A DNA stretch of 64,000 bases from positions 29,563-93,562 of the forward strand of contig JAQGDQ010000806.1 in assembly GCA_030141605.1 (NCBI GenBank), given 5' to 3'. The position numbers and the translations under genes were made by a program. The notes beneath the pieces are model-generated. The model was not told the origin of the DNA. It was given only the letters and a program-made list of their open reading frames with translations, and did not search any database. Positions 1-64,000 of this stretch are shown one piece after another. The DNA is from Tubiluchus corallicola. Its lineage: Eukaryota; Animalia; Priapulida. Numbering within the stretch: position 1 is the first letter of the stretch; each line of letters begins with the position of its first letter.

Positions 1-19
1 GACAAGCATTCATCAATAT
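1..19 (-). CDS. EGF exon truncated by window edge (DIDECLS...)
   Basis: Minus strand reads ag|ATATTGATGAATGCTTGTC; acceptor AG at 20-21. Confidence 0.8.
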
Positions 20-3000
20 CTAGTCAAATTTTAAAAAACATTAACTATAATCGTGGTTTTGATGTAAACTAAAGTAATTTTTAATAGTCAATAAATAAAA
101 GACCTATAACGAATGAAGAACAAAGATCTTTACTTAGCTACTAAATTTAACTATTGCAGCTGTGGCTCTGAGCAAAACCAGACGTAAGCTTAAAATGCAG
201 GTCAAAATAATCTACTCTTTCAAATATTGAAATTGAACATACCAACTATGTTTTTCATAAATGATTTATGTGAGAGAATTATTACCACACAAACACAATT
301 TGGCATTTGCACAACTATTTCTTCACTCTGTTACATGCATTTTGCCATTCGCTAGTTAGACAGGCACTAGGCCCTGCATTTCGGGAGCACGTTGCACAAA
401 AAATGAGGTGTTGTACCTTGCGGTTCATATGTGTTAGTTTGCGATGAATTGCACATATTCTATAGCTCATGCGTGAGCAAAGCGGTAGGTAAACTTGCCT
501 ACTAGTTTTACTATAACATGTTGTATGTCTCACAGTAGCACAATTTTTTCTTTCACAAACACGTGCAATATTTTTGCTGTTGAAATTTAAGTTAGTTTGT
601 GATGTCACCAATCGTTGGACTCGCCCACCGATAAATCAGTTTTTAATCTAATCTTTAATTATCAGAAACACTTTTGCATATTAAATGTGTTAAAATGAAG
701 CTTTCTATCTGACTTTAAATTGTGAATGTATATGAAAAATCATCCTGGCTTCCTTCATTATAATTGCTATCAGAGAAATTTGTTCTTTTTTGTTACCGTA
801 CGTACATTATCTATGCAACATTTCATTTCATATTTATCTAAATCTTACCTTATAAATCTTATGCTGTCTTTATCTTATGTTGTTGTTGTGAAGATCCATT
901 AGAATGAAATAGAATATTGTAGAATGTTCTGTAGTATAGTAAAACAACCTTCATACCTTGTACAAGATTCGAGAACTTTCTATATGCGATGCACGTAATG
1001 CTTTCTAGATGGTTGATTTGCACTGATATAATATATATTATAAGGCGGAGCTGACCACTGGAGTTTATTCTCTTGTATCCTCGTATTCTCAGATACGCTT
1101 TCACATTTCCAGATTATCACATTTACTGTAAACATTTCGCGTTCCTTCATACTTTTGTGTTGTAGAATTCTCGTATAATAAACTAGTTTAATTTGACGAC
1201 ATGTTTTCTGGTTTTCTCTAGGAGCCTTCCGAGAGAAACAAAACACAACAGTTGTCTTTATCAAGTTATTACAATTTTACAATCTGGTATTTATATGCAT
1301 GTGAACGAAATGCCAGCAATTTGTTACTAGAATTTCGAATATATGACACGAATAAATAAAAAATTACTTACGCCGGACTATAACCTGCTGAATGATTACT
1401 GAAAAACAAGATTTCATTTTTGCGTTGCTTTAGAAAGCGACAAGTTTGTACCTTTTTCGCAATTCGAGCCTTCATATCCGGGATCACAAGAGCAAATGTA
1501 TCTGCCTTCTCGATTATTACACGACCCGTGAATGCAGGGGTTTGATAAACACTCATCAATATCTAAAATATACATGAGATAAATACTTGTGAAAGTAACA
1601 GAGTGAAATTACAAAATAAACAGTGAAGATCAGCTCAAAATGGAAAATTCTCTTACTGTCTATGTTTCAAAAAGTACGAAATTTGTTAAACAAGTGACAA
1701 TTATCTCTAGGAAAACTAATTCATTTCTTGAGTTCTGAAAACATAACTTGTTATTTGTCCAACTGTTAACTGAACATGAAAGGGCCGAAGTTAAGAACAT
1801 TTTCACTTATTTTTCTACTTTATTTTCTGTATTTTTTCATTTTTTATTTTTATTGTGTTCCACGGATACATTATAAAACAATGTAAATAAAAGAAACAAT
1901 AAAGATAAAAAAAATGCATGAAAAATGTGAAATAGCTTAAAGATTTTATATTAGAAACAAGTTTTAGTATTTCAAAACAATTTTAGTATTTCTTTCTACA
2001 AATTTGCAACTCTAGTATTTATTACATTTAAGTGATGTAAAAGGGTAAACAGTATTGATTCACAAATTTTCTCTATTTTTCAGTACAGTTTGTAGCCACA
2101 GCATTTTTGTGTTAGTTATTGATAGTTTTAGATTTAGAAATCTTGCTAAAGCCTTTCTGATGTTTTTTCTTAATAATTTCTTTTCATTTCCTTTTGCACA
2201 ACGTTGATGCAGAATAAATTAGTAACTCCTAGAATTCAGTAGCCCCAAATTATTTGTAAAATTATTCATAAATTTTCGTGAAAAACGGGCATTGTAAATT
2301 GTTTGGATTGTCAGGTTTTTTTATATTGGGTAGCCTACTCTGTAACATTTTATAGGATATTTATGATATTTCTAATGCAGTACCTTTATCGCAATTATAG
2401 CCTTCATAACCAGCATCGCAGGTGCATGTGTATTCATTTTCTAAATTATTGCAGGTGCCTTTGTCACACGGATTTGAAACACATTCATCAATATCTGAAA
2501 AAGTAAAATTTCTAAATCAAGACAAAAAGTTCGGGTGTGAAGACAAAGGCTTGACTACATTGAGCAGTTTATGCAAAAACGATATAAGTTAGCAAATAAG
2601 CTTTATCAGATTACAATGAACCAATTTGCAACAAAGATGTAACAAGTGAACTTGAGCAAAAATACCTAAAGAAGAGGGCAGAGTTTACAGTTTATGCAAA
2701 AACTATATAAGTTAGCAAATAACCTTTATCAGATTACAATGAACCAATTTGCAACAAAGATGTAACAAGCGAACTTGAGCAAAAATATATAAAGACGCAG
2801 CAATCATAATCAGTTTACAGTTTGTACTCTCCAAACCATGATTTTCCAAAGGCGAAATAATACCACAAAATAATGATATATTTTTTTCCAATAAAATAAA
2901 CAATGATTAAATCTGTACCTTGTTTACAGTCATCTGATGTATATCCAGGAGCACAAATACAGGCAAACGTAGTCTCTAAGTCTTTACACGTAGCCCCGTT

Positions 3001-6000
3001 TTTACAAGGATTAGGAGTACAATAGTCAATGTCTGGAAAAAATAATCTTAAAAAATTACTGGTTGCCCAGCTGTAGTAAAATTAACATTATAATAAAGTC
3101 TAAAGAATGCTGTGTAACAGGAAAATGTACACATAATGGTTGACTCGATTACTGACTTATGAAAAAGAGCTTAATGAACATATTTAAGCAATTTTAAGCT
3201 TGACGCTCAACAAATTTATTGTTATCTGATAGAAAAACATTTTTGTACCAATTATTATCTATGTTAATTTTAATTTTGTTCCTTGGTTAGCTATTCTTTT
3301 CATCAAACACTGAAGCATTAGAATTATAAAATATGCAGATACAACATTATAAATGTAACGAAACAAATTATACTAATATGGCACCACACTTTGTTGTGAT
3401 AATGCATGGATTTCACAGTCACAATTGACATCTGATCAATTTGTTAAACATTGTTCACAAAGATTGAAATTGTGGTCACAAAATATGTCTGAAAAATTCC
3501 GAAATAATTCAGAAATTAACTTTAAAAAAGATTTCACGTTTTTTAAGTCCATTATAACTGCAAAGATATTGCAACAAAACTTTTGGACATCTATCATAAC
3601 AAAAAATAATGATAAAATAACAGAACAATTAAGGCCTGGCCTATAACTAGCAAATATTTTTGACCATGCCAAAAACTATTGATGATTTTGCTTCTGTGAT
3701 ATTTTGATTTCAAAAATAATTTTTTTCAATAATTAGGAATGCATTTGTAAGTGCAGTTGTTTTTAACATTAACAGCATAAATTAAAAATGGAAATAAGTC
3801 AGTTTTAGCCCGTTGACTCAGTGACAAGTTCCATTGTATAGAATGCAATCTCATTGAAACCTTTGAAATGATGTGTTAAAAATACTAAAATGGGAACTGT
3901 CACTTTTAACGTGTGACTTGTGATCAAGGGTCAACCATCGTGGCCACGAGACTCACAAAAACTTACTTCATGTTTTTGGAACCTTTCTCATGTGGTTGGG
4001 ATTAGGCTCAGCTTGTACCAATCAAATCATCCCTTTGAGGACTTATTTGGTATACTGCTGCAGCATGGTATTAAACATAATTATTTCCCAGGCTATTTCA
4101 TAACATTTTTTATTCCATAGCAAGGCAAATACAGGTTAGCTCACAACATTTAATTTGCCTTAAATTGACATACCATCAACATCTGTTGCTCGGCACTGAA
4201 TGCACTTTTGTTTTTCATAAACTTCCAATTTCATTTTGACCTTTTAGTGAGACTAACCACTCACTTTAGTGAGACAAACCATTCAGTTAGTGTCATCAAA
4301 ACCTTTCAATTCATATATTACCAGCTACTGTTCTTCGAAATTGAAGATTTTGTTTGACAGCCTGGGAGAGTGTCACTTTAATTCTTTTTTGCCTCATCCA
4401 GGCCTCTCCTTTTATGTATAATAGAAGCCCTGATTATCGGCAACGGAAGCATCGATGTAGAACGGGGAGAAACCGCCTCCATCAGCTACCACGACTGTCA
4501 GTTTTTTAACTCCTTTAACTAAAGGTTGTAAATATAAAGTTAAGCGATAACTTTGCCTCTTATTGCAGGGAAAAACCTGCTCCATCAGTTACTATGGCCG
4601 TCAGTTTTCCTCAGTGAGTTTATACCATTCATTATGCCTATTAATTAGGCAATTACACGGTTAATGATGCGACAAGACAAGTTTCCCATTTACATACTTG
4701 GACAATAAATCTATTTTTACGTACTTCATACAGAGCAGATAGCAATTTGCTTACTTCGGAAATGATTTTCCGGTGCCGTTTGGCTTCAGTATTCGAGTAA
4801 TTTTGAAAATCAAAAGAATGTAAAGTGACATCACTCGAATTGAGAAATTTCATTTTCAAGTCAGTTTTTGGGACCAACACCTTTGCAATAATATTTATAT
4901 TCATTTGTACCTTCATCACATTTATCTCCTTTGTAACCAACATTGCAGGTGCATGTGTATTTGTTCTGTTGATTGTTGCATATACCATTAACACAAGGGT
5001 TTGACTTACACTCGTCAATATCTAGAATATCGAAACAAGCAATTGATTAAAAATAATGATTTTATTAATGTTTGCAAGTGTAGAAAAAATATCGCATGCC
5101 TGCCATTGATAAAAAAAGATAATGCCAAGATAAAGTGGAACAACTCTAACCAGAAAAAATCTGACAGGGATGAAAAGAAAAGCAGAGAAATTTTGTCAAT
5201 ACTCTTTAAATAACTAAAACCATAAATATATGTAAACACAGAAGAGCAGTGTAACAAAGAGAAATATTCACAGTTACCCTGACCTGTGCCTGACCTTGTG
5301 TAAACAGGGCACCTGTACAGTGCACATATTATATATTACATACTATACCTCATTAAAAACCATCTTACTTTAAACTCATTCAGCGTAAAGAAGAATATGT
5401 TGATTTGTTATATGTTGCACATAATTGATTTCAGGATTCCCAGAGTTTTCCACAGCATAATAAATCGTGATAAAAAATGAACTATCATGGTATAATGTTA
5501 AAATTTAGTGAAGTGCTCAAAAGAAAACATCGCAAATTATGATCAAACTGGGTATGATGGTCATCCATTCAGGTTATTTTTGGTAACAATAACTTTTATA
5601 ACACTTTACTCATAATTAGAAATTTTAGTGGAAGATCGGCTATCATGCAGAAAAAAACTAAATTAGTGAGATTATAATAAGGTAGAAGTAGCTTTTAAAA
5701 TTAGTGTAAATGCAAATGCTTAAAAGTAACTAAATGTTGAAAAGGAATATGTATGAATACTAGAAAAAAAACAAAGTTATCAGAAACCTCAACCTTCATT
5801 TCATATTTATGCTGTCAATGTTTCTCTTGTATGCAAACAATTATAATGTGCAATGAAGAAAAGAAAGTACCATCTTCACAGTGAGTGCCAGTAAATCCAG
5901 CAGCACATTCGCAAGTAAATTTATTGATTAGGTCCTTACACGTAGCCCCATTACCACATGGATTTGATAAGCATTCATCAATTTCTGGAAAAAAAAAATT

Positions 6001-9000
6001 ACATTTCACTGTAATTAGAAATTGATATTGTAATTAAGAAAAAGCAATCTGGGCAAAAATAAACAAAATTAATCACAATAAATAAAATTGTTTACAATAT
6101 AAAAATTATTTAGAGATTATGCAAACATATTAAAGACATTTTAAAGACTTTCCAAAGTCAATTGATGAAAATTAATATTTTTTTCATTTTATCTTTCTTG
6201 TTCATCAGATCAAGAACTGCCACAACTGTACAAAATGCAACATGCATATAGAAAAGGTTCTCCCAATCCCAATTAGGTTTGATTGATTGATTGATTGACC
6301 TGCATGATTGAGAATACCACTTTTGGTAGACCTTGAAGCAAACATAATGTGTAAATGATGTTCTTTCTCTTCACGTTCGTTCATACAACTAGAGTAATCC
6401 GTGGTGTCCAGAAGTCTACGAGTTTTATCTAATTCATCTTTATTAGCTTTATTAAATAAGCCTCTATAGGGCACTCAACCTTTATATTTTTAACAACATT
6501 TATTTTGCAACATACATCTACAATGCAGATTATAAAGAATTTGACGTGGTCAGCAACTTTGTTTCATTATTACTTATGCAAAGATTCTGAGCTCATTGGT
6601 GATAAAATTATCAACATTGCAACTAATAATGCCATATTAGCGTATTTATCAAAGGAATGAACCCAAAAGAATATTGAGTTTCTAAAAATTGTTATAGAAA
6701 CAAATTTTAATAAATCTAATTTCAGCTCGACTATATATATAGCAAAAAATATTTATTTTTATCATTTCTAAAATAGTTTAGTTTCTCATAATTTTTTTGT
6801 ATTTCTATCAAACCAGGTGGTTTATATACTATGCAAACAAGCAAGCTTTCTACTTGTGGTTGGTTTTTAATTTCAAAAAACATTACCAGACATATTGCCC
6901 CTTGCATCATGGAACATAATAGGAAAATATGGAGACATAACAGCAAATAGTGCAAAGAGCAAATTATCTTATTTTCAAGACAATACAATTAAATACCTTC
7001 TTACAGTTTCCATTCGAAATTAGACTGTGAATTAATGTGCATTTAAAACATTAAATAATATGACAGACATGTAAAAATTCACTTCAAAATTTGCATTTTT
7101 GCATCTGTTTAACTTGCCGTTTCTACTTACAAATCAAAGTTTATTGCAAAATTACTAGGCTATGTTTACTCAACTGACTCATGCAGATATTCATATTCCA
7201 TGAAAAGTTCTCTACCATTCAAAGTGTTTCACGTCACGAAAAAAATTCAACTTACTTGCTAACAGCTAACAAAAACAGTAACACAAAACCTTTTCTGAAT
7301 GAATCTGCAAAAAAAGTATTAATCGCATTGTACCTTTGTCGCAATTAGTTCCTTCATAGCCAGGATCACAAGTGCAAGTGTATTGGTTTTGTAGATTATT
7401 ACATGAACCGTGATCACAAGGGTTTGACTCACATTCGTCAATATCTAAACATATCAAGATAATGAAGATAATGATCAAGATATATGAAAAAACAGCTTTA
7501 TTTGCTTTTAACAATTTATTCAACAATAAAAAGCAATCCTGAGATCTTGTGCAATTGCTCTACAAAATGTTCCAAATTTTTGGTTGAAAGATAAGCCACT
7601 TGCTTACTATAAAAATTTATTTAATGAATATAGCCCTGTAAATTTACATTTTGGCTTTTATCTCTGGGATGTAAAGAATACTAGCATTTTAAACTCCACT
7701 TCCTGTCTACCACATATCACCTGAATGCATGTGGAAAATTCAAACCGTACGACAATTGGATAGCAATAGAAAAATTGACCTATTTCTCTTGAGTCAGTGC
7801 CACTTTCACAAAGGTTACTGATCACCTTGTCATCCTCAGTGACCCTAACAGGTCCCTACCCTGGCCCAGGACTTCTGCCCTGTAAGTTTCGCGGATAAAC
7901 AAGAATTGAAAAGTGCAAAATTGATGCCTAACGCAATGAAAATTGATGATGATCAAGACTGGAAATCGGTGTTTGTCATCTCCCATGTCTAAGACTTGCA
8001 TTTTCCAATAAAAACAGAATATGGAATAAGTAGTGCTCTTTGAAGTAATCAATCTAGCTTTGAAACTTCTATCAAGTGGGCAGCATGTTTTAGTATAAAA
8101 CCCTTCTATAAGGTATAAACAAAATAACACACATATTATGAAATCCTATATACCTTGCTCACAACTTGCTGCAGTAAATCCATCAGGACAAATACAAGTG
8201 TAAGTGTTGGTTAGTTGCTTACATGTGCCTCCATGCCTACAAGGATTTGGTACACAATAGTCGATATCTGAAAAAAATGTCCCAGAAAATTACTTGCTGT
8301 CTAAATGCTTCAGTAAAAGAGAAAAAACTGTTCCCACATTAAAATTATTGTTCAGTTTCACCAACCATTACAATAACCCTGACTCCCGTAAAGTTTAGCA
8401 GGTAGTTGTATAATTGCGTTAATTACATTTTCTGACTTTGAACAACAGACATTGTCCTGCTGCAGATTTAGTCACAAAGCGTGAAAAGCTTAACTTAATA
8501 CATTCAAACTTTAGTATGCCATGTCAGCAGATGTTCAAACTTTGGTATGCCATGTCAGCAGATGTTTACTCTGTTAACAAAAGTGAAGTCATTTATTCGC
8601 TAATTCATTGCACTCATCAAAACAGCAGCAAACTTAAAATCGCTACACGTGTATCAATTTAGAAATAAATAAAAAAAATTTAGATATTTTATATAGTGCC
8701 AACTACCTGTGTCACATCTGTCTCCTTTGAAACCGGGATCGCAGGTGCAAGTATATTTATTTTCATGATTATTACATTTACCGTTGACACAAGGGTTAGA
8801 TAAGCATTCATCGATATCTAAAGAATTCATAAAAAGCTAAATGTTAAAACAGAAAAAAAAACAAAAAAGAAAAACTTATTTAACTCCTTAAGAACAGCAA
8901 GATTCTACAGTTTTTTCAAGAGTTATAAAAAACTGCTCTTGTTAGGTAACGATTACGTTATATTTCATAGTTTTTGTAAGTTTCTACTACACATACAATT

Positions 9001-12000
9001 TACATAAAATGCACCTGCTTACCTTACACAAACTAAAAATCGACTTTTGACGAAGATTTAAAAAAATTTTTAGAGTAACTGCAGTGTTTGCACTCTAACA
9101 ATGTACATGTGCAGAATTGGGCAACTTGTGCATAATCAGCTAATGCAGAAAATTGAAACTATTCAGACACATTAATCTGACACAGTTTCGACTCAAGTCT
9201 GCTCTATTTTTGGAAGAAAGTTCTGTTAAAAATGAAACAACCTTAATTTTTTCTTGACTGTTCCCTTGTTTTTTCCTGGAACCTTGTACAGACAGACTAG
9301 GACACTTGGTTGTCTAAGTTGGAGTGTGTGAAAGGACGGGTTTAATGTTTTAAGCAAGTTTTTTGTTTAGAAAATCATTTGGAAAGACGACATTCTTCTT
9401 AAAGGAACAACACTTAATTTGTAATCATTTAATTATGTTTTAGGTAGCAGTAGCTAAGCAACATTTCATCAGCAGAAAAGATTATAAGATCTATTTTAAA
9501 GGATGCAGTTATGAAGGAGTTAAGGAATTCAGCAAAAATAGTTAGTCTTCTACATGCAAAAAGGTAACATAAATAAATGGCTGTTATGTTGCACAACATT
9601 AATCTCTATATGTACTCAGACTAATTGATCCTATGTGCATCAATGCACGAGGACATCAATATAGCTTCAACTATTGTGCATATTAATAAATTTTTACAAC
9701 ATGTTACCTTGTTCACAGTTTAGTGCAGTATATCCACTAGGACAATTACAAGTGTATGTGTTGATTCCATCTATACATGTGCCTCCATTTCTACACGGAT
9801 TAGGCGTGCAGTTGTCAATAACTAAAAAATGAGAATCAACTGATCTGCTACGTTCGTTCACAAAACAATTTGCACGTCATGCTTCACAAACAGTTTTAAA
9901 AATTTATTGATAAATGTTCCTAAGTATAAACTTGAACAACTTCAATATTTGCAAAACTCAGCAGCTAGATTTACTACCTTTACATCCACATTTCAGAATA
10001 ATTATTACATCCATTTTTCATCATTTCTATTTGCTAGCGACTGAGCAATGTGTTCAGCTGCTACATGTATTTAAGGTGCTTCATGGCGAAACACCCGATT
10101 ACATTTGTGACATAGTCAAACAAATTCCAATTAGAAATTTTAACGTTGTATTTATGGATCAGGAAAGCTGTTCGATCGGAAACTGATTATGTTCATTCAG
10201 TAGTTCTTTTACAAATATTAAGTACAAAAATAAACACTTACGTTGACCAGTTTTCAACTTTGCTTCTATCAACATCTATGTGTTAAGAAATTTTAACAGC
10301 ATAAAATTTCACCTTGGTCACAATTATCTCCTTCATAGTTTGACCGTTAAGCAGTGACCACAATCAATAACTGAATTTGTTCATTTAGCATTTCTTACAC
10401 TCATTCAATGTTAAAAAACAATTATGTTTATCAATTTTTCAGGAAATCTTCATACTAATTTTTTTCACATATTAAAAAACTTGTTAAGAATTTTTTTGAT
10501 ACAGCTGTAATATATAATTGTACCTTTGTCACATCTATCCCCTTCATAGCCAGCTTCGCAGGTACAAGTGTACATATTCTCTAGGTTATTGCATTTACCA
10601 TGGTCGCATGGATTTGACTGACATTCATCAATATCTAAAGTATTCAAAACAAACATCAATGTATTTTTTTAATCAATTTTTAAAATGATAATATTAATGT
10701 TAAGTATCATTACACAAGCAAAAGCTAACAGATTACAAAACCTTATATCATTAAGTTCAACCAGAAAATGGTGAAGAAATAAAAATATGGTCACCAAGCA
10801 GAACAAAATGAACAACAAGTAGAAATATTTGCTGTTTTGTCTTTTGCAGTAATGCAAAGAGCAATATCTTCATTCCAACATCCAATCAAAAACAAGTTAT
10901 TCCAAGTATTTTACTTATAAAATGTTTGCCTTCAGTTACACTCTTAATTATAACATGATTACAACTTGCAACAAAATGCACTTGAACTAATTCCATTAAC
11001 TTTCAGTTCGTAAAATTTAGCTAAAACAATTGTTCCAGAAAAAATGATTTACAGAAAAACAATTTTACTTTCTTCAAAACAATTTTTATTAGTACATTCA
11101 AATCAGATTTTTGTATTGCATTATTCTAGCAGTTTGAGCATTAAGCAGTGACCACGATCAATAATTGGGTTTGTTCATTTAGCATTTTTTACACTCATTC
11201 AATGTTAAAAAACACTTATGTTTATCAATTTTTCAAGAAATCTTCATACTAATTTCTTTCACATATTAAAAAACTTGTTAAGAAATTTTTTGATACAGCT
11301 GTAATATATAATTGTACCTTTGTCACATCTATCTCCTTCATAGCCAGCTTCGCAGGTACAAGTGTATTTATTCTCTAAGTTTTTGCATGTTCCATGGTTG
11401 CATGGATTTGATTGACATTCATTAATATCTGGAAAATTCAAAAAGCACATCAACGTAGTTTTTAAAATCAGTTTTCAAAATGATAATATTAATGGTGAAT
11501 CATAATCATAACACAAGCAAATGCTAACAGATTGCAAAAGCTTATAACGTTAAGCTCACTCAGAAAATTGTGAAATTAATAAAAATACGGTCTACAAACA
11601 GAAGAAAATGAAAAACAAGTAGGAAAAATTTGATTTTTTTGTGTTTTGCAGTAAAGCAAACAGTGATATTTTCATTACAATTTCTAATCAAGAACAAGAT
11701 ATTCCAAGTATTCTTCTTAAAAGTTTGCCTTCGCTTACTGTCTCATGATTACAACTTGCAAGAAAATGCATTTGAATTAATTCCATTAACCTTAATTTGC
11801 TAAAATTTAGCTAAATCTACGTTCCAGAAAAAATTTCGTATGATTTACAGAAAAACTTTTACCTGTTTTTAAAACAATTTTTATTACTACATTCAAATTG
11901 CACTGTTCAAAGCACAATTAGAGTGTCGCAACTATTTCTTGCAGTTTGAGTGTTAAGCAATGACCACGATGAATAATTGGGCTTGTTCATTTAGCATTTT

Positions 12001-15000
12001 TTACACTCATTCAATGCTAAAAAACACTCATGTTTATCAACTTTTGAGGAAATCTTCACACTAATTTCTTTCACATATTGAAAAACGTGTTAAGAATTTT
12101 TTTGATACAGCTGTAATATATTATTGTACCTTTGTCACATCTATATCCTTCATAGCCAGGTTCGCAGGTACATGTGTACATATTCACTAAGTCTTTGCAT
12201 GTTCCGTGGTCACATGGATTTGATTGACATTCATTAATATCTAAAGTATTCAAAAAACACATCAACGTAGTTTTTAAAATCAGTTTTCAAAATGATAATA
12301 TTAATGTTGAATCATAATCATAACACAAGCAAATGCTAACAGATTGCAAAAGCTTATAACGTTAAGCTCACTCAAAAAATTGTGAAATTAATAAAAATCC
12401 GGTCTACAAACAGAAGAAAATGAAAAACAAGTAGGAGGAATTTGATGTTTTGTGTTTTGCAGTAATGCAAACAGTGATATTTTCAATCCAATTTCTAATC
12501 AAGAATAAGATATTCCAAGTGCTTTTCTTAAGTATTTGCTTTCAGTACTGAAGAAACCAGAAAATAACTTTCTTAGCATGGAGGTAACTGCCTGCCATTG
12601 TTTATGTGAAGCCTCAATATAACATTACATAAAAATATAAGCAAATGGTAGCTTCCCTATAAGATTCACCTATAGTGCATATATTCTACATGCTGTAAGA
12701 TGAATTCAAAAATATAAGACACTAGCAGCTATCTGCTTACTTCACTGCAGTAAATATTAATAACAGTAAATATTAATAATAGTAAATTTTTAATAATAAT
12801 TAAAAAAAGAAATAATAATAATAATAACAACAACAACAACAACAACAGACAGAAAGCTATTTGTACTATGTACAGAAATGAACTAACAATAATGCATCAA
12901 ATGAAATTATATTAGCAAAAATGCATTAGACTCTGTAATCTCACTAATTTGTAATTAATGCACCTACTAAGATATATAAATCATGGAATTTTTGATGGAG
13001 TTGGTTTCGACTTGCACTATATAAAGGGGTTTTGAGCAGATAATGTTCAATATTTTCAGTATGATAAACACATAAACAATTTTTACTGACATTAGTGTCT
13101 TTACTGACATTAGTGTCTATTACCAATAGTTTCTTTACAATCATGTCAATGTAGATGATTCTTATGTGGCAATTGGTTTTACCGATTACGTTTGGAGTAA
13201 AAAATTTTGGTTGATTAAAAAACCAAAGTATGTTTTTCTTTAGATATGGACATACTCTTCGATTGAGTACATTCAATATTGTTGTAAATTACTCCACATG
13301 GTAAAGGTTAAAGGAAAAATCATATTCATTACTTAACAAATTGACGTATATACCTCTATTTTGAACAGGCAACGATTCGTACAACAATAATGGTGATATT
13401 TTTTGTTAAATTTTCTCGATTCATTTTTAGCTTCAATTAATTCAATTATTTTCTCAATTAAAAACTGGTTTTTAGTACACTCGATCATCAAGCTATACTT
13501 AAGACATTCACTTAGTGTGACAATGAAACACTTTTGTCACATTCATTAAATCTTGTTTCAAACATGTGGACATGTGGGCAAGGTCAAAGCAGCTTCAATG
13601 ACCCGAACTCCGCATAATCGTGGATTGACATTGCACACTGGAGTGGAAATTGTGACTTACTCTTTAATTACTAAAATTTAAACAAAACAAAATCATACTA
13701 GAAATCACACAACGTGTTTTAAATTGTCAGAAAAAATGCAGACTTTTCACATAGAATCCAATATAACAATTAGTATTGCTTCCATCAATGATATCATAAC
13801 CAACACCACAGAAACGAGGAGATTTACTTTCAAGGTTATAGAATATACCATTTGAAAAACATTCAGCAACATAAAATTATAGAATTCAAATTAAACAATG
13901 ATGTAAATGTTGTTCTTGACGACGCATTTTTAACACTTTGATTAGCGTCATTCAAATAATTGTAAAAATATTATGTCTGCAACAAATCAGCCATCTGTGG
14001 CAAAACCTCATTTAAACGCTGTCCTGTCTAAGTACAGAGAGAAGTTAAAAGGGAAGTCACGTTGTAGAGTTTCAAGTTTAAACTATTGGCTTATTAAAGT
14101 ACATGTTTCTGTAACTATCTGCCCGCATTGAACTTTAATTATGACAATTAAATGTGCAGCTTAATTAACAAAAAATAATTTGTCTTAACGACTAAATTAA
14201 GGTAAATGTTAAACGGTAAAGTTAACTTAGTGCAACACGTTTATAACAGGAAACCTTCTCTCAAACATTTATGAATAAAAACTTAATTTCTTGCTGCTTT
14301 CACTTGAGTGATAAAATGTTACTCTAGATTTTCTAATAACTAAGATTAAAAAATGGATTTTACCTTTTCACAATAAAATTAACAAAATTTCTAGCATAAA
14401 TCTACTTTAACATAATACTATGTATAAAACACATTTCGTCAAATCTATCAAGTGGATGTGTGCATTTAAACTTGACATTTTTGCTCAAATTCTCTTAATT
14501 AAATACAAACTGAAAAATTCAAGCTTATTTAATATTAAACACAGAATAGTTTTTCTTGTCATCATTTAAACCATTAATAATTAAAAACAGTTATGTCACC
14601 ACAACATATGATTTTCTTTTTGAATTTTGTAATTTGGGTTCATCACAAAACCAAAAGCTCTGCAAATTTCGAGCATAAAAAATATACTATTTCAATGCTT
14701 GTTTGCTATGATGAAATATATTTGTATATTAGAACATTTTTGCCTAATTTCACATTTCTAACATCTAAACGTGAAGTAGATTCTAAACTAGACAGAACAT
14801 TAGCCTGCATAGAAACAGCAATTCCCCCAAAATCAACTATTCAGACTGGTTGTGTTTGAGCAGATAAAGTTTAATGCAATTTTACTAAAAGCATATTAAA
14901 ACAGAGCAGACCTGTAGGACGGGAGACCACAAACAAACGTGCTTTAAAATTCAACTACAGTGTTTTCTGTTATACAAAAAAACATTCTGTTTTCTGTTAT

Positions 15001-16310
15001 TTTGCACGTTTTAGTCGTCGGATAATGCCAAACAAAATTCTGTCGTTAATTACGACAGCATTGTGTTTGGCGTAGAATCAACTGTAACACTGCGTTGCAT
15101 AACGTTATTCTCAAATTCAAGGTGGCAGGAAGGATGTGGTGACCAAGAAAGCCGTTGCCGGTACTGCTGTTTCTGTTTTCATTTTATCTCGTTGCGTGAG
15201 CAAGACTAAACAAAATGTTTCAGGGAAAAAATGCAACATCGGGGCTCGATCTCATTAGGACGGAAGCCATGAAATTTAGCAAAGTTAGTTTCAGAAATTT
15301 AAGTTACAGATTAATTAATTAATTAAGTTACTCCTTTAATTAAGAAAAAACTTCTTTCTATTTTGATATTGATCTTGAAACATGGGTGTTTGGCAGACAT
15401 TTGTAAATACCTAAAATTTTCAGCATTTCAGAAAAAATATCAGCAAAGCATATTTTAAATTTGCCTCTCAAATGTTAACATAAACCATAACATTAGCTTC
15501 GAAAAAGTTTATGTACCTGTTTCACAATAATCTCCAGTGTATCCTTGAGCACAAAAACACATATAATTGCCCATTCCCTTTATACAGGTGGCTCCATTTT
15601 TGCAAGCGTGATTAAGGCAAGGGTCAACAGCTATAAAAACAATTAAAATCGTCATTCAGTGAATAATAAAATAATAATTTAGTTAGTTGCTGGTGGTCCA
15701 GCATAACGTTACGAACACAGGGAAGATTTTTGGTCGGGTGTCATCATATCATTTTGGGAAAATTTTGCAGACAGACGGGCAAATGGATAGACGGTTTAGC
15801 AAATGAATATAAGATTTATACTGCAGCAGACAATGACATTGACATAAATTCAGACGTTTTATTTGAATTAACCTAAAGCCTATTCATGTTAATACCTAAA
15901 AACACAACATAATCATGATTCTTAGGTTATGGTAAATTAGTCAATAAGTGAAAAAAAATCGAAATTTTTGTTTATTCTCTTATTTGTCCATAGTTAAGAG
16001 CATTGCAGTAATATGTACTTTCATTAGTATAACTTCTTGAGTTTTTTTCGTACCGGTGACATAGTATTTGCATTTTCCACTGCTGACCGACATCTTTGCA
16101 AAAAAGCAACACGTTTAACCAAAAATTGTTTGAACACTCAACAAATATGAAAAATTTTAGAAAATTAATTACACGAATTTTTACACATTTAGACTATTTT
16201 AGCCTTAGTTTCCAAAGAGGGAAAAACTATGTTCCATTGGTAGCAATTGTTGCTCAATAGTTTTCTATCCAGAGCATCTGCTATCTTAGCTAATTCCTAT
16301 ATATATATGT

Positions 16311-16363
<53 letters not shown>

Positions 16364-16402
16364 CGTGTGTGTGTGTGTGCATGTGTGTGTGTGTGTGTGT
16401 GC

Positions 16403-16445
<43 letters not shown>

Positions 16446-17658
16446 CATGGCTGTGTGTATGTGGCTACGAGAATGTAACATTAAGAAAATGCCTAAATTA
16501 GTCCAGCCATGTAAAAAATGTAAATCAACAGCAAATGAACCAGTATTTAGAGTTCAGATAAATTACTCAAGGACATTGCATCTTCAGATCTAAAATTAAT
16601 TGTGGGTTTTTCTCTACTACACGGACAATCCCCTGAAAGTTCAAGTACATTGTACACATGCCTTTCAGAAGTGTCACCAGATGCTCAAAACTATTTTGAT
16701 GTTGCAGTACCAACAATGAGCACTTTTAACTTGCCAAATGCTTGAATAGATATTTCACCACCAGTCACAAATTTACTAGTCCTCAGCATATGGCCCACGG
16801 GTTTACTTTAGTACATAGTTCAACTGGTTGCACGCAGAGGATTCACATCTTTTCCACCAGGAGGCCTTCGCATCTTTTTTGATGATGTACCAACAATAAA
16901 CACTTTTCTGCTGAAATTACTCACAATTTCCAGCTGAGTGCTTGCATGAAATATTTCCCTCTTGATCATCAGTTAACTGCGATGTAAATGTTCATGAGTG
17001 AGAGAAAAATAGTCATATTCATTCTCCCACCTCATCTTTTCTGTAGGGTTTACCATGGAAACAATTTGATTAATGATTGAACTTTTGAAATCTTGCAGCG
17101 TTCGGTAAAGCATTATTGATGTTGTTTGTTTGCACATTTATAAACTACAAACTCAGCATAATATGATTGCACACATCACCTTCATCACAGTGAACTCCAG
17201 TAAATGCATGATGACAAGTACATGTGTATCCATTAATTCCGTTGTGACATGTACCTCCATTCTTACAAGGATTAGATAAGCACTCATTAATATCTGAAAA
17301 AAAGATAATTATGCCATCTGAAAACATTGTAAAATAATGAAAATATGATTCTGATGATAAGCAATGTGTCTCAAATAATTCTTATTATACAGACACTAAT
17401 TTTGAGGTTTTGCCAAAGAATTGCACATTTTATTATTATAGTTGTTATTAGTATTATTATTAATAACATAGCAGCATTAGTATTTAAATTTTTATCATGT
17501 AATTGCGTTATTTAAAATATAGAGCATACCTTTTTGTGACTTTAAATATCTGTACTTCAAAGAACAATTTTATGTGGATTTCACAGAACAGTATTACTAT
17601 TGTTCAGTAATAAAGTAACAATTACTAGTAGACTTAAGTAGTAATAACGCTATTACTA

Positions 17659-17715
<57 letters not shown>

Positions 17716-20700
17716 GTTGTTGTTGTTGTTGCTGCTGTTTTTTGCCTTCATTACCAGACATTAGGAGCCATTATACAGACAAGCAGCTATGTTACATATA
17801 ATACTTAATACTTATTACTTACGACTAACTGGGGTGAATAAAGACAATTTTTACGTTTAAGCTGCCATAGTGTTTCTGTGAGTTTGCTCTACCAAGCTGT
17901 GTTTGGTATTCATATGTGTACATACACAGTTTGTTTCTTGAAGGCTAATTTTTTGTTGTCTAAGAACGACTGTCCCTGTTAAGCCTGCATTCTTTGAGGA
18001 TTAGAGATAGCTTTATTTTATGTTCTTCTACCCGTCCTGCATTTCGTGAGGTGAAAGTGGACACAACTTGTGGACACAGAAAACGTGTTTTGAAATCAGT
18101 TGCCTTGCTATGTAGGATAAATTAGCAACCCCAACATTTTAAGTTGGGCTGTTGCTCCCAAAATTTGTACATTTTATTTTATCGTTCTGCTGATGTTTGT
18201 GCAAAAATTAATAAAAATAGAGAACAACTCAAAAGTGAAAAAAGTAGTTAAGTACTAAAGATAAGTCACTCAACTGCTACAAAATGACCACACCCTGTTC
18301 TCTAAATAGGTCAGTGCAATAAAAATGCAGCTACCATTGTTGATTGTGTTATTAGTATGGTTACAAATATTTACAAATATTTTTAATCACAATTTAACTA
18401 AACTAACATTGAGTTAGAAGGCTCTGTAGGCAAACTGAAGCATTGAGTAGAAGAGGCAAAAAACAACAAAATTAACAGTTCTTGCGTCCAGTATATCCCG
18501 CAACGCAGTCACAAGTGAAACTGTTGACTCTATTCGTACATGTGCCTCCATTTTTACACGGATTAGAGGCGCAGTTGTCAATGACTGAAAAAATTATGAA
18601 TGATTAATATTTGCCTTTAATGCTGAAGATACCACAGAATGACCCCATTCAATTCAATTTCATTCATTCGTTGCCATTCATTCAATTTCCCACCATTGAT
18701 TCATTGATTATGTAAAGCATGAAAACTAACAATACATTATGGGTTAATATATATACATACACACACACACATATATATATAATTATATAATTATATATAT
18801 ATATATGTGTGTGTATGTATGTATATTAACCCCTTAATTTATTGTTAGTTTTCATGCTTTACATAATCAATGGTGGGAAATTGAATGAATGACACTGAAT
18901 GAATGAAAATGAATCGAATGAAATCATTCTGGGATATCTTCAGAATTAAAAAATATATATATATATATAGAGAGAGATAGAGAGAGTCATTTTCAAAAAT
19001 TAGTGTTTAGTATAATGAAGTTGCTAGAAATTATGGGAAAATCTAAGAGATTTATGCTAATTGCACAATCTGCTGCAACTTTGTCGCTTTAGTTTATTTC
19101 ATTTGGCATGACAAATTGATACATAAATATGATGAAACACAAAATACCATATCGAAAGAAAACAAACCTGTAAACAATAAAGTCGTTTAGTAAATTACTG
19201 CGGTTGTCCAGAAAGACAATGTGAAAAGGTCAAATAAAGGAGGATGAAAAGTAAAAGGATATGAAGATGTAACGTAAAATTGAGAAAAACAAAATAAAAC
19301 AGCATAATATTCGCAACAGCTTATCATTGAAAATTAACCATTTTTGTTCTACAAAAACAACTAAATTAGCGGAGAAAACTTCAAGTCTATCTACCAAGAA
19401 ATGACAGAATGGCCGACTGTTCTGCAACAAAAAGGCATTTATCATTGGATCTTGCATTGGATGGTTACAGATGTTTACTAAACTAACATTGAATTAAATA
19501 AGCAAATTAATTTGTGCATTGAGTAGCTAATGCAAAAATGCAACAAAAATCAATAGTAACATTGAATTTTATTTTACTTACTTGTAATTATTGTTTTACA
19601 CTATTTTAATACAGATCAAACAATATGGAAATGTATACCTTGACCGCAGTTTATCCGTCTGAGTTAGAAGGCTCTGTAGGCAAACTGAAGCATTGAGTAG
19701 AAGAGGCAAAAAACAACAAAATTAACAGTTTTTACTTAATTACTGGAATTTACTCTTATTACAGAAGTGCATATTACACAATGTATACCTTGATCACACT
19801 TTTGTCCAGTATATCCTTGAACGCAGTCACAAGTGTATGTGTTGATTCCATCTCTGCACGTGCCTCCGTTTCGACAGGGATTAGGCAAGCAGTTGTTAAT
19901 GACTGAAAAATTATGAATAACTGGTTTACTTCCTGTGTTCACAAGTGAATTTACACATAAACCACACTGCTGATCTGTGCATTCTCAAAAACCCAAATTT
20001 TAATGGCTAAGCAGTCTGCTCAGCCGGTTCGTTTAGCAGTATTTGCTCTCATTCAGTATAAAAAAACATGTTTTTTTTTCAATATTTCAGGAGAATCCTC
20101 GTACATTTGTTCGAATTTGTTTCAGTCTCGTATTAAAAAACTCGTGTTAAGAAATCCTTTCATAATATAAAATTTCACCTTGGTCACAATTATCTCCTCC
20201 ATAATCAGGATCGCAGGTACAAGAGTACATATTCTCTAAGTTTTTGCATAAACCATTGACACATGGACTGGACTGACATTCATCAATATCTAAAACATTG
20301 AAAACAAATGTTAATGCAATGATTATAAAATAGTTTTCAGGGTAAAAGAAAATTCATAACTGAATATAAACATTGGAATACGAGTAAAATCTTTAATGAT
20401 GATGATGATGATGATAATTAGCAAAGGCCCGGAAAAAATTTTGCTTATAATTACACTTATAATCAATAATACGCGAACATCCTACTTAGTCTTCATTTAT
20501 AACGCAAACCAGTAGCAGGTTTTACTGAATTAAAGCTATAAGGTCATAAGCAGAGTATAATAGCTTTACGTCAGCAGTTTTCCTGGTGAAATTGCCTAAA
20601 ATGGAACCTCCAATAGCCTGGTTCCTCCACTTTCTAAAGAGCTATGTATCTCCTTTCGAGCGTCCCACCAGGCGCCGCTGGAATGATTTTATACAGGCTG

Positions 20701-22435
20701 TTTGGTCAAAATTTCGAAAGAAAATCGGGAGTTGGGTCCGGGAAAACATAGTGATGCCATGGGCCTCCCACGAATTCCAAATATGCCTACTACACCCACT
20801 CCTGAATGGTTATGCAACAATTATCAGCACCACCACTGGCATATTCCCCACCTCCAAAAATAAGAGGTAAAAGTTTTGCAAAAAAAGGCTAGAAAATGGC
20901 CATTTTTTGAGGTTTTTTGCACCCCGTTCATCGCCGTGAGTCCGATTCGAAAAATAATCCCCCAGTGGCATGATGCTAGATCGTGATCTTTCATTTGCTA
21001 TATAGATCGCAGCAAATAGGGCCATCATCATTGGACCTGCAGGAAATGATAGTCAATGTGCCATATAAATGAATGTACGCAAGTACTTGTAAATATTTTA
21101 TTATCAAATTTTATTCCTAGTAAAGTGATTTTTGTAATTATTTACTAATACCAGTATCTTTAAATCAGTATTTTTAAACTTCAGCGTATACAACACAGCC
21201 ACATCGCATGAAAAATGTTTCTAAAATGTGTTAAGGAATGGTGAACAATTGGTAGGCAGTATGTCAGATTTGTGCTTCTGGTAATTTTTTGACCATGATT
21301 TTCCACTTCCAGTGGTTAAAATTAAAATTGGCGCTTCAAATTTCTGAAATAAACTAACTGAAATGCAGCTAAATGTTATTACGAACAAACAAAATGGCGA
21401 ATTTACCGGCTAAGGGTCGCACATGCTCACCCGCGCCCAATAGCATGCTTGCACAAGCAGAGAGTCCTAACTGTACATAATAGTATTGTTTAAACTGTGC
21501 AGTTTAACCCTGTATGTACTGGAGTGCAGTCACAAGTGTATGTGTTTATTTCATTTGTACATGTGCTTCCATTTTACACGGTTTAGGCCTGCTGTGGTGA
21601 GCGGCTGAGTTACTGGTTTATTTCGTGTGTTTACAAGGCAAGTTACTGAGAAGTTTCACTGCAGAACAGTGCATTTTCTAAAATTCATTTTTAATGGTAA
21701 AGCAGTGTGCTCAATCAATAACTGAGTTTGTTATGATAATAATAATAATAATAATAATAATAATCTTTATTTAAAGTCTGCTTTTGGGTCAACAATTAAC
21801 ATTAGCTCAAAGAGTGCACTTTCAAAAATACATTTTTTAATGGTAAAGCAGTGTGCTCAATCAATAACTGAGTTTGTTATGATAATAATAATAATAATAA
21901 TATTAATAATAATAATCTTTATTGAAAGTCTGCTTTTGGGTCAAAAAAAAACATTAGCTCAAAGAGCTATTATTGCCGACTACAACTACATAACTACATA
22001 ACAGAGACTATTATTACCCCGCTTTTACCCTAAATGCCACGCGTCAGGCAGGGCAAAGCAGGTACGATTTTTTAAAGACTTAGGTATGACCCGGCCGCTG
22101 GTTCGAACTCACGACCTCCCAGATGGAAAGCAGACGCATTACCACTAAACTAAACCGTCTGGTATAAAATCGTCTTGTTCATTTAGCAGTTTGCACGCTT
22201 ATTAAGTAGGAAAAAAAAACACATATGTTTGCCAGTTCCGAGTAAACCTTCACACTTGTTTACTTCACATATTAAAATACTGATGCTGAGAAATCTTTAA
22301 TGCTACTGTAATGTATAATTGTACCTTTGTCACAATTATCTCCTTCATAGCCAGCTTTGCACTTACAAGTGTACCCATTCACTAAGTCATTGCATGTTCC
22401 GTGGTCACATGGATTTGATTGACATTCATCAATAT
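1..22435 (-). CDS. Multi-exon gene (partial) encoding tandem calcium-binding EGF-like repeats (Notch/fibropellin-like extracellular protein)
   Basis: 17 intact AG/GT-bounded exons of 111 or 114 nt, each phase 1-1 and encoding one six-Cys EGF module (typically D-I-D/N-E-C-x-S-N-P-C...G-Y-x-G-x-x-C). The gene continues off the left edge. No start, signal-peptide or transmembrane exon was found in the window. Confidence 0.9.
1452..1562 (-). CDS. EGF exon, 111 nt: [37 protein letters not shown]
   Basis: AG/GT boundaries, six Cys, phase 1-1. Confidence 0.9.
2384..2494 (-). CDS. EGF exon, 111 nt: [37 protein letters not shown]
   Basis: AG/GT boundaries, six Cys, phase 1-1. Confidence 0.9.
2564..2795. 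repeat. Intronic tandem duplication, ~123-bp unit x2
   Basis: CAGTTT(T)ATGCAAAAAC..ATATAAGTTAGCAAATAA...GAACTTGAGCAAAAATA occurs twice. Confidence 0.85.
2919..3032 (-). CDS. EGF exon, 114 nt: [38 protein letters not shown]
   Basis: AG/GT boundaries, six Cys, phase 1-1. Confidence 0.9.
4911..5021 (-). CDS. EGF exon, 111 nt: [37 protein letters not shown]
   Basis: AG/GT boundaries, six Cys, phase 1-1. Confidence 0.9.
5871..5984 (-). CDS. EGF exon, 114 nt: [38 protein letters not shown]
   Basis: AG/GT boundaries; lies within ORF 5815..6009. Confidence 0.92.
7334..7444 (-). CDS. EGF exon, 111 nt: [37 protein letters not shown]
   Basis: AG/GT boundaries; lies within ORF 7266..7526. Confidence 0.92.
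8154..8267 (-). CDS. EGF exon, 114 nt: [38 protein letters not shown]
   Basis: AG/GT boundaries, six Cys, phase 1-1. Confidence 0.9.
8707..8817 (-). CDS. EGF exon, 111 nt: [37 protein letters not shown]
   Basis: AG/GT boundaries, six Cys, phase 1-1. Confidence 0.9.
9708..9821 (-). CDS. EGF exon, 114 nt: [38 protein letters not shown]
   Basis: AG/GT boundaries, six Cys, phase 1-1. Confidence 0.9.
10313..10338 (-). pseudogene. 3' fragment of an EGF exon (YEGDNCDQ plus donor GTGAAA)
   Basis: Matches the 3' end and downstream intron of exon 20179-20289; the 5' part and acceptor are missing. Confidence 0.7.
10524..10634 (-). CDS. EGF exon, 111 nt: [37 protein letters not shown]
   Basis: AG/GT boundaries; within ORF 10465..10659. 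Confidence 0.92.
11318..11428 (-). CDS. EGF exon, 111 nt: [37 protein letters not shown]
   Basis: AG/GT boundaries; within ORF 11259..11453. Confidence 0.92.
12130..12240 (-). CDS. EGF exon, 111 nt: [37 protein letters not shown]
   Basis: AG/GT boundaries; within ORF 12071..12265. Confidence 0.92.
12810..13420 (-). mobile_element. Degenerate 3' end of a non-LTR retrotransposon (CR1/L2-group-like)
   Basis: ORF 12944..13276 contains [24 protein letters not shown], resembling the C-x-C...E...H.LL.C..Y...R motif at the end of LINE ORF2; a (TTG)n(TTA)n tail follows on the minus strand. Confidence 0.5.
15517..15630 (-). CDS. EGF exon, 114 nt: [38 protein letters not shown]
   Basis: AG/GT boundaries, six Cys, phase 1-1; the most divergent module. 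Confidence 0.88.
15682..15816 (-). mobile_element. Short Helitron-like non-autonomous remnant
   Basis: Minus strand begins TCTTATATT..., has a CCGTCTGTCTG core and ends ...GCAACTAA. Called on pattern similarity only. Confidence 0.3.
16298..16446. repeat. Compound microsatellite (TA)n(TG)n(TA)n
   Basis: Read directly from the sequence. Confidence 0.95.
17180..17293 (-). CDS. EGF exon, 114 nt: [38 protein letters not shown]
   Basis: AG/GT boundaries; within ORF 17145..17327. Confidence 0.92.
17650..17740. repeat. Microsatellite (TTA)n(TTG)n
   Basis: Read directly from the sequence. Confidence 0.95.
18472..18584 (-). pseudogene. EGF exon lacking its donor site: [37 protein letters not shown]-stop
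   Basis: Intact acceptor at 18585-18586. The 3' end is fused to intron sequence identical to 19661-19730 and reads into an in-frame TAA. Confidence 0.75.
18617..18949. mobile_element. ~330-bp fold-back (palindromic) MITE-like element
   Basis: Left arm TTAATGCTGAAGATACCACAGAATGA...GTAAAGCATGAAAACTAACAATA mirrors right arm TATTGTTAGTTTTCATGCTTTAC...TCATTCTGGGATATCTTCAGAATTAA around a (CA)n/(TA)n/(TG)n centre. Confidence 0.75.
19639..19660 (-). pseudogene. 3' fragment of an EGF exon (..RINCGQ plus donor GTATAC)
   Basis: Same donor context (ATGTATACCTTGA on plus) as exon 19789; the remainder is absent. Confidence 0.5.
19789..19902 (-). CDS. EGF exon, 114 nt: [38 protein letters not shown]
   Basis: AG/GT boundaries; within ORF 19736..19942. 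Confidence 0.92.
20179..20289 (-). CDS. EGF exon, 111 nt: [37 protein letters not shown]
   Basis: AG/GT boundaries, six Cys, phase 1-1. Confidence 0.85.
20417..21060 (-). mobile_element. Dispersed repeat, Helitron-like non-autonomous (second copy at 59625-60417 in opposite orientation)
   Basis: ATCAATAATACGCGAACATCCTAC, TTTGGTCAAAATTTCGAAA and TATAGATCGC shared in reverse complement with 59.7-60.4 kb; minus-strand end CTTTGCTAA. Confidence 0.6.
21490..21590 (-). pseudogene. Degenerate EGF pseudo-exon ([31 protein letters not shown]-stop)
   Basis: One-base deletion in the K-N-G codons, no recognisable first Cys, acceptor or donor; flank resembles the intron beside exon 19789. Confidence 0.75.
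21668..21966. repeat. Tandem duplication (~146 bp x2) that includes the SINE tail
   Basis: TTTTAATGGTAAAGCAGTGTGCTCAATCAATAACTGAG...(AAT)n...CATTAGCTCAAAGAG occurs twice. Confidence 0.85.
21886..22160 (-). mobile_element. tRNA-derived SINE
   Basis: Minus strand has an A-box-like TAGTTTAGTGG, a B-box GAGTTCGAACC, a central GGTCATACCTAAGTCTTTAAAAAATCGTACCTGC segment and a 3' AATAAAG(ATT)n tail. Confidence 0.75.
22325..22435 (-). CDS. EGF exon, 111 nt: [37 protein letters not shown] (most 5' exon found)
   Basis: AG/GT boundaries; within ORF 22272..22457; flanks homologous to the triplicated unit at 10.3-12.5 kb. Confidence 0.92.
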
Positions 22436-22703
22436 CTAAAGTGTTCAAAATATACATCAGTGAAGTTTTTAAATCGATTTTCTATATGATAATATTAATA
22501 TTAAATATCATAACACAAGTAAAAAGTAACAGGTTGCAAAAGCTTATAATATTGTGGTGTTTTACACCTGCTCACCTCCTCTCGCCTTAATTGTTCTGAA
22601 GAAGGACAGCTATTTTACCTTCGACAACAGTAAATTAGCTAATAAATGCCCTAAGAATGGGATCAGCGGCGATTATAATGATTGCGCGCACTTGCACGAA
22701 CAG

Positions 22704-23094
22704 TGTGAAAAATGTCTAAAGGTAAAATAGCTAAGACATCAGTATATTGCAGAACACAGGTGAGTTTATTTATACAAATCAGTTAGTCATACAAATTATC
22801 CACAGCACATGTTGATTCTATGCTCTCTGACAGCCAACTGCCCAGGTAAGTTTTCTATGAAGCAAGGAAGCCAGCAATTCTATGAAGGGTAAATGTTATG
22901 CATACTACATAGTTCAAGGATAAAAGTTTAGACTGTATATTAAGAAATAGACTTATTTTACAGCTGAAATTTCTTGTGTGGGATTTTTAATGTTTTAACC
23001 AGAGACTACAATAATATGACATAATGAACAAAAATAATGACATATGACATAATAATAAAAAATAATGACATATGACATCGTGAACTTCACGACA
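22704..23094 (-). repeat. 3' LTR (may extend left to 22553)
   Basis: Near-identical to 26198-26572 apart from substitutions and a short indel; contains ~28-bp ATATGACATAAT repeats and a minus-strand AATAAA (22765-22770). Confidence 0.85.
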
Positions 23095-23508
23095 CTCCGA
23101 CCAGGAAGTTGGAAATAACAAACTATTTGATACTTTAACCTTTTAAGTCATTTAACTTTTACAAGAAATAAATTTGTTACATTTCTTAATCATTTTAAGA
23201 ATAACATCTAACATCTTAAGTACGAGATGGCGCCACCAACCAGTTTGGGCGCCGTGGATAAATACGAATCACACCATTGCAAAACGGAGTATTTGGGCTA
23301 TGTACAAAGAGGGTAAGTTTTTTTTAATCTAATTTAATAGTGGCATTAAATTTCAAAGTAATTTTGTATATAATTATCACGCTACATTCGTAACAAGTTT
23401 CATTACACACAACTTAACGATAAACTTAATATTTCTCTATTGAGTTTCACTACAAATAACATTCAATCTCTAGATTACAAAATCATCATGACGATTTGAG
23501 TACAAAGT

Positions 23509-23592
23509 ATCGATTTAGGATACAAATTCGTAACAAAGGGCATCGATTTAGGATGCAAATTCGTAACAAAAGGCATCGATTTAGGATGCACA
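23509..23592. repeat. 33-bp tandem repeat (~2.5 copies) in retroelement 3' region
   Basis: ATCGATTTAGGAT(A/G)CAAATTCGTAACAAA(G/A)GGC repeated. Confidence 0.85.
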
Positions 23593-24039
23593 CGATTTAC
23601 CAATCGTTAGATTTAAATTACAAGTGGATTGCTAACCGAGGACATGCACAAGTACTATTACTATTAGCAAGTATAATAAGCAATGACATCCAGCATTGGT
23701 TACTCTTTGTGTTTATGATAAAGTTTGTACAGCATTTGCTTGGTTCGCCTGTAGGTTATGCTGTACATGGTCTATCACACAATTAGACACAATTTATCAA
23801 TAACATTTCTATCATTACTTTTTTTCAGGTTTATAACAAAGAGCACGTTTTGTGCACAAGGTAAGTATAAGGTAACTCAGGTAAGTAATATTTTAACAAC
23901 TTAATAAGCAGCTATTCAAACAGTGTTAACAATAACAGCAACAAGTTATTCAAATGATGTTAACAACAATAGCAATACTAAACAATGCAAAACTTATTTA
24001 CAAAATCTTTAATGTTTCTAATTTTACAGGTAGATTTGA

Positions 24040-24291
24040 TTAAGGTGGATCTTGGGTTTCAATAGAAACAATTCGATACAAGTGGAAAGTTTTCCGACAT
24101 TTGCAGGATCCACGTGGTAAGTTTGAATTAGAAATCAGAATTACATCATTATCGTTTGACGGAATAATTACAACATTTTTCATAGAGTTTGGCTTTCTGA
24201 TTTCTGTATATGCATACTGTGTCAAAGATAGCCACATGATTTTAAATGGAAATTTAATTCCATACATGAAAACTTTTATGGCTCTAAACAT
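24040..24291 (-). pseudogene. Remnant of BEL/Pao integrase C-terminal region (DUF5641-like)
   Basis: FKIMWLSLTQYAYTEIR...NDVILISNSNLPRGSCK...HLYRIVSIE resembles the F-W..W...Y-L..L-R...GDVVL....LPR..W...LYPLE pattern of BEL/Pao pol C-termini; located just 5' of the 3' UTR and LTR. Confidence 0.65.
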
Positions 24292-24580
24292 GAATGCAAT
24301 GAAGTGTGCCGAAATTCTTCATTTTATACAAGTTTATAGAACCAAGGAAATTATGCTAGGACTTTATTTGAAAGGAAAAAAATCAGTTTGATATCTACAA
24401 AGCTACAAACCAGGTGATACAGTTGCTCTGCTTGGAAAAGAAGTCAGTTTGCTTGGTATAAGGCTGCAAACCAAGTGATACAGTTACTCTGTTCCTGTTT
24501 ATACTGAGTGCTAAATATATGGACAGTATTGGTGCTTCTAATTTGGAATCCAGACGACTGCAAGTTAACCTTGTTTGAGT

Positions 24581-25408
24581 ATGGCCACCACAACAACCAC
24601 AAGCGACAAGACTATTCTTTATACGCCGCCGTGGGAGGGTGAACCTAAAGGTCATGACATAAGGACTGGACAATTATTCCAGCCAATACAACCAAACAAG
24701 GACTCATCAAAGCAAGGAGTGACCATTATGGACCATGGTTCTAAGGACTCAGACGACGAGGAACCGGACTATGAGCAGCAACTACATATTCCAGCTACCC
24801 CAGCACATGGAGCCACCCCAACAGCTGCAACTGGAACAATTCCGAAGGTGGTTCCAGACAAAGATCCATTGCATGGACACCAGCTGGAGGTGAAGATACT
24901 GATCCAGAACCTGAAAATAAACTCACAGCACTATGGTGAGGTGTTTTTCACATGTACTACATTGTTAGACTTAGAATTTGACAAATGTATTGCTAATTAT
25001 CAAAACTTTGTTGACAGATGTAATGCTTCAATTACTGATTTGAGATTTTCAACTGAAATGCTCACAGAGTTGTATGACAAGCTATCATATATTTATTGTA
25101 GTTCAGATGATAGTTCCCATTTAGATGAAGTTAAAGAATTTCTTGCTTCAAAAATTACATTGAACAGAAATTTGTCTGAACTTAGTTCTAAGATTGAAGC
25201 CAGAATTAGGTCATTAGAAACCTGTCACTTGAAGGTCAGTGAACCTGTACCTGTAGTATCAAGCACACCTGTTTCTGCTGTGCCTAATATGACATCACAG
25301 CTAAATGCTGTGAACGTTAGTCATGCAAGCACTGTGTATAATGTAATTTTTGAAGCAAGAAATTCTTTAACTTCATCTAAATGGGAACTATCATCTGAAC
25401 TACAATAA
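24581..25408 (+). CDS. Truncated Gag-position ORF (inverted copy, 275 aa from ATG), running through the spacer into the opposite arm
   Basis: Open ORF ~275 nt downstream of the PBS-derived sequence; acidic/Pro-rich N-terminus then helical-looking region. Identity inferred from position, not from a motif. Confidence 0.55.
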   Translation: MATTTTTSDKTILYTPPWEGEPKGHDIRTGQLFQPIQPNKDSSKQGVTIMDHGSKDSDDEEPDYEQQLHIPATPAHGATPTAATGTIPKVVPDKDPLHGHQLEVKILIQNLKINSQHYGEVFFTCTTLLDLEFDKCIANYQNFVDRCNASITDLRFSTEMLTELYDKLSYIYCSSDDSSHLDEVKEFLASKITLNRNLSELSSKIEARIRSLETCHLKVSEPVPVVSSTPVSAVPNMTSQLNAVNVSHASTVYNVIFEARNSLTSSKWELSSELQ

Positions 25409-25920
25409 ATATATGATAGCTTGTCATACAACTCTGTGAGCATTTCAGTTGAAAATCTCAAATCAGTAATTGAAGCATTACATCTGTCAACAAAGTTTTG
25501 ATAATTAGCAATACATTTGTCAAATTCTAAGTCTAACAATGTAGTACATGTGAAAATCACCTCACCATAAAGCTGTGAGTTTATTTTCAGGTTCTGGATG
25601 AGTATCTTCACCTCCAGCTGGTGTCCATGCAATGGATCTTTGTCTGGAACCATCTTCGGAATTGCTCCAGTTGCAGCTGTTGGGGTGGCTCCATGTGCTG
25701 GGGTAGCTGGAATATGTAGTTGCTGCTCATAGTCCGGTTCCTCGTCGTCTGAGTCCTTAGAACCATGGTCCATAATGGTCACTCCTTGCTTTGATGAGTC
25801 CTTGTTTGGTTGTATTGGCTGGAATAATTGTCCAGTCCTTATGTCATGACCTTTAGGTTCACCCTCCCACGGCGGCGTATAAAGAATAGTCTTGTCGCTT
25901 GTGGTTGTTGTGGTGGCCAT
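25321..25920 (-). CDS. Truncated Gag-position ORF (sense copy, 199 aa from ATG)
   Basis: First long ORF after 5' LTR and PBS; nearly identical to the plus-strand copy; ends just past the fold-back junction. Confidence 0.55.
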   Translation of the reverse strand: MATTTTTSDKTILYTPPWEGEPKGHDIRTGQLFQPIQPNKDSSKQGVTIMDHGSKDSDDEEPDYEQQLHIPATPAHGATPTAATGAIPKMVPDKDPLHGHQLEVKILIQNLKINSQLYGEVIFTCTTLLDLEFDKCIANYQNFVDRCNASITDLRFSTEMLTELYDKLSYIYCSSDDSSHLDEVKEFLASKITLYTVLA

Positions 25921-26186
25921 ACTCAAACAAGGTTAACTTGCAGTCGTCTGGATTCCAAATTAGAAGCACCAATACTGTCCATATATTTAGCACTCAGTAT
26001 GAACAGGAACAGAGTCACTGTATCACTTGGTTTGCAGCCTTGTACTAAGCAAACTGATTTCTTTTCCAAGCAGAGCAACTGTATCACCTGGTTTGTAGCT
26101 TCGTAGATATCAAACTGATTTTTTTTCTTTCAAATAAAGTCCTAGCATAATTTCCTTGGTTCTATAAACTTGTATAAAATGAAGAA

Positions 26187-26197
26187 TTTCGGCACCA
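26187..26197 (-). promoter_or_regulatory. Primer-binding site TGGTGCCGAAA (complementary to a tRNA-Phe-type 3' end)
   Basis: TGG abuts the LTR-terminal CA; tRNA assignment is from recalled tRNA-Phe sequence and should be verified. Confidence 0.75.
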
Positions 26198-26572
26198 TGT
26201 GAAATAATTCTGAAGGTAAAATAGCTAAGACATCAGTATATTGCAGAACACAGGTGAGTTTATTTATAAAAAATCAGTAACAGCACATGTTGATTCATTG
26301 CTCTCTGACAGCCAACTGCCCAGGTAAGTTTTCTATGAAGCAAGGAAGCCAGCAATTCTATGAAGGGTAAATGTTATGCATACTACATAGTTCAAGGATA
26401 AAAGTTTAGACTGTATATGAAGAAATAAACTTATTTTACAGCTGAAATTTCTTGTGTGGGATTTTTAATGTTTTAACCAGAGACTACAATAATATGACAT
26501 AATGAACAAAAATAATGACATATGACATAATAATAAAAAATAATGACATATGACATCGTGAACTTCACGACA
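26198..26572 (-). repeat. 5' LTR
   Basis: Minus strand reads TGTCGTGAAG...TTATTTCACA, followed directly by the PBS. Confidence 0.85.
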
Positions 26573-26701
26573 GCGTAGGTGACCACCGCTAAAAACTTTT
26601 ATAGTGTAGTACATCACACTTTTCGGCGTTACTAAGATAAAAATTTTCATCTTTTTTTCAAAATTCTGACCTGATTTTTCTTATTTGAAAAAACTATTTG
26701 T

Positions 26702-26742
26702 GAGAGAGAGAGGAAGAGAGAAAGAGAGAGAGAGAGAGAGAT

Positions 26743-26809
<67 letters not shown>

Positions 26810-26815
26810 AAGAGA
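26702..26815. repeat. (GA)n microsatellite
   Basis: Read directly from the sequence. Confidence 0.95.
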
Positions 26816-27107
26816 CGTTATCATCATTGTTTCTACCATTCATTACATCACTATGCACAAATTTGGGCACAGTAATTCCTATGAATAAGGTGGACGATTA
26901 TTTATTATTGGTGACATATTTAGAGTGCATAGAAACTGGCTGGCGGCCACTTGTCAAAGGGGGAGTGGCAGGGAGTGTCAGACAGTTTTTCCTTTTGGTC
27001 GCATCTCCTCCAATGGCATTCGTTTTTTTTCTATATTTATAAGCATTTGGGCACTGTAGGGTAGATATACATGCTGTGTTTTAAAACACATGCTGTAAAG
27101 GAGAGTT

Positions 27108-28060
27108 TGCCAGTTTGCCTGCACACCTGATATGTTTAAACTATTGTGTTAATGTCTTGCAATTTGGTTTAAAAAGTCATGTGACACTTCATCCATTAAT
27201 TTTTGGGAAATCATACCTCAGCTTTCTTTTCAGTTCCCTACCTCAGCTACTTTTGTACATAAACGTTTCTTACTGTTTCTTTCTCAAAATTTTCGGTTTT
27301 ATTTCCTCACGATTTCTAAAATTTACGGTTTCCTGGTGATATTCTGCTCTCAGTTGGATCTATCAGGCAAAATAATTGCAAAACTTGACAAAATATATCC
27401 GTTTTCTGACTCTTTTAAATTTTTGTGTTTGATTAGTTTCATAATTAATTTTTGTAATTTGTTACATGCCTTTTATAAAGGTATCGATCTAGTATCGTCT
27501 CATTAATGGTTTACATTAATGCTCACGCACAGCTGGAGGAACAGTAGCAAAAAAAACTCAAGAATGGCCTTTTAGCTCCATTTTTTGCGAAATTGATATC
27601 TCTTATTTCTAGAGAAAGGAAACGGCCGTGAAACGGGGCTGGTAACGGATTCATAGCCCTTCCAACGGTGGGTATATTCCTGGGAATGCCGTGTGACCGT
27701 TTAGTTGGTTTTTTTCTCGGACCCAGCTTTGGAAATAAGATCAATAGCTCTTTGAGAAGAAGAGGAAACGGACTTTTCATAGACTGAAAAAGCCAGTGTT
27801 CTGACGACATTCCATGTCTGCCTATAATTTTACTTCAATAGAAGCTGCTCCTAGCTCTTATAATGAAGTATTACAATGGTAGTCCATTACAATCAAAAGG
27901 AACAGTTTACAAAAACGTAGAATACCCATTCATTATATTGATCATTGGCGATTGGCTCTAATAGAATTTGCCATGTCAAACAGTTTTAACCTTCGCAATA
28001 CTGTTGTGCTGCCCGCGTTGGTATTGTAGGTGTCACCGTTGTATTTGTTACAACCAAAAT
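27108..28060 (+). repeat. Local duplication, paralogous to ~45070-46080
   Basis: Shared GCAATTTGGTTTAAAAAGTCA, TTGTTACATGCCTTTTATAAAG and CCTTTTAGCTCCATTTTTTGCGAAATTGATATCTC in the same order. Confidence 0.85.
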
Positions 28061-28084
28061 CACCGTCGTCATCATCATGATCAT

Positions 28085-28400
28085 GACATTGGTTTGGTGT
28101 GGTGCTTTATGATGTAGTGGATGCAGTGAGCACGCTGTAGATGGTGTGGCATGTTAGGTGTCAAGTGGTGAATTGTGTGTAGGTGGCATTCTGTGCTGCA
28201 GGTGGTGCTGTGTGTGTGTTATGGCGTGATGGGGTTGTGTGGTGGGTATGACATAGTAAGGCGTGTTGAATGTTGAATGGCATGGTGCATGTGGTGTGAT
28301 GGGTTCACCATGGTGCTGCAGGCATTGTGTAGGTGGTATGGTGCGGGTGGTGTGTTGGGTATATATGTTATGTGTGGTGTGACACAGTGTAATGTTGTGT
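28085..28400. repeat. Degenerate GT-rich (GTGGT-like) low-complexity tract
   Basis: Read directly; related tracts at 30.3 and 60.6 kb share flanks. Confidence 0.8.
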
Positions 28401-29608
28401 CTTTTTAGGTTTATGTGCAGGGTATTTTTGTAGGGTTTGGCTAGTAACTGTAATTGTGACTATTGCATTGTAGCTTGTCCACACTGCTTAAAACTTTACG
28501 ATTGTTTCTCTTCGACCTGAGAATGCTCATTTTGTGAACGCTATGATTACCTGATTTAATTATTTTGAGCATGATTTGTGCATGTTAATTGTTTAAAGAT
28601 GGGATAATAATCTTTTCTGCTGAGATGATTTTGCGAATGACAAATGATGGACTCATTAAAACTGAAATTGTTACTTTCTCATTTTTTAAATTTGCTCAAA
28701 ATGAATTCAGACAAACCCATTCAGACGAACCATTTTAGACCTCATATTTTTCACCTATGTAGTGAAATCTAGGCCGCTGCCCCCTCTTGAAATGATGAGA
28801 ATCATTCGAGAACTGAATGCACTGGGAAACTAGCCTGTACATTCAGGACGTTACAACGTTCTTCTAAGACAACTGCCTGGTTACCTAAAGCTTTATTGTA
28901 ATTTTATTAACTAGACTAAACTAAAGCAGAAACAAATGTGAAGTACATAAGTTTGTGATTTGGTCACACGCAAACAACTGGTCCAGTAATTACCACTGGA
29001 TTCTGCTTGAGTTCAGTTTTTAGCAGTTCTACAACAATCTTTGGCAATAGTTTTCATTACATACTTAAAATAAGATGCTGTGTGACCAAAGAGCTGTACC
29101 TCTTAGTTCTAAAGATCGAGAATGGGCCGAAAGTTGCTGCTGGTAATGGTTGGAGAGTCCTTTCAATGGTTGATGTAGACGGCATATTAAAATCTGCAGG
29201 GCACGTTGGGGAAAAAACAAGTGCATGCCCGGAAAGAGTGTGAGACGTTATATCAGATGTGGAGGTATCATTGAGAGCGAGGTCCACTAAACGAAACGAA
29301 AGGGTGGCATTTCAACCACCCCTTAGTTGCACAGCAATTTGTAACATCTATTATTTTTGAGTTTGGTCAATTTTGAGGCTGTTACAGGCATTTTCGTCAT
29401 CCGCCATTGCACTATCGTTTGTTACATGCAAATTATATGTGTTTGCATATAACCAAAAGAGAAACATTAAGCAAAACCATGTAGAATGCCTGTGCATTAT
29501 TGATCATTGATGAACAGTCTAAAAGCATTTATTGCGCCATACAGTTTCAACCTCGTACAAAATGTTTTGCATGTTCTCACAGTGATACTCTGCTGTTGGT
29601 GTCATACT

Positions 29609-30133
29609 GTAACGCGGCTAGGGGTTCACGTAACAGAAAGGTGTGCAAATAATCGTACTTTGCACCAATGGCTTGGGTTCATCTGACTGTTAAGCCTAAG
29701 GCACACTTCAGCACAAATTAGTTTATAGCAGGAAAACTGACATTGGAGAAATGTTGGTTTTGATAGACAATTTTGAATTATTTATTTAATTGCTTTATTA
29801 TGGTTCAGGGCTTATAATTAGCAGCTCTTGAGATAACAGAGCTTGTTAGCAACTCTTGTGTCAGCAGAGTTTGTTAGAAGCTCTTGAGATAGCAGAGCTT
29901 GTTAGCAGGCCTTGTCAGCAGCGAGTGTCTCTTCCTCTGGATCTGTCTTCCTTCAATACTACTCTGGACAGATGACATGACCAACCTACACACTGCTGAT
30001 TGGTTATTGTCCTGTTAACACGGGCGGATCACGTGCATAGACCTTAATAGGCAGTATACTGAATCATGCGCTCAGCACTGTATGCTCTTGATTGGTTGTT
30101 GGCGTAGTTGTTTTCACATCCGGGTCCTTCTCA
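29609..30133. mobile_element. Possible solo LTR with internal ~31-bp tandem repeats
   Basis: TG...CA-bounded, more GC-rich block with (AGCAGAGCTTGTTAGCAACTCTTG)-like repeats at 29815-29925; no TSD found. Confidence 0.3.
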
Positions 30134-30304
30134 TGAAAACTTCCATTGATGCACGTGTGTTTACCTCGCCAGTAAAGCTTAGTGTAATTATTGTCATTAA
30201 TTAGTTTAATTTAATGTTTTTTTTTATTATAGGCACTGCATACCTATGCCACAACATTAACATCGTCATTAACACTGTGATCACCACTGTGATCCACAAG
30301 AATT

Positions 30305-30685
30305 GATGTGGCTTGGTGTAATGTGATCTGGCTGGTGTGGTTTTGATGGTGTGGTGTGGGTGACATAGTGTGAATAATGTGGTGGGGTGTGTGTTGTGTG
30401 GTGTAGAGTGGTGTGGTGTGTTGTGAGTCGGACCTTGGGTAGTTGTGTAGTGTGGTGTGGTATTGATGATGTAGTGTGGATAATGTGGAGGGGTGTAGGT
30501 GGTTTGGTGTAGAGTGATGAGTTGTAGGTGGTGTGCAATGGTGTGAATGGCAAGGTGTTGTGTTGCAGTATTGTGTGGGAGGTGTGGGGCAGTGTGGGTG
30601 GTGTGTTGTGAGTTTCGCGGTGGGTTGGTGTGATGTGAATGTTGTGTTGTGAGTGGGGTGGTTGGTGGTTGTGTGGTGTGGCGTA
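30305..30685. repeat. GT-rich (GTGGT/GTGTG) low-complexity tract
   Basis: Read directly; explains the His/Thr/Pro-rich ORFs. Confidence 0.9.
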
Positions 30686-32977
30686 CTGCCTCCCCCTCCC
30701 CAATTACAGTGTATCGAAAAAATTCAAATTTATTTAAAAACCGGGGTTTGGTGGCATTAATTTTCATTGCTGAAATTACTAAAACAGTTAGAATTTTTCA
30801 TTAGAACCAGTGCCCAGTTTCATATAGCCGTCACTAAATTTACAGTGTCTTTATTAAAAATATTTAAGTGAATGTAATCACGATGCCTTTGCTGTTATTT
30901 CTCCATATTCATTTTGCCTTGTATACATACACCGGATGTTGAAAACAGTTTATCCAGACATGTGGGTCTGTGTTGAGCATGTCAGAGATGGGGTACACTC
31001 GTATACATGCTAGAGCATTGAGTGTACCGATGCGTGCATGGAAGAAACGTCGCACATGAGAGCTCATGTGTAAGAGCGATTGACAGCGCTTGGATGCAGC
31101 ATGTATGTCTAGCAATGGCGCATGCTTCCGGTAACATCAGACAGCCATCTAGTGTACAAAACATCAACTAATGCAATATATTACCATGAAATGTCCTCAA
31201 CAAGACAAAAACTTAGCCAATTTGAAATTGTACGCAATAAATTTTTATATGATTAATGACGCAACAAATTAACACAACAAATTATGACACAACAAATTAA
31301 TACTTTAAAGACTTTGTCTACAACGCAAAATCAGGCAAAAATTTTAGCCTTACAGTAAGAAAATTGGGTCAGATCTACTCCTGGGTCAGACTGAATTAAG
31401 AGTAAATGACACAAACCCTTTCTGTGCCTAAACGAATGTTAAAAAAATGATATAATAAAATAATCGCTGGTTAGTGAGAGCAGCTTTTCCTGCACCCAGG
31501 CAAAATGAAGCAAACACATTCGGTCCTGAAGGAGTTAATGATTGACGTATGAAACAAAACTCTCATTATTTATTTATTACTATCAATAACCACCACGTAA
31601 CAAAGAAATACTTGCACTTGTGTAAGAAACTTCTGTCACAAGTTATGAGCACTTGGATTATGTCTGCTACGCAGTCACGTTAACCTGACTTTGTTTTTGT
31701 TTTACAATAACAACAGTAACAACAATAACAACGACAATGACAACCACAATATCAGGAACTTTGTATGATAAAAATGGCACAGGAAGAAATGGCACATAAT
31801 GTTTCATGCAATTGATTTTTATAGTAAAACTAGAACATATAGGATGCAGATCTCTGCCAAAGCTGAACAATTCTAAAATTTTTCTTCTGATTCTTTTGGC
31901 TAAAAAAATTACCAAAGATAAACAAGCAAACATGCACATGTGTATCTGTATTGGTATGATATAGGCTAGAAAAAAGAACAAAATATTTGTTCAGTAATAT
32001 ATTTATAATCAATAATGCACGAATGTTTTGAATAGTTTATCTACCTTTTATTTATTCATTTTGGCGACGGTAATAGACTGAGAAATATACAAGCAAAGAT
32101 CATAATCAGCGTTACACAGTTTTGCGAGAAAATCTGGAAATGGAATATTGAAATATGTGTGCTAAACTTTACCCCAGAGACCTTGACGAAGTACTTCAGG
32201 GGTGTTTTCATACACGCCAACCTTTGCGAAAGGATAACTGGCTAAAAATTTTGGCCTCCTCTATTCACCTTTATTCATCCATCTTTATTCACGTAGATTC
32301 TTAGAAATGTATTAGATAGTGTTTGCATGTTTGCAGGCTTACTGCTCACTGCCTAAAAATTCAAGCTTTGAAATTCAAGTGTGTAAATACTCTGCTATTT
32401 TGCTTAAATCTTTTCAGGTGTGGAATGCAGGCTTTGAAGTTTAAGCATGTAACCACTCTGCTTTATTTTCTTAAATCTTTCCCAAGAGCGTAATGCAGTC
32501 TTTGAAATCTATCTGCTTTATTTTCTTAACTCTTTTGGTCGGATCTTTCTCTAGGCTCCTAAGCTGATTTATTGACACAAGATATTTTTAAGTAAATTTC
32601 AGAGATTTCTTACATCGCAACACAAACAAAACAAAAAAATGTTTATAGGCCTCTGATTCAAAAGCTCTTTCTTTTTGCAGGGGTAGCAGTTGTTGAGTGG
32701 TTGATTTGCTCAAGAATGTAATAATTTGAAAAAAGTTTTTGTTCACTGCAAGTTTACAGGAAACTATTAATCCTTTAATCAAGGCAGATAGGGTTTGAAA
32801 TGCGTTGAAATAATATACAAAAAATTTCTCCCCCAGAATTTTCAATAATATCTGGTTAACACAGTTTCATATGTAACAGTATCAGCAGATTTGGCAAAAT
32901 GTTAATTTTTCACTGGAAAAAAATGTTCCAAAATCTTTCTCAGTTCTAGGGAATTCGGTTTATTCAATTTTCCTTAC

Positions 32978-34085
32978 TTAACACTTTCCCTGGAGTAATT
33001 CCCAGGTGTTCGGGGAGGGTAATTTACACAGGATGTTAAAATGTGGGAAAACATTTTTCTTTGCATCAGAACCACTCTCAGCAATTATCATAGTTCAAAA
33101 TCAACAACAGAATCTTAGAATTCCACATGTAAAGAGCCTTTTGTTCAGGTGGCTGAGCACTTAAAATGTTCTCCGTCTTATAAAGAGCCTTTTGTTCAGG
33201 TGGCTGAGCGCTTAAAACTTTCTCCGTCTTATCCAAACAGCAATTATTGTTAGGCGGTCTCACCCTTTATTATCACAAGAAAAGCTTTTAGCCCAATATT
33301 TGCTATACAAACAGTTTGAAAAGCTTTCAAATCTAAAAAGACATTCCTTTCAATCTTAACAAAACATGTTTCCCAGGGGGATATATTATGACAAGCATTA
33401 CTTCCAACAGAAATAATAGGACACACCTGCGCTTTGATAACAAAGCTTTATTTCCAGCTCTCAAAGGAAACTACATTTAAGCTTCTGTCACTAATTAACA
33501 ATAATGGAAAAGTTAAGAGGTTTACTTGATAAGTAGCAAGAGAGGAAGTAATGCACTACAGATACTTGCAGCTAAATGGATGGGTGGTTGCTGTGACAAT
33601 TTCATCTATTATGTTATTTTTTACAGTACATAGAAACATGGAAACAGAGAATAAGGCAGTTCTACCAGCTCAGGTTCTATGAAAATGTCTGCAAAAATTA
33701 TTCCCATCATTGGGGTTTTAAGTAATACCTTTGTACCAAAACAGCGAACATTAGTATGAAAACGGATATTTCTCCCCATTCATTTTTGGCTAGTGTACAT
33801 GGATGGAGAATATATTTTACCAAAACATGTGGGTCTGTGTAGAGCGTGGCAGAGACAAGGTGCACTCGCATACATGCTAGAGCAGTGAGTGTAGTGATGC
33901 GTGCATGGAAGCAACGTCGCACATGAGAGCTCATGTGTAAGAGTGACTGACAGCACGTGAGTGCAGCATGCATGTCTACTAATGGCGGATACTCCAATTA
34001 GGTGGATAGCGTATGGTAGTGTAAATCAGCCCTCTAGTGTGCAAAACCACAACTAACGCAAGAGCTACAATATGTCACCATAAAA
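32978..34085 (+). repeat. Local duplication, paralogous to ~57756-58885 (weaker copies at ~34.6, 38.6, 42.0, 50.5 kb)
   Basis: Collinear from TTAACACTTTCCCTGG...CCCAGGTGTTCGGGGAG through CATTTTTGGCTAGTGTACATGGATGGAGAATAT. Confidence 0.9.
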
Positions 34086-37000
34086 GGCCATTACGAGTCA
34101 ATACATTAGCAAAGTTAATCAGAAGTGGTACACAGTAAATTTTTACACGATCAATGATAACAACAAATTAACATTAAAGATTTTAGGAACAGCACAAAAT
34201 TGGGCAAAAATTTTAACACTATTTTAAAAAAGTTGTAGAAACCAAACTGGGACACAGTCGTTACAGCGCTGATCTACTCCTGGGTCAGACTCAGACTTAG
34301 ATTTAGTATTATGTATTTTTAATCAAAATTAAAATGCAATCTTTGAAGTAATGTCCTAATAGTAAAGGCTTGTCCTCATATAACATGTCCTCAAATAAAT
34401 GCAATAATCAGAAGTGGTTATTGTTTCCCTTTTCTTTGCAGGAAAGCTTGTGTAAATTTAGAAGAATGTCGTACATTACTATTAACATTGTCTGTGTTTG
34501 CTGTTCTTTATTTTACCTTTCCTAGGAGCGCAATTGAAGCTTTGAAATTCAGGTGTGTAAATACTCTGCTATGTTTTCTTAAATCTTTCCCAGGTGTGGA
34601 ATGCAGTCTTTGAATTTTGTGCTTTATTTTCTTAACTCTTTCGATGGCGTCATTCCCAGGTGTTCAGGTGTGGTTAATTTACACAAGATGTTAAAATGTG
34701 GGAAAATATTTTTCTTTGCTTCAGAGCCACTTTAACCCTGCTCTAAATCAATAAGGAAACTTGAACAAAACAGAATGTAAAGAGTCTTTTGTTAACGTTT
34801 CTGAGCACTTAAAGCTTTCTCCATTTTATCCAAACTACAATTATTATTAAGCAGTCTCACCCTTTGTTATCATAAGAAAAGCTTTTACCCCAATGTTTGC
34901 TATACAAACACTTTGAAAAGCTTTCAAATCTAAAAAGACATTCCTTTCAATCTTAACAAAACATCTTACTGCGTATTTCCCGGGGGGATATATTATGACA
35001 AGCATTACTTCCAACAAAAATAATAGAACACACCCGTGCTTTGATAACAAAGCTTTATTTCAAGCTCTCAAACGAAACCGCTTTTGATCTTCTGTCACTT
35101 ATTGAAAATAATAGAAAAAGAGAGGTTTACTTGAAAAGGAGCAAGGGAGAAAGTTATGCACTACAGAATCTTGTAGCGAAATAGATAGGTAGCTGCTGTG
35201 ACAAGTTCGTCTATTATCTTATTTTTTACAGTACATAGAAATGTCGAAACAGAGAATAAGGCAGTTCTACCAGCTCAGATTTCTATAAAAACGTCTGCAA
35301 AAATGATTACCATCATTGGTGTTTTCAGTAAAACCTTTGTAAAAAAGGTATCAACAAATTCTCATGCCTTTTCGTACTGAGAAAATAAATATGTGCAAAA
35401 TAAGGAAAAATACAAGCCAACATCAGTTATATTTGCCAGTGTATCAAGAAAATACAAATTTATTTAAGAATCAGGTTTTTTTATTTTTTTCCCAGGAATT
35501 TAATAAAACATTTGTCAGACATTTCCGTTGTGCAGCCTTTGTTATTATTTCTCCGCTTTCATTTTTGGTTAGTGTACATACACTGAAACGTGAAAATATT
35601 TTGCCTAAACATGCAGGTCTCTGCAGAGCATGGTAGAGACATGGTGTACTCTCATACTCTCAAGGAAGCATTGATGCACATGAGCGGTCATGAGAGTGAT
35701 TGACAGTGCTGCAGTGCAGCGTGTCTGGTAATGGCGGACATTCGAACTGGCCGAATAGCTTTGATTAATGGTCCGTCAGCCATCTAGTGTGCAAAATCAC
35801 AACTAATGCAACAGGAGCAATATGTTACCATAAAAAATTCATGGCAAGACAACAAGTTATCCAAATGAATCAGAACTAGTTTCAGTAAATTTTTAGATGA
35901 TTAATGACAAATTATTACTTCAAAGAATTTTGTGCACAGCAAAAATTGACCAAAAATGTTAACACTACATTAGGAAAATTGTATAATATAAACTGGTACA
36001 TAGTCGGTACAGCATGACTCTAACCTGCGGGTTAAACTGAGCAAGTGACATAACACATAAGTGTCAAAAAATCTTAGTGTACAGTTTGGTGTAATACGTT
36101 GTCTCGTATAAATTTGTTTGTGTGTTCACCCAAGAATAGCCAATTTTCTCCTGAAAAGTCATAGGTCATACGTCACCTATTTTGAATGGTGCATTCGGGA
36201 ACGAGTTAAAGTTCACGACTTCCTTTCTAATAAAATCCATGTCTGAAGTTACATTTCCGTTAGAACATGTTTTGTTCCTGACGCGCGGGCTAAACAACTT
36301 TGTTAGCAATAGCTTCTTTGAATATCATGTCGTTTCTGTGACCCTGAATTTCAAAACAATACTTCACAGGGAAATGTGACACGTGATAATCAAACAAATG
36401 CTGCCAAACAATGACTAAACAAACAAAATGATATCTATGTAGTGGCAAATGAGTTTAGATTTGCATGAAAGAAGTAGTTTAAAGTAAAGACAGTTAATGG
36501 TAAAAACATTTATTCAATACTGATATTGTAATTGAATTTTAATGACAACAGGCTTGGTGCCTGGGGATTAATATTAGAAGGACAATCTCTGTCTTCAGGA
36601 AGGAAATCACTTAGAGTATGACCATTTCATATGGATCCTCGTCTGGCTATGTGATTGAACATTTAAAATTGCCTGTGTCTTGTTCATACAGTTATTATTA
36701 ATATGCAGCCTCGACTATTTTAAAAAGCTTTGAAGTAAAAAAAACTCCAGCTCAGTTATTGTGCTTATGAATCATTTTAATCTTATCAAAATGTAGCATT
36801 ACCCAAGCAGTTATTTTATTACAAACCTTACTTCAAAGATTGCGTATTAAATAGATTTTAAATGAATAATACTATAACTAAAAAGAATGATTTTCTCATC
36901 TAATTGACATACTCTTTAATTACTGTTCTTAGTTAATTATTATTTTTTCGTTTAATTCTGCATTTACAACTTTCTTTTTCTTGTTCGATTTTTGTACTTT

Positions 37001-37139
37001 ATTTCAGGTTTTTCACACAAAATCGAAGATGCACTGCCGATTTTGCTAATATTAGTTTGGGCGCATCCTCAGTAAGGTTTTGTTTCATTTACTCTTAATT
37101 CAGTTTGACCCATGGTTTAAGTTTAACCCATGGAATAGC

Positions 37140-37640
37140 GCTGGCACTGTGCTGACTGTACATCAGTTTGCAATCTGCGTTTTTTATTGTACAATTTTGC
37201 GTTGTACACAAAAGTCTTTAAAGCAGTAACTTATTGAATCATTAATCATATAAAAAAATACTGTGCATCAATTCTGATGCACTTGGGTAACTTGTTGTCT
37301 TGTAATAGAATTTCTACAGTAACTATAACACATCGTGGGTCTAAGGACTAATTTGTTTAGTTGTTCTCTAAATCTTTGTATAAAATTTGAGGGATGCGTT
37401 GGGGTTCGAACATTTTTATCATGCTTATTTAGTCAGAACGCCAAACATATTAAACAAGAAAGTGATTAATCATACAGCAAATGTAGATAGTATTATTGCA
37501 AAAATCAATACGACAAAGTATTAAATCGTTGCAATCATAGTATCGATAAACATAAAAATAAACACTATTATCATTAAGAAAATCACTTCCACTGGAGATG
37601 TTTACATTCACTGGGTTAAACGAATCAACTTTTAACGCCA
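37140..37640 (-). repeat. Inverted paralog of ~46385-46908
   Basis: CTGGCACTGTGCTGACTGT...GTGGGTCTAAGGACTAATTTGTTTAG...CACTGGGTTAAACGAATCA is the reverse complement of the 46.4-46.9 kb block. Confidence 0.9.
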
Positions 37641-40600
37641 TATTATGTCACTAATCTATAAGTCGGCTCATACCTTTGTGCTTTTGTGCTGACGTTAGCT
37701 CACCTCTGAACTTCCAGATCAGCAGCTATTAACAATCGTCAGCCTCCCAAACCTGTCCACAACAGTGGAAAGTGGATTCACAATTTTGATCCAAATGATC
37801 ACCACTGTGTTCTACTAGTTTAACTTCACTAGTTCTGTGATATCTAACTTTAACGTTTTCAAAGAACAATAGGTAAACACGTAAACTTATGCAGAGGGAG
37901 CAACTTGTTTACGTTTTTACATTATACAAAAACTGCATGATTGTTGTTAGAGTCAAAATGTTAAAAAGATGAGGAAAAGTGTTCGAAAGTTGAATCTCAG
38001 GGGAGAAAATCAAAGCCTAACAGCCCGTCGTTTAAAAATAAGTAAAATTTTTTATTCCTTCTGTGATCATGCTGTTTACTGAATGGCAGTCACTTTAGGC
38101 ATTTGTGATTTATGTCATTAAAAAGTTTTTGATGAAATCACTTTAATGGGATACAGTAAATGATGTGAACTTAATGTTGTTCTCTAGATTAGCATCCCTT
38201 TAAACTAAAAACTGCTTTTTTGAGATATTCTTCTTTTGGCTTATAAAAATTGTGCATACGTAGACACTATTAACAGACTTAAAAATATTATCATTATAGT
38301 TAGTCCGGCGTCCTCAAAAGTTTTTGAACCTCTGCTGCTTGATATTGGTTGCCCAGCAACTAATGGACAAAGCAAAGTACGTAACAGCAGTCTACGTCAT
38401 CACTTGCTCCTCATACACATTGTATCAAATCTGCAAAAAAAGCTCAGTAACTGTGGCGAATTTAATGTTAAAGAATTTTCGTGTGGTCGATTTACACCAA
38501 ATTTAATAATATAGGAAATATGTTCAATTCTCTGACAGTTCGCATTTTCAGAGGATTATTTTCCAGGCGTCTTTTCCCAGGTGTTCGAGTGTGGTTATCC
38601 AAGAACCTAAATAATGGAAAATTACTGGATACTAGCCGCCAGTGATTTAAATCATTAACAGGTTTTATAATTACAAACTTAAATTCTAGAAGACCACATA
38701 AGAGGCTTTGCGTTCATTTTGACTAATGTTTATTCACGCGATTGAGCGTGCTTTTAAACTTTCTCCTCTTATCCAAACCGCAATTATTATAACACAGTCT
38801 CGGGATTTATTATCATAACAGAAAAACGAGTTTTTACCATAGTCTTTGCAATGCAAGCATTTTGAAAAGCTTTTAAACTAATAACCCAAACTGAAATTTG
38901 AAATGAGATTATTATCCTTTCAATCTTATTAAAATATCGCATTGCATGTTTCCCAGAGAGCCATATTATTCCAAGCCTTGCTTCCAACAGAAACAATAAA
39001 ACACACCACTGCTTCCCAGGGTGTTGTATTATTCCATGCATAACCTCCAACTGAAACAATAGAACCTTCCAGTGCTGTGATAGTAATACTTCACTGCTCT
39101 CAGATGGAGGTAATTTTTAACTTCTGCCTCTTAATAAGATAATGGAATAAGTTGTAAAGTGACGTGAGGAGTCGCTATCAATAAAAGTTGCGCATTATGA
39201 AAATTTGCAATCAAAAGGATGAGCAACTGCAGAAAAAAGCTCGTCTATCATGTTTCCTGGATGTTTCCCTGGTTTATGGCTATGACAACTCTTCTAGTTC
39301 AGGTAATGTTCTTGCAAAATCATGTTCTGCATGAAAGTAGAATTTTCATTTACCTGAAATTTTGTCCGAACTCTTGTCACTAATTTTGTTTTATGTACTC
39401 CATGTAAATTAATATAATGCATGAAGAATTTTGAGGTTTTGTTAGAGAAATAATTCATATACTTGGTTTTTCTTTTAATATATTTTTACTGTGCTTGCAC
39501 GTGTTATGTACTATCACTTGTTTGCTAATGTTGATGTTATTTTGATTTGTTATGATTTCGTTTGTTTAAAATTTGCTTTGTTAAATTTTGTTTGTTAGAT
39601 AATCTTAAGTATGAAACTGTTTTCGGTTTTTTTATTTGGCGTTTTTCTTTACAATTAAGCCAATGCTTTGTTACAGATGTAAAAACTCTAAGGCCTGAAG
39701 ATTAGTGTGACAATTATTATATTATTTGAAGGTCTGCAAACACAATATAATTATCTAAATATAATCAGACAGCACGGCGAATATATTTTATTAAAATTTC
39801 ATGCAAAAAAAACTAATTTCAGAATAATAATCTTTTAAATTTTTCAATGAATAAATTAATTATTTCAGTTCTCCTTTTAGGAAATTGCCCAAACTAACAA
39901 TGTGGTAGAATTGTATGTAATAGTGAATATAGCAGAAAATGCATTAAACTGAAATTTTTTGCGTAAGTAGCTGACATCTTTGCCTAAATAATTTCTTCTA
40001 CAAAATTATTGATTGTTTTTATTTAAAACGAATTTTTCAAAGTCAATCTTCTGTCTATTTACACATTTTGTAAAACTCTTTGCAATTTATATTTTAATTA
40101 ATGTATAACTTAATTCTTAACGTTTTTGCATATTTTATTATATTGTATTTATATTGGTTGCATTTTGTATACAATTTTAATTTAGTTTTAAGTTTATGAC
40201 ACCATTTTTATCAGTTTTTCTAAACTGGTTACATACAATTTTTAATGTAAATATGATTTTAATTTTATGTTTACGCTGTATGTAACATTTTAGCAATAAA
40301 AGATACTAATAATAATAGAAATAATAAAAAATGTCAGTCAACTAAAGCAACAAGGTTTTTCTTCTACAATTTTTCATTTTTAAATGTCAAAAACGTGGAA
40401 CAAAGACAAGTTAAGACAATAATTTCCTGTCAGACTGACACACCACTTACTGACTGCATTATATCATTATTTGTGTCCTCCATTCGAATAACCTGCTCAT
40501 TTTTTGTAATACATATTATTTGTGCTTGTAATCTAAGAAGTCATGTAGCACCTCCATTTTAATTCTTTAAAAAAATGCAGCTGCCCTTTCAATTCACAAA

Positions 40601-40741
40601 ATCTGGTCTAATTTTTACTCAAAAGTTTCTCAAATCGTAATTGAAATCCACACTCTAAGAAAGTACATGAAATTTATGTAATGACGAATAAAATCAAATA
40701 ATTTACAACTATGCACAAAAAATAAAAAAAATTTGATTTAA

Positions 40742-41020
40742 TTAATATGGCCATGGATATATGAATTCTGAATTAGTGTGTATGTTGTCGTACCGGTGTG
40801 ATGGTATTTCATATCTGGTTAATATTAGTGATTTTAAATTTGTTTTAAATGCTGACAGGGACTTTATTTGTGTAACCTGTAATGGTAAAGAATTCCAAAC
40901 TAGAATTGCTTGTTTGATTACAGAGTTCATTCCGTAGTGGGTATTTGTCCTAATTTGTTTTAGATTGCTTGTTCTGGAATTAGCGATAGGATTCATTGCT
41001 TTAAATTTCTCGTTGGGCAA
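40742..41020 (-). mobile_element. 3' end of an L2/CR1-group LINE ORF2
   Basis: RTNTHYGMNSVIKQAILVWNSLPLQVTQIKSLSAFKTNLK fits the W-N-S-L-P...SL..FK..LK C-terminal signature. Confidence 0.75.
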
Positions 41021-41384
41021 CTGCTATTTTACTGCTTTTAGCTGAAATTAAAATAGTTCGGAAATTGACAAAAAGCCGAGTAATTTGAAATGGTAATTGA
41101 CATTTATCGGCGTAACAAAACTCACTGATCACAATTAGTATCAGCATTGGTTTTTATCCCAGGCCTATTCCCGAGATAATGCTGCAGTTCATTCAACTTG
41201 GGTTTTTGCTGCTCAGCTGAATCTGACTGCATCACGTGTTCTGATTGAGCCATTGTTTAAGCAAGACAGGATAATTTTTTATATATGACTTCATTTTCAA
41301 GTACGGTAAAAAGTACACATTTTAACATGATTAATACAGCAAAAGCGTTTTTGGTAAATAAAGAAATAAATTAAAATCTTAATT

Positions 41385-44300
41385 GGTTTTAAAGCATACG
41401 TTCTGCATGTGGCTGCTGTTATGTACTTAAGATGTGCTTCAAATAAACATTTTTACAGATTATATTACTGGAATGGCGTCTCCATCACTCCAGAGTCTTA
41501 ACAATTTCACTCAGTATTTCTGGCCGGGCTGGTAGCTTTGGTATTACGATATCGCATTTTGCATTTAGCAAACTAGATGCAGTTTTTTTTTATAATTTTA
41601 TCTAAAAATTAATAATGCCAAGGAATTGCAGTGAAAATTTTAGTTAATGAGTAACGTTAAGGCATTGTTATGATTGTTAAACTTTTGGTGAATTGAATTT
41701 CTCAAATACGATTTGTAAACGTGATTCGTGGGCAAGAAGTGGAAAAGATCAATATTTTTCTACTAATTGCACCCAATAAATTCAGAACATCTTTCAAAGA
41801 CCCTTTAAATTTTATACGTCTATATTGATTTTCAAACAGAGACAAATAGTTTAACTTCTTTGTGTTAAACTCAGAAAAATGTTTTCACATGTTTCAGAAA
41901 TCTTAAGTAAACTAGTTGCGCCCTGTATAAATACTGGAACGAAAATTTTACTCATTTATAGGGCATCCGGTTCATTTAATTTTTCTTACTTAACTCTTCC
42001 CTGGGATCATTCCCAGGTGTTCAGGTGAGGGTAAATTACACAAGATGTTAAAATGTGGGAAAATATTTTTCTTTGCTTCTGAGCCACTTTAACCCTGCTT
42101 AAAATCAATAACAGAACTTGAACAAAACAGAATGTAAAAAGTCCTTTGTTAACATTGCTGCGCACTTAAAGCTTTCTCCATTTTATCCAAAAAGCAATTA
42201 TTATTAAGTGAATCTTTTTGTTTAGCTAAGCTGATAATCTAGAACTCCCAGTGAAAGAGTTAAGAAGAGATGGAAAGCAAACACAGACAAGAATTTCTAT
42301 AGAATGTAGAAGCTTTTTGTTTGTTTAAGCTGCCAACCTGGAACTCCCAGAGGAAGAGTTAACAAAAGATGGAAAGCAAATACATTGCTTAGGTTTAAGT
42401 GAGCCGTAAAATAATCACCAGTGATTTGGTGTAAGATTTTTGTTTTCTATGCGAACTATTAAAAATAATAGCGACGCTAAACTTTCTCATGAGAGGGGCA
42501 TTTTAACTAAATTGTGCTGCATGATAGTAACACATTTACAACTTATTGACATTATGTAATCTCTTTTGCCAATGATTTAGTATTTTTAATTCTACAAATT
42601 CGCAGGGTTTCACAAAAACATCAATATTCTCGGTTTTGTTTTGTCGTCAAACATGTCTCAATGAGGACTATTTCATCAAAACCGCTAATTTATTATTCAT
42701 GATTTATTATATAGTACTGAACAATATCCAAAATTTAACATGTTGGTTGAGTAAAATTCAATAAATTTTTGAGTTAATGCAAATTTCCAGATCATGGTTC
42801 ATGAAACTGCAGCTTTCTGTAAATATATAAAGTTGCTCAGACTAAAAACTTTCAAAGAAATTTTTAAAATCGTTTTTTTCGGTGCACTCAAGAGTGCAAT
42901 AACATTTTAAAATTAACGTAAAGAAATCAACACATGAGAAAACTCATGAAGAAGCGCCAGGAATAGTAACGGAAAATAATTTCTTGATAATATAGCACGA
43001 TTTTCGAAAGTTTCTTAAAACATTGAAATAACCACAAAGGTGTAGGCTAAGAAAAGATATTCTACTTTTTTTGGGTAAAACTAACATCTGCATGCGATGA
43101 ATTTTCCTCAAACCCAATTCATGACTGACAAGTAAGGAGGTGTGAACAAACGTTATCGAAAATGTTGAACCCAAAAACCTTGTATGCACTTTATTATGAA
43201 AACTACTGCTTTTGTTTATTTGAAATTATATTGTCATTAGAGGTGTTGTTAATTAATTGTCTGTTAGCCTTGCTTTAGTTTATTCACGAGGTATATTATT
43301 GTAATATGTAGTATAATATTATCATGACTTTGGATTGCCTTGACCATGACAAAAGTGCAGTGACACACTGCAGTCTAAGGCCCTAATACATTCTTCAAAA
43401 ATGCAGGCAACATTCCAACAATTTCACTTTAAAATGTTATTTATTGTTTGCTTCTGGTATCATTGTCATTTTCAAAGTGATTTTGTAGCTGTTATCATTA
43501 TCGCTATTATTAATGTTATTAATTTCTCGACATTCATATTTGGCTAGTGTATATGGACGGTGTAAATGTTTTGCCCAAACAGGCAGTCTGTGTAGAGCGT
43601 GGCAGAGACATGGTGCACTCTCACATGCTAGAGCAGTGAATGTAGCGATGCGTGCATGAAAGCAACGATGCACATGATAGCTCATGGGTAAGATTGATTG
43701 ACAGCATGCGTGTCTAGCAATGGCAGATGATCCAATTGGCTGAACAGCTTTGGGTAATATCAGTGAGCCATCTATTGTACAAAACCACAACTAACACATC
43801 TCCTACAATATGTTGCCTTAGAAAAAAATAATAATAAACAAACAGTAGTCGCTAAATGATAGTAGGTAGATTTAGTATTAAGTGTTTAAAATCAAAATTA
43901 ATATGCAGTCTTGACATAAGATTTGTAATCATATAACTGCTCCAATTAATCTGAATAGTATCGGGCAAAGTCAGGCTGCCATCTACTGTACAAAACTGCA
44001 ACTAATGTAACAGCTACAATATAACGTAATCGCTGCTTAGTGAGAGCAGTTTTTCCTGAACCCACGCGAAGTGCAGAAAATGCACACTGTCTTGAAGGAG
44101 TCAACCGAGTGAAACTGGGTTCTAGTTTATCAAATTAAAAGTATTGAGGGGACAAACCAAGTCGTACAAATAATGCTGACACTGGCTGATGTCTGACTAA
44201 AAAATGAGGGTCGAAAAAATCAATGCATTTATTGCCAAATTGAATAGTATGAGTTTGTTGTGATGATCACTAGCATGCACTAGAATTGAATGTGAAAATG

Positions 44301-45350
44301 CAGAATGTTCTAAAGTATAGTAGACAATCTTCTTACCTTGTGTATTGCACAGTGAATATTTACTGTAACATAGAAGCAATCGTAGATATACGAAATGCGC
44401 GTATTAGTTTCTAGATTGTTCTAGAATGAGGCAGAGCTGGCACTCATTATTGTTCTCAGATTCTGAGACTCTTAGATACACACACTTTCTCGCTTTCATG
44501 TTTCCAGATTATCACATTGACTTTGTACATATGTACATATTTTGAATTCCTTCACATTTTGTGTTGTGGAATTGTCACACAATAAACCTGTTTAATTGGA
44601 CAACGTGTTTTCTTGTTTTCTCTACGAGCTGTCCGAGAGAAAAAAACACAACAGAGTTGTGCCGAGATTGAGTGGCCTTAGACTGGATTCACAGGTTGAA
44701 ATAGCCATTTCTTTATGAATTGCAGTCGCTATGCATTCAAGGCAAAGTCAAATCAATAAAGCAAAAAATTAGAACTTTCAAAGAAAATATGGCATTTTTT
44801 TCAGTATCCAATTCTGTAAATCTTGACTATATTGTTTGCAAAATCTTAAGTTTTAAATCACGTCAGAAACATTTTCAACTATTATAAATTATTCATATTT
44901 ATCAAACTTATTTGTTAGTTTTACCTGGTTGCTGGCAGCACCTGGCTTTTTATATAGGTGTAAAACCATTTTTTACATCGGCCACGTCACGAGGCTCAAG
45001 AAGATTGTGTTCAGTTATGCTGTTAGACGGCAAATAATGACAACCTCCAGCTGTGATGATGGCTATGCCAGTTTGCCAGCACACCTAAGCTGATATGTTT
45101 AAACTAATGGCTTAACATCTTGCAATTTGGTTTAAAAAGTCACGTGACACTTCAGCTATTAATTTTTGCCACAGCTTTCCTTTCAGTTCTCTACTGCAGC
45201 CACTTTTGTACATGAACGTTTCATGCTGCTTTTTTCTCAAAATTTTCGTTTTTCGTTTCCACACGATTCCCAAAATCGACATTTTCCTGAAGATATTCTG
45301 CTCTTTTAACTGGACTGGCTAAAATAATCGCAAACTTTTGGCAAAAACAA
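41385..45350 (+). repeat. Multi-kb block paralogous, with insertions, to ~55400-63655
   Basis: Collinear matches: 41385-43090/55400-56892, 43530-44245/58590-59315, 44605-44885/59318-59605, 44900-45010/61355-61460, 45115-45350/63425-63655. Confidence 0.85.
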
Positions 45351-48300
45351 AGACAATCGTACTGCAGCATGTTTGACAAGATATATATGTATTCTGACTC
45401 TTTAAACTTTTTGGTGGTGTTTGATTAGTATCAAAATTAATTTTTGTAATTTGTTACATGCCTTTTATAAAGTCCTCGATCTAGCATCGTCTCGTTAATG
45501 GTTTACATTAATGCGCACGCACAGCTGGAGGAACAGTAGCAAAAAACCTCGAGAATAGCCTTTTAGCTCCATTTTTTGCGAAATTGATATCTCTTATTTC
45601 TAGAGAACGGAAATGGCCTTTAAACGGTGCTGGTAACGGATTGATAGCCTTTCCAACGGTGGGTGTCATAAGCAAAATCCTGGGAATACCATGTGACCAT
45701 TTAGCAGGCGTTTTCTCACACCCAGCTTTGGAAATGAGATCAATAGCTCTTTGGGAAGAAGAGGAAAGGGTCTATATATCAACTGAAAAAGCCACCGTTC
45801 TGAGGTCATTCCATGGCACTCTGCCTATAGTTCTGCTTCAATAGAAGCTGCTATTGGCTGTTATAATGAAGCATTACAATAGTAGTCTATTATGATTAAA
45901 AGAAGCAGTTTGCAAACACGTTGAATATTTAGAATCCCATTATATTGATCATTGGTGATTGGCTCTAATAGCATTTGCCATATCAAACAGTTTCAACCTT
46001 CGACAAAATGGTTTCGAAATACTGCTGTTTTGGCCGTTTTTGTATTGTAGGTGTCACCATCGTAATCATTACGACCAAAAAACTGTCTCACAGTACGTAC
46101 TGGTGCGTTGCCTTCTAGCGCAATGTGGCGGAATCAGTCTGTTTGTGGTCATTAGGTTCGTGAAGCAGGTTACATATAATCGAACACTATCTTGTGAAAC
46201 TAAAACTTACTCATACTCTGTGTGTTTGGTATGGCACAAAGTCTTATCTGGAATGTTTTCACGCACGGTGCTTGCAGAAACGCGCGTACTATGCTGTGCG
46301 ACGTCACCATGATAGTGACGCCACCCCTGTGTACACGCGCTTAGATATGCCCCACTAACATTTCTTTCTAATACCCATGACATGATAATAATGATTATAA
46401 TGTTGTAAGTAAATGATTCGTTTAACCCAGTGAATATAAAGATTTCCAGTAGAAGTGATTTTCTTAAGTTTCTTAATGATAATAGCGTTTATTTTTATGT
46501 TTACTATGATTGCAACGATTTTTAAATACTTTGTCGAATTGATTTTTGCAATAATACTGTCTACATTTGTTGTATAATTAATCACTTTATTGTTTGATAT
46601 ATTTGGCGTTCTGACTAAATAAACATGATAACAATATACGAACCCCAATGCATCATTCTGTTTTTATACAAAGATTTAGAGAACAACTAAACAAATTAGT
46701 CCTTAGACCCACGATGTGTTATAGTTACTGTAGAAATTTTATTACAAGACAACAAGTTACCCAAGTGAATCAGAATTGATACACAGTAAATTTTTATACC
46801 ATTAATGATTCAATAAGTTGTTACTTTTAAGACTTTTGTGCACAACGCAAAATTGTACAATAAAAAACGCAGATTGCAAACTGATACACAGTCAGCACAG
46901 TGCCAGCCTAACCCACTCCTCCATCCGAATATTCTGCTCTTTTTCTTGTAATAAATATTATTTGCTTGTGATCTAAGAAGTCATGTAGCACCTCCATTTT
47001 AATTCTATAAAAAAATCAGGATGCAGCTGCCCTTTTAATTCGTTAATTCTTGTCTAATTTACACACAAAAGTTTCTGAAATTTTGTTTATTTTCGCAATT
47101 GAAACCCACTCTCTAAGAAAGTACATAAAATGTATGTTGTGTGTAAAGCATTTGCATTGGCACTGAAATTTCTTTAAAACTTTCTCTAAACAAGCAATTA
47201 GCAAATTATCACATTCCTTCTCTCCCGGTGTGATTTGTTATGACAAGCATTAACATCCAGCAAAAATAATAGAGCACACCTATTTATTCCCAGTGCACTC
47301 AGACAGAACTACTTTTGATCTTCTGTCAGTTATTGAAAATAATGGAACAAGTTGAAAGGCGAACCGTATCTAGCGATAAGAGCTACGCACTACAGGACCT
47401 TGCAACTAAATGGTTAGGTGGCTGCTCCTAAAAACGCTCTTCTCTCATATTACCTGGTTTCTCAAGGATAGAGAGAATTCAGTATAACACCTATACCAAC
47501 TAATGTTTTTGAAAATGCAGTATGGATAATGGATGTTATGAAATTGCCTGCAAAAGTAATTCCAGTAATTGGAGTTTTTAGAACACTACTAACAGTGAAC
47601 ATCTGGACTAATATTAAGTTTTTGAAATACTGAAAGTTGAAATACTAAACCTGCACTTTATTGACTAGGTATATTATTGTAGTCTGTAGTATAATGTTAT
47701 AATGACTTTGGATTGCCTTGACCACGAAAAAATGCAGTGGAATACATGGGTCTAAGGCCCTATTACATTGTTAAAATAGGCAGGCTAAATTTCAACATTT
47801 TCACTTTAAAATGTTATTTATTGCTTGCTTCTGGTATCATTGTCATTTTCATAGTGATTTTGCAGTCTGTGTAGAGCGTGACAGAGACGAGGTGCACTCT
47901 CACACATGCTGGAGTAGTGAGTGTAGCGATGCGTGCATGGACGAAACGTCGCACATGAGAGCTCATGGGTAAGATTGATTGGCAGCATGCATGTCTAGCA
48001 ATGGCGGATGCTCCAAATGGCTGAAAAGCTTTGGGTAATATCAGTGAGCCATCTATTGTACAAAACCAAAAAAATAATAATTAACGAACAATGTTCACTA
48101 ACAATTATATAAATCATAGTTGGTAGATTTAGTAATACGCATTTAAAATCAAAATTACTATGCAATCTTGAAGTAAGATTTGTTATAACATAACTGCTCC
48201 AATTAGCTGAATAGTACCAGGCAATGTCAGACAGCCATCTACTGTACAAAATTGCAACTAATGCAACAGCTACAATATAACATGATCGCTGCTTAGTGAG

Positions 48301-49017
48301 AGCAGTTTTTCCTGCACTTTCTTTGTTTATTTGTTACTATGAATAACCACCATGTAACAAAGAAATGCTTGAACATATGTAGGAAACTTGTGTCACAAAT
48401 TTGAGTACGTGGATTATATCTACTACATAGTAACAGTTAGCCTGACCTTGTTTTTGTTTTACAATAATAACAACAACAGTAACAGCAGCAGCAACAACAG
48501 CAGTAGCAAAGACAACGTCAATAACATCCACAATAGCAGCAGCTGTGCAAAACAAAAATGGTGCAGATAAAAATGGCATGGAAAAAATGGCACATAATGT
48601 TACATGGATGCAATTGATTTCTATAATAAAACTAGAATGCACTCATAGGAAACAGATCTCCGCCAGAGCTGGACAATTCTAAACTTATTAGTCTGCTTCG
48701 TTTGGCTAAAAAAATTAACACAAAGATAAACAAGCAAACACACAAAAATGTATTTGCATTAGTATAAAACATGCTAGTAAAATATTTGGTTGTTAAAAAG
48801 ATTTATAAACAGTAATGTGCTGATGTTCCATACAGTGTTTATTTATCTTTTACAATTTCATTTTGGGAATGTAAAATAACTGACAAATATGCAAGCAAAG
48901 ATTATAATCTGCATTACATACAGCTTTACGAGCAAGAATTTCTTGAAATGGACCTCGTATTAACTCGTAGTTGTCTGTTTAGGAGGAGATAACAAAAAAG
49001 GGGTGTGTGGTACACAC

Positions 49018-49425
49018 TAGGGGTGAGCATTCTCTACCAGAAAGCGAATTCAAATCCAGCCAAATTTGTGACTTTCGCATTCGAGTTGAACAGTCGATTA
49101 ACAATCTTTAGTGTTTCAAATTCGAACCGAACTCGAATTGTGAGTGAAAGATTTTCGAACAAGTTTTCGAACCACCTGTAAAAATTAATCATACAAAGAT
49201 CATGCATATCACTAGTTTTTGGTCTGCAATAAAAAAAACTTTGTTTAAAATTGTGCACGGAAATCACAAAAAAATTATGCTAATTGCATGATATTTCAAT
49301 CGTTTTAATGATAAAGAACATATGTGATTGAAGTGTTGAATTAGTCGAATTTATTGTTTTAGGTACGAATCAACTTCGAACTAAAAAAGACTCGTTTGAA
49401 CTCGTACGTTCGATGGTCACCCATA
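49018..49425. mobile_element. hAT-type non-autonomous element (MITE), 408 bp
   Basis: TIRs TAGGGGTGAGCAT / ATGGTCACCCATA (11 of 13 match); perfect 8-bp TSD GTACACAC at 49010-49017 and 49426-49433; subterminal TTCGA repeats. Confidence 0.85.
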
Positions 49426-51161
49426 GTACACACACCCTTACAGACTTTGGCAAAGTGTTTCTCGAATTTTCTAACACACAAGTCAAGTTTTCTGAAAAAA
49501 TAAATAACAAAAAATTCCAATTTTGACATCCTCTACCAAACTTTCCTCAAAAAGATTTACATAATAGACAAAAAAACAAACAAAACAAACAAAATGTGCT
49601 GAAGCACGACTTCCAAGGCAGAGTTCTTATCGCCCACTATAACACTAACCCAAACCACATACTGAGTTTACTGAGATTTTTGCCCGTGTTATTTTTTACC
49701 TACTTTTCCAATTTGAGTTATTTTTCCTATACCATTTTTCATGTGCCATTTTACCTAACCAGTTTTCCATGCCACTTTTTGTGAGCCATTTTCCTGTTGC
49801 ATATTTGTAGCCACTTCGTGATAACATTTCTTGTATTTTCAAAGATTTTCAACAGTTTACAACATTCAGGAAACTATTAGTCCATCCTTAAATCCATTGC
49901 AGTGAATGTGAAATAACCTTAAAAGAATTTGCAAATTTGTTTTAATAATATTTATTGATAGCTTGATAGCTTAATAAACGTTAATGCAATAGTAGCATTT
50001 GGCAATCTATCGTGACAGCATGAAAGCTTTAATGAAAAACTAAGGAAGCATTTTTGGGACAGACAGCGTTTTTGTTAATTTGATGGCTCAGCTCATGTTA
50101 TCTATATATTATAAAAAATTTATAATGAGGTAATTATATTCCTTTACTTCAAAATACCTAAATTTATGTTTACTGACAGGTTGTTGGCTGTCAATATCAC
50201 TTTTTTCTCATATCAGATCTTGTTATTTGATTTCACACAATTTACACAAGATATACTCAAATGTCTAAAATCTTTTCCTAGCAAATGCCTTTCAAATTAT
50301 TTCAATTTTTGATAACAGGTTTGGTGAATAGTGCCAAACATTTTTTTCAACAACATTTTGTGAAAGTTTGAGTGTTGTACCTGTAGTTTCACATTGACTA
50401 ATTTCCCTTCACACAAAAAGTTGAATTTTAACAAGAAAAACTAAAATGTCCTAAAGTCTTTCCACAAAACATTCACTATTTCAGTTTGTTCTATGGCATC
50501 TTATATTTTTGAGTGTTATATGTTAACTCTTTCCCTCAATTTACACAAGAATTTAAAACATAGGAAAGTATTTTTCTTTGCTCTCAACAATTTATACATG
50601 CACAGGAACCCGGATCTTAGAATTCCGCATTTAAAAGGCCTTTTGTTCGCGGTACTGAAAACTTAAAACTTTTTCTGTCTTATCCAAACAGCAATTATTT
50701 TTACGCTGTCTCGCTCTTTAAATTTGTAAGAAGGAAAACCAGTTTCTACGCCTGTGTTTGCGTTAAACATTCTTTCGAAAGCTTTCAGGTCTGAAAAGGC
50801 TTTATATTCCTTTCAATCTTAACAAAACATCTTAGTGCGTATCTCCCAGGGTGATATGTTATTTCAAGAAGCAGAAATAATAGAACACACCCCTGCTTTG
50901 CTAAGACACAGACAAAGGAAATTCTGCACACAGGCAAACATGCATTTCACTTTTTGAAAATAACGGAATAGCTTGAGAAAGCCGTGACGTAAAGAATAGA
51001 AGCAGCAATAACAGTTACGCACTACCAAAACTTGCAAATAAATGGATGGGTGTGTGCAGAAAATGTTAGTGCTGTTTCCACGATGTTAGGTGGTTTTTAT
51101 CCGGATAGGGAGAATATGATAAAACACCTCTTGTAGTTAATGATCTTGCACAACCACTTAA

Positions 51162-51488
51162 AGGGGAATATCATGAAAATCAAGTTAAACATTTTTTATA
51201 GTTGCCTAACCAGTGAAAAACTTGGCGAAATTTTTTTAGCCAAGTAACAGTTTTGTATCTCATATCTCGCGAGAAACGCCAATGAACTGCACGTACCCCT
51301 CTCCCGAGTGAAAAAATTGAACTAGCACAGCTCTGCTGTTGATATTTTACTACCATCAATAGGTACAGTTCCATTATAGTATATTGTTGTAGGTGTGTTA
51401 AATTTGCATGAAGAACGATGTTCGCATTTGTATTCGCAATATAATCTCGAGTTATTCAAGCTCAACTTAATTTGGTGTTATTCCCCCT
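51162..51488. mobile_element. Kolobok-like non-autonomous element, 327 bp
   Basis: TTAA on both sides (51158-51161, 51489-51492); termini AGGGGAATATCA / TGTTATTCCCCCT, i.e. RR...YY ends. Confidence 0.6.
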
Positions 51489-51884
51489 TTAAAGAATAAC
51501 AAGCTTTTCACCTAAGAAAATGATTCCCCAAATGTTACGTGTAATGTTATTCCCTAATATGGAGAAATACTATGTTTTTGAAATTTTTGACATTCTCGGG
51601 TGTCAAGGCATGCGGCAAAGTTGTGTATATCAAAACTAATTTTCCTTCTTTACAGAAGAAGGGACCGGGTATTGCGTTAGTCTTTTCTTTTCCAATTTGA
51701 TATCAGATCCGTTTCAAGGATGAAATGCGTTTTCATCTAGTGGGTTGAGATGATGGGAAGTATGATTTGGTATAAATGATAGTATGATGTTGTTTTCTCG
51801 CATGACCCTGATAAAGTCGAGGTTGAGTGAGTGTGTCATGTGTCCATCCAGTAACAGCAAGTTTTTTCACCTAATGCACCTTAA

Positions 51885-54640
51885 CCTTTATCTTACCGCG
51901 TATACTTCTAGCTGTCCGTTTTTATTCATTTTTACATGGATGTGTTCTATTAACATACCTATTGTATATAACAAGTTTCAGGCAAATCCCTTCACGGGTT
52001 ACGGAGATATGGAATGTTCCATTTATGGAACATTGGGAAGATCAGCACGTATTACTTACAAAAGGACACACTGAAGATTGACGCATGTTGCATTGCATTT
52101 TCGATGTTTATTTACAGCAATACCATGACAACACAATGTATGTATACAGCACATGATATTTCTTCATGTGCACGACTGAACATGCACATCACACTGCATG
52201 TGCATATACACCTCGCCCTAGCGACGGTGGTACACTATAAAGCAGTCCTGCCTGTGGAGCCGCACTCCACACTTGTTGCACATTCGTTTCGTGTTTGTTT
52301 TACATACTTTACATCGTCCCTGAGTCGTTGTCACAGCCTGGTGATTTCGACCATCAAACCTCGCGTCGACTGGAAGGCTCATAGGCCCGTGACCTACGCC
52401 TCGAACAGCAAATGGTTCAGTGTCCGCTTTTAGTAGGCACAGAGCCACATTCCGCCGAAAGTCCAAATGAGTCATCACTGTCTCACGATGAAGGACACAG
52501 GAAAGCCGCCACGCTACAACAATGGCTACGTTCACTGCATTTAGGAAGAATGGCCAGTACCACTTTTTTCCTCTGATCATTGGCCTGTACGATCCTAGAA
52601 GGCGATCAAATAGGTCCACTCCACCCATACCCTGATTGTATACATTGACAAGGTGAGGCTGGGCAACGTCCTTCTCTCCCCCTTTGTTCTCCTTTTCACC
52701 TGGTGAATCGGAAGATGGTTTTGATAGTTGCTAGCTACCGCTACAACTGAATTGTCGTTCCACATTGTTACGTAGACATTGCCATCTGACCTGTAATCAA
52801 ATGTGCCCCTATCCTTATTGACAAGTTCTTTCTTGGAAATCATAGATTTCGAAGCACCACGTGTTCTGTTTTCTCGGACAGTTCCTGTTGCTTTCAAGTT
52901 TGCCGCAGACAAATCACTCAACAGATCATATGAAGTAAAAAATTATCAAAGAACAGTTCGTGGCGGCGAACGTCCGAGTTTTCCGACATAACCTTCACCA
53001 TATTCTGTACAACTCGATTTCCTAACGGGATGTCACGGTCTGCACCCTCTTCCTTCCCTTGGTACAGTCGCATTGCATGTGTGTAGCCGTCAGCACCGCA
53101 GAAACACCATATTTTGTACCCAAATCTGATGGGCTTTCCTTTTATGTACATCTTGCCCCGGTGTCGCCCAAAATAAGGCACCATGCTTTCGTCTACGCTC
53201 AAAAGATTGTGGAACACACCAAACCGAACAATGTTGGCATTGAGAACGTCATTACTTTTGCGAACTTATTTCCACGAGCAAGCTTCTGATTATCGGCGAA
53301 GTGAATGTACCTTTTTATTTCCTGAAACCTGTTTCTGCTCATTGCGTTGGAAATGACTGGAACTCCCAAATCAGGTTGTGTTGACCAGTAGTGGTGTTCT
53401 TCAGGAAGACTGTGGTAACCTGACACAACTAGACATCTGATGAACCGTCGTACTTCTGATTTTGTGATTGTAAAGTTGGGCTTGTTTTTATCCCGACATG
53501 CGTAGTGTCTGCTCAACAACATCATTCATCAAGTTGTCGGCAAAGATTTCTCTCCACAACTCGTATGGAGTCTCGCCTTCCAATGCATTCAGTTCATCAG
53601 ACAACGTGATATCAGCAGTGGGTAATATCTTGTCGAAGTCAGTTTTCTTTCTCCAATTTGGAAGTTGTCTTCGTTCTCCACGACGGGCGGATTTACTTGG
53701 TGGTTCTTCATTCTCGACTACATCGTCATCCGCTTCCTCCTCCACTTCCATCTCTCCCGCCGGCTCGAAGTCAACATCTTCTTGGCTGTCCTCCAAATCA
53801 CTGTCTTGATCAGCTTCGTCTCCTGCGGCGGGAGGAAGCAGGACCACGTTGACTGGGTGTTCACTCTGTTCCAGTGTGTCGCGTGCCTCCGCTAGAGTAC
53901 GAACACGTGAGGACTTTCTCCCGTAGAAGAACGTGGTATCCATAACCTTGAAAACTTTGGTCGAGCTCTATTTAGGTCAACTTACAACACACTATGCTAA
54001 TAACGTAACACACGCTAAATTAGATAAATTACAATTTACATTGACTACAATAGCTAGAACAATAGCAAAAATACGTGTTTTGTAACGCTGGTATCCACAA
54101 AATGTTGTGTTTCACTCAACTTGTTAGGAAAGTATCAAGAACAATGGCAGTGAGCGCTACCCTACTTGGCAATAAACTGCACACTGTCTACTGCACACTG
54201 TAAGCATGACTGTGGGGAGCCACGCTCCACTGTACACTGCAACCTAAAACGTGCTGATCCTACCAATGTTCCATAAATGGAACATCAAAATATTACAGTA
54301 TTTTTTTAGTACTTAGCAACCGAATGTACGATCTGTTATATTGCCAATCAATACCTTGGAGTGTGAGCTTTTAGGCAGTGCAGCCAATTTCCACTGAAGT
54401 TCACTCTGCACTTTTTCAGGCCAATTTGAAATTGCGCGGTCAAATTTCGTATTTTTAGGCCTTAGTTGGGCAACCATGAAAAATTTGAATCTCAATATAA
54501 AAAGTTCAGTTTCCCAACAAAGTAAGAGACATGTCAGGACATCACGATAGAGGTAGAATTGCCTCGATAAATTAAGCATGTAAGCTGCGATGGCGCCATA
54601 AAAAGTATGTTCCATTTATGGAACATTGGTAAGATAAAGG
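51885..54640 (-). mobile_element. Full-length piggyBac DNA transposon, 2756 bp
   Basis: TTAA TSDs (51881-51884, 54641-54644); perfect 13-bp TIRs CCTTTATCTTACC / GGTAAGATAAAGG; internal inverted repeats ~52014-52050 / 54249-54285; transposase coding region. Confidence 0.96.
52218..53943 (-). pseudogene. piggyBac transposase (PGBD2/PGBD3-like), split by about four frameshifts
   Basis: Five consecutive ORF pieces: acidic N-terminus, LSVDESMVPYFGRH..KPIRFGYKIW, LFFDNF, MGGVDLFD (DDD triad) and a C-terminal CKVC..CNKC..LH..CF Cys-rich domain. Confidence 0.93.
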
Positions 54641-57637
54641 TTAAGGGTCTTTGTACAGACACCAGTTGGGTTATTATAAAGTTTAATTAACTTTTTGATC
54701 TTATGTCATTCAGATGTGAACCTACATCGGTGTCGAAGGTTATTTCATTATTCATTGATCGTGTCACGTAAACTGTCATTATTTCTCATAGATGGAATCC
54801 ATGAACAATTTAGACTACAAGGCGCACATGAAACAAAACAACAAATACTAACACTAACATTAACATAATTAGCCTACCTAATTAAATGTTAGCATTTTGA
54901 TGCCACCTGTAAGAAAGCAAACTTTGCACTTGCAGATGCTTGTCTCCCAGGGTGTCTATATCATTATACTTATTATTATTTATTATTATTATATTATGCT
55001 TTGCCAAGTGATTGAATATAGAGACTTAAATACACGAAAATAAACGTTATTGTAAGTATGTTACTTCATCTAGTCCATTTTACAAAACCTCTGCTGTAAA
55101 ATAGACTTGAAATTGAAGCTCCGCCTCTCGCACAGAGAGTGAGCACGGTACCACTGAGCTGTTTAACTTGACTATTTTGACAGGTGATTATATTTAACAA
55201 TGTTTATTTGATTCAAAGTGGTAATCTTTGAATGAGGTTCTACAAGGACATCAAACTATAAAGTGATTATCTGAATTTGGTTGTTTTTTTTAATTGTAAT
55301 CAAGTTTCAGTTAATTTTAGGTTAGTGTCTAACTGTTTTAATTGCCTTCTACTTTTCTGATACATTTGATTAAGTTTGAAATCACGTGCTTGATAAATCG
55401 CTTTTAAAGCATAATTTCTGCATGTAGCTGTTTTTATGTAATTAAGATATGGTTATATTACCAGATTGCCATCTCCATCACAGCAGAGTCTTAACAATTT
55501 CGCCCAATATTTCTGGTTGGTGATGTAGTAACTTTACAAAAATTACGATATCACATTTTGCATTTAGCAGACTAGATTTACTGATGCCCTGTCTTGTTTT
55601 TTATCATGTTATCACAAGATCGATAAAGCCCAGGAATCACAGTGAAAATTTGAGTAAATGAGCCAAGCTAAAGCATTTTTATGAAGGTTAAACTTTGGGT
55701 GAATTGAATTTCTCAAATACGATTTGTAAACATGATTCGTGATCAAGAAGTGGAAAATATTAATATTTTTCAACTAATTGCAACCAACAAATTCAGTACA
55801 TCTCTCAAAGACCCTTTAAATTCTATATTTGTTTTTAAACAGAGTCGAATAGTTTTACTTCTTTGTGTTAAACTCAGAAAAAATGTTTTCACATGTTTCA
55901 GAATTCTTAAGTAAACTAGTTGCACGCTGTTTAAATACTGGAAAGAATGGGTTAAAAGACAGAAAAAATTATCAATAGATGGGAGAAGCTTTTTTGTTTA
56001 ATTAAGCTGCCTACCTGGAACTCCCAGGGAAAGAGTAAAGAAGAGATGGAAAGCAAATACAGACAAGCATTTCAATAGAATGCAGAAGCTCTTTTGTTTG
56101 GTTAAGCTGCCTACCTGGAACTCCCAGAGGAAGAGTTAACAAAAGATGGAAAGCATATACTTTGCTGCAGTTAAGAAACGCATATAATAATCACCAATGA
56201 TTTGGAGCAGGACTACGTTTCACATGCAAAATATTGAAAATTAGAGATACTTTAAACATTCCCATGGGAAGGGGATTTTAACTAAATTGTGCTACACGGT
56301 ATTAACACATCTGCAACTTACTGACAGTTTGTAATTCTCCTTTGCCAGAGATTTATTGAACAAATTCAATTGGTTTCACAAAAAATCTAAATTCTCAGGA
56401 TTGTTTCGTGGTCAAAGATGTCTCAACGAGGGCTATTTTATCAAAAACGCTAATTTATTACTTATGGTTTATTATAATAGTCCTGTTGGACTATAGTCAA
56501 TATTTAACACCTTCTGTGAGTAAAATTTGCTAAACTTTTGAGTTTATAGTTTATACAAAACTGGAGATCATAGTTCATAAAACTGCAGATTTCTGTAAAT
56601 ATATAATGTTGTTCAGTGTAGAAACCTTGAAAGAAATTTTTAAATTTAATCTTTGTAATTGATATTAAACTTGAATAAATCGTTTTGCTGTTCTCTCAGG
56701 AGTGCACTCGCATTTTAGAATTCCTGTGAAAAATCAACACATGAGAACAACACATGAAGGGGAGCCTGGAATACAGAACGAAAAATAATTTCCTGACATA
56801 TAGGACAATTTTCGAGCGTTTATAAAAAAAATAACCGCAAAGGTTTATGCTAAGAAAAGATATGCTAATTTTTATGGGCAAATTTAACATCTGTATTTTT
56901 ATTTAATGCTCACGCTATAGTTGTGCCAGTAAAAGGGCTCGCCTATGTTACAGAGAAACTGATAATGTCACTATGAAAATGTCTGCAAAAAAGGCCCCGG
57001 GACAGGTTTATGAATAAAAAAAACTTTAACAGACCTAGCTAAATAAAACCCTGGTCCTTAATCTTGTCGATCCACCCCCCAAAAAAAACTCCTGGTCCAT
57101 GGGCCACTGACCCCCACGCCCCTCTCTCATCAGACCTAGATCTTAGTAATACCTTAGTAGCAAAACAGTAAACATTGGCATGAAAAATGCTCCTGAAATA
57201 GCTAAAGTGATGGAGACATACCATTAAAACAATGTAAATAAACAATGCCAACAGACAGTTTGCCAAATGGTGCTTACATTCTCAGTCCTGATATGTACTT
57301 GGAAAGATTCTGAAGTATTGGCAAACAGAAAAACGAAAGCTACACTCAACTCGGTCGCAGGCTTAATAATAGCCTACGAGATTATCACAAAGCTCTCGGT
57401 GTTTCTACCTGTGAGGGGGTTTGTCAAATTGATGCAATTGAACAGATACTTTCCTTGATACCGAATGACTTGGTTGCATGACTACGGAGGAAAACTTTTC
57501 TGAAATTAGAAGAACTTACGGAAAATAAAAATAAAACATGTAAATTGTATGTATTATAAACAATGTCACAATGTAATATCCAAAGGGTAATGTTGGATCA
57601 TGATTTCATCATGAATTCAATATTCATACACTCGCAC

Positions 57638-57678
<41 letters not shown>

Positions 57679-57913
57679 GTTCACTATATTTAACACAAGG
57701 ATCGATAATGCGTATGTGTTCAAGGACGAATCGGAGTTTTTCAAGCCGCTAGCCATTAACACTTTCCCTGGCGTCATTCCCAGGTGTTCGGGGGAGTGTA
57801 ATTTACACAAGATGTTAAAATGTGGGAAAATATTTTCTTTGCTTCAGAACCACTCTCAGCAATTATCCCAGCTCAAAATCAACAACAGAACTTGAATCTT
57901 AGAATTCCACTTG

Positions 57914-58066
57914 TAAAGAGCCTTTTGTTCAGGTGGCTGAGCACTTAAAACTTTCTCCGTCATATAAAGAACCCTTTGTTCAGGTGGCTGAGCATTTAAA
58001 ACTTTCTCTGTCATATAAAGAGCCCTTTGTTCAGGTGGCTGAGCACTTAAGACTTTCTCCATCTTA
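57914..58066. repeat. 51-bp tandem repeat x3 (x2 in the paralog at ~33130-33230)
   Basis: TAAAGAGCCTTTTGTTCAGGTGGCTGAGCACTTAAAACTTTCTCCGTCATA repeated. Confidence 0.9.
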
Positions 58067-59624
58067 TCCAAACAGCAATTATTGTTAGGCGGTTTCACCC
58101 TTTATTATCACAAGAAAAGCTTTTAGCCCAATATTTGCTATACAAACAGTTTGAAAAGCTTCTTTCAATCTTAACAAAACATGTTTCCCAGGGCGATATA
58201 TTATGACAAGCATTACATCCAACAAAAATAACAGAACACACCTGCGCTTTGATAACAAAACTTTATTTCCAGCTCTCAAACAAAACTGCTTTTGATCTTC
58301 TGTCGCTAAATGACAATAATGGAAAAGCTGAGAGGTTTACTTGATAAGTAGCAAGGGAGGAATTAATGCACTACAGATACTTTCAGCTAAATGGATGGGT
58401 GGCTGCTGTGACAATTTCATATATTATGTTAGTTTTTACAGTACTTAGAAAAATGGAAACAGAGAATAAGGCAGTTCTACCAGCTCAGGTTTCTATGAAA
58501 ATGTCTGCAAAATTTATTCACACCATTGGGGTTTTCAGTAATACCTTTATACCAAAACAGCGAACATTAGCATGAAAACGGACATTTCTCCGCATTCATT
58601 TTTGGCTAGTGTACATGGATGGAGAATATAATTTACCAAAACATGTGGGTCTGCGTAGAGTGTGGTAAAGACATGGTGCACTCGCATACATGCTAGAGCA
58701 GTGAGTGTAGCGATGCGTGTATGGAAGCAACGTCGCACATGATAGCTCATGGGTAAGAGTGATTGACAGCATGCATGACCAGCAATGGCAGATGCTCCAA
58801 TTGGCTGAATAGCTTTGTGTAATATCAGTGAGCCATCTATTGTACAAAATCGCAACTAATACATCACCTACAATATGGTACCATAGAAAAACCAATAATT
58901 AACAAACAGTGTTCACTAACAATTATATGATATTAGGTAGATTTAGTATTACGCATTTAAAATCAAAATTAATATGCAGTCTTGAAGTAAGATTTGTAAT
59001 AATATAACAGCTCCAATTGGCCGAATAGTATCGGGCAATGTCAGACAGCCATCTGCTGTACAAAATTGCAACTATTGTAACAGCTACAATATATCGTGAT
59101 CGCTGCTTAGTGAGAGCAGTTTCTCCTGAACCCACGCAAGGTGCAGAAAGTGCACACTGTTTTGAAGGAGTCAACCAGGTGAAACTAGGTACTAATTTAT
59201 CAAATGAAAAGTATTGATGAGACAAATCAAGTAGCACAAGTCATGCTGACACTGGCTGGTCTCTGACTGAAAAATGAGGATCGAAAAAATTTATCAATTT
59301 ATTTATTTATTGCCAATTTTTCTTGTTTTCTCTACGAGCTGTCCGAGAGAAAGAAACACAACAGAGTTGCGCCGAGGTTGAGTGGCCTTTAACTGGATCA
59401 CAGGTTGAATATTACAAATAGCAATTTCTTTATGAATTGCAGTCGCTATGCATTCAAGGCAAAGTCAAATCAATAGAGCAAAAAATTAGAACTTTCAAAG
59501 AAAAATATGGCGTTTTTTTTTCTGTGTCCAATTCTGTAAATCTTGAATATAAGGTTTGCAAAATCTTAAGTTTTAAATCACGTCAGAAACGTTTTCAACT
59601 ATCCCTTATATTAATATTCATGGT

Positions 59625-60417
59625 ATATATATATATATATATATTTATTTATATGTATATAAGATTCGAGGCTACAGCCCGGACGAGGGCACCATTTGCG
59701 GCGATCTATACATCAAACGAAAGGTCTCGATCTAGTGTCGTGCCATTGATGGTTTATTTTTCGAATGGGGCCCACCGGGAGGAACGGGGGTGAAAAACCT
59801 CCAAAAATGGCCCTTTTTCGGCCATTCTTTGCAAAAGTTATACGGCTGAGATGTTGAGAACGGGAACGGGCCGAGGGTGGTGCTAGGTATGGATAGATAG
59901 CCCGTTCAGCGGTGGGTGTAGTAGGCATATTTAGAATTCCCGAGAGGGCCACGGCGTCCCGTAACGGGCGTTTTCCCGGACCCAACTCGCGATTTTTTCG
60001 AAATTTTGACCAAACAGCATGCGGGAAAAACGTTCTAGCGTCGCCTGGTGGGACTCTCGGAAGGAGATATATACCTCTTTACAAAGAGGAAGGACAGGGC
60101 TACACGATAATGTGGGGTATATTTTAGGGCAGGTCCACCGAGAGGAGTATCAACGAGTTAGTTAGGAGTTCTATTTTCGGCAATTTTCACTTAGAAAACT
60201 GCTGACGCAAAGGCATTGTTGTGACGTCATCCATTGTATTCTGTCTATAATCTTATAACTTTAATTCAGTAAAAAGCTACAGGCTTTGCGTTAGTTAAAC
60301 AAACAGTAGGCACGATGTTACGGGCTTTGTGTTATAAATGTGGACTAGGTAGGATGTTCGCGTATTATTGATTACACGTGTATTTATACGCAAAATCTTT
60401 TGCGGGACCTTTGCTAT
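59625..60417 (+). mobile_element. Helitron-like non-autonomous element
   Basis: (TA)n-rich 5' start; 3' hairpin CGCAAAA-TC-TTTTGCG (60389-60404) about 10 nt before a CTAT end; no TIR or TSD; absent from the paralogous block near 44890, so an insertion. Confidence 0.6.
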
Positions 60418-60559
60418 TTATTATATTATAGCACATAGTTCAACTTTGTGAAAAATGTTTGGAATGGTTTTGTTGTAATGCTGTGCTGTTGGTGCTTGTG
60501 CTATAGGTGTTGTCATCGTTGCCACCATCATCATCATCATCATCAACATCATGATCACC

Positions 60560-61295
60560 ACGTGAGGTGGTGGATTTGATGTGGTGTGGTGGGGTGATAG
60601 GGTGTGTGGGGTGTGGTGTGGGTAGTGTGGTATGGAGTGGGTGGCATGGTGTGTGGGTGGGTGGGTGTTGTGGTGCGGTGTGGTGTTATGGTGTGGTGCA
60701 GTGCAGTGTGATGTGGTGGAGTATTATGGTGTGGGTGGTGTGGTGTGGTGTGTGGGTGGTGCGGTGTGGTGTGGTGCAGTGGTATGGTGTGGTGCAGTGT
60801 GGTGTGATGTGGTGGAGTCGTATGGTGTGGTTGGTGTGGTGTGGTATGTGGGTCGTGCGGTGTGCTGCAGTGGTATGTTGTGGTGCAGTGGGGTGTGATG
60901 TGGTGGAGTGGTATGGTGTGGGTGGTGTGGTGTGTAGGTGGGTGGGTGGTGTGGTGCAGTGTGGTGTTATGGTGTGGTGCTGTGCGGTGTGATGTGGTGG
61001 AGTATTATGGTGTGGGTGGTGTGTTGTGGTGTGTGGGTGGTGCAGTGCAGTGGTATGGTGTGGTGCAGTGTGGTGTGATGTGGTGGAGTGGTATGGTGTG
61101 GGTGGTGTGGTGTGTAGGTGGTATGGTGTGGTGCGGTGTGGTGGAGCGGTATGGTGTGGTGTGGTGTGTAGGTGGGTGGGTGGTGTGGTGCAGTGTGGTG
61201 TTATGGTGTGGTGCCGTGCGGTGTGATGCGGTGGAGTGGTATGGGGTGGTGCAGTGTGGTGTGATGAGGTGGAGTGGTGTGGTGTGTGTTTTGTG
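60560..61295. repeat. GT-rich minisatellite/low-complexity array (GTGGT pentamer-based with longer sub-repeats)
   Basis: Read directly; GTGGTGCAGTGTGGTGTGATGTGGTGGAGT recurs. Confidence 0.95.
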
Positions 61296-61524
61296 TTGAT
61301 TTGTGCACAAAATTCTTTTTGTGGGGTTTGGCTAGTTATAAATTATTACTATTGATCAAACTTATTTGTTAGTTTTACCTGGTAGCTGGCAGCACCTGGC
61401 TTTTTAAACAGATGTGAAACCAGTTTTTTACATAGGCCACGTCACGTGGCTCAAGAAGATAGGTGGCGTCAGTATTGTAAACAAAAATACCAAATGGCAA
61501 TGTTGGATCATGGAGTTCAACACA

Positions 61525-61528
61525 CATA

Positions 61529-61571
<43 letters not shown>
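61525..61571. repeat. (TA)n microsatellite
   Basis: Read directly from the sequence. Confidence 0.95.
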
Positions 61572-61573
<2 letters not shown>

Positions 61574-64000
61574 ATTGTTCGCTTAATTTAACACACAGAT
61601 CTATAATTTGTATGTGGCACTTCAATGACGATTCTGTTGGATGGCACAGCAATGTTACAGTGTTACAGTGTCTGCTGATGTCAAAACCTGCAATTTATTC
61701 ATCAGATATGGGCTATAATCTTCAATACAGCATGGCTTTGTACTGCCCGATTCGGAAAATACATCCACAGGTGCGAACCAATGGGTGGAGACCTTTCATT
61801 TGACGTCTAAATCGTCGAGAATGGTGCCGTCGCTGGAGCTGTAGGTTGGACAACTAAAACATATGGCTTTTTCTTTTCCAATTTTTCATTTTTTAAATCT
61901 CAAACACTAAAACAGCATGAAAGAGTGTAGCGAGGTATTAGCACAATAATTTTCTGGTAGACTGACGCCACCACTTGCTGAATAATTGTTAAACTGAGGT
62001 TTGATGCCATGTGTGCAGGCATCAGTTTTAGAATTATTGGGTTGGTTTGACAATTTTAGTTTGACACTTTACTAAGTGAGCGAGCAAACTAATTTAAATG
62101 ATCACTTTCCATCAAACTTATTTGCTTTCTATTTATTTGTAAAACCAGATTTTTTACTGGCCTACGTCAGGTGACTCAAGAACCAAGATGTGACCTGTTT
62201 CTGCTCTTTGAGGACAAATAATGATAAACTCCAGCTATGATGATGATAACTGTGCCAGTTTTCCTGCGCACCTGTACTGCCAGGTTTAACCCTTATCTGA
62301 CAATTGGTTAATTAAATTACACTAAAGACCAAGTTGATTAATAAGTTACCTCATAAAAATAACTGGGTGGAATGACCAACTGGCAAGTGAGGTTTAAAAC
62401 GTCAAGTTCTTGTAGCTATATGAGGCAGGAAAGACACAACAAGTGTTCCACCACATAACTATAGTGTTTGTGCTGTATTGTTTTTGCGTGGTTTGTCAAG
62501 TCTTGTGATATAATAGACTAATGATGTTCACTGCGTAATTCTCAGGCATTCTCTTCATCTTCACTTGCTCAATCTTGTAAACTTTCATCAATTTTAACTT
62601 TAACCACGTGTACAGCTCAAGTTCCTGCCACACAGAATGTCCTCAAACTTTAATACGAAATTTATTTAGCAAATCGCTTCAAAAATGTTTTTACAGAGCT
62701 GCTGGCTGCAGTTAGTTTTGTTGTTTGGACCACTTCTTAGTTGGTAAGGTAAACATATGGTGCTGCCAGAAAGAAAAACACTGCTATGTTATCTCAAAAA
62801 TTTTGACTATATAAAAGACCAGCCAGGTAATTCATTACACTACATCAGTACCTGGCATTCAGGCTTTGTAAAAAAAGCACGAACAATAGTTTTCTACAAA
62901 ACCAAGGTATTGTTGCATAACATATTGAAAGATATTTAATCACGACTAGTTTAATGATGTGTTTGTTGTATGTGTCAGTATGTGAGCAAATGTGAGCAAA
63001 CACAGCTAAGGTAATTTTTTACCCAACCTGTGTTGGCTACACTATTAGATTACTATAGGAGCTTTTAGTTATAAATTCTAAGTTTGATTTTTTTCATTAA
63101 AGGCTGCATATATGGACTGGCTTTTTAATATAGAACTATTTGCAGATTTCTTTAGAACGTCTTTTATTTCTGGAAAGTGAATCTGCATCTGAACTGGTAA
63201 CGCCCTTAAGTATAAACTCGCTAGGCGGATCCATGATGTCGTGTGTAGCAAGTAGAATCATCACTGCTGCTCTTGGATTTTTAATTAAATGTACACATCT
63301 TTAAAAATAAATGCATTTATTGTATTCATTTTGCATCAGTTAGCCATACTAGCATGCTTGACAAAGTTGCGGGTGAAAAAAAACACCTACTTACTACTCC
63401 CCTGGCGCCACCCCCAGCAGTAACAAGTTGCAATTTGCTTTGAAAAGTCATGTGACATTTTAGCATTTAATATTAGGAAATTCTGATGAAGCTTCCCTTT
63501 TCAGTTCTCCACTACAGCCAATTTCTCACCCGCACTGTTTTTTTACCAAGTCTTTCTTTTTGAGTTCCACATAATTCCAAAAACTTTTTCTGTTGTTACT
63601 CTGCTTTTTTAACTGGGCCTATTGGCTAAAATAATCAGAAGCTTTTGGCAAAATCTACAAGTATTAAATTTGTGAGCGCATAAAACGAAGTGAAATAACT
63701 GGTGTTAAATGTTTTAATTAGCGATGTCAGTATCTACGCGTGACATTATTCATGTCATGTGCATCATACTTATGAAGTATTTCATTTGCCTTGCAATCTT
63801 GCTAATGAATAACGGAATGTGTTGATGTGTGCTCTAGTGTTTTTCAGAACTTTGTGCATTATTGTAAGATTTTGAAGTGAAATTTAACTTCGGATATCGA
63901 TTTTAAGTGTAAAATTCATGATGTTTTCTCGAAATGTGAAAACCCCAGTTCCTGCTTTTCTCCGTGAGTAGAAAATTTTAGTCCATTTTGTGAATGTGTG

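What the first reader, a model, noticed from the sequence alone, without database searches (positions are those of the whole stretch)
22704..26572. LTR-driven long-hairpin locus: a BEL/Pao retroelement turned into a candidate 'transposon killer'
Seen: on the minus strand the element reads 5' LTR - PBS - leader - gag N-terminus - 178-nt loop - the same 856 nt in antisense - integrase remnant - 3' LTR. Nearly all of pol is gone but both LTRs remain, including a poly(A) signal. The arms carry scattered substitutions (TIPKVV/AIPKMV, QHYGEVF/QLYGEVI), which argues against an assembly fold-back artefact. Known: long fold-back transcripts are Dicer substrates, and the maize Mu killer locus, an inverted partial duplication of MuDR, silences its family in trans. 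Inference: one LTR-to-LTR transcript would fold into ~850 bp of dsRNA covering the family's leader and gag start, making this a possible animal retroelement equivalent.
Basis: partly seen in the sequence, partly recalled or inferred. Interest (0 to 1): 0.85.

Follow-up and report, generated by a model that had tools for sequence, protein, structure and literature searches.

The report
Fold-back retroelement copy forming long hairpin
A broken jumping-gene copy (BEL/Pao type) in an animal genome carries an 856-base mirror-image duplication of its own front end, likely a copying accident, that would fold any RNA made through it into a long double strand aimed at its sister copies, but no RNA or silencing effect has been seen and similar cases are known.

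Summary
The structure is in the sequence: direct LTRs (22704-23094, 26198-26572) and 856-nt inverted arms with 13 differences around a 178-nt loop. The gag piece matches a full BEL/Pao polyprotein at 66-69%. Corrections: the loop belongs to the inverted copy; the 'integrase remnant' is fused pol scraps without the integrase core; the arm differences are clustered; there is no target-site duplication.

Contigs of three public DNA runs (two samples) hold many 95-99+% sister copies, so targets exist. None bridges the inner fold-back joint, none listed bridges the outer one, and the sisters continue normally at both places. So this is one rearranged copy, not the family form, and it has no independent confirmation. 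The inversion starts at base 3 of the primer-binding site, which suggests a reverse-transcription template switch.

No RNA data. A Drosophila precedent (Penelope inverted copies) gives siRNAs but poor silencing. The scan noted similar retroelement hairpins in three other genomes.

The parts
26198..26572 (-). 5' LTR, 375 nt, TG...CA; AATAAA at 26264 overlapping a TATA-like word at 26268; lacks 17 nt present in the 3' LTR
26180..26197 (-). primer-binding site (starts TGG directly after the LTR); all but its first 2 nt lie in the stem
   Evidence: tRNA identity not tested
25340..26195 (-). 5' arm: PBS base 3 onward, leader (with 2 x 61-nt tandem unit), gag start (ATG 25920; matches P0001 1-194 at 69%)
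25162..25339 (+). 178-nt loop = further gag codons, read on the + strand, part of the inverted copy
24306..25161 (+). 3' arm: inverted copy of PBS-leader-gag start, 13 substitutions against the 5' arm
24581..25408 (+). open frame of 275 codons: truncated Gag N-terminus in the inverted copy (66% to P0001 1-253), stops after entering the other arm; AATAAA at 25404
24303..24305 (.). 3 nt at the outer joint that match neither the pol scrap of sister copies nor the PBS
   Evidence: loose ends at 24300-24302
24007..24302 (-). fused pol scraps (RNase H-integrase linker piece plus DUF5641 tail pieces); integrase core absent; also seen without gaps in sister contigs
23095..24006 (-). long 3' non-coding region, ending in a short purine-leaning tract before the 3' LTR
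22704..23094 (-). 3' LTR, 391 nt, AATAAA at 22770
22760..24123 (+). six strong splice donors antisense to gag (GT at 22760, 22846, 23313, 23861, 23881, 24117) with acceptor-like sites near 22833, 22963, 23828, 24029; two more donors in the 5' LTR (26254, 26324)
   Evidence: motif level only
22325..22435 (-). nearest host exon (EGF repeat), 268 nt beyond the 3' LTR, same strand as the element; it begins with a splice acceptor, so the element is likely intronic

Best explanation
This is a single defective copy of a multi-copy BEL/Pao retrotransposon family in which the primer-binding site, leader and gag start are duplicated in reverse, likely by a double template switch during reverse transcription, so that RNA made through it would form an 856-bp hairpin that is probably a by-product, not a dedicated silencer. 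Shown: the anatomy, the family identity, sister copies that continue normally at both joints. Inferred origin: DNA synthesis left its template inside gag, copied a second template of opposite polarity back to its natural end at the primer-binding site, and rejoined in the pol scrap, losing the sequence between; a later exchange with another sister copy would explain the missing target-site duplication, the two LTR types and the mixed leader. Inferred working: LTR-driven RNA, or host-gene read-through on the same strand, would fold back, bury its own primer-binding site and gag AUG (so it likely cannot copy itself) and could feed Dicer or ADAR; any siRNAs would match the leader and gag start of sister copies, with weak or unknown effect, as for Penelope inverted copies.
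For: Arms and LTRs. P0001, a 2185-aa polyprotein with DUF1759, Peptidase_A17, RVT_1, Integrase_H2C2 and DUF5641, is the only hit among 1.84 billion representatives and matches both gag pieces and the pol scraps. Sister copies: 73 of 78 (X1), 154 of 159 (X3) and 13 of 14 (X4) laid contigs are 95% alike or better; internal contigs are several times deeper than flank contigs (X1 99-164 against 15-21; X3 2407-4359 against 244; indicative only). Sisters go on past 24302 with other, pol-like sequence and past 25340 with a 99-nt gag repeat. The inverted piece starts at PBS base 3, with 3 unmatched nt at that joint and 1 nt of microhomology at the inner joint. Three leader differences (24455, 24459, 24485) are family polymorphisms carried together on one X3 contig of depth 800, and the 5' LTR's deletion type shows as a loose end in X1, so the right part looks like another subtype. 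Both arms share letters at 24983, 25028 and 25155 that the laid contigs of X1, X3 and X4 lack, so the inner stem comes from one copy. Aberrant strand transfers near the PBS are documented for HIV-1 (PMC12657518, passages, which do not mention inversions) and template-switch fusions for plant LTR elements (PMC1950507, abstract).
Against: No contig of three runs bridges the inner joint and none listed bridges the outer one, so reality is not independently shown. A single reverse-transcription event should give identical LTRs and a target-site duplication; neither holds, so a second event must be assumed. Extra AATAAA words at 25585, 25097 and 24368 on the minus strand could end the RNA before the stem is complete. 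No RNA evidence of any kind.
Confidence: 0.55

Rival explanations
1. Real, but made in the chromosome: a break inside an already integrated copy was repaired by fold-back or fork-stalling template switches, giving an inverted duplication with a spacer and a deletion; function as in the best explanation.
For: Inverted duplication with a spacer, 1-nt microhomology and 3 filler nt is also what repair leaves (established knowledge, recalled). No target-site duplication, and the host exon array stops 268 nt from the element with no exon found in the 37 kb to the right, which hints at a chromosomal breakpoint.
Against: It gives no reason why the inverted piece should start within 2 nt of the LTR/PBS border (by rough reckoning a chance of the order of 1%).
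Confidence: 0.2
2. Assembly or library artefact: a chimeric molecule or a mis-join of family copies produced the inversion.
For: 0 of 3 runs that hold the family show the inner joint: the Joints table is empty, cover stops at 25340 (X1 112.56 expected from three contigs against 112.5 seen; X4 177.34 against 177.3) and is 0 at 25369-25385, although X3 keeps other low-depth joints (depth 199). Mismatched flanks and mixed subtypes are also what a mis-join at a repeat would give.
Against: Arms differ by 13 substitutions and no indels, some private to each arm; two non-homologous joints are needed; the palindrome is bounded inside direct LTRs and does not run into the flanks; the window has no N. 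The runs hold only 0.49-0.56 of the stretch's words and differ in a flank contig (22209), so they may not be the assembled individual; Logan contigs drop rare variants.
Confidence: 0.15
3. A working trans-acting silencer like Mu killer: the hairpin is transcribed, diced, and heritably shuts down the family.
For: Stem of 856 bp with unbroken helices of 347 and 217 bp; 632 of 836 21-mers identical in both arms; it covers PBS, leader and gag start, the deepest-covered part of the family in X4 (224-287 against about 50 for the 3' region); two possible promoters on the sense strand.
Against: No RNA evidence; allele not seen in two samples; the Penelope precedent shows siRNA without efficient silencing (PMC3681739); Muk depends on plant RdDM and RDR6-type amplification (bioRxiv 2020.01.09.900282, passages); an siRNA pathway in this host was not shown (one search listed no paper with the likely host's name).
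Confidence: 0.1

Closest known systems
Maize Mu killer (Muk) (PMC2563033 and bioRxiv 10.1101/2020.01.09.900282, passages read)
   Same: A rearranged family member with part of its 5' region duplicated and inverted; a long hairpin over the start of the key gene.
   Different: Muk is a DNA-transposon derivative with a perfect 2.4-kb hairpin and shown transcript, siRNAs and heritable silencing in a plant; here 856 bp, 98.5% matched, in an LTR retroelement of an animal, with none of those shown.
Rearranged Penelope copies with long inverted repeats in Drosophila (PMC3681739, passages read)
   Same: Animal retroelement copies with long internal inverted repeats; siRNAs map to the inverted parts.
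   Different: Penelope-like, not LTR; several such copies arose in transgenic strains; siRNAs were measured and did not silence efficiently. Here a natural BEL/Pao copy with both LTRs, and the stem includes the primer-binding site.
Template-switch products of LTR elements: complex insertions in Triticeae (PMC1950507, abstract) and defective HIV-1 proviruses (PMC12657518, passages)
   Same: Defective element explained by aberrant strand transfer, with joints at reverse-transcription landmarks.
   Different: Those texts describe fusions and deletions, not an inverted duplication (0 hits for 'inversion' or 'inverted' in PMC12657518); and this copy lacks a target-site duplication.
Belpaoviridae / BEL-Pao LTR retrotransposons (PMC8742986, whole text read); nearest relative P0001
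   Same: LTRs in the 0.2-1.2 kb range, PBS after the 5' LTR, gag and pol pieces homologous to a single gag-pol polyprotein with A17, RT, integrase-region domains.
   Different: 3.9 kb, no protease, RT, RNase H or integrase core; a non-autonomous derivative; about 0.9 kb of 3' non-coding region with antisense splice donors not seen in distant relatives.

Membership tests
BEL/Pao (Belpaoviridae) derived element | two direct LTRs of 0.2-1.2 kb with TG...CA ends | tested here: met
   391 and 375 nt
BEL/Pao (Belpaoviridae) derived element | gag and pol homologous to BEL/Pao polyproteins | tested here: met
   66-69% to P0001 gag N-terminus, E 9e-10 and 1e-4 for pol scraps; P0001 has DUF1759, Peptidase_A17, RVT_1, Integrase_H2C2, DUF5641 above cut-off
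BEL/Pao (Belpaoviridae) derived element | 18-nt PBS complementary to a host tRNA (Arg or Gly in the ICTV profile) | tested here: inconclusive
   starts TGG right after the LTR; no tRNA in the window; its first 11 nt occur in 0 of 80 related loci; likeness to tRNA-Phe is recalled only
BEL/Pao (Belpaoviridae) derived element | polypurine tract of about 10 nt before the 3' LTR | tested here: inconclusive
   only a short purine-leaning end
Autonomous BEL/Pao element | protease, RT, RNase H and integrase present | tested here: not met
   tblastn of P0001 finds only gag 1-253 and pol scraps
Single intact LTR insertion | target-site duplication and near-identical LTRs | tested here: not met
   no 4-6 nt repeat at the exact ends; LTRs 1.6% apart plus indels
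Transposon-killer locus (Mu killer type) | inverted duplication of part of a family member | tested here: met
   in this assembly only, not bridged
Transposon-killer locus (Mu killer type) | homologous target copies in the species | tested here: met
   multi-copy 95-99+% contigs in 3 of 4 DNA runs laid (X5 had none); an autonomous copy of this subfamily was not shown (one search found none)
Transposon-killer locus (Mu killer type) | hairpin transcript made | not testable with these tools
   no RNA holder listed
Transposon-killer locus (Mu killer type) | arm-derived small RNAs | not testable with these tools
   no small-RNA run offered
Transposon-killer locus (Mu killer type) | heritable silencing of the family in trans | not testable with these tools
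   needs carriers and non-carriers

The most novel reading that the evidence does not exclude
A natural animal 'retrotransposon killer': an LTR element whose own reverse transcriptase folded its primer-binding site, leader and gag start into an 856-bp stem, which is read by the LTR or the host gene and silences or directly masks the priming site of its sister copies. In addition the family carries a built-in spliced antisense unit starting in its 3' LTR (six strong donors in 1.6 kb), which in this copy would also run into the inverted gag and give a 275-aa truncated Gag.
Probability: 0.1. Interest if true: 0.75.

Novelty: new member of a known kind. Interest (0 to 1): 0.3.

Why it matters
How silencing of a new transposon family starts is an open question, and hairpin-making rearranged copies are one proven route in maize. 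A natural, probably polymorphic example in an animal LTR element, with known targets and two unique joints as markers, would allow a direct carrier/non-carrier test. As it stands it is an untested structural candidate of a kind that has precedent and that this scan has met in other genomes. The antisense splice-signal cluster is a separate, family-level oddity that may be the more original lead.

Tried and rejected
No whole genome is held, so copies could not be counted or compared in the assembly. No RNA holder listed; X6 (RNA by guess) laid only 2 contigs, both outside the element; X5 laid none: none of this is evidence on expression or absence. Pfam on 4 frames of the element: nothing significant. 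A search for longer proteins with the gag N-terminus (442-2000 aa only, so P0001 itself is out of range): none. A 24-nt LTR/PPT word in viral contigs: 0. Rfam on 22000-27500: one IRE-like match below its gathering score, taken as chance. A-to-I editing as the source of the arm differences: only 3 of 13 would be G-U on the sense RNA; rejected. Conversion from the sister 61-nt unit: the other arm's letter matches the sister unit at some sites and not at others; not supported. The idea that the hairpin is the family's normal, propagating form: rejected, since sisters continue normally at both joints. Antisense donors as a general BEL/Pao trait: 2 antisense and 0 sense GGTRAGT in 30,044 nt of tails from 26 loci (34 of the 80 loci chosen because their match reached the C-terminus; 8 dropped for tails under 400 nt), so not general. 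Upstream host exons: 176 minus-strand frames of 40 aa or more right of the element gave only piggyBac- and pogo-type scraps above cut-off. The script check of the antisense ATG used a wrong motif and gave nothing; that ATG is read by eye. An empty-site copy of the flanks is not in the window. My notebook says 21 EGF exons; the count is 19 strong plus 1 scrap.
Full report
Observation. The window holds an 861-nt inverted repeat that stands far above all others. Exact alignment gives arms 24306-25161 and 25340-26195, 856 nt, 13 substitutions, no indels, around a 178-nt loop, inside two direct LTRs at 22704-23094 and 26198-26572 (6 substitutions in 373 sites plus indels, one of 17 nt). A TGG-starting primer-binding site follows the right LTR on the minus strand, which fixes the element's sense as minus. 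A fold of the sense strand pairs 846 of 856 arm positions in register; 3 differences are G-U and 10 are mismatches, leaving unbroken helices of 347 and 217 bp.

Family. Pfam does not recognise the element's frames. A search of 1.84 billion representatives with the 275-aa gag frame gave one hit, P0001 (E 3.5e-104, 68%, 2185 aa), which carries DUF1759, Peptidase_A17, RVT_1, Integrase_H2C2 and DUF5641 above cut-off and has 575 relatives at E 1e-30 or better, the listed ones with the same BEL/Pao domains. P0001 matches the + strand gag frame over residues 1-253, the minus strand one over 1-194, and two scraps at 24007-24297 (residues 1654-1699 and the DUF5641 tail). So the element is a BEL/Pao derivative as defined in the ICTV profile (PMC8742986, whole text), without protease, RT, RNase H or integrase core.

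Corrections. The gag frame continues through the loop on the + strand, so the inverted piece is 24306-25339 and begins at the third base of the primer-binding site. The arm differences fall in two clusters (p = 0.0002). There is no target-site duplication.

Public runs. Six runs were listed; four hold about half of the stretch's words (X1-X3 one sample, X4 another study); none is on record as RNA. All are Logan contigs. Two stretches were laid: 21990-25369 on X1, X3, X4, X6 and 24180-25385 on X1, X3, X4, X5. The family is multi-copy: internal contigs have depths of 99-164 against 15-21 for flank contigs in X1, and 2407-4359 against 244 in X3 (depth is only indicative). Of the contigs laid, 73 of 78, 154 of 159 and 13 of 14 are at least 95% alike. 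X4 contigs cross the deleted pol scraps without gaps, so the broken pol is a family trait and the parent was likely already non-autonomous. At both fold-back joints the sisters continue normally: past 24300-24302 with other sequence that by eye resembles the P0001 residues just upstream, and past 25340 into a 99-nt tandem unit of gag (depth 122.5, 743.6, 230). No joint is listed; cover in X1 and X4 is fully explained by contigs that stop at 25340, and it is zero at 25369-25385 in all runs. For the outer joint the tables are cut (234 pieces and 10 loose ends not shown), so I can only say that no listed contig bridges it. The hairpin allele is thus unseen in two samples. This rules out the hairpin as the family's usual form; it does not rule out the allele, since such contigs drop rare variants and the runs may not be the assembled individual. 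It leaves an artefact risk that I put at about 0.15.

History. Three leader differences between the arms are family polymorphisms: one X3 contig (depth 800, 5 differing letters over 24426-24515) carries the 5'-arm state, the deeper ones the 3'-arm state. The 5' LTR's 17-nt deletion type also shows as a loose end in X1. Other differences are private to one arm (24443, 24836, 24848 on the left; 24901, 24930-31, 24944 on the right, judged from contigs 21, 3 and 4 and table 3), and three sites in the inner stem are shared by both arms but absent from the runs. Hence the inner stem derives from one copy, while the right-hand LTR and leader look like a second subtype. Arm divergence cannot be used as a clock. 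The simplest account (inferred): a double template switch in reverse transcription, because the PBS is where minus-strand DNA and RNase-H-trimmed RNA end (established retroviral knowledge), followed by an exchange with another copy that removed the target-site duplication. Repair in the chromosome is the main rival. Papers seen for this: PMC1950507 (abstract) and PMC12657518 (passages; strand-transfer errors near the PBS, no inversions).

Setting. Nineteen strong EGF-repeat exons and one scrap lie on the minus strand from 1417 to 22481. The nearest, 22325-22435, begins with an acceptor 268 nt past the 3' LTR, so host pre-mRNA likely crosses the element in its sense direction; no upstream exon was found in the 37 kb to the right. 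Host read-through would make the hairpin without LTR activity; the LTR poly(A) signals could also cut the host RNA short. AATAAA words at 25585, 25097 and 24368 could end the RNA early. Earlier notes call the genome probably priapulid; I did not test this.

How it would work. Any sense RNA across 26195-24306 would bury its own PBS and gag AUG, so the copy likely cannot retrotranspose, in line with its absence as a family form. The stem is a likely Dicer or ADAR substrate (established knowledge); 632 of 836 21-mers are the same in both arms and would match sisters. Whether this silences anything is untested. Mu killer does, through a perfect 2.4-kb hairpin, siRNAs and methylation (PMC2563033, passages; bioRxiv 2020.01.09.900282, passages). 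The closer animal case cuts the other way: rearranged Penelope copies with long inverted repeats give siRNAs matching the inverted parts but do not silence efficiently (PMC3681739, passages). Six literature searches (listings read, not all texts; supplements not opened) showed no hairpin silencer from an animal LTR element, but the library is incomplete. This scan's own notes describe three similar retroelement hairpins in other genomes (unchecked).

An extra feature. All 8 matches to GGTRAGT in the 64 kb, both strands, lie in this element on the + strand: 6 in 22704-24302 against a shuffle mean of 0.13 (0 of 1000 shuffles reach it), 0 on the minus strand, and 0 outside the element where shuffles give 9. 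Acceptor-like tracts lie between them, and an ATG at 23227 opens 28 codons up to the donor at 23313 (read by eye). Distant BEL/Pao tails do not show this (2 in 30 kb), and the LTR-motif paper PMC3601003 has no 'splice' passage. It suggests a spliced antisense unit of the family, in position like the antisense RNAs of HTLV-1 (PMC1459196, search listing only), or signals that let a host RNA splice the element out (recalled for Drosophila 412). In this copy a + strand RNA would read the inverted gag in sense and meet AATAAA at 25404. This is motif evidence only.

Verdict. Real in this assembly and probably in the animal; a one-off rearranged copy of a non-autonomous BEL/Pao family with true hairpin potential; function untested; kind known. 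Interest 0.3.

Noticed in passing
window:22760-24123 (+) and 26254, 26324: All 8 strong splice donors of the window lie in the element, antisense to gag, with acceptor-like tracts between and a short ATG-led exon at 23227-23312; possible spliced antisense unit of the family; not seen in distant BEL/Pao tails.
   Followed up: partly
window:1417-22481 (-): Host gene with 19 single-EGF exons (plus a scrap), several in recent ~800-nt duplications (10330-12358); exons near 18475 and 21493 look broken; the array stops at the element.
   Followed up: partly
window:24007-24302 (-): The pol remnant stays in one open frame for 92 codons across about three internal deletions, and sister contigs share it.
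   Followed up: partly
window:25248-25340: In sister copies this stretch is one unit of a 99-nt (33-codon) tandem repeat in gag; the fold-back joint falls at the end of a unit.
   Followed up: partly
run X4, window 24311-24864: Leader and gag start are 4-6 times deeper than the 3' region, with a loose end before 24608: other short derivatives may carry only this part.
   Followed up: no
window:52221-53967 (-): Frameshifted piggyBac-type transposase remnant (DDE_Tnp_1_7 in 4 frames).
   Followed up: no
window:51717-51866 (-): pogo/Tigger-type DDE_1 scrap.
   Followed up: no
window:37140-37525 and 46522-46907: 386-nt inverted repeat, 92% matched, 9 kb apart.
   Followed up: no
window:21990-22215: Very high-copy short repeat (SINE-like depth in all DNA runs laid, also in X6).
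   Followed up: no
window:27108-27995 and 45066-46002: A ~900-nt repeat, 80% alike, with further pieces at 20852-20918, 59720-59920 and 63428-63524; no family assigned.
   Followed up: no
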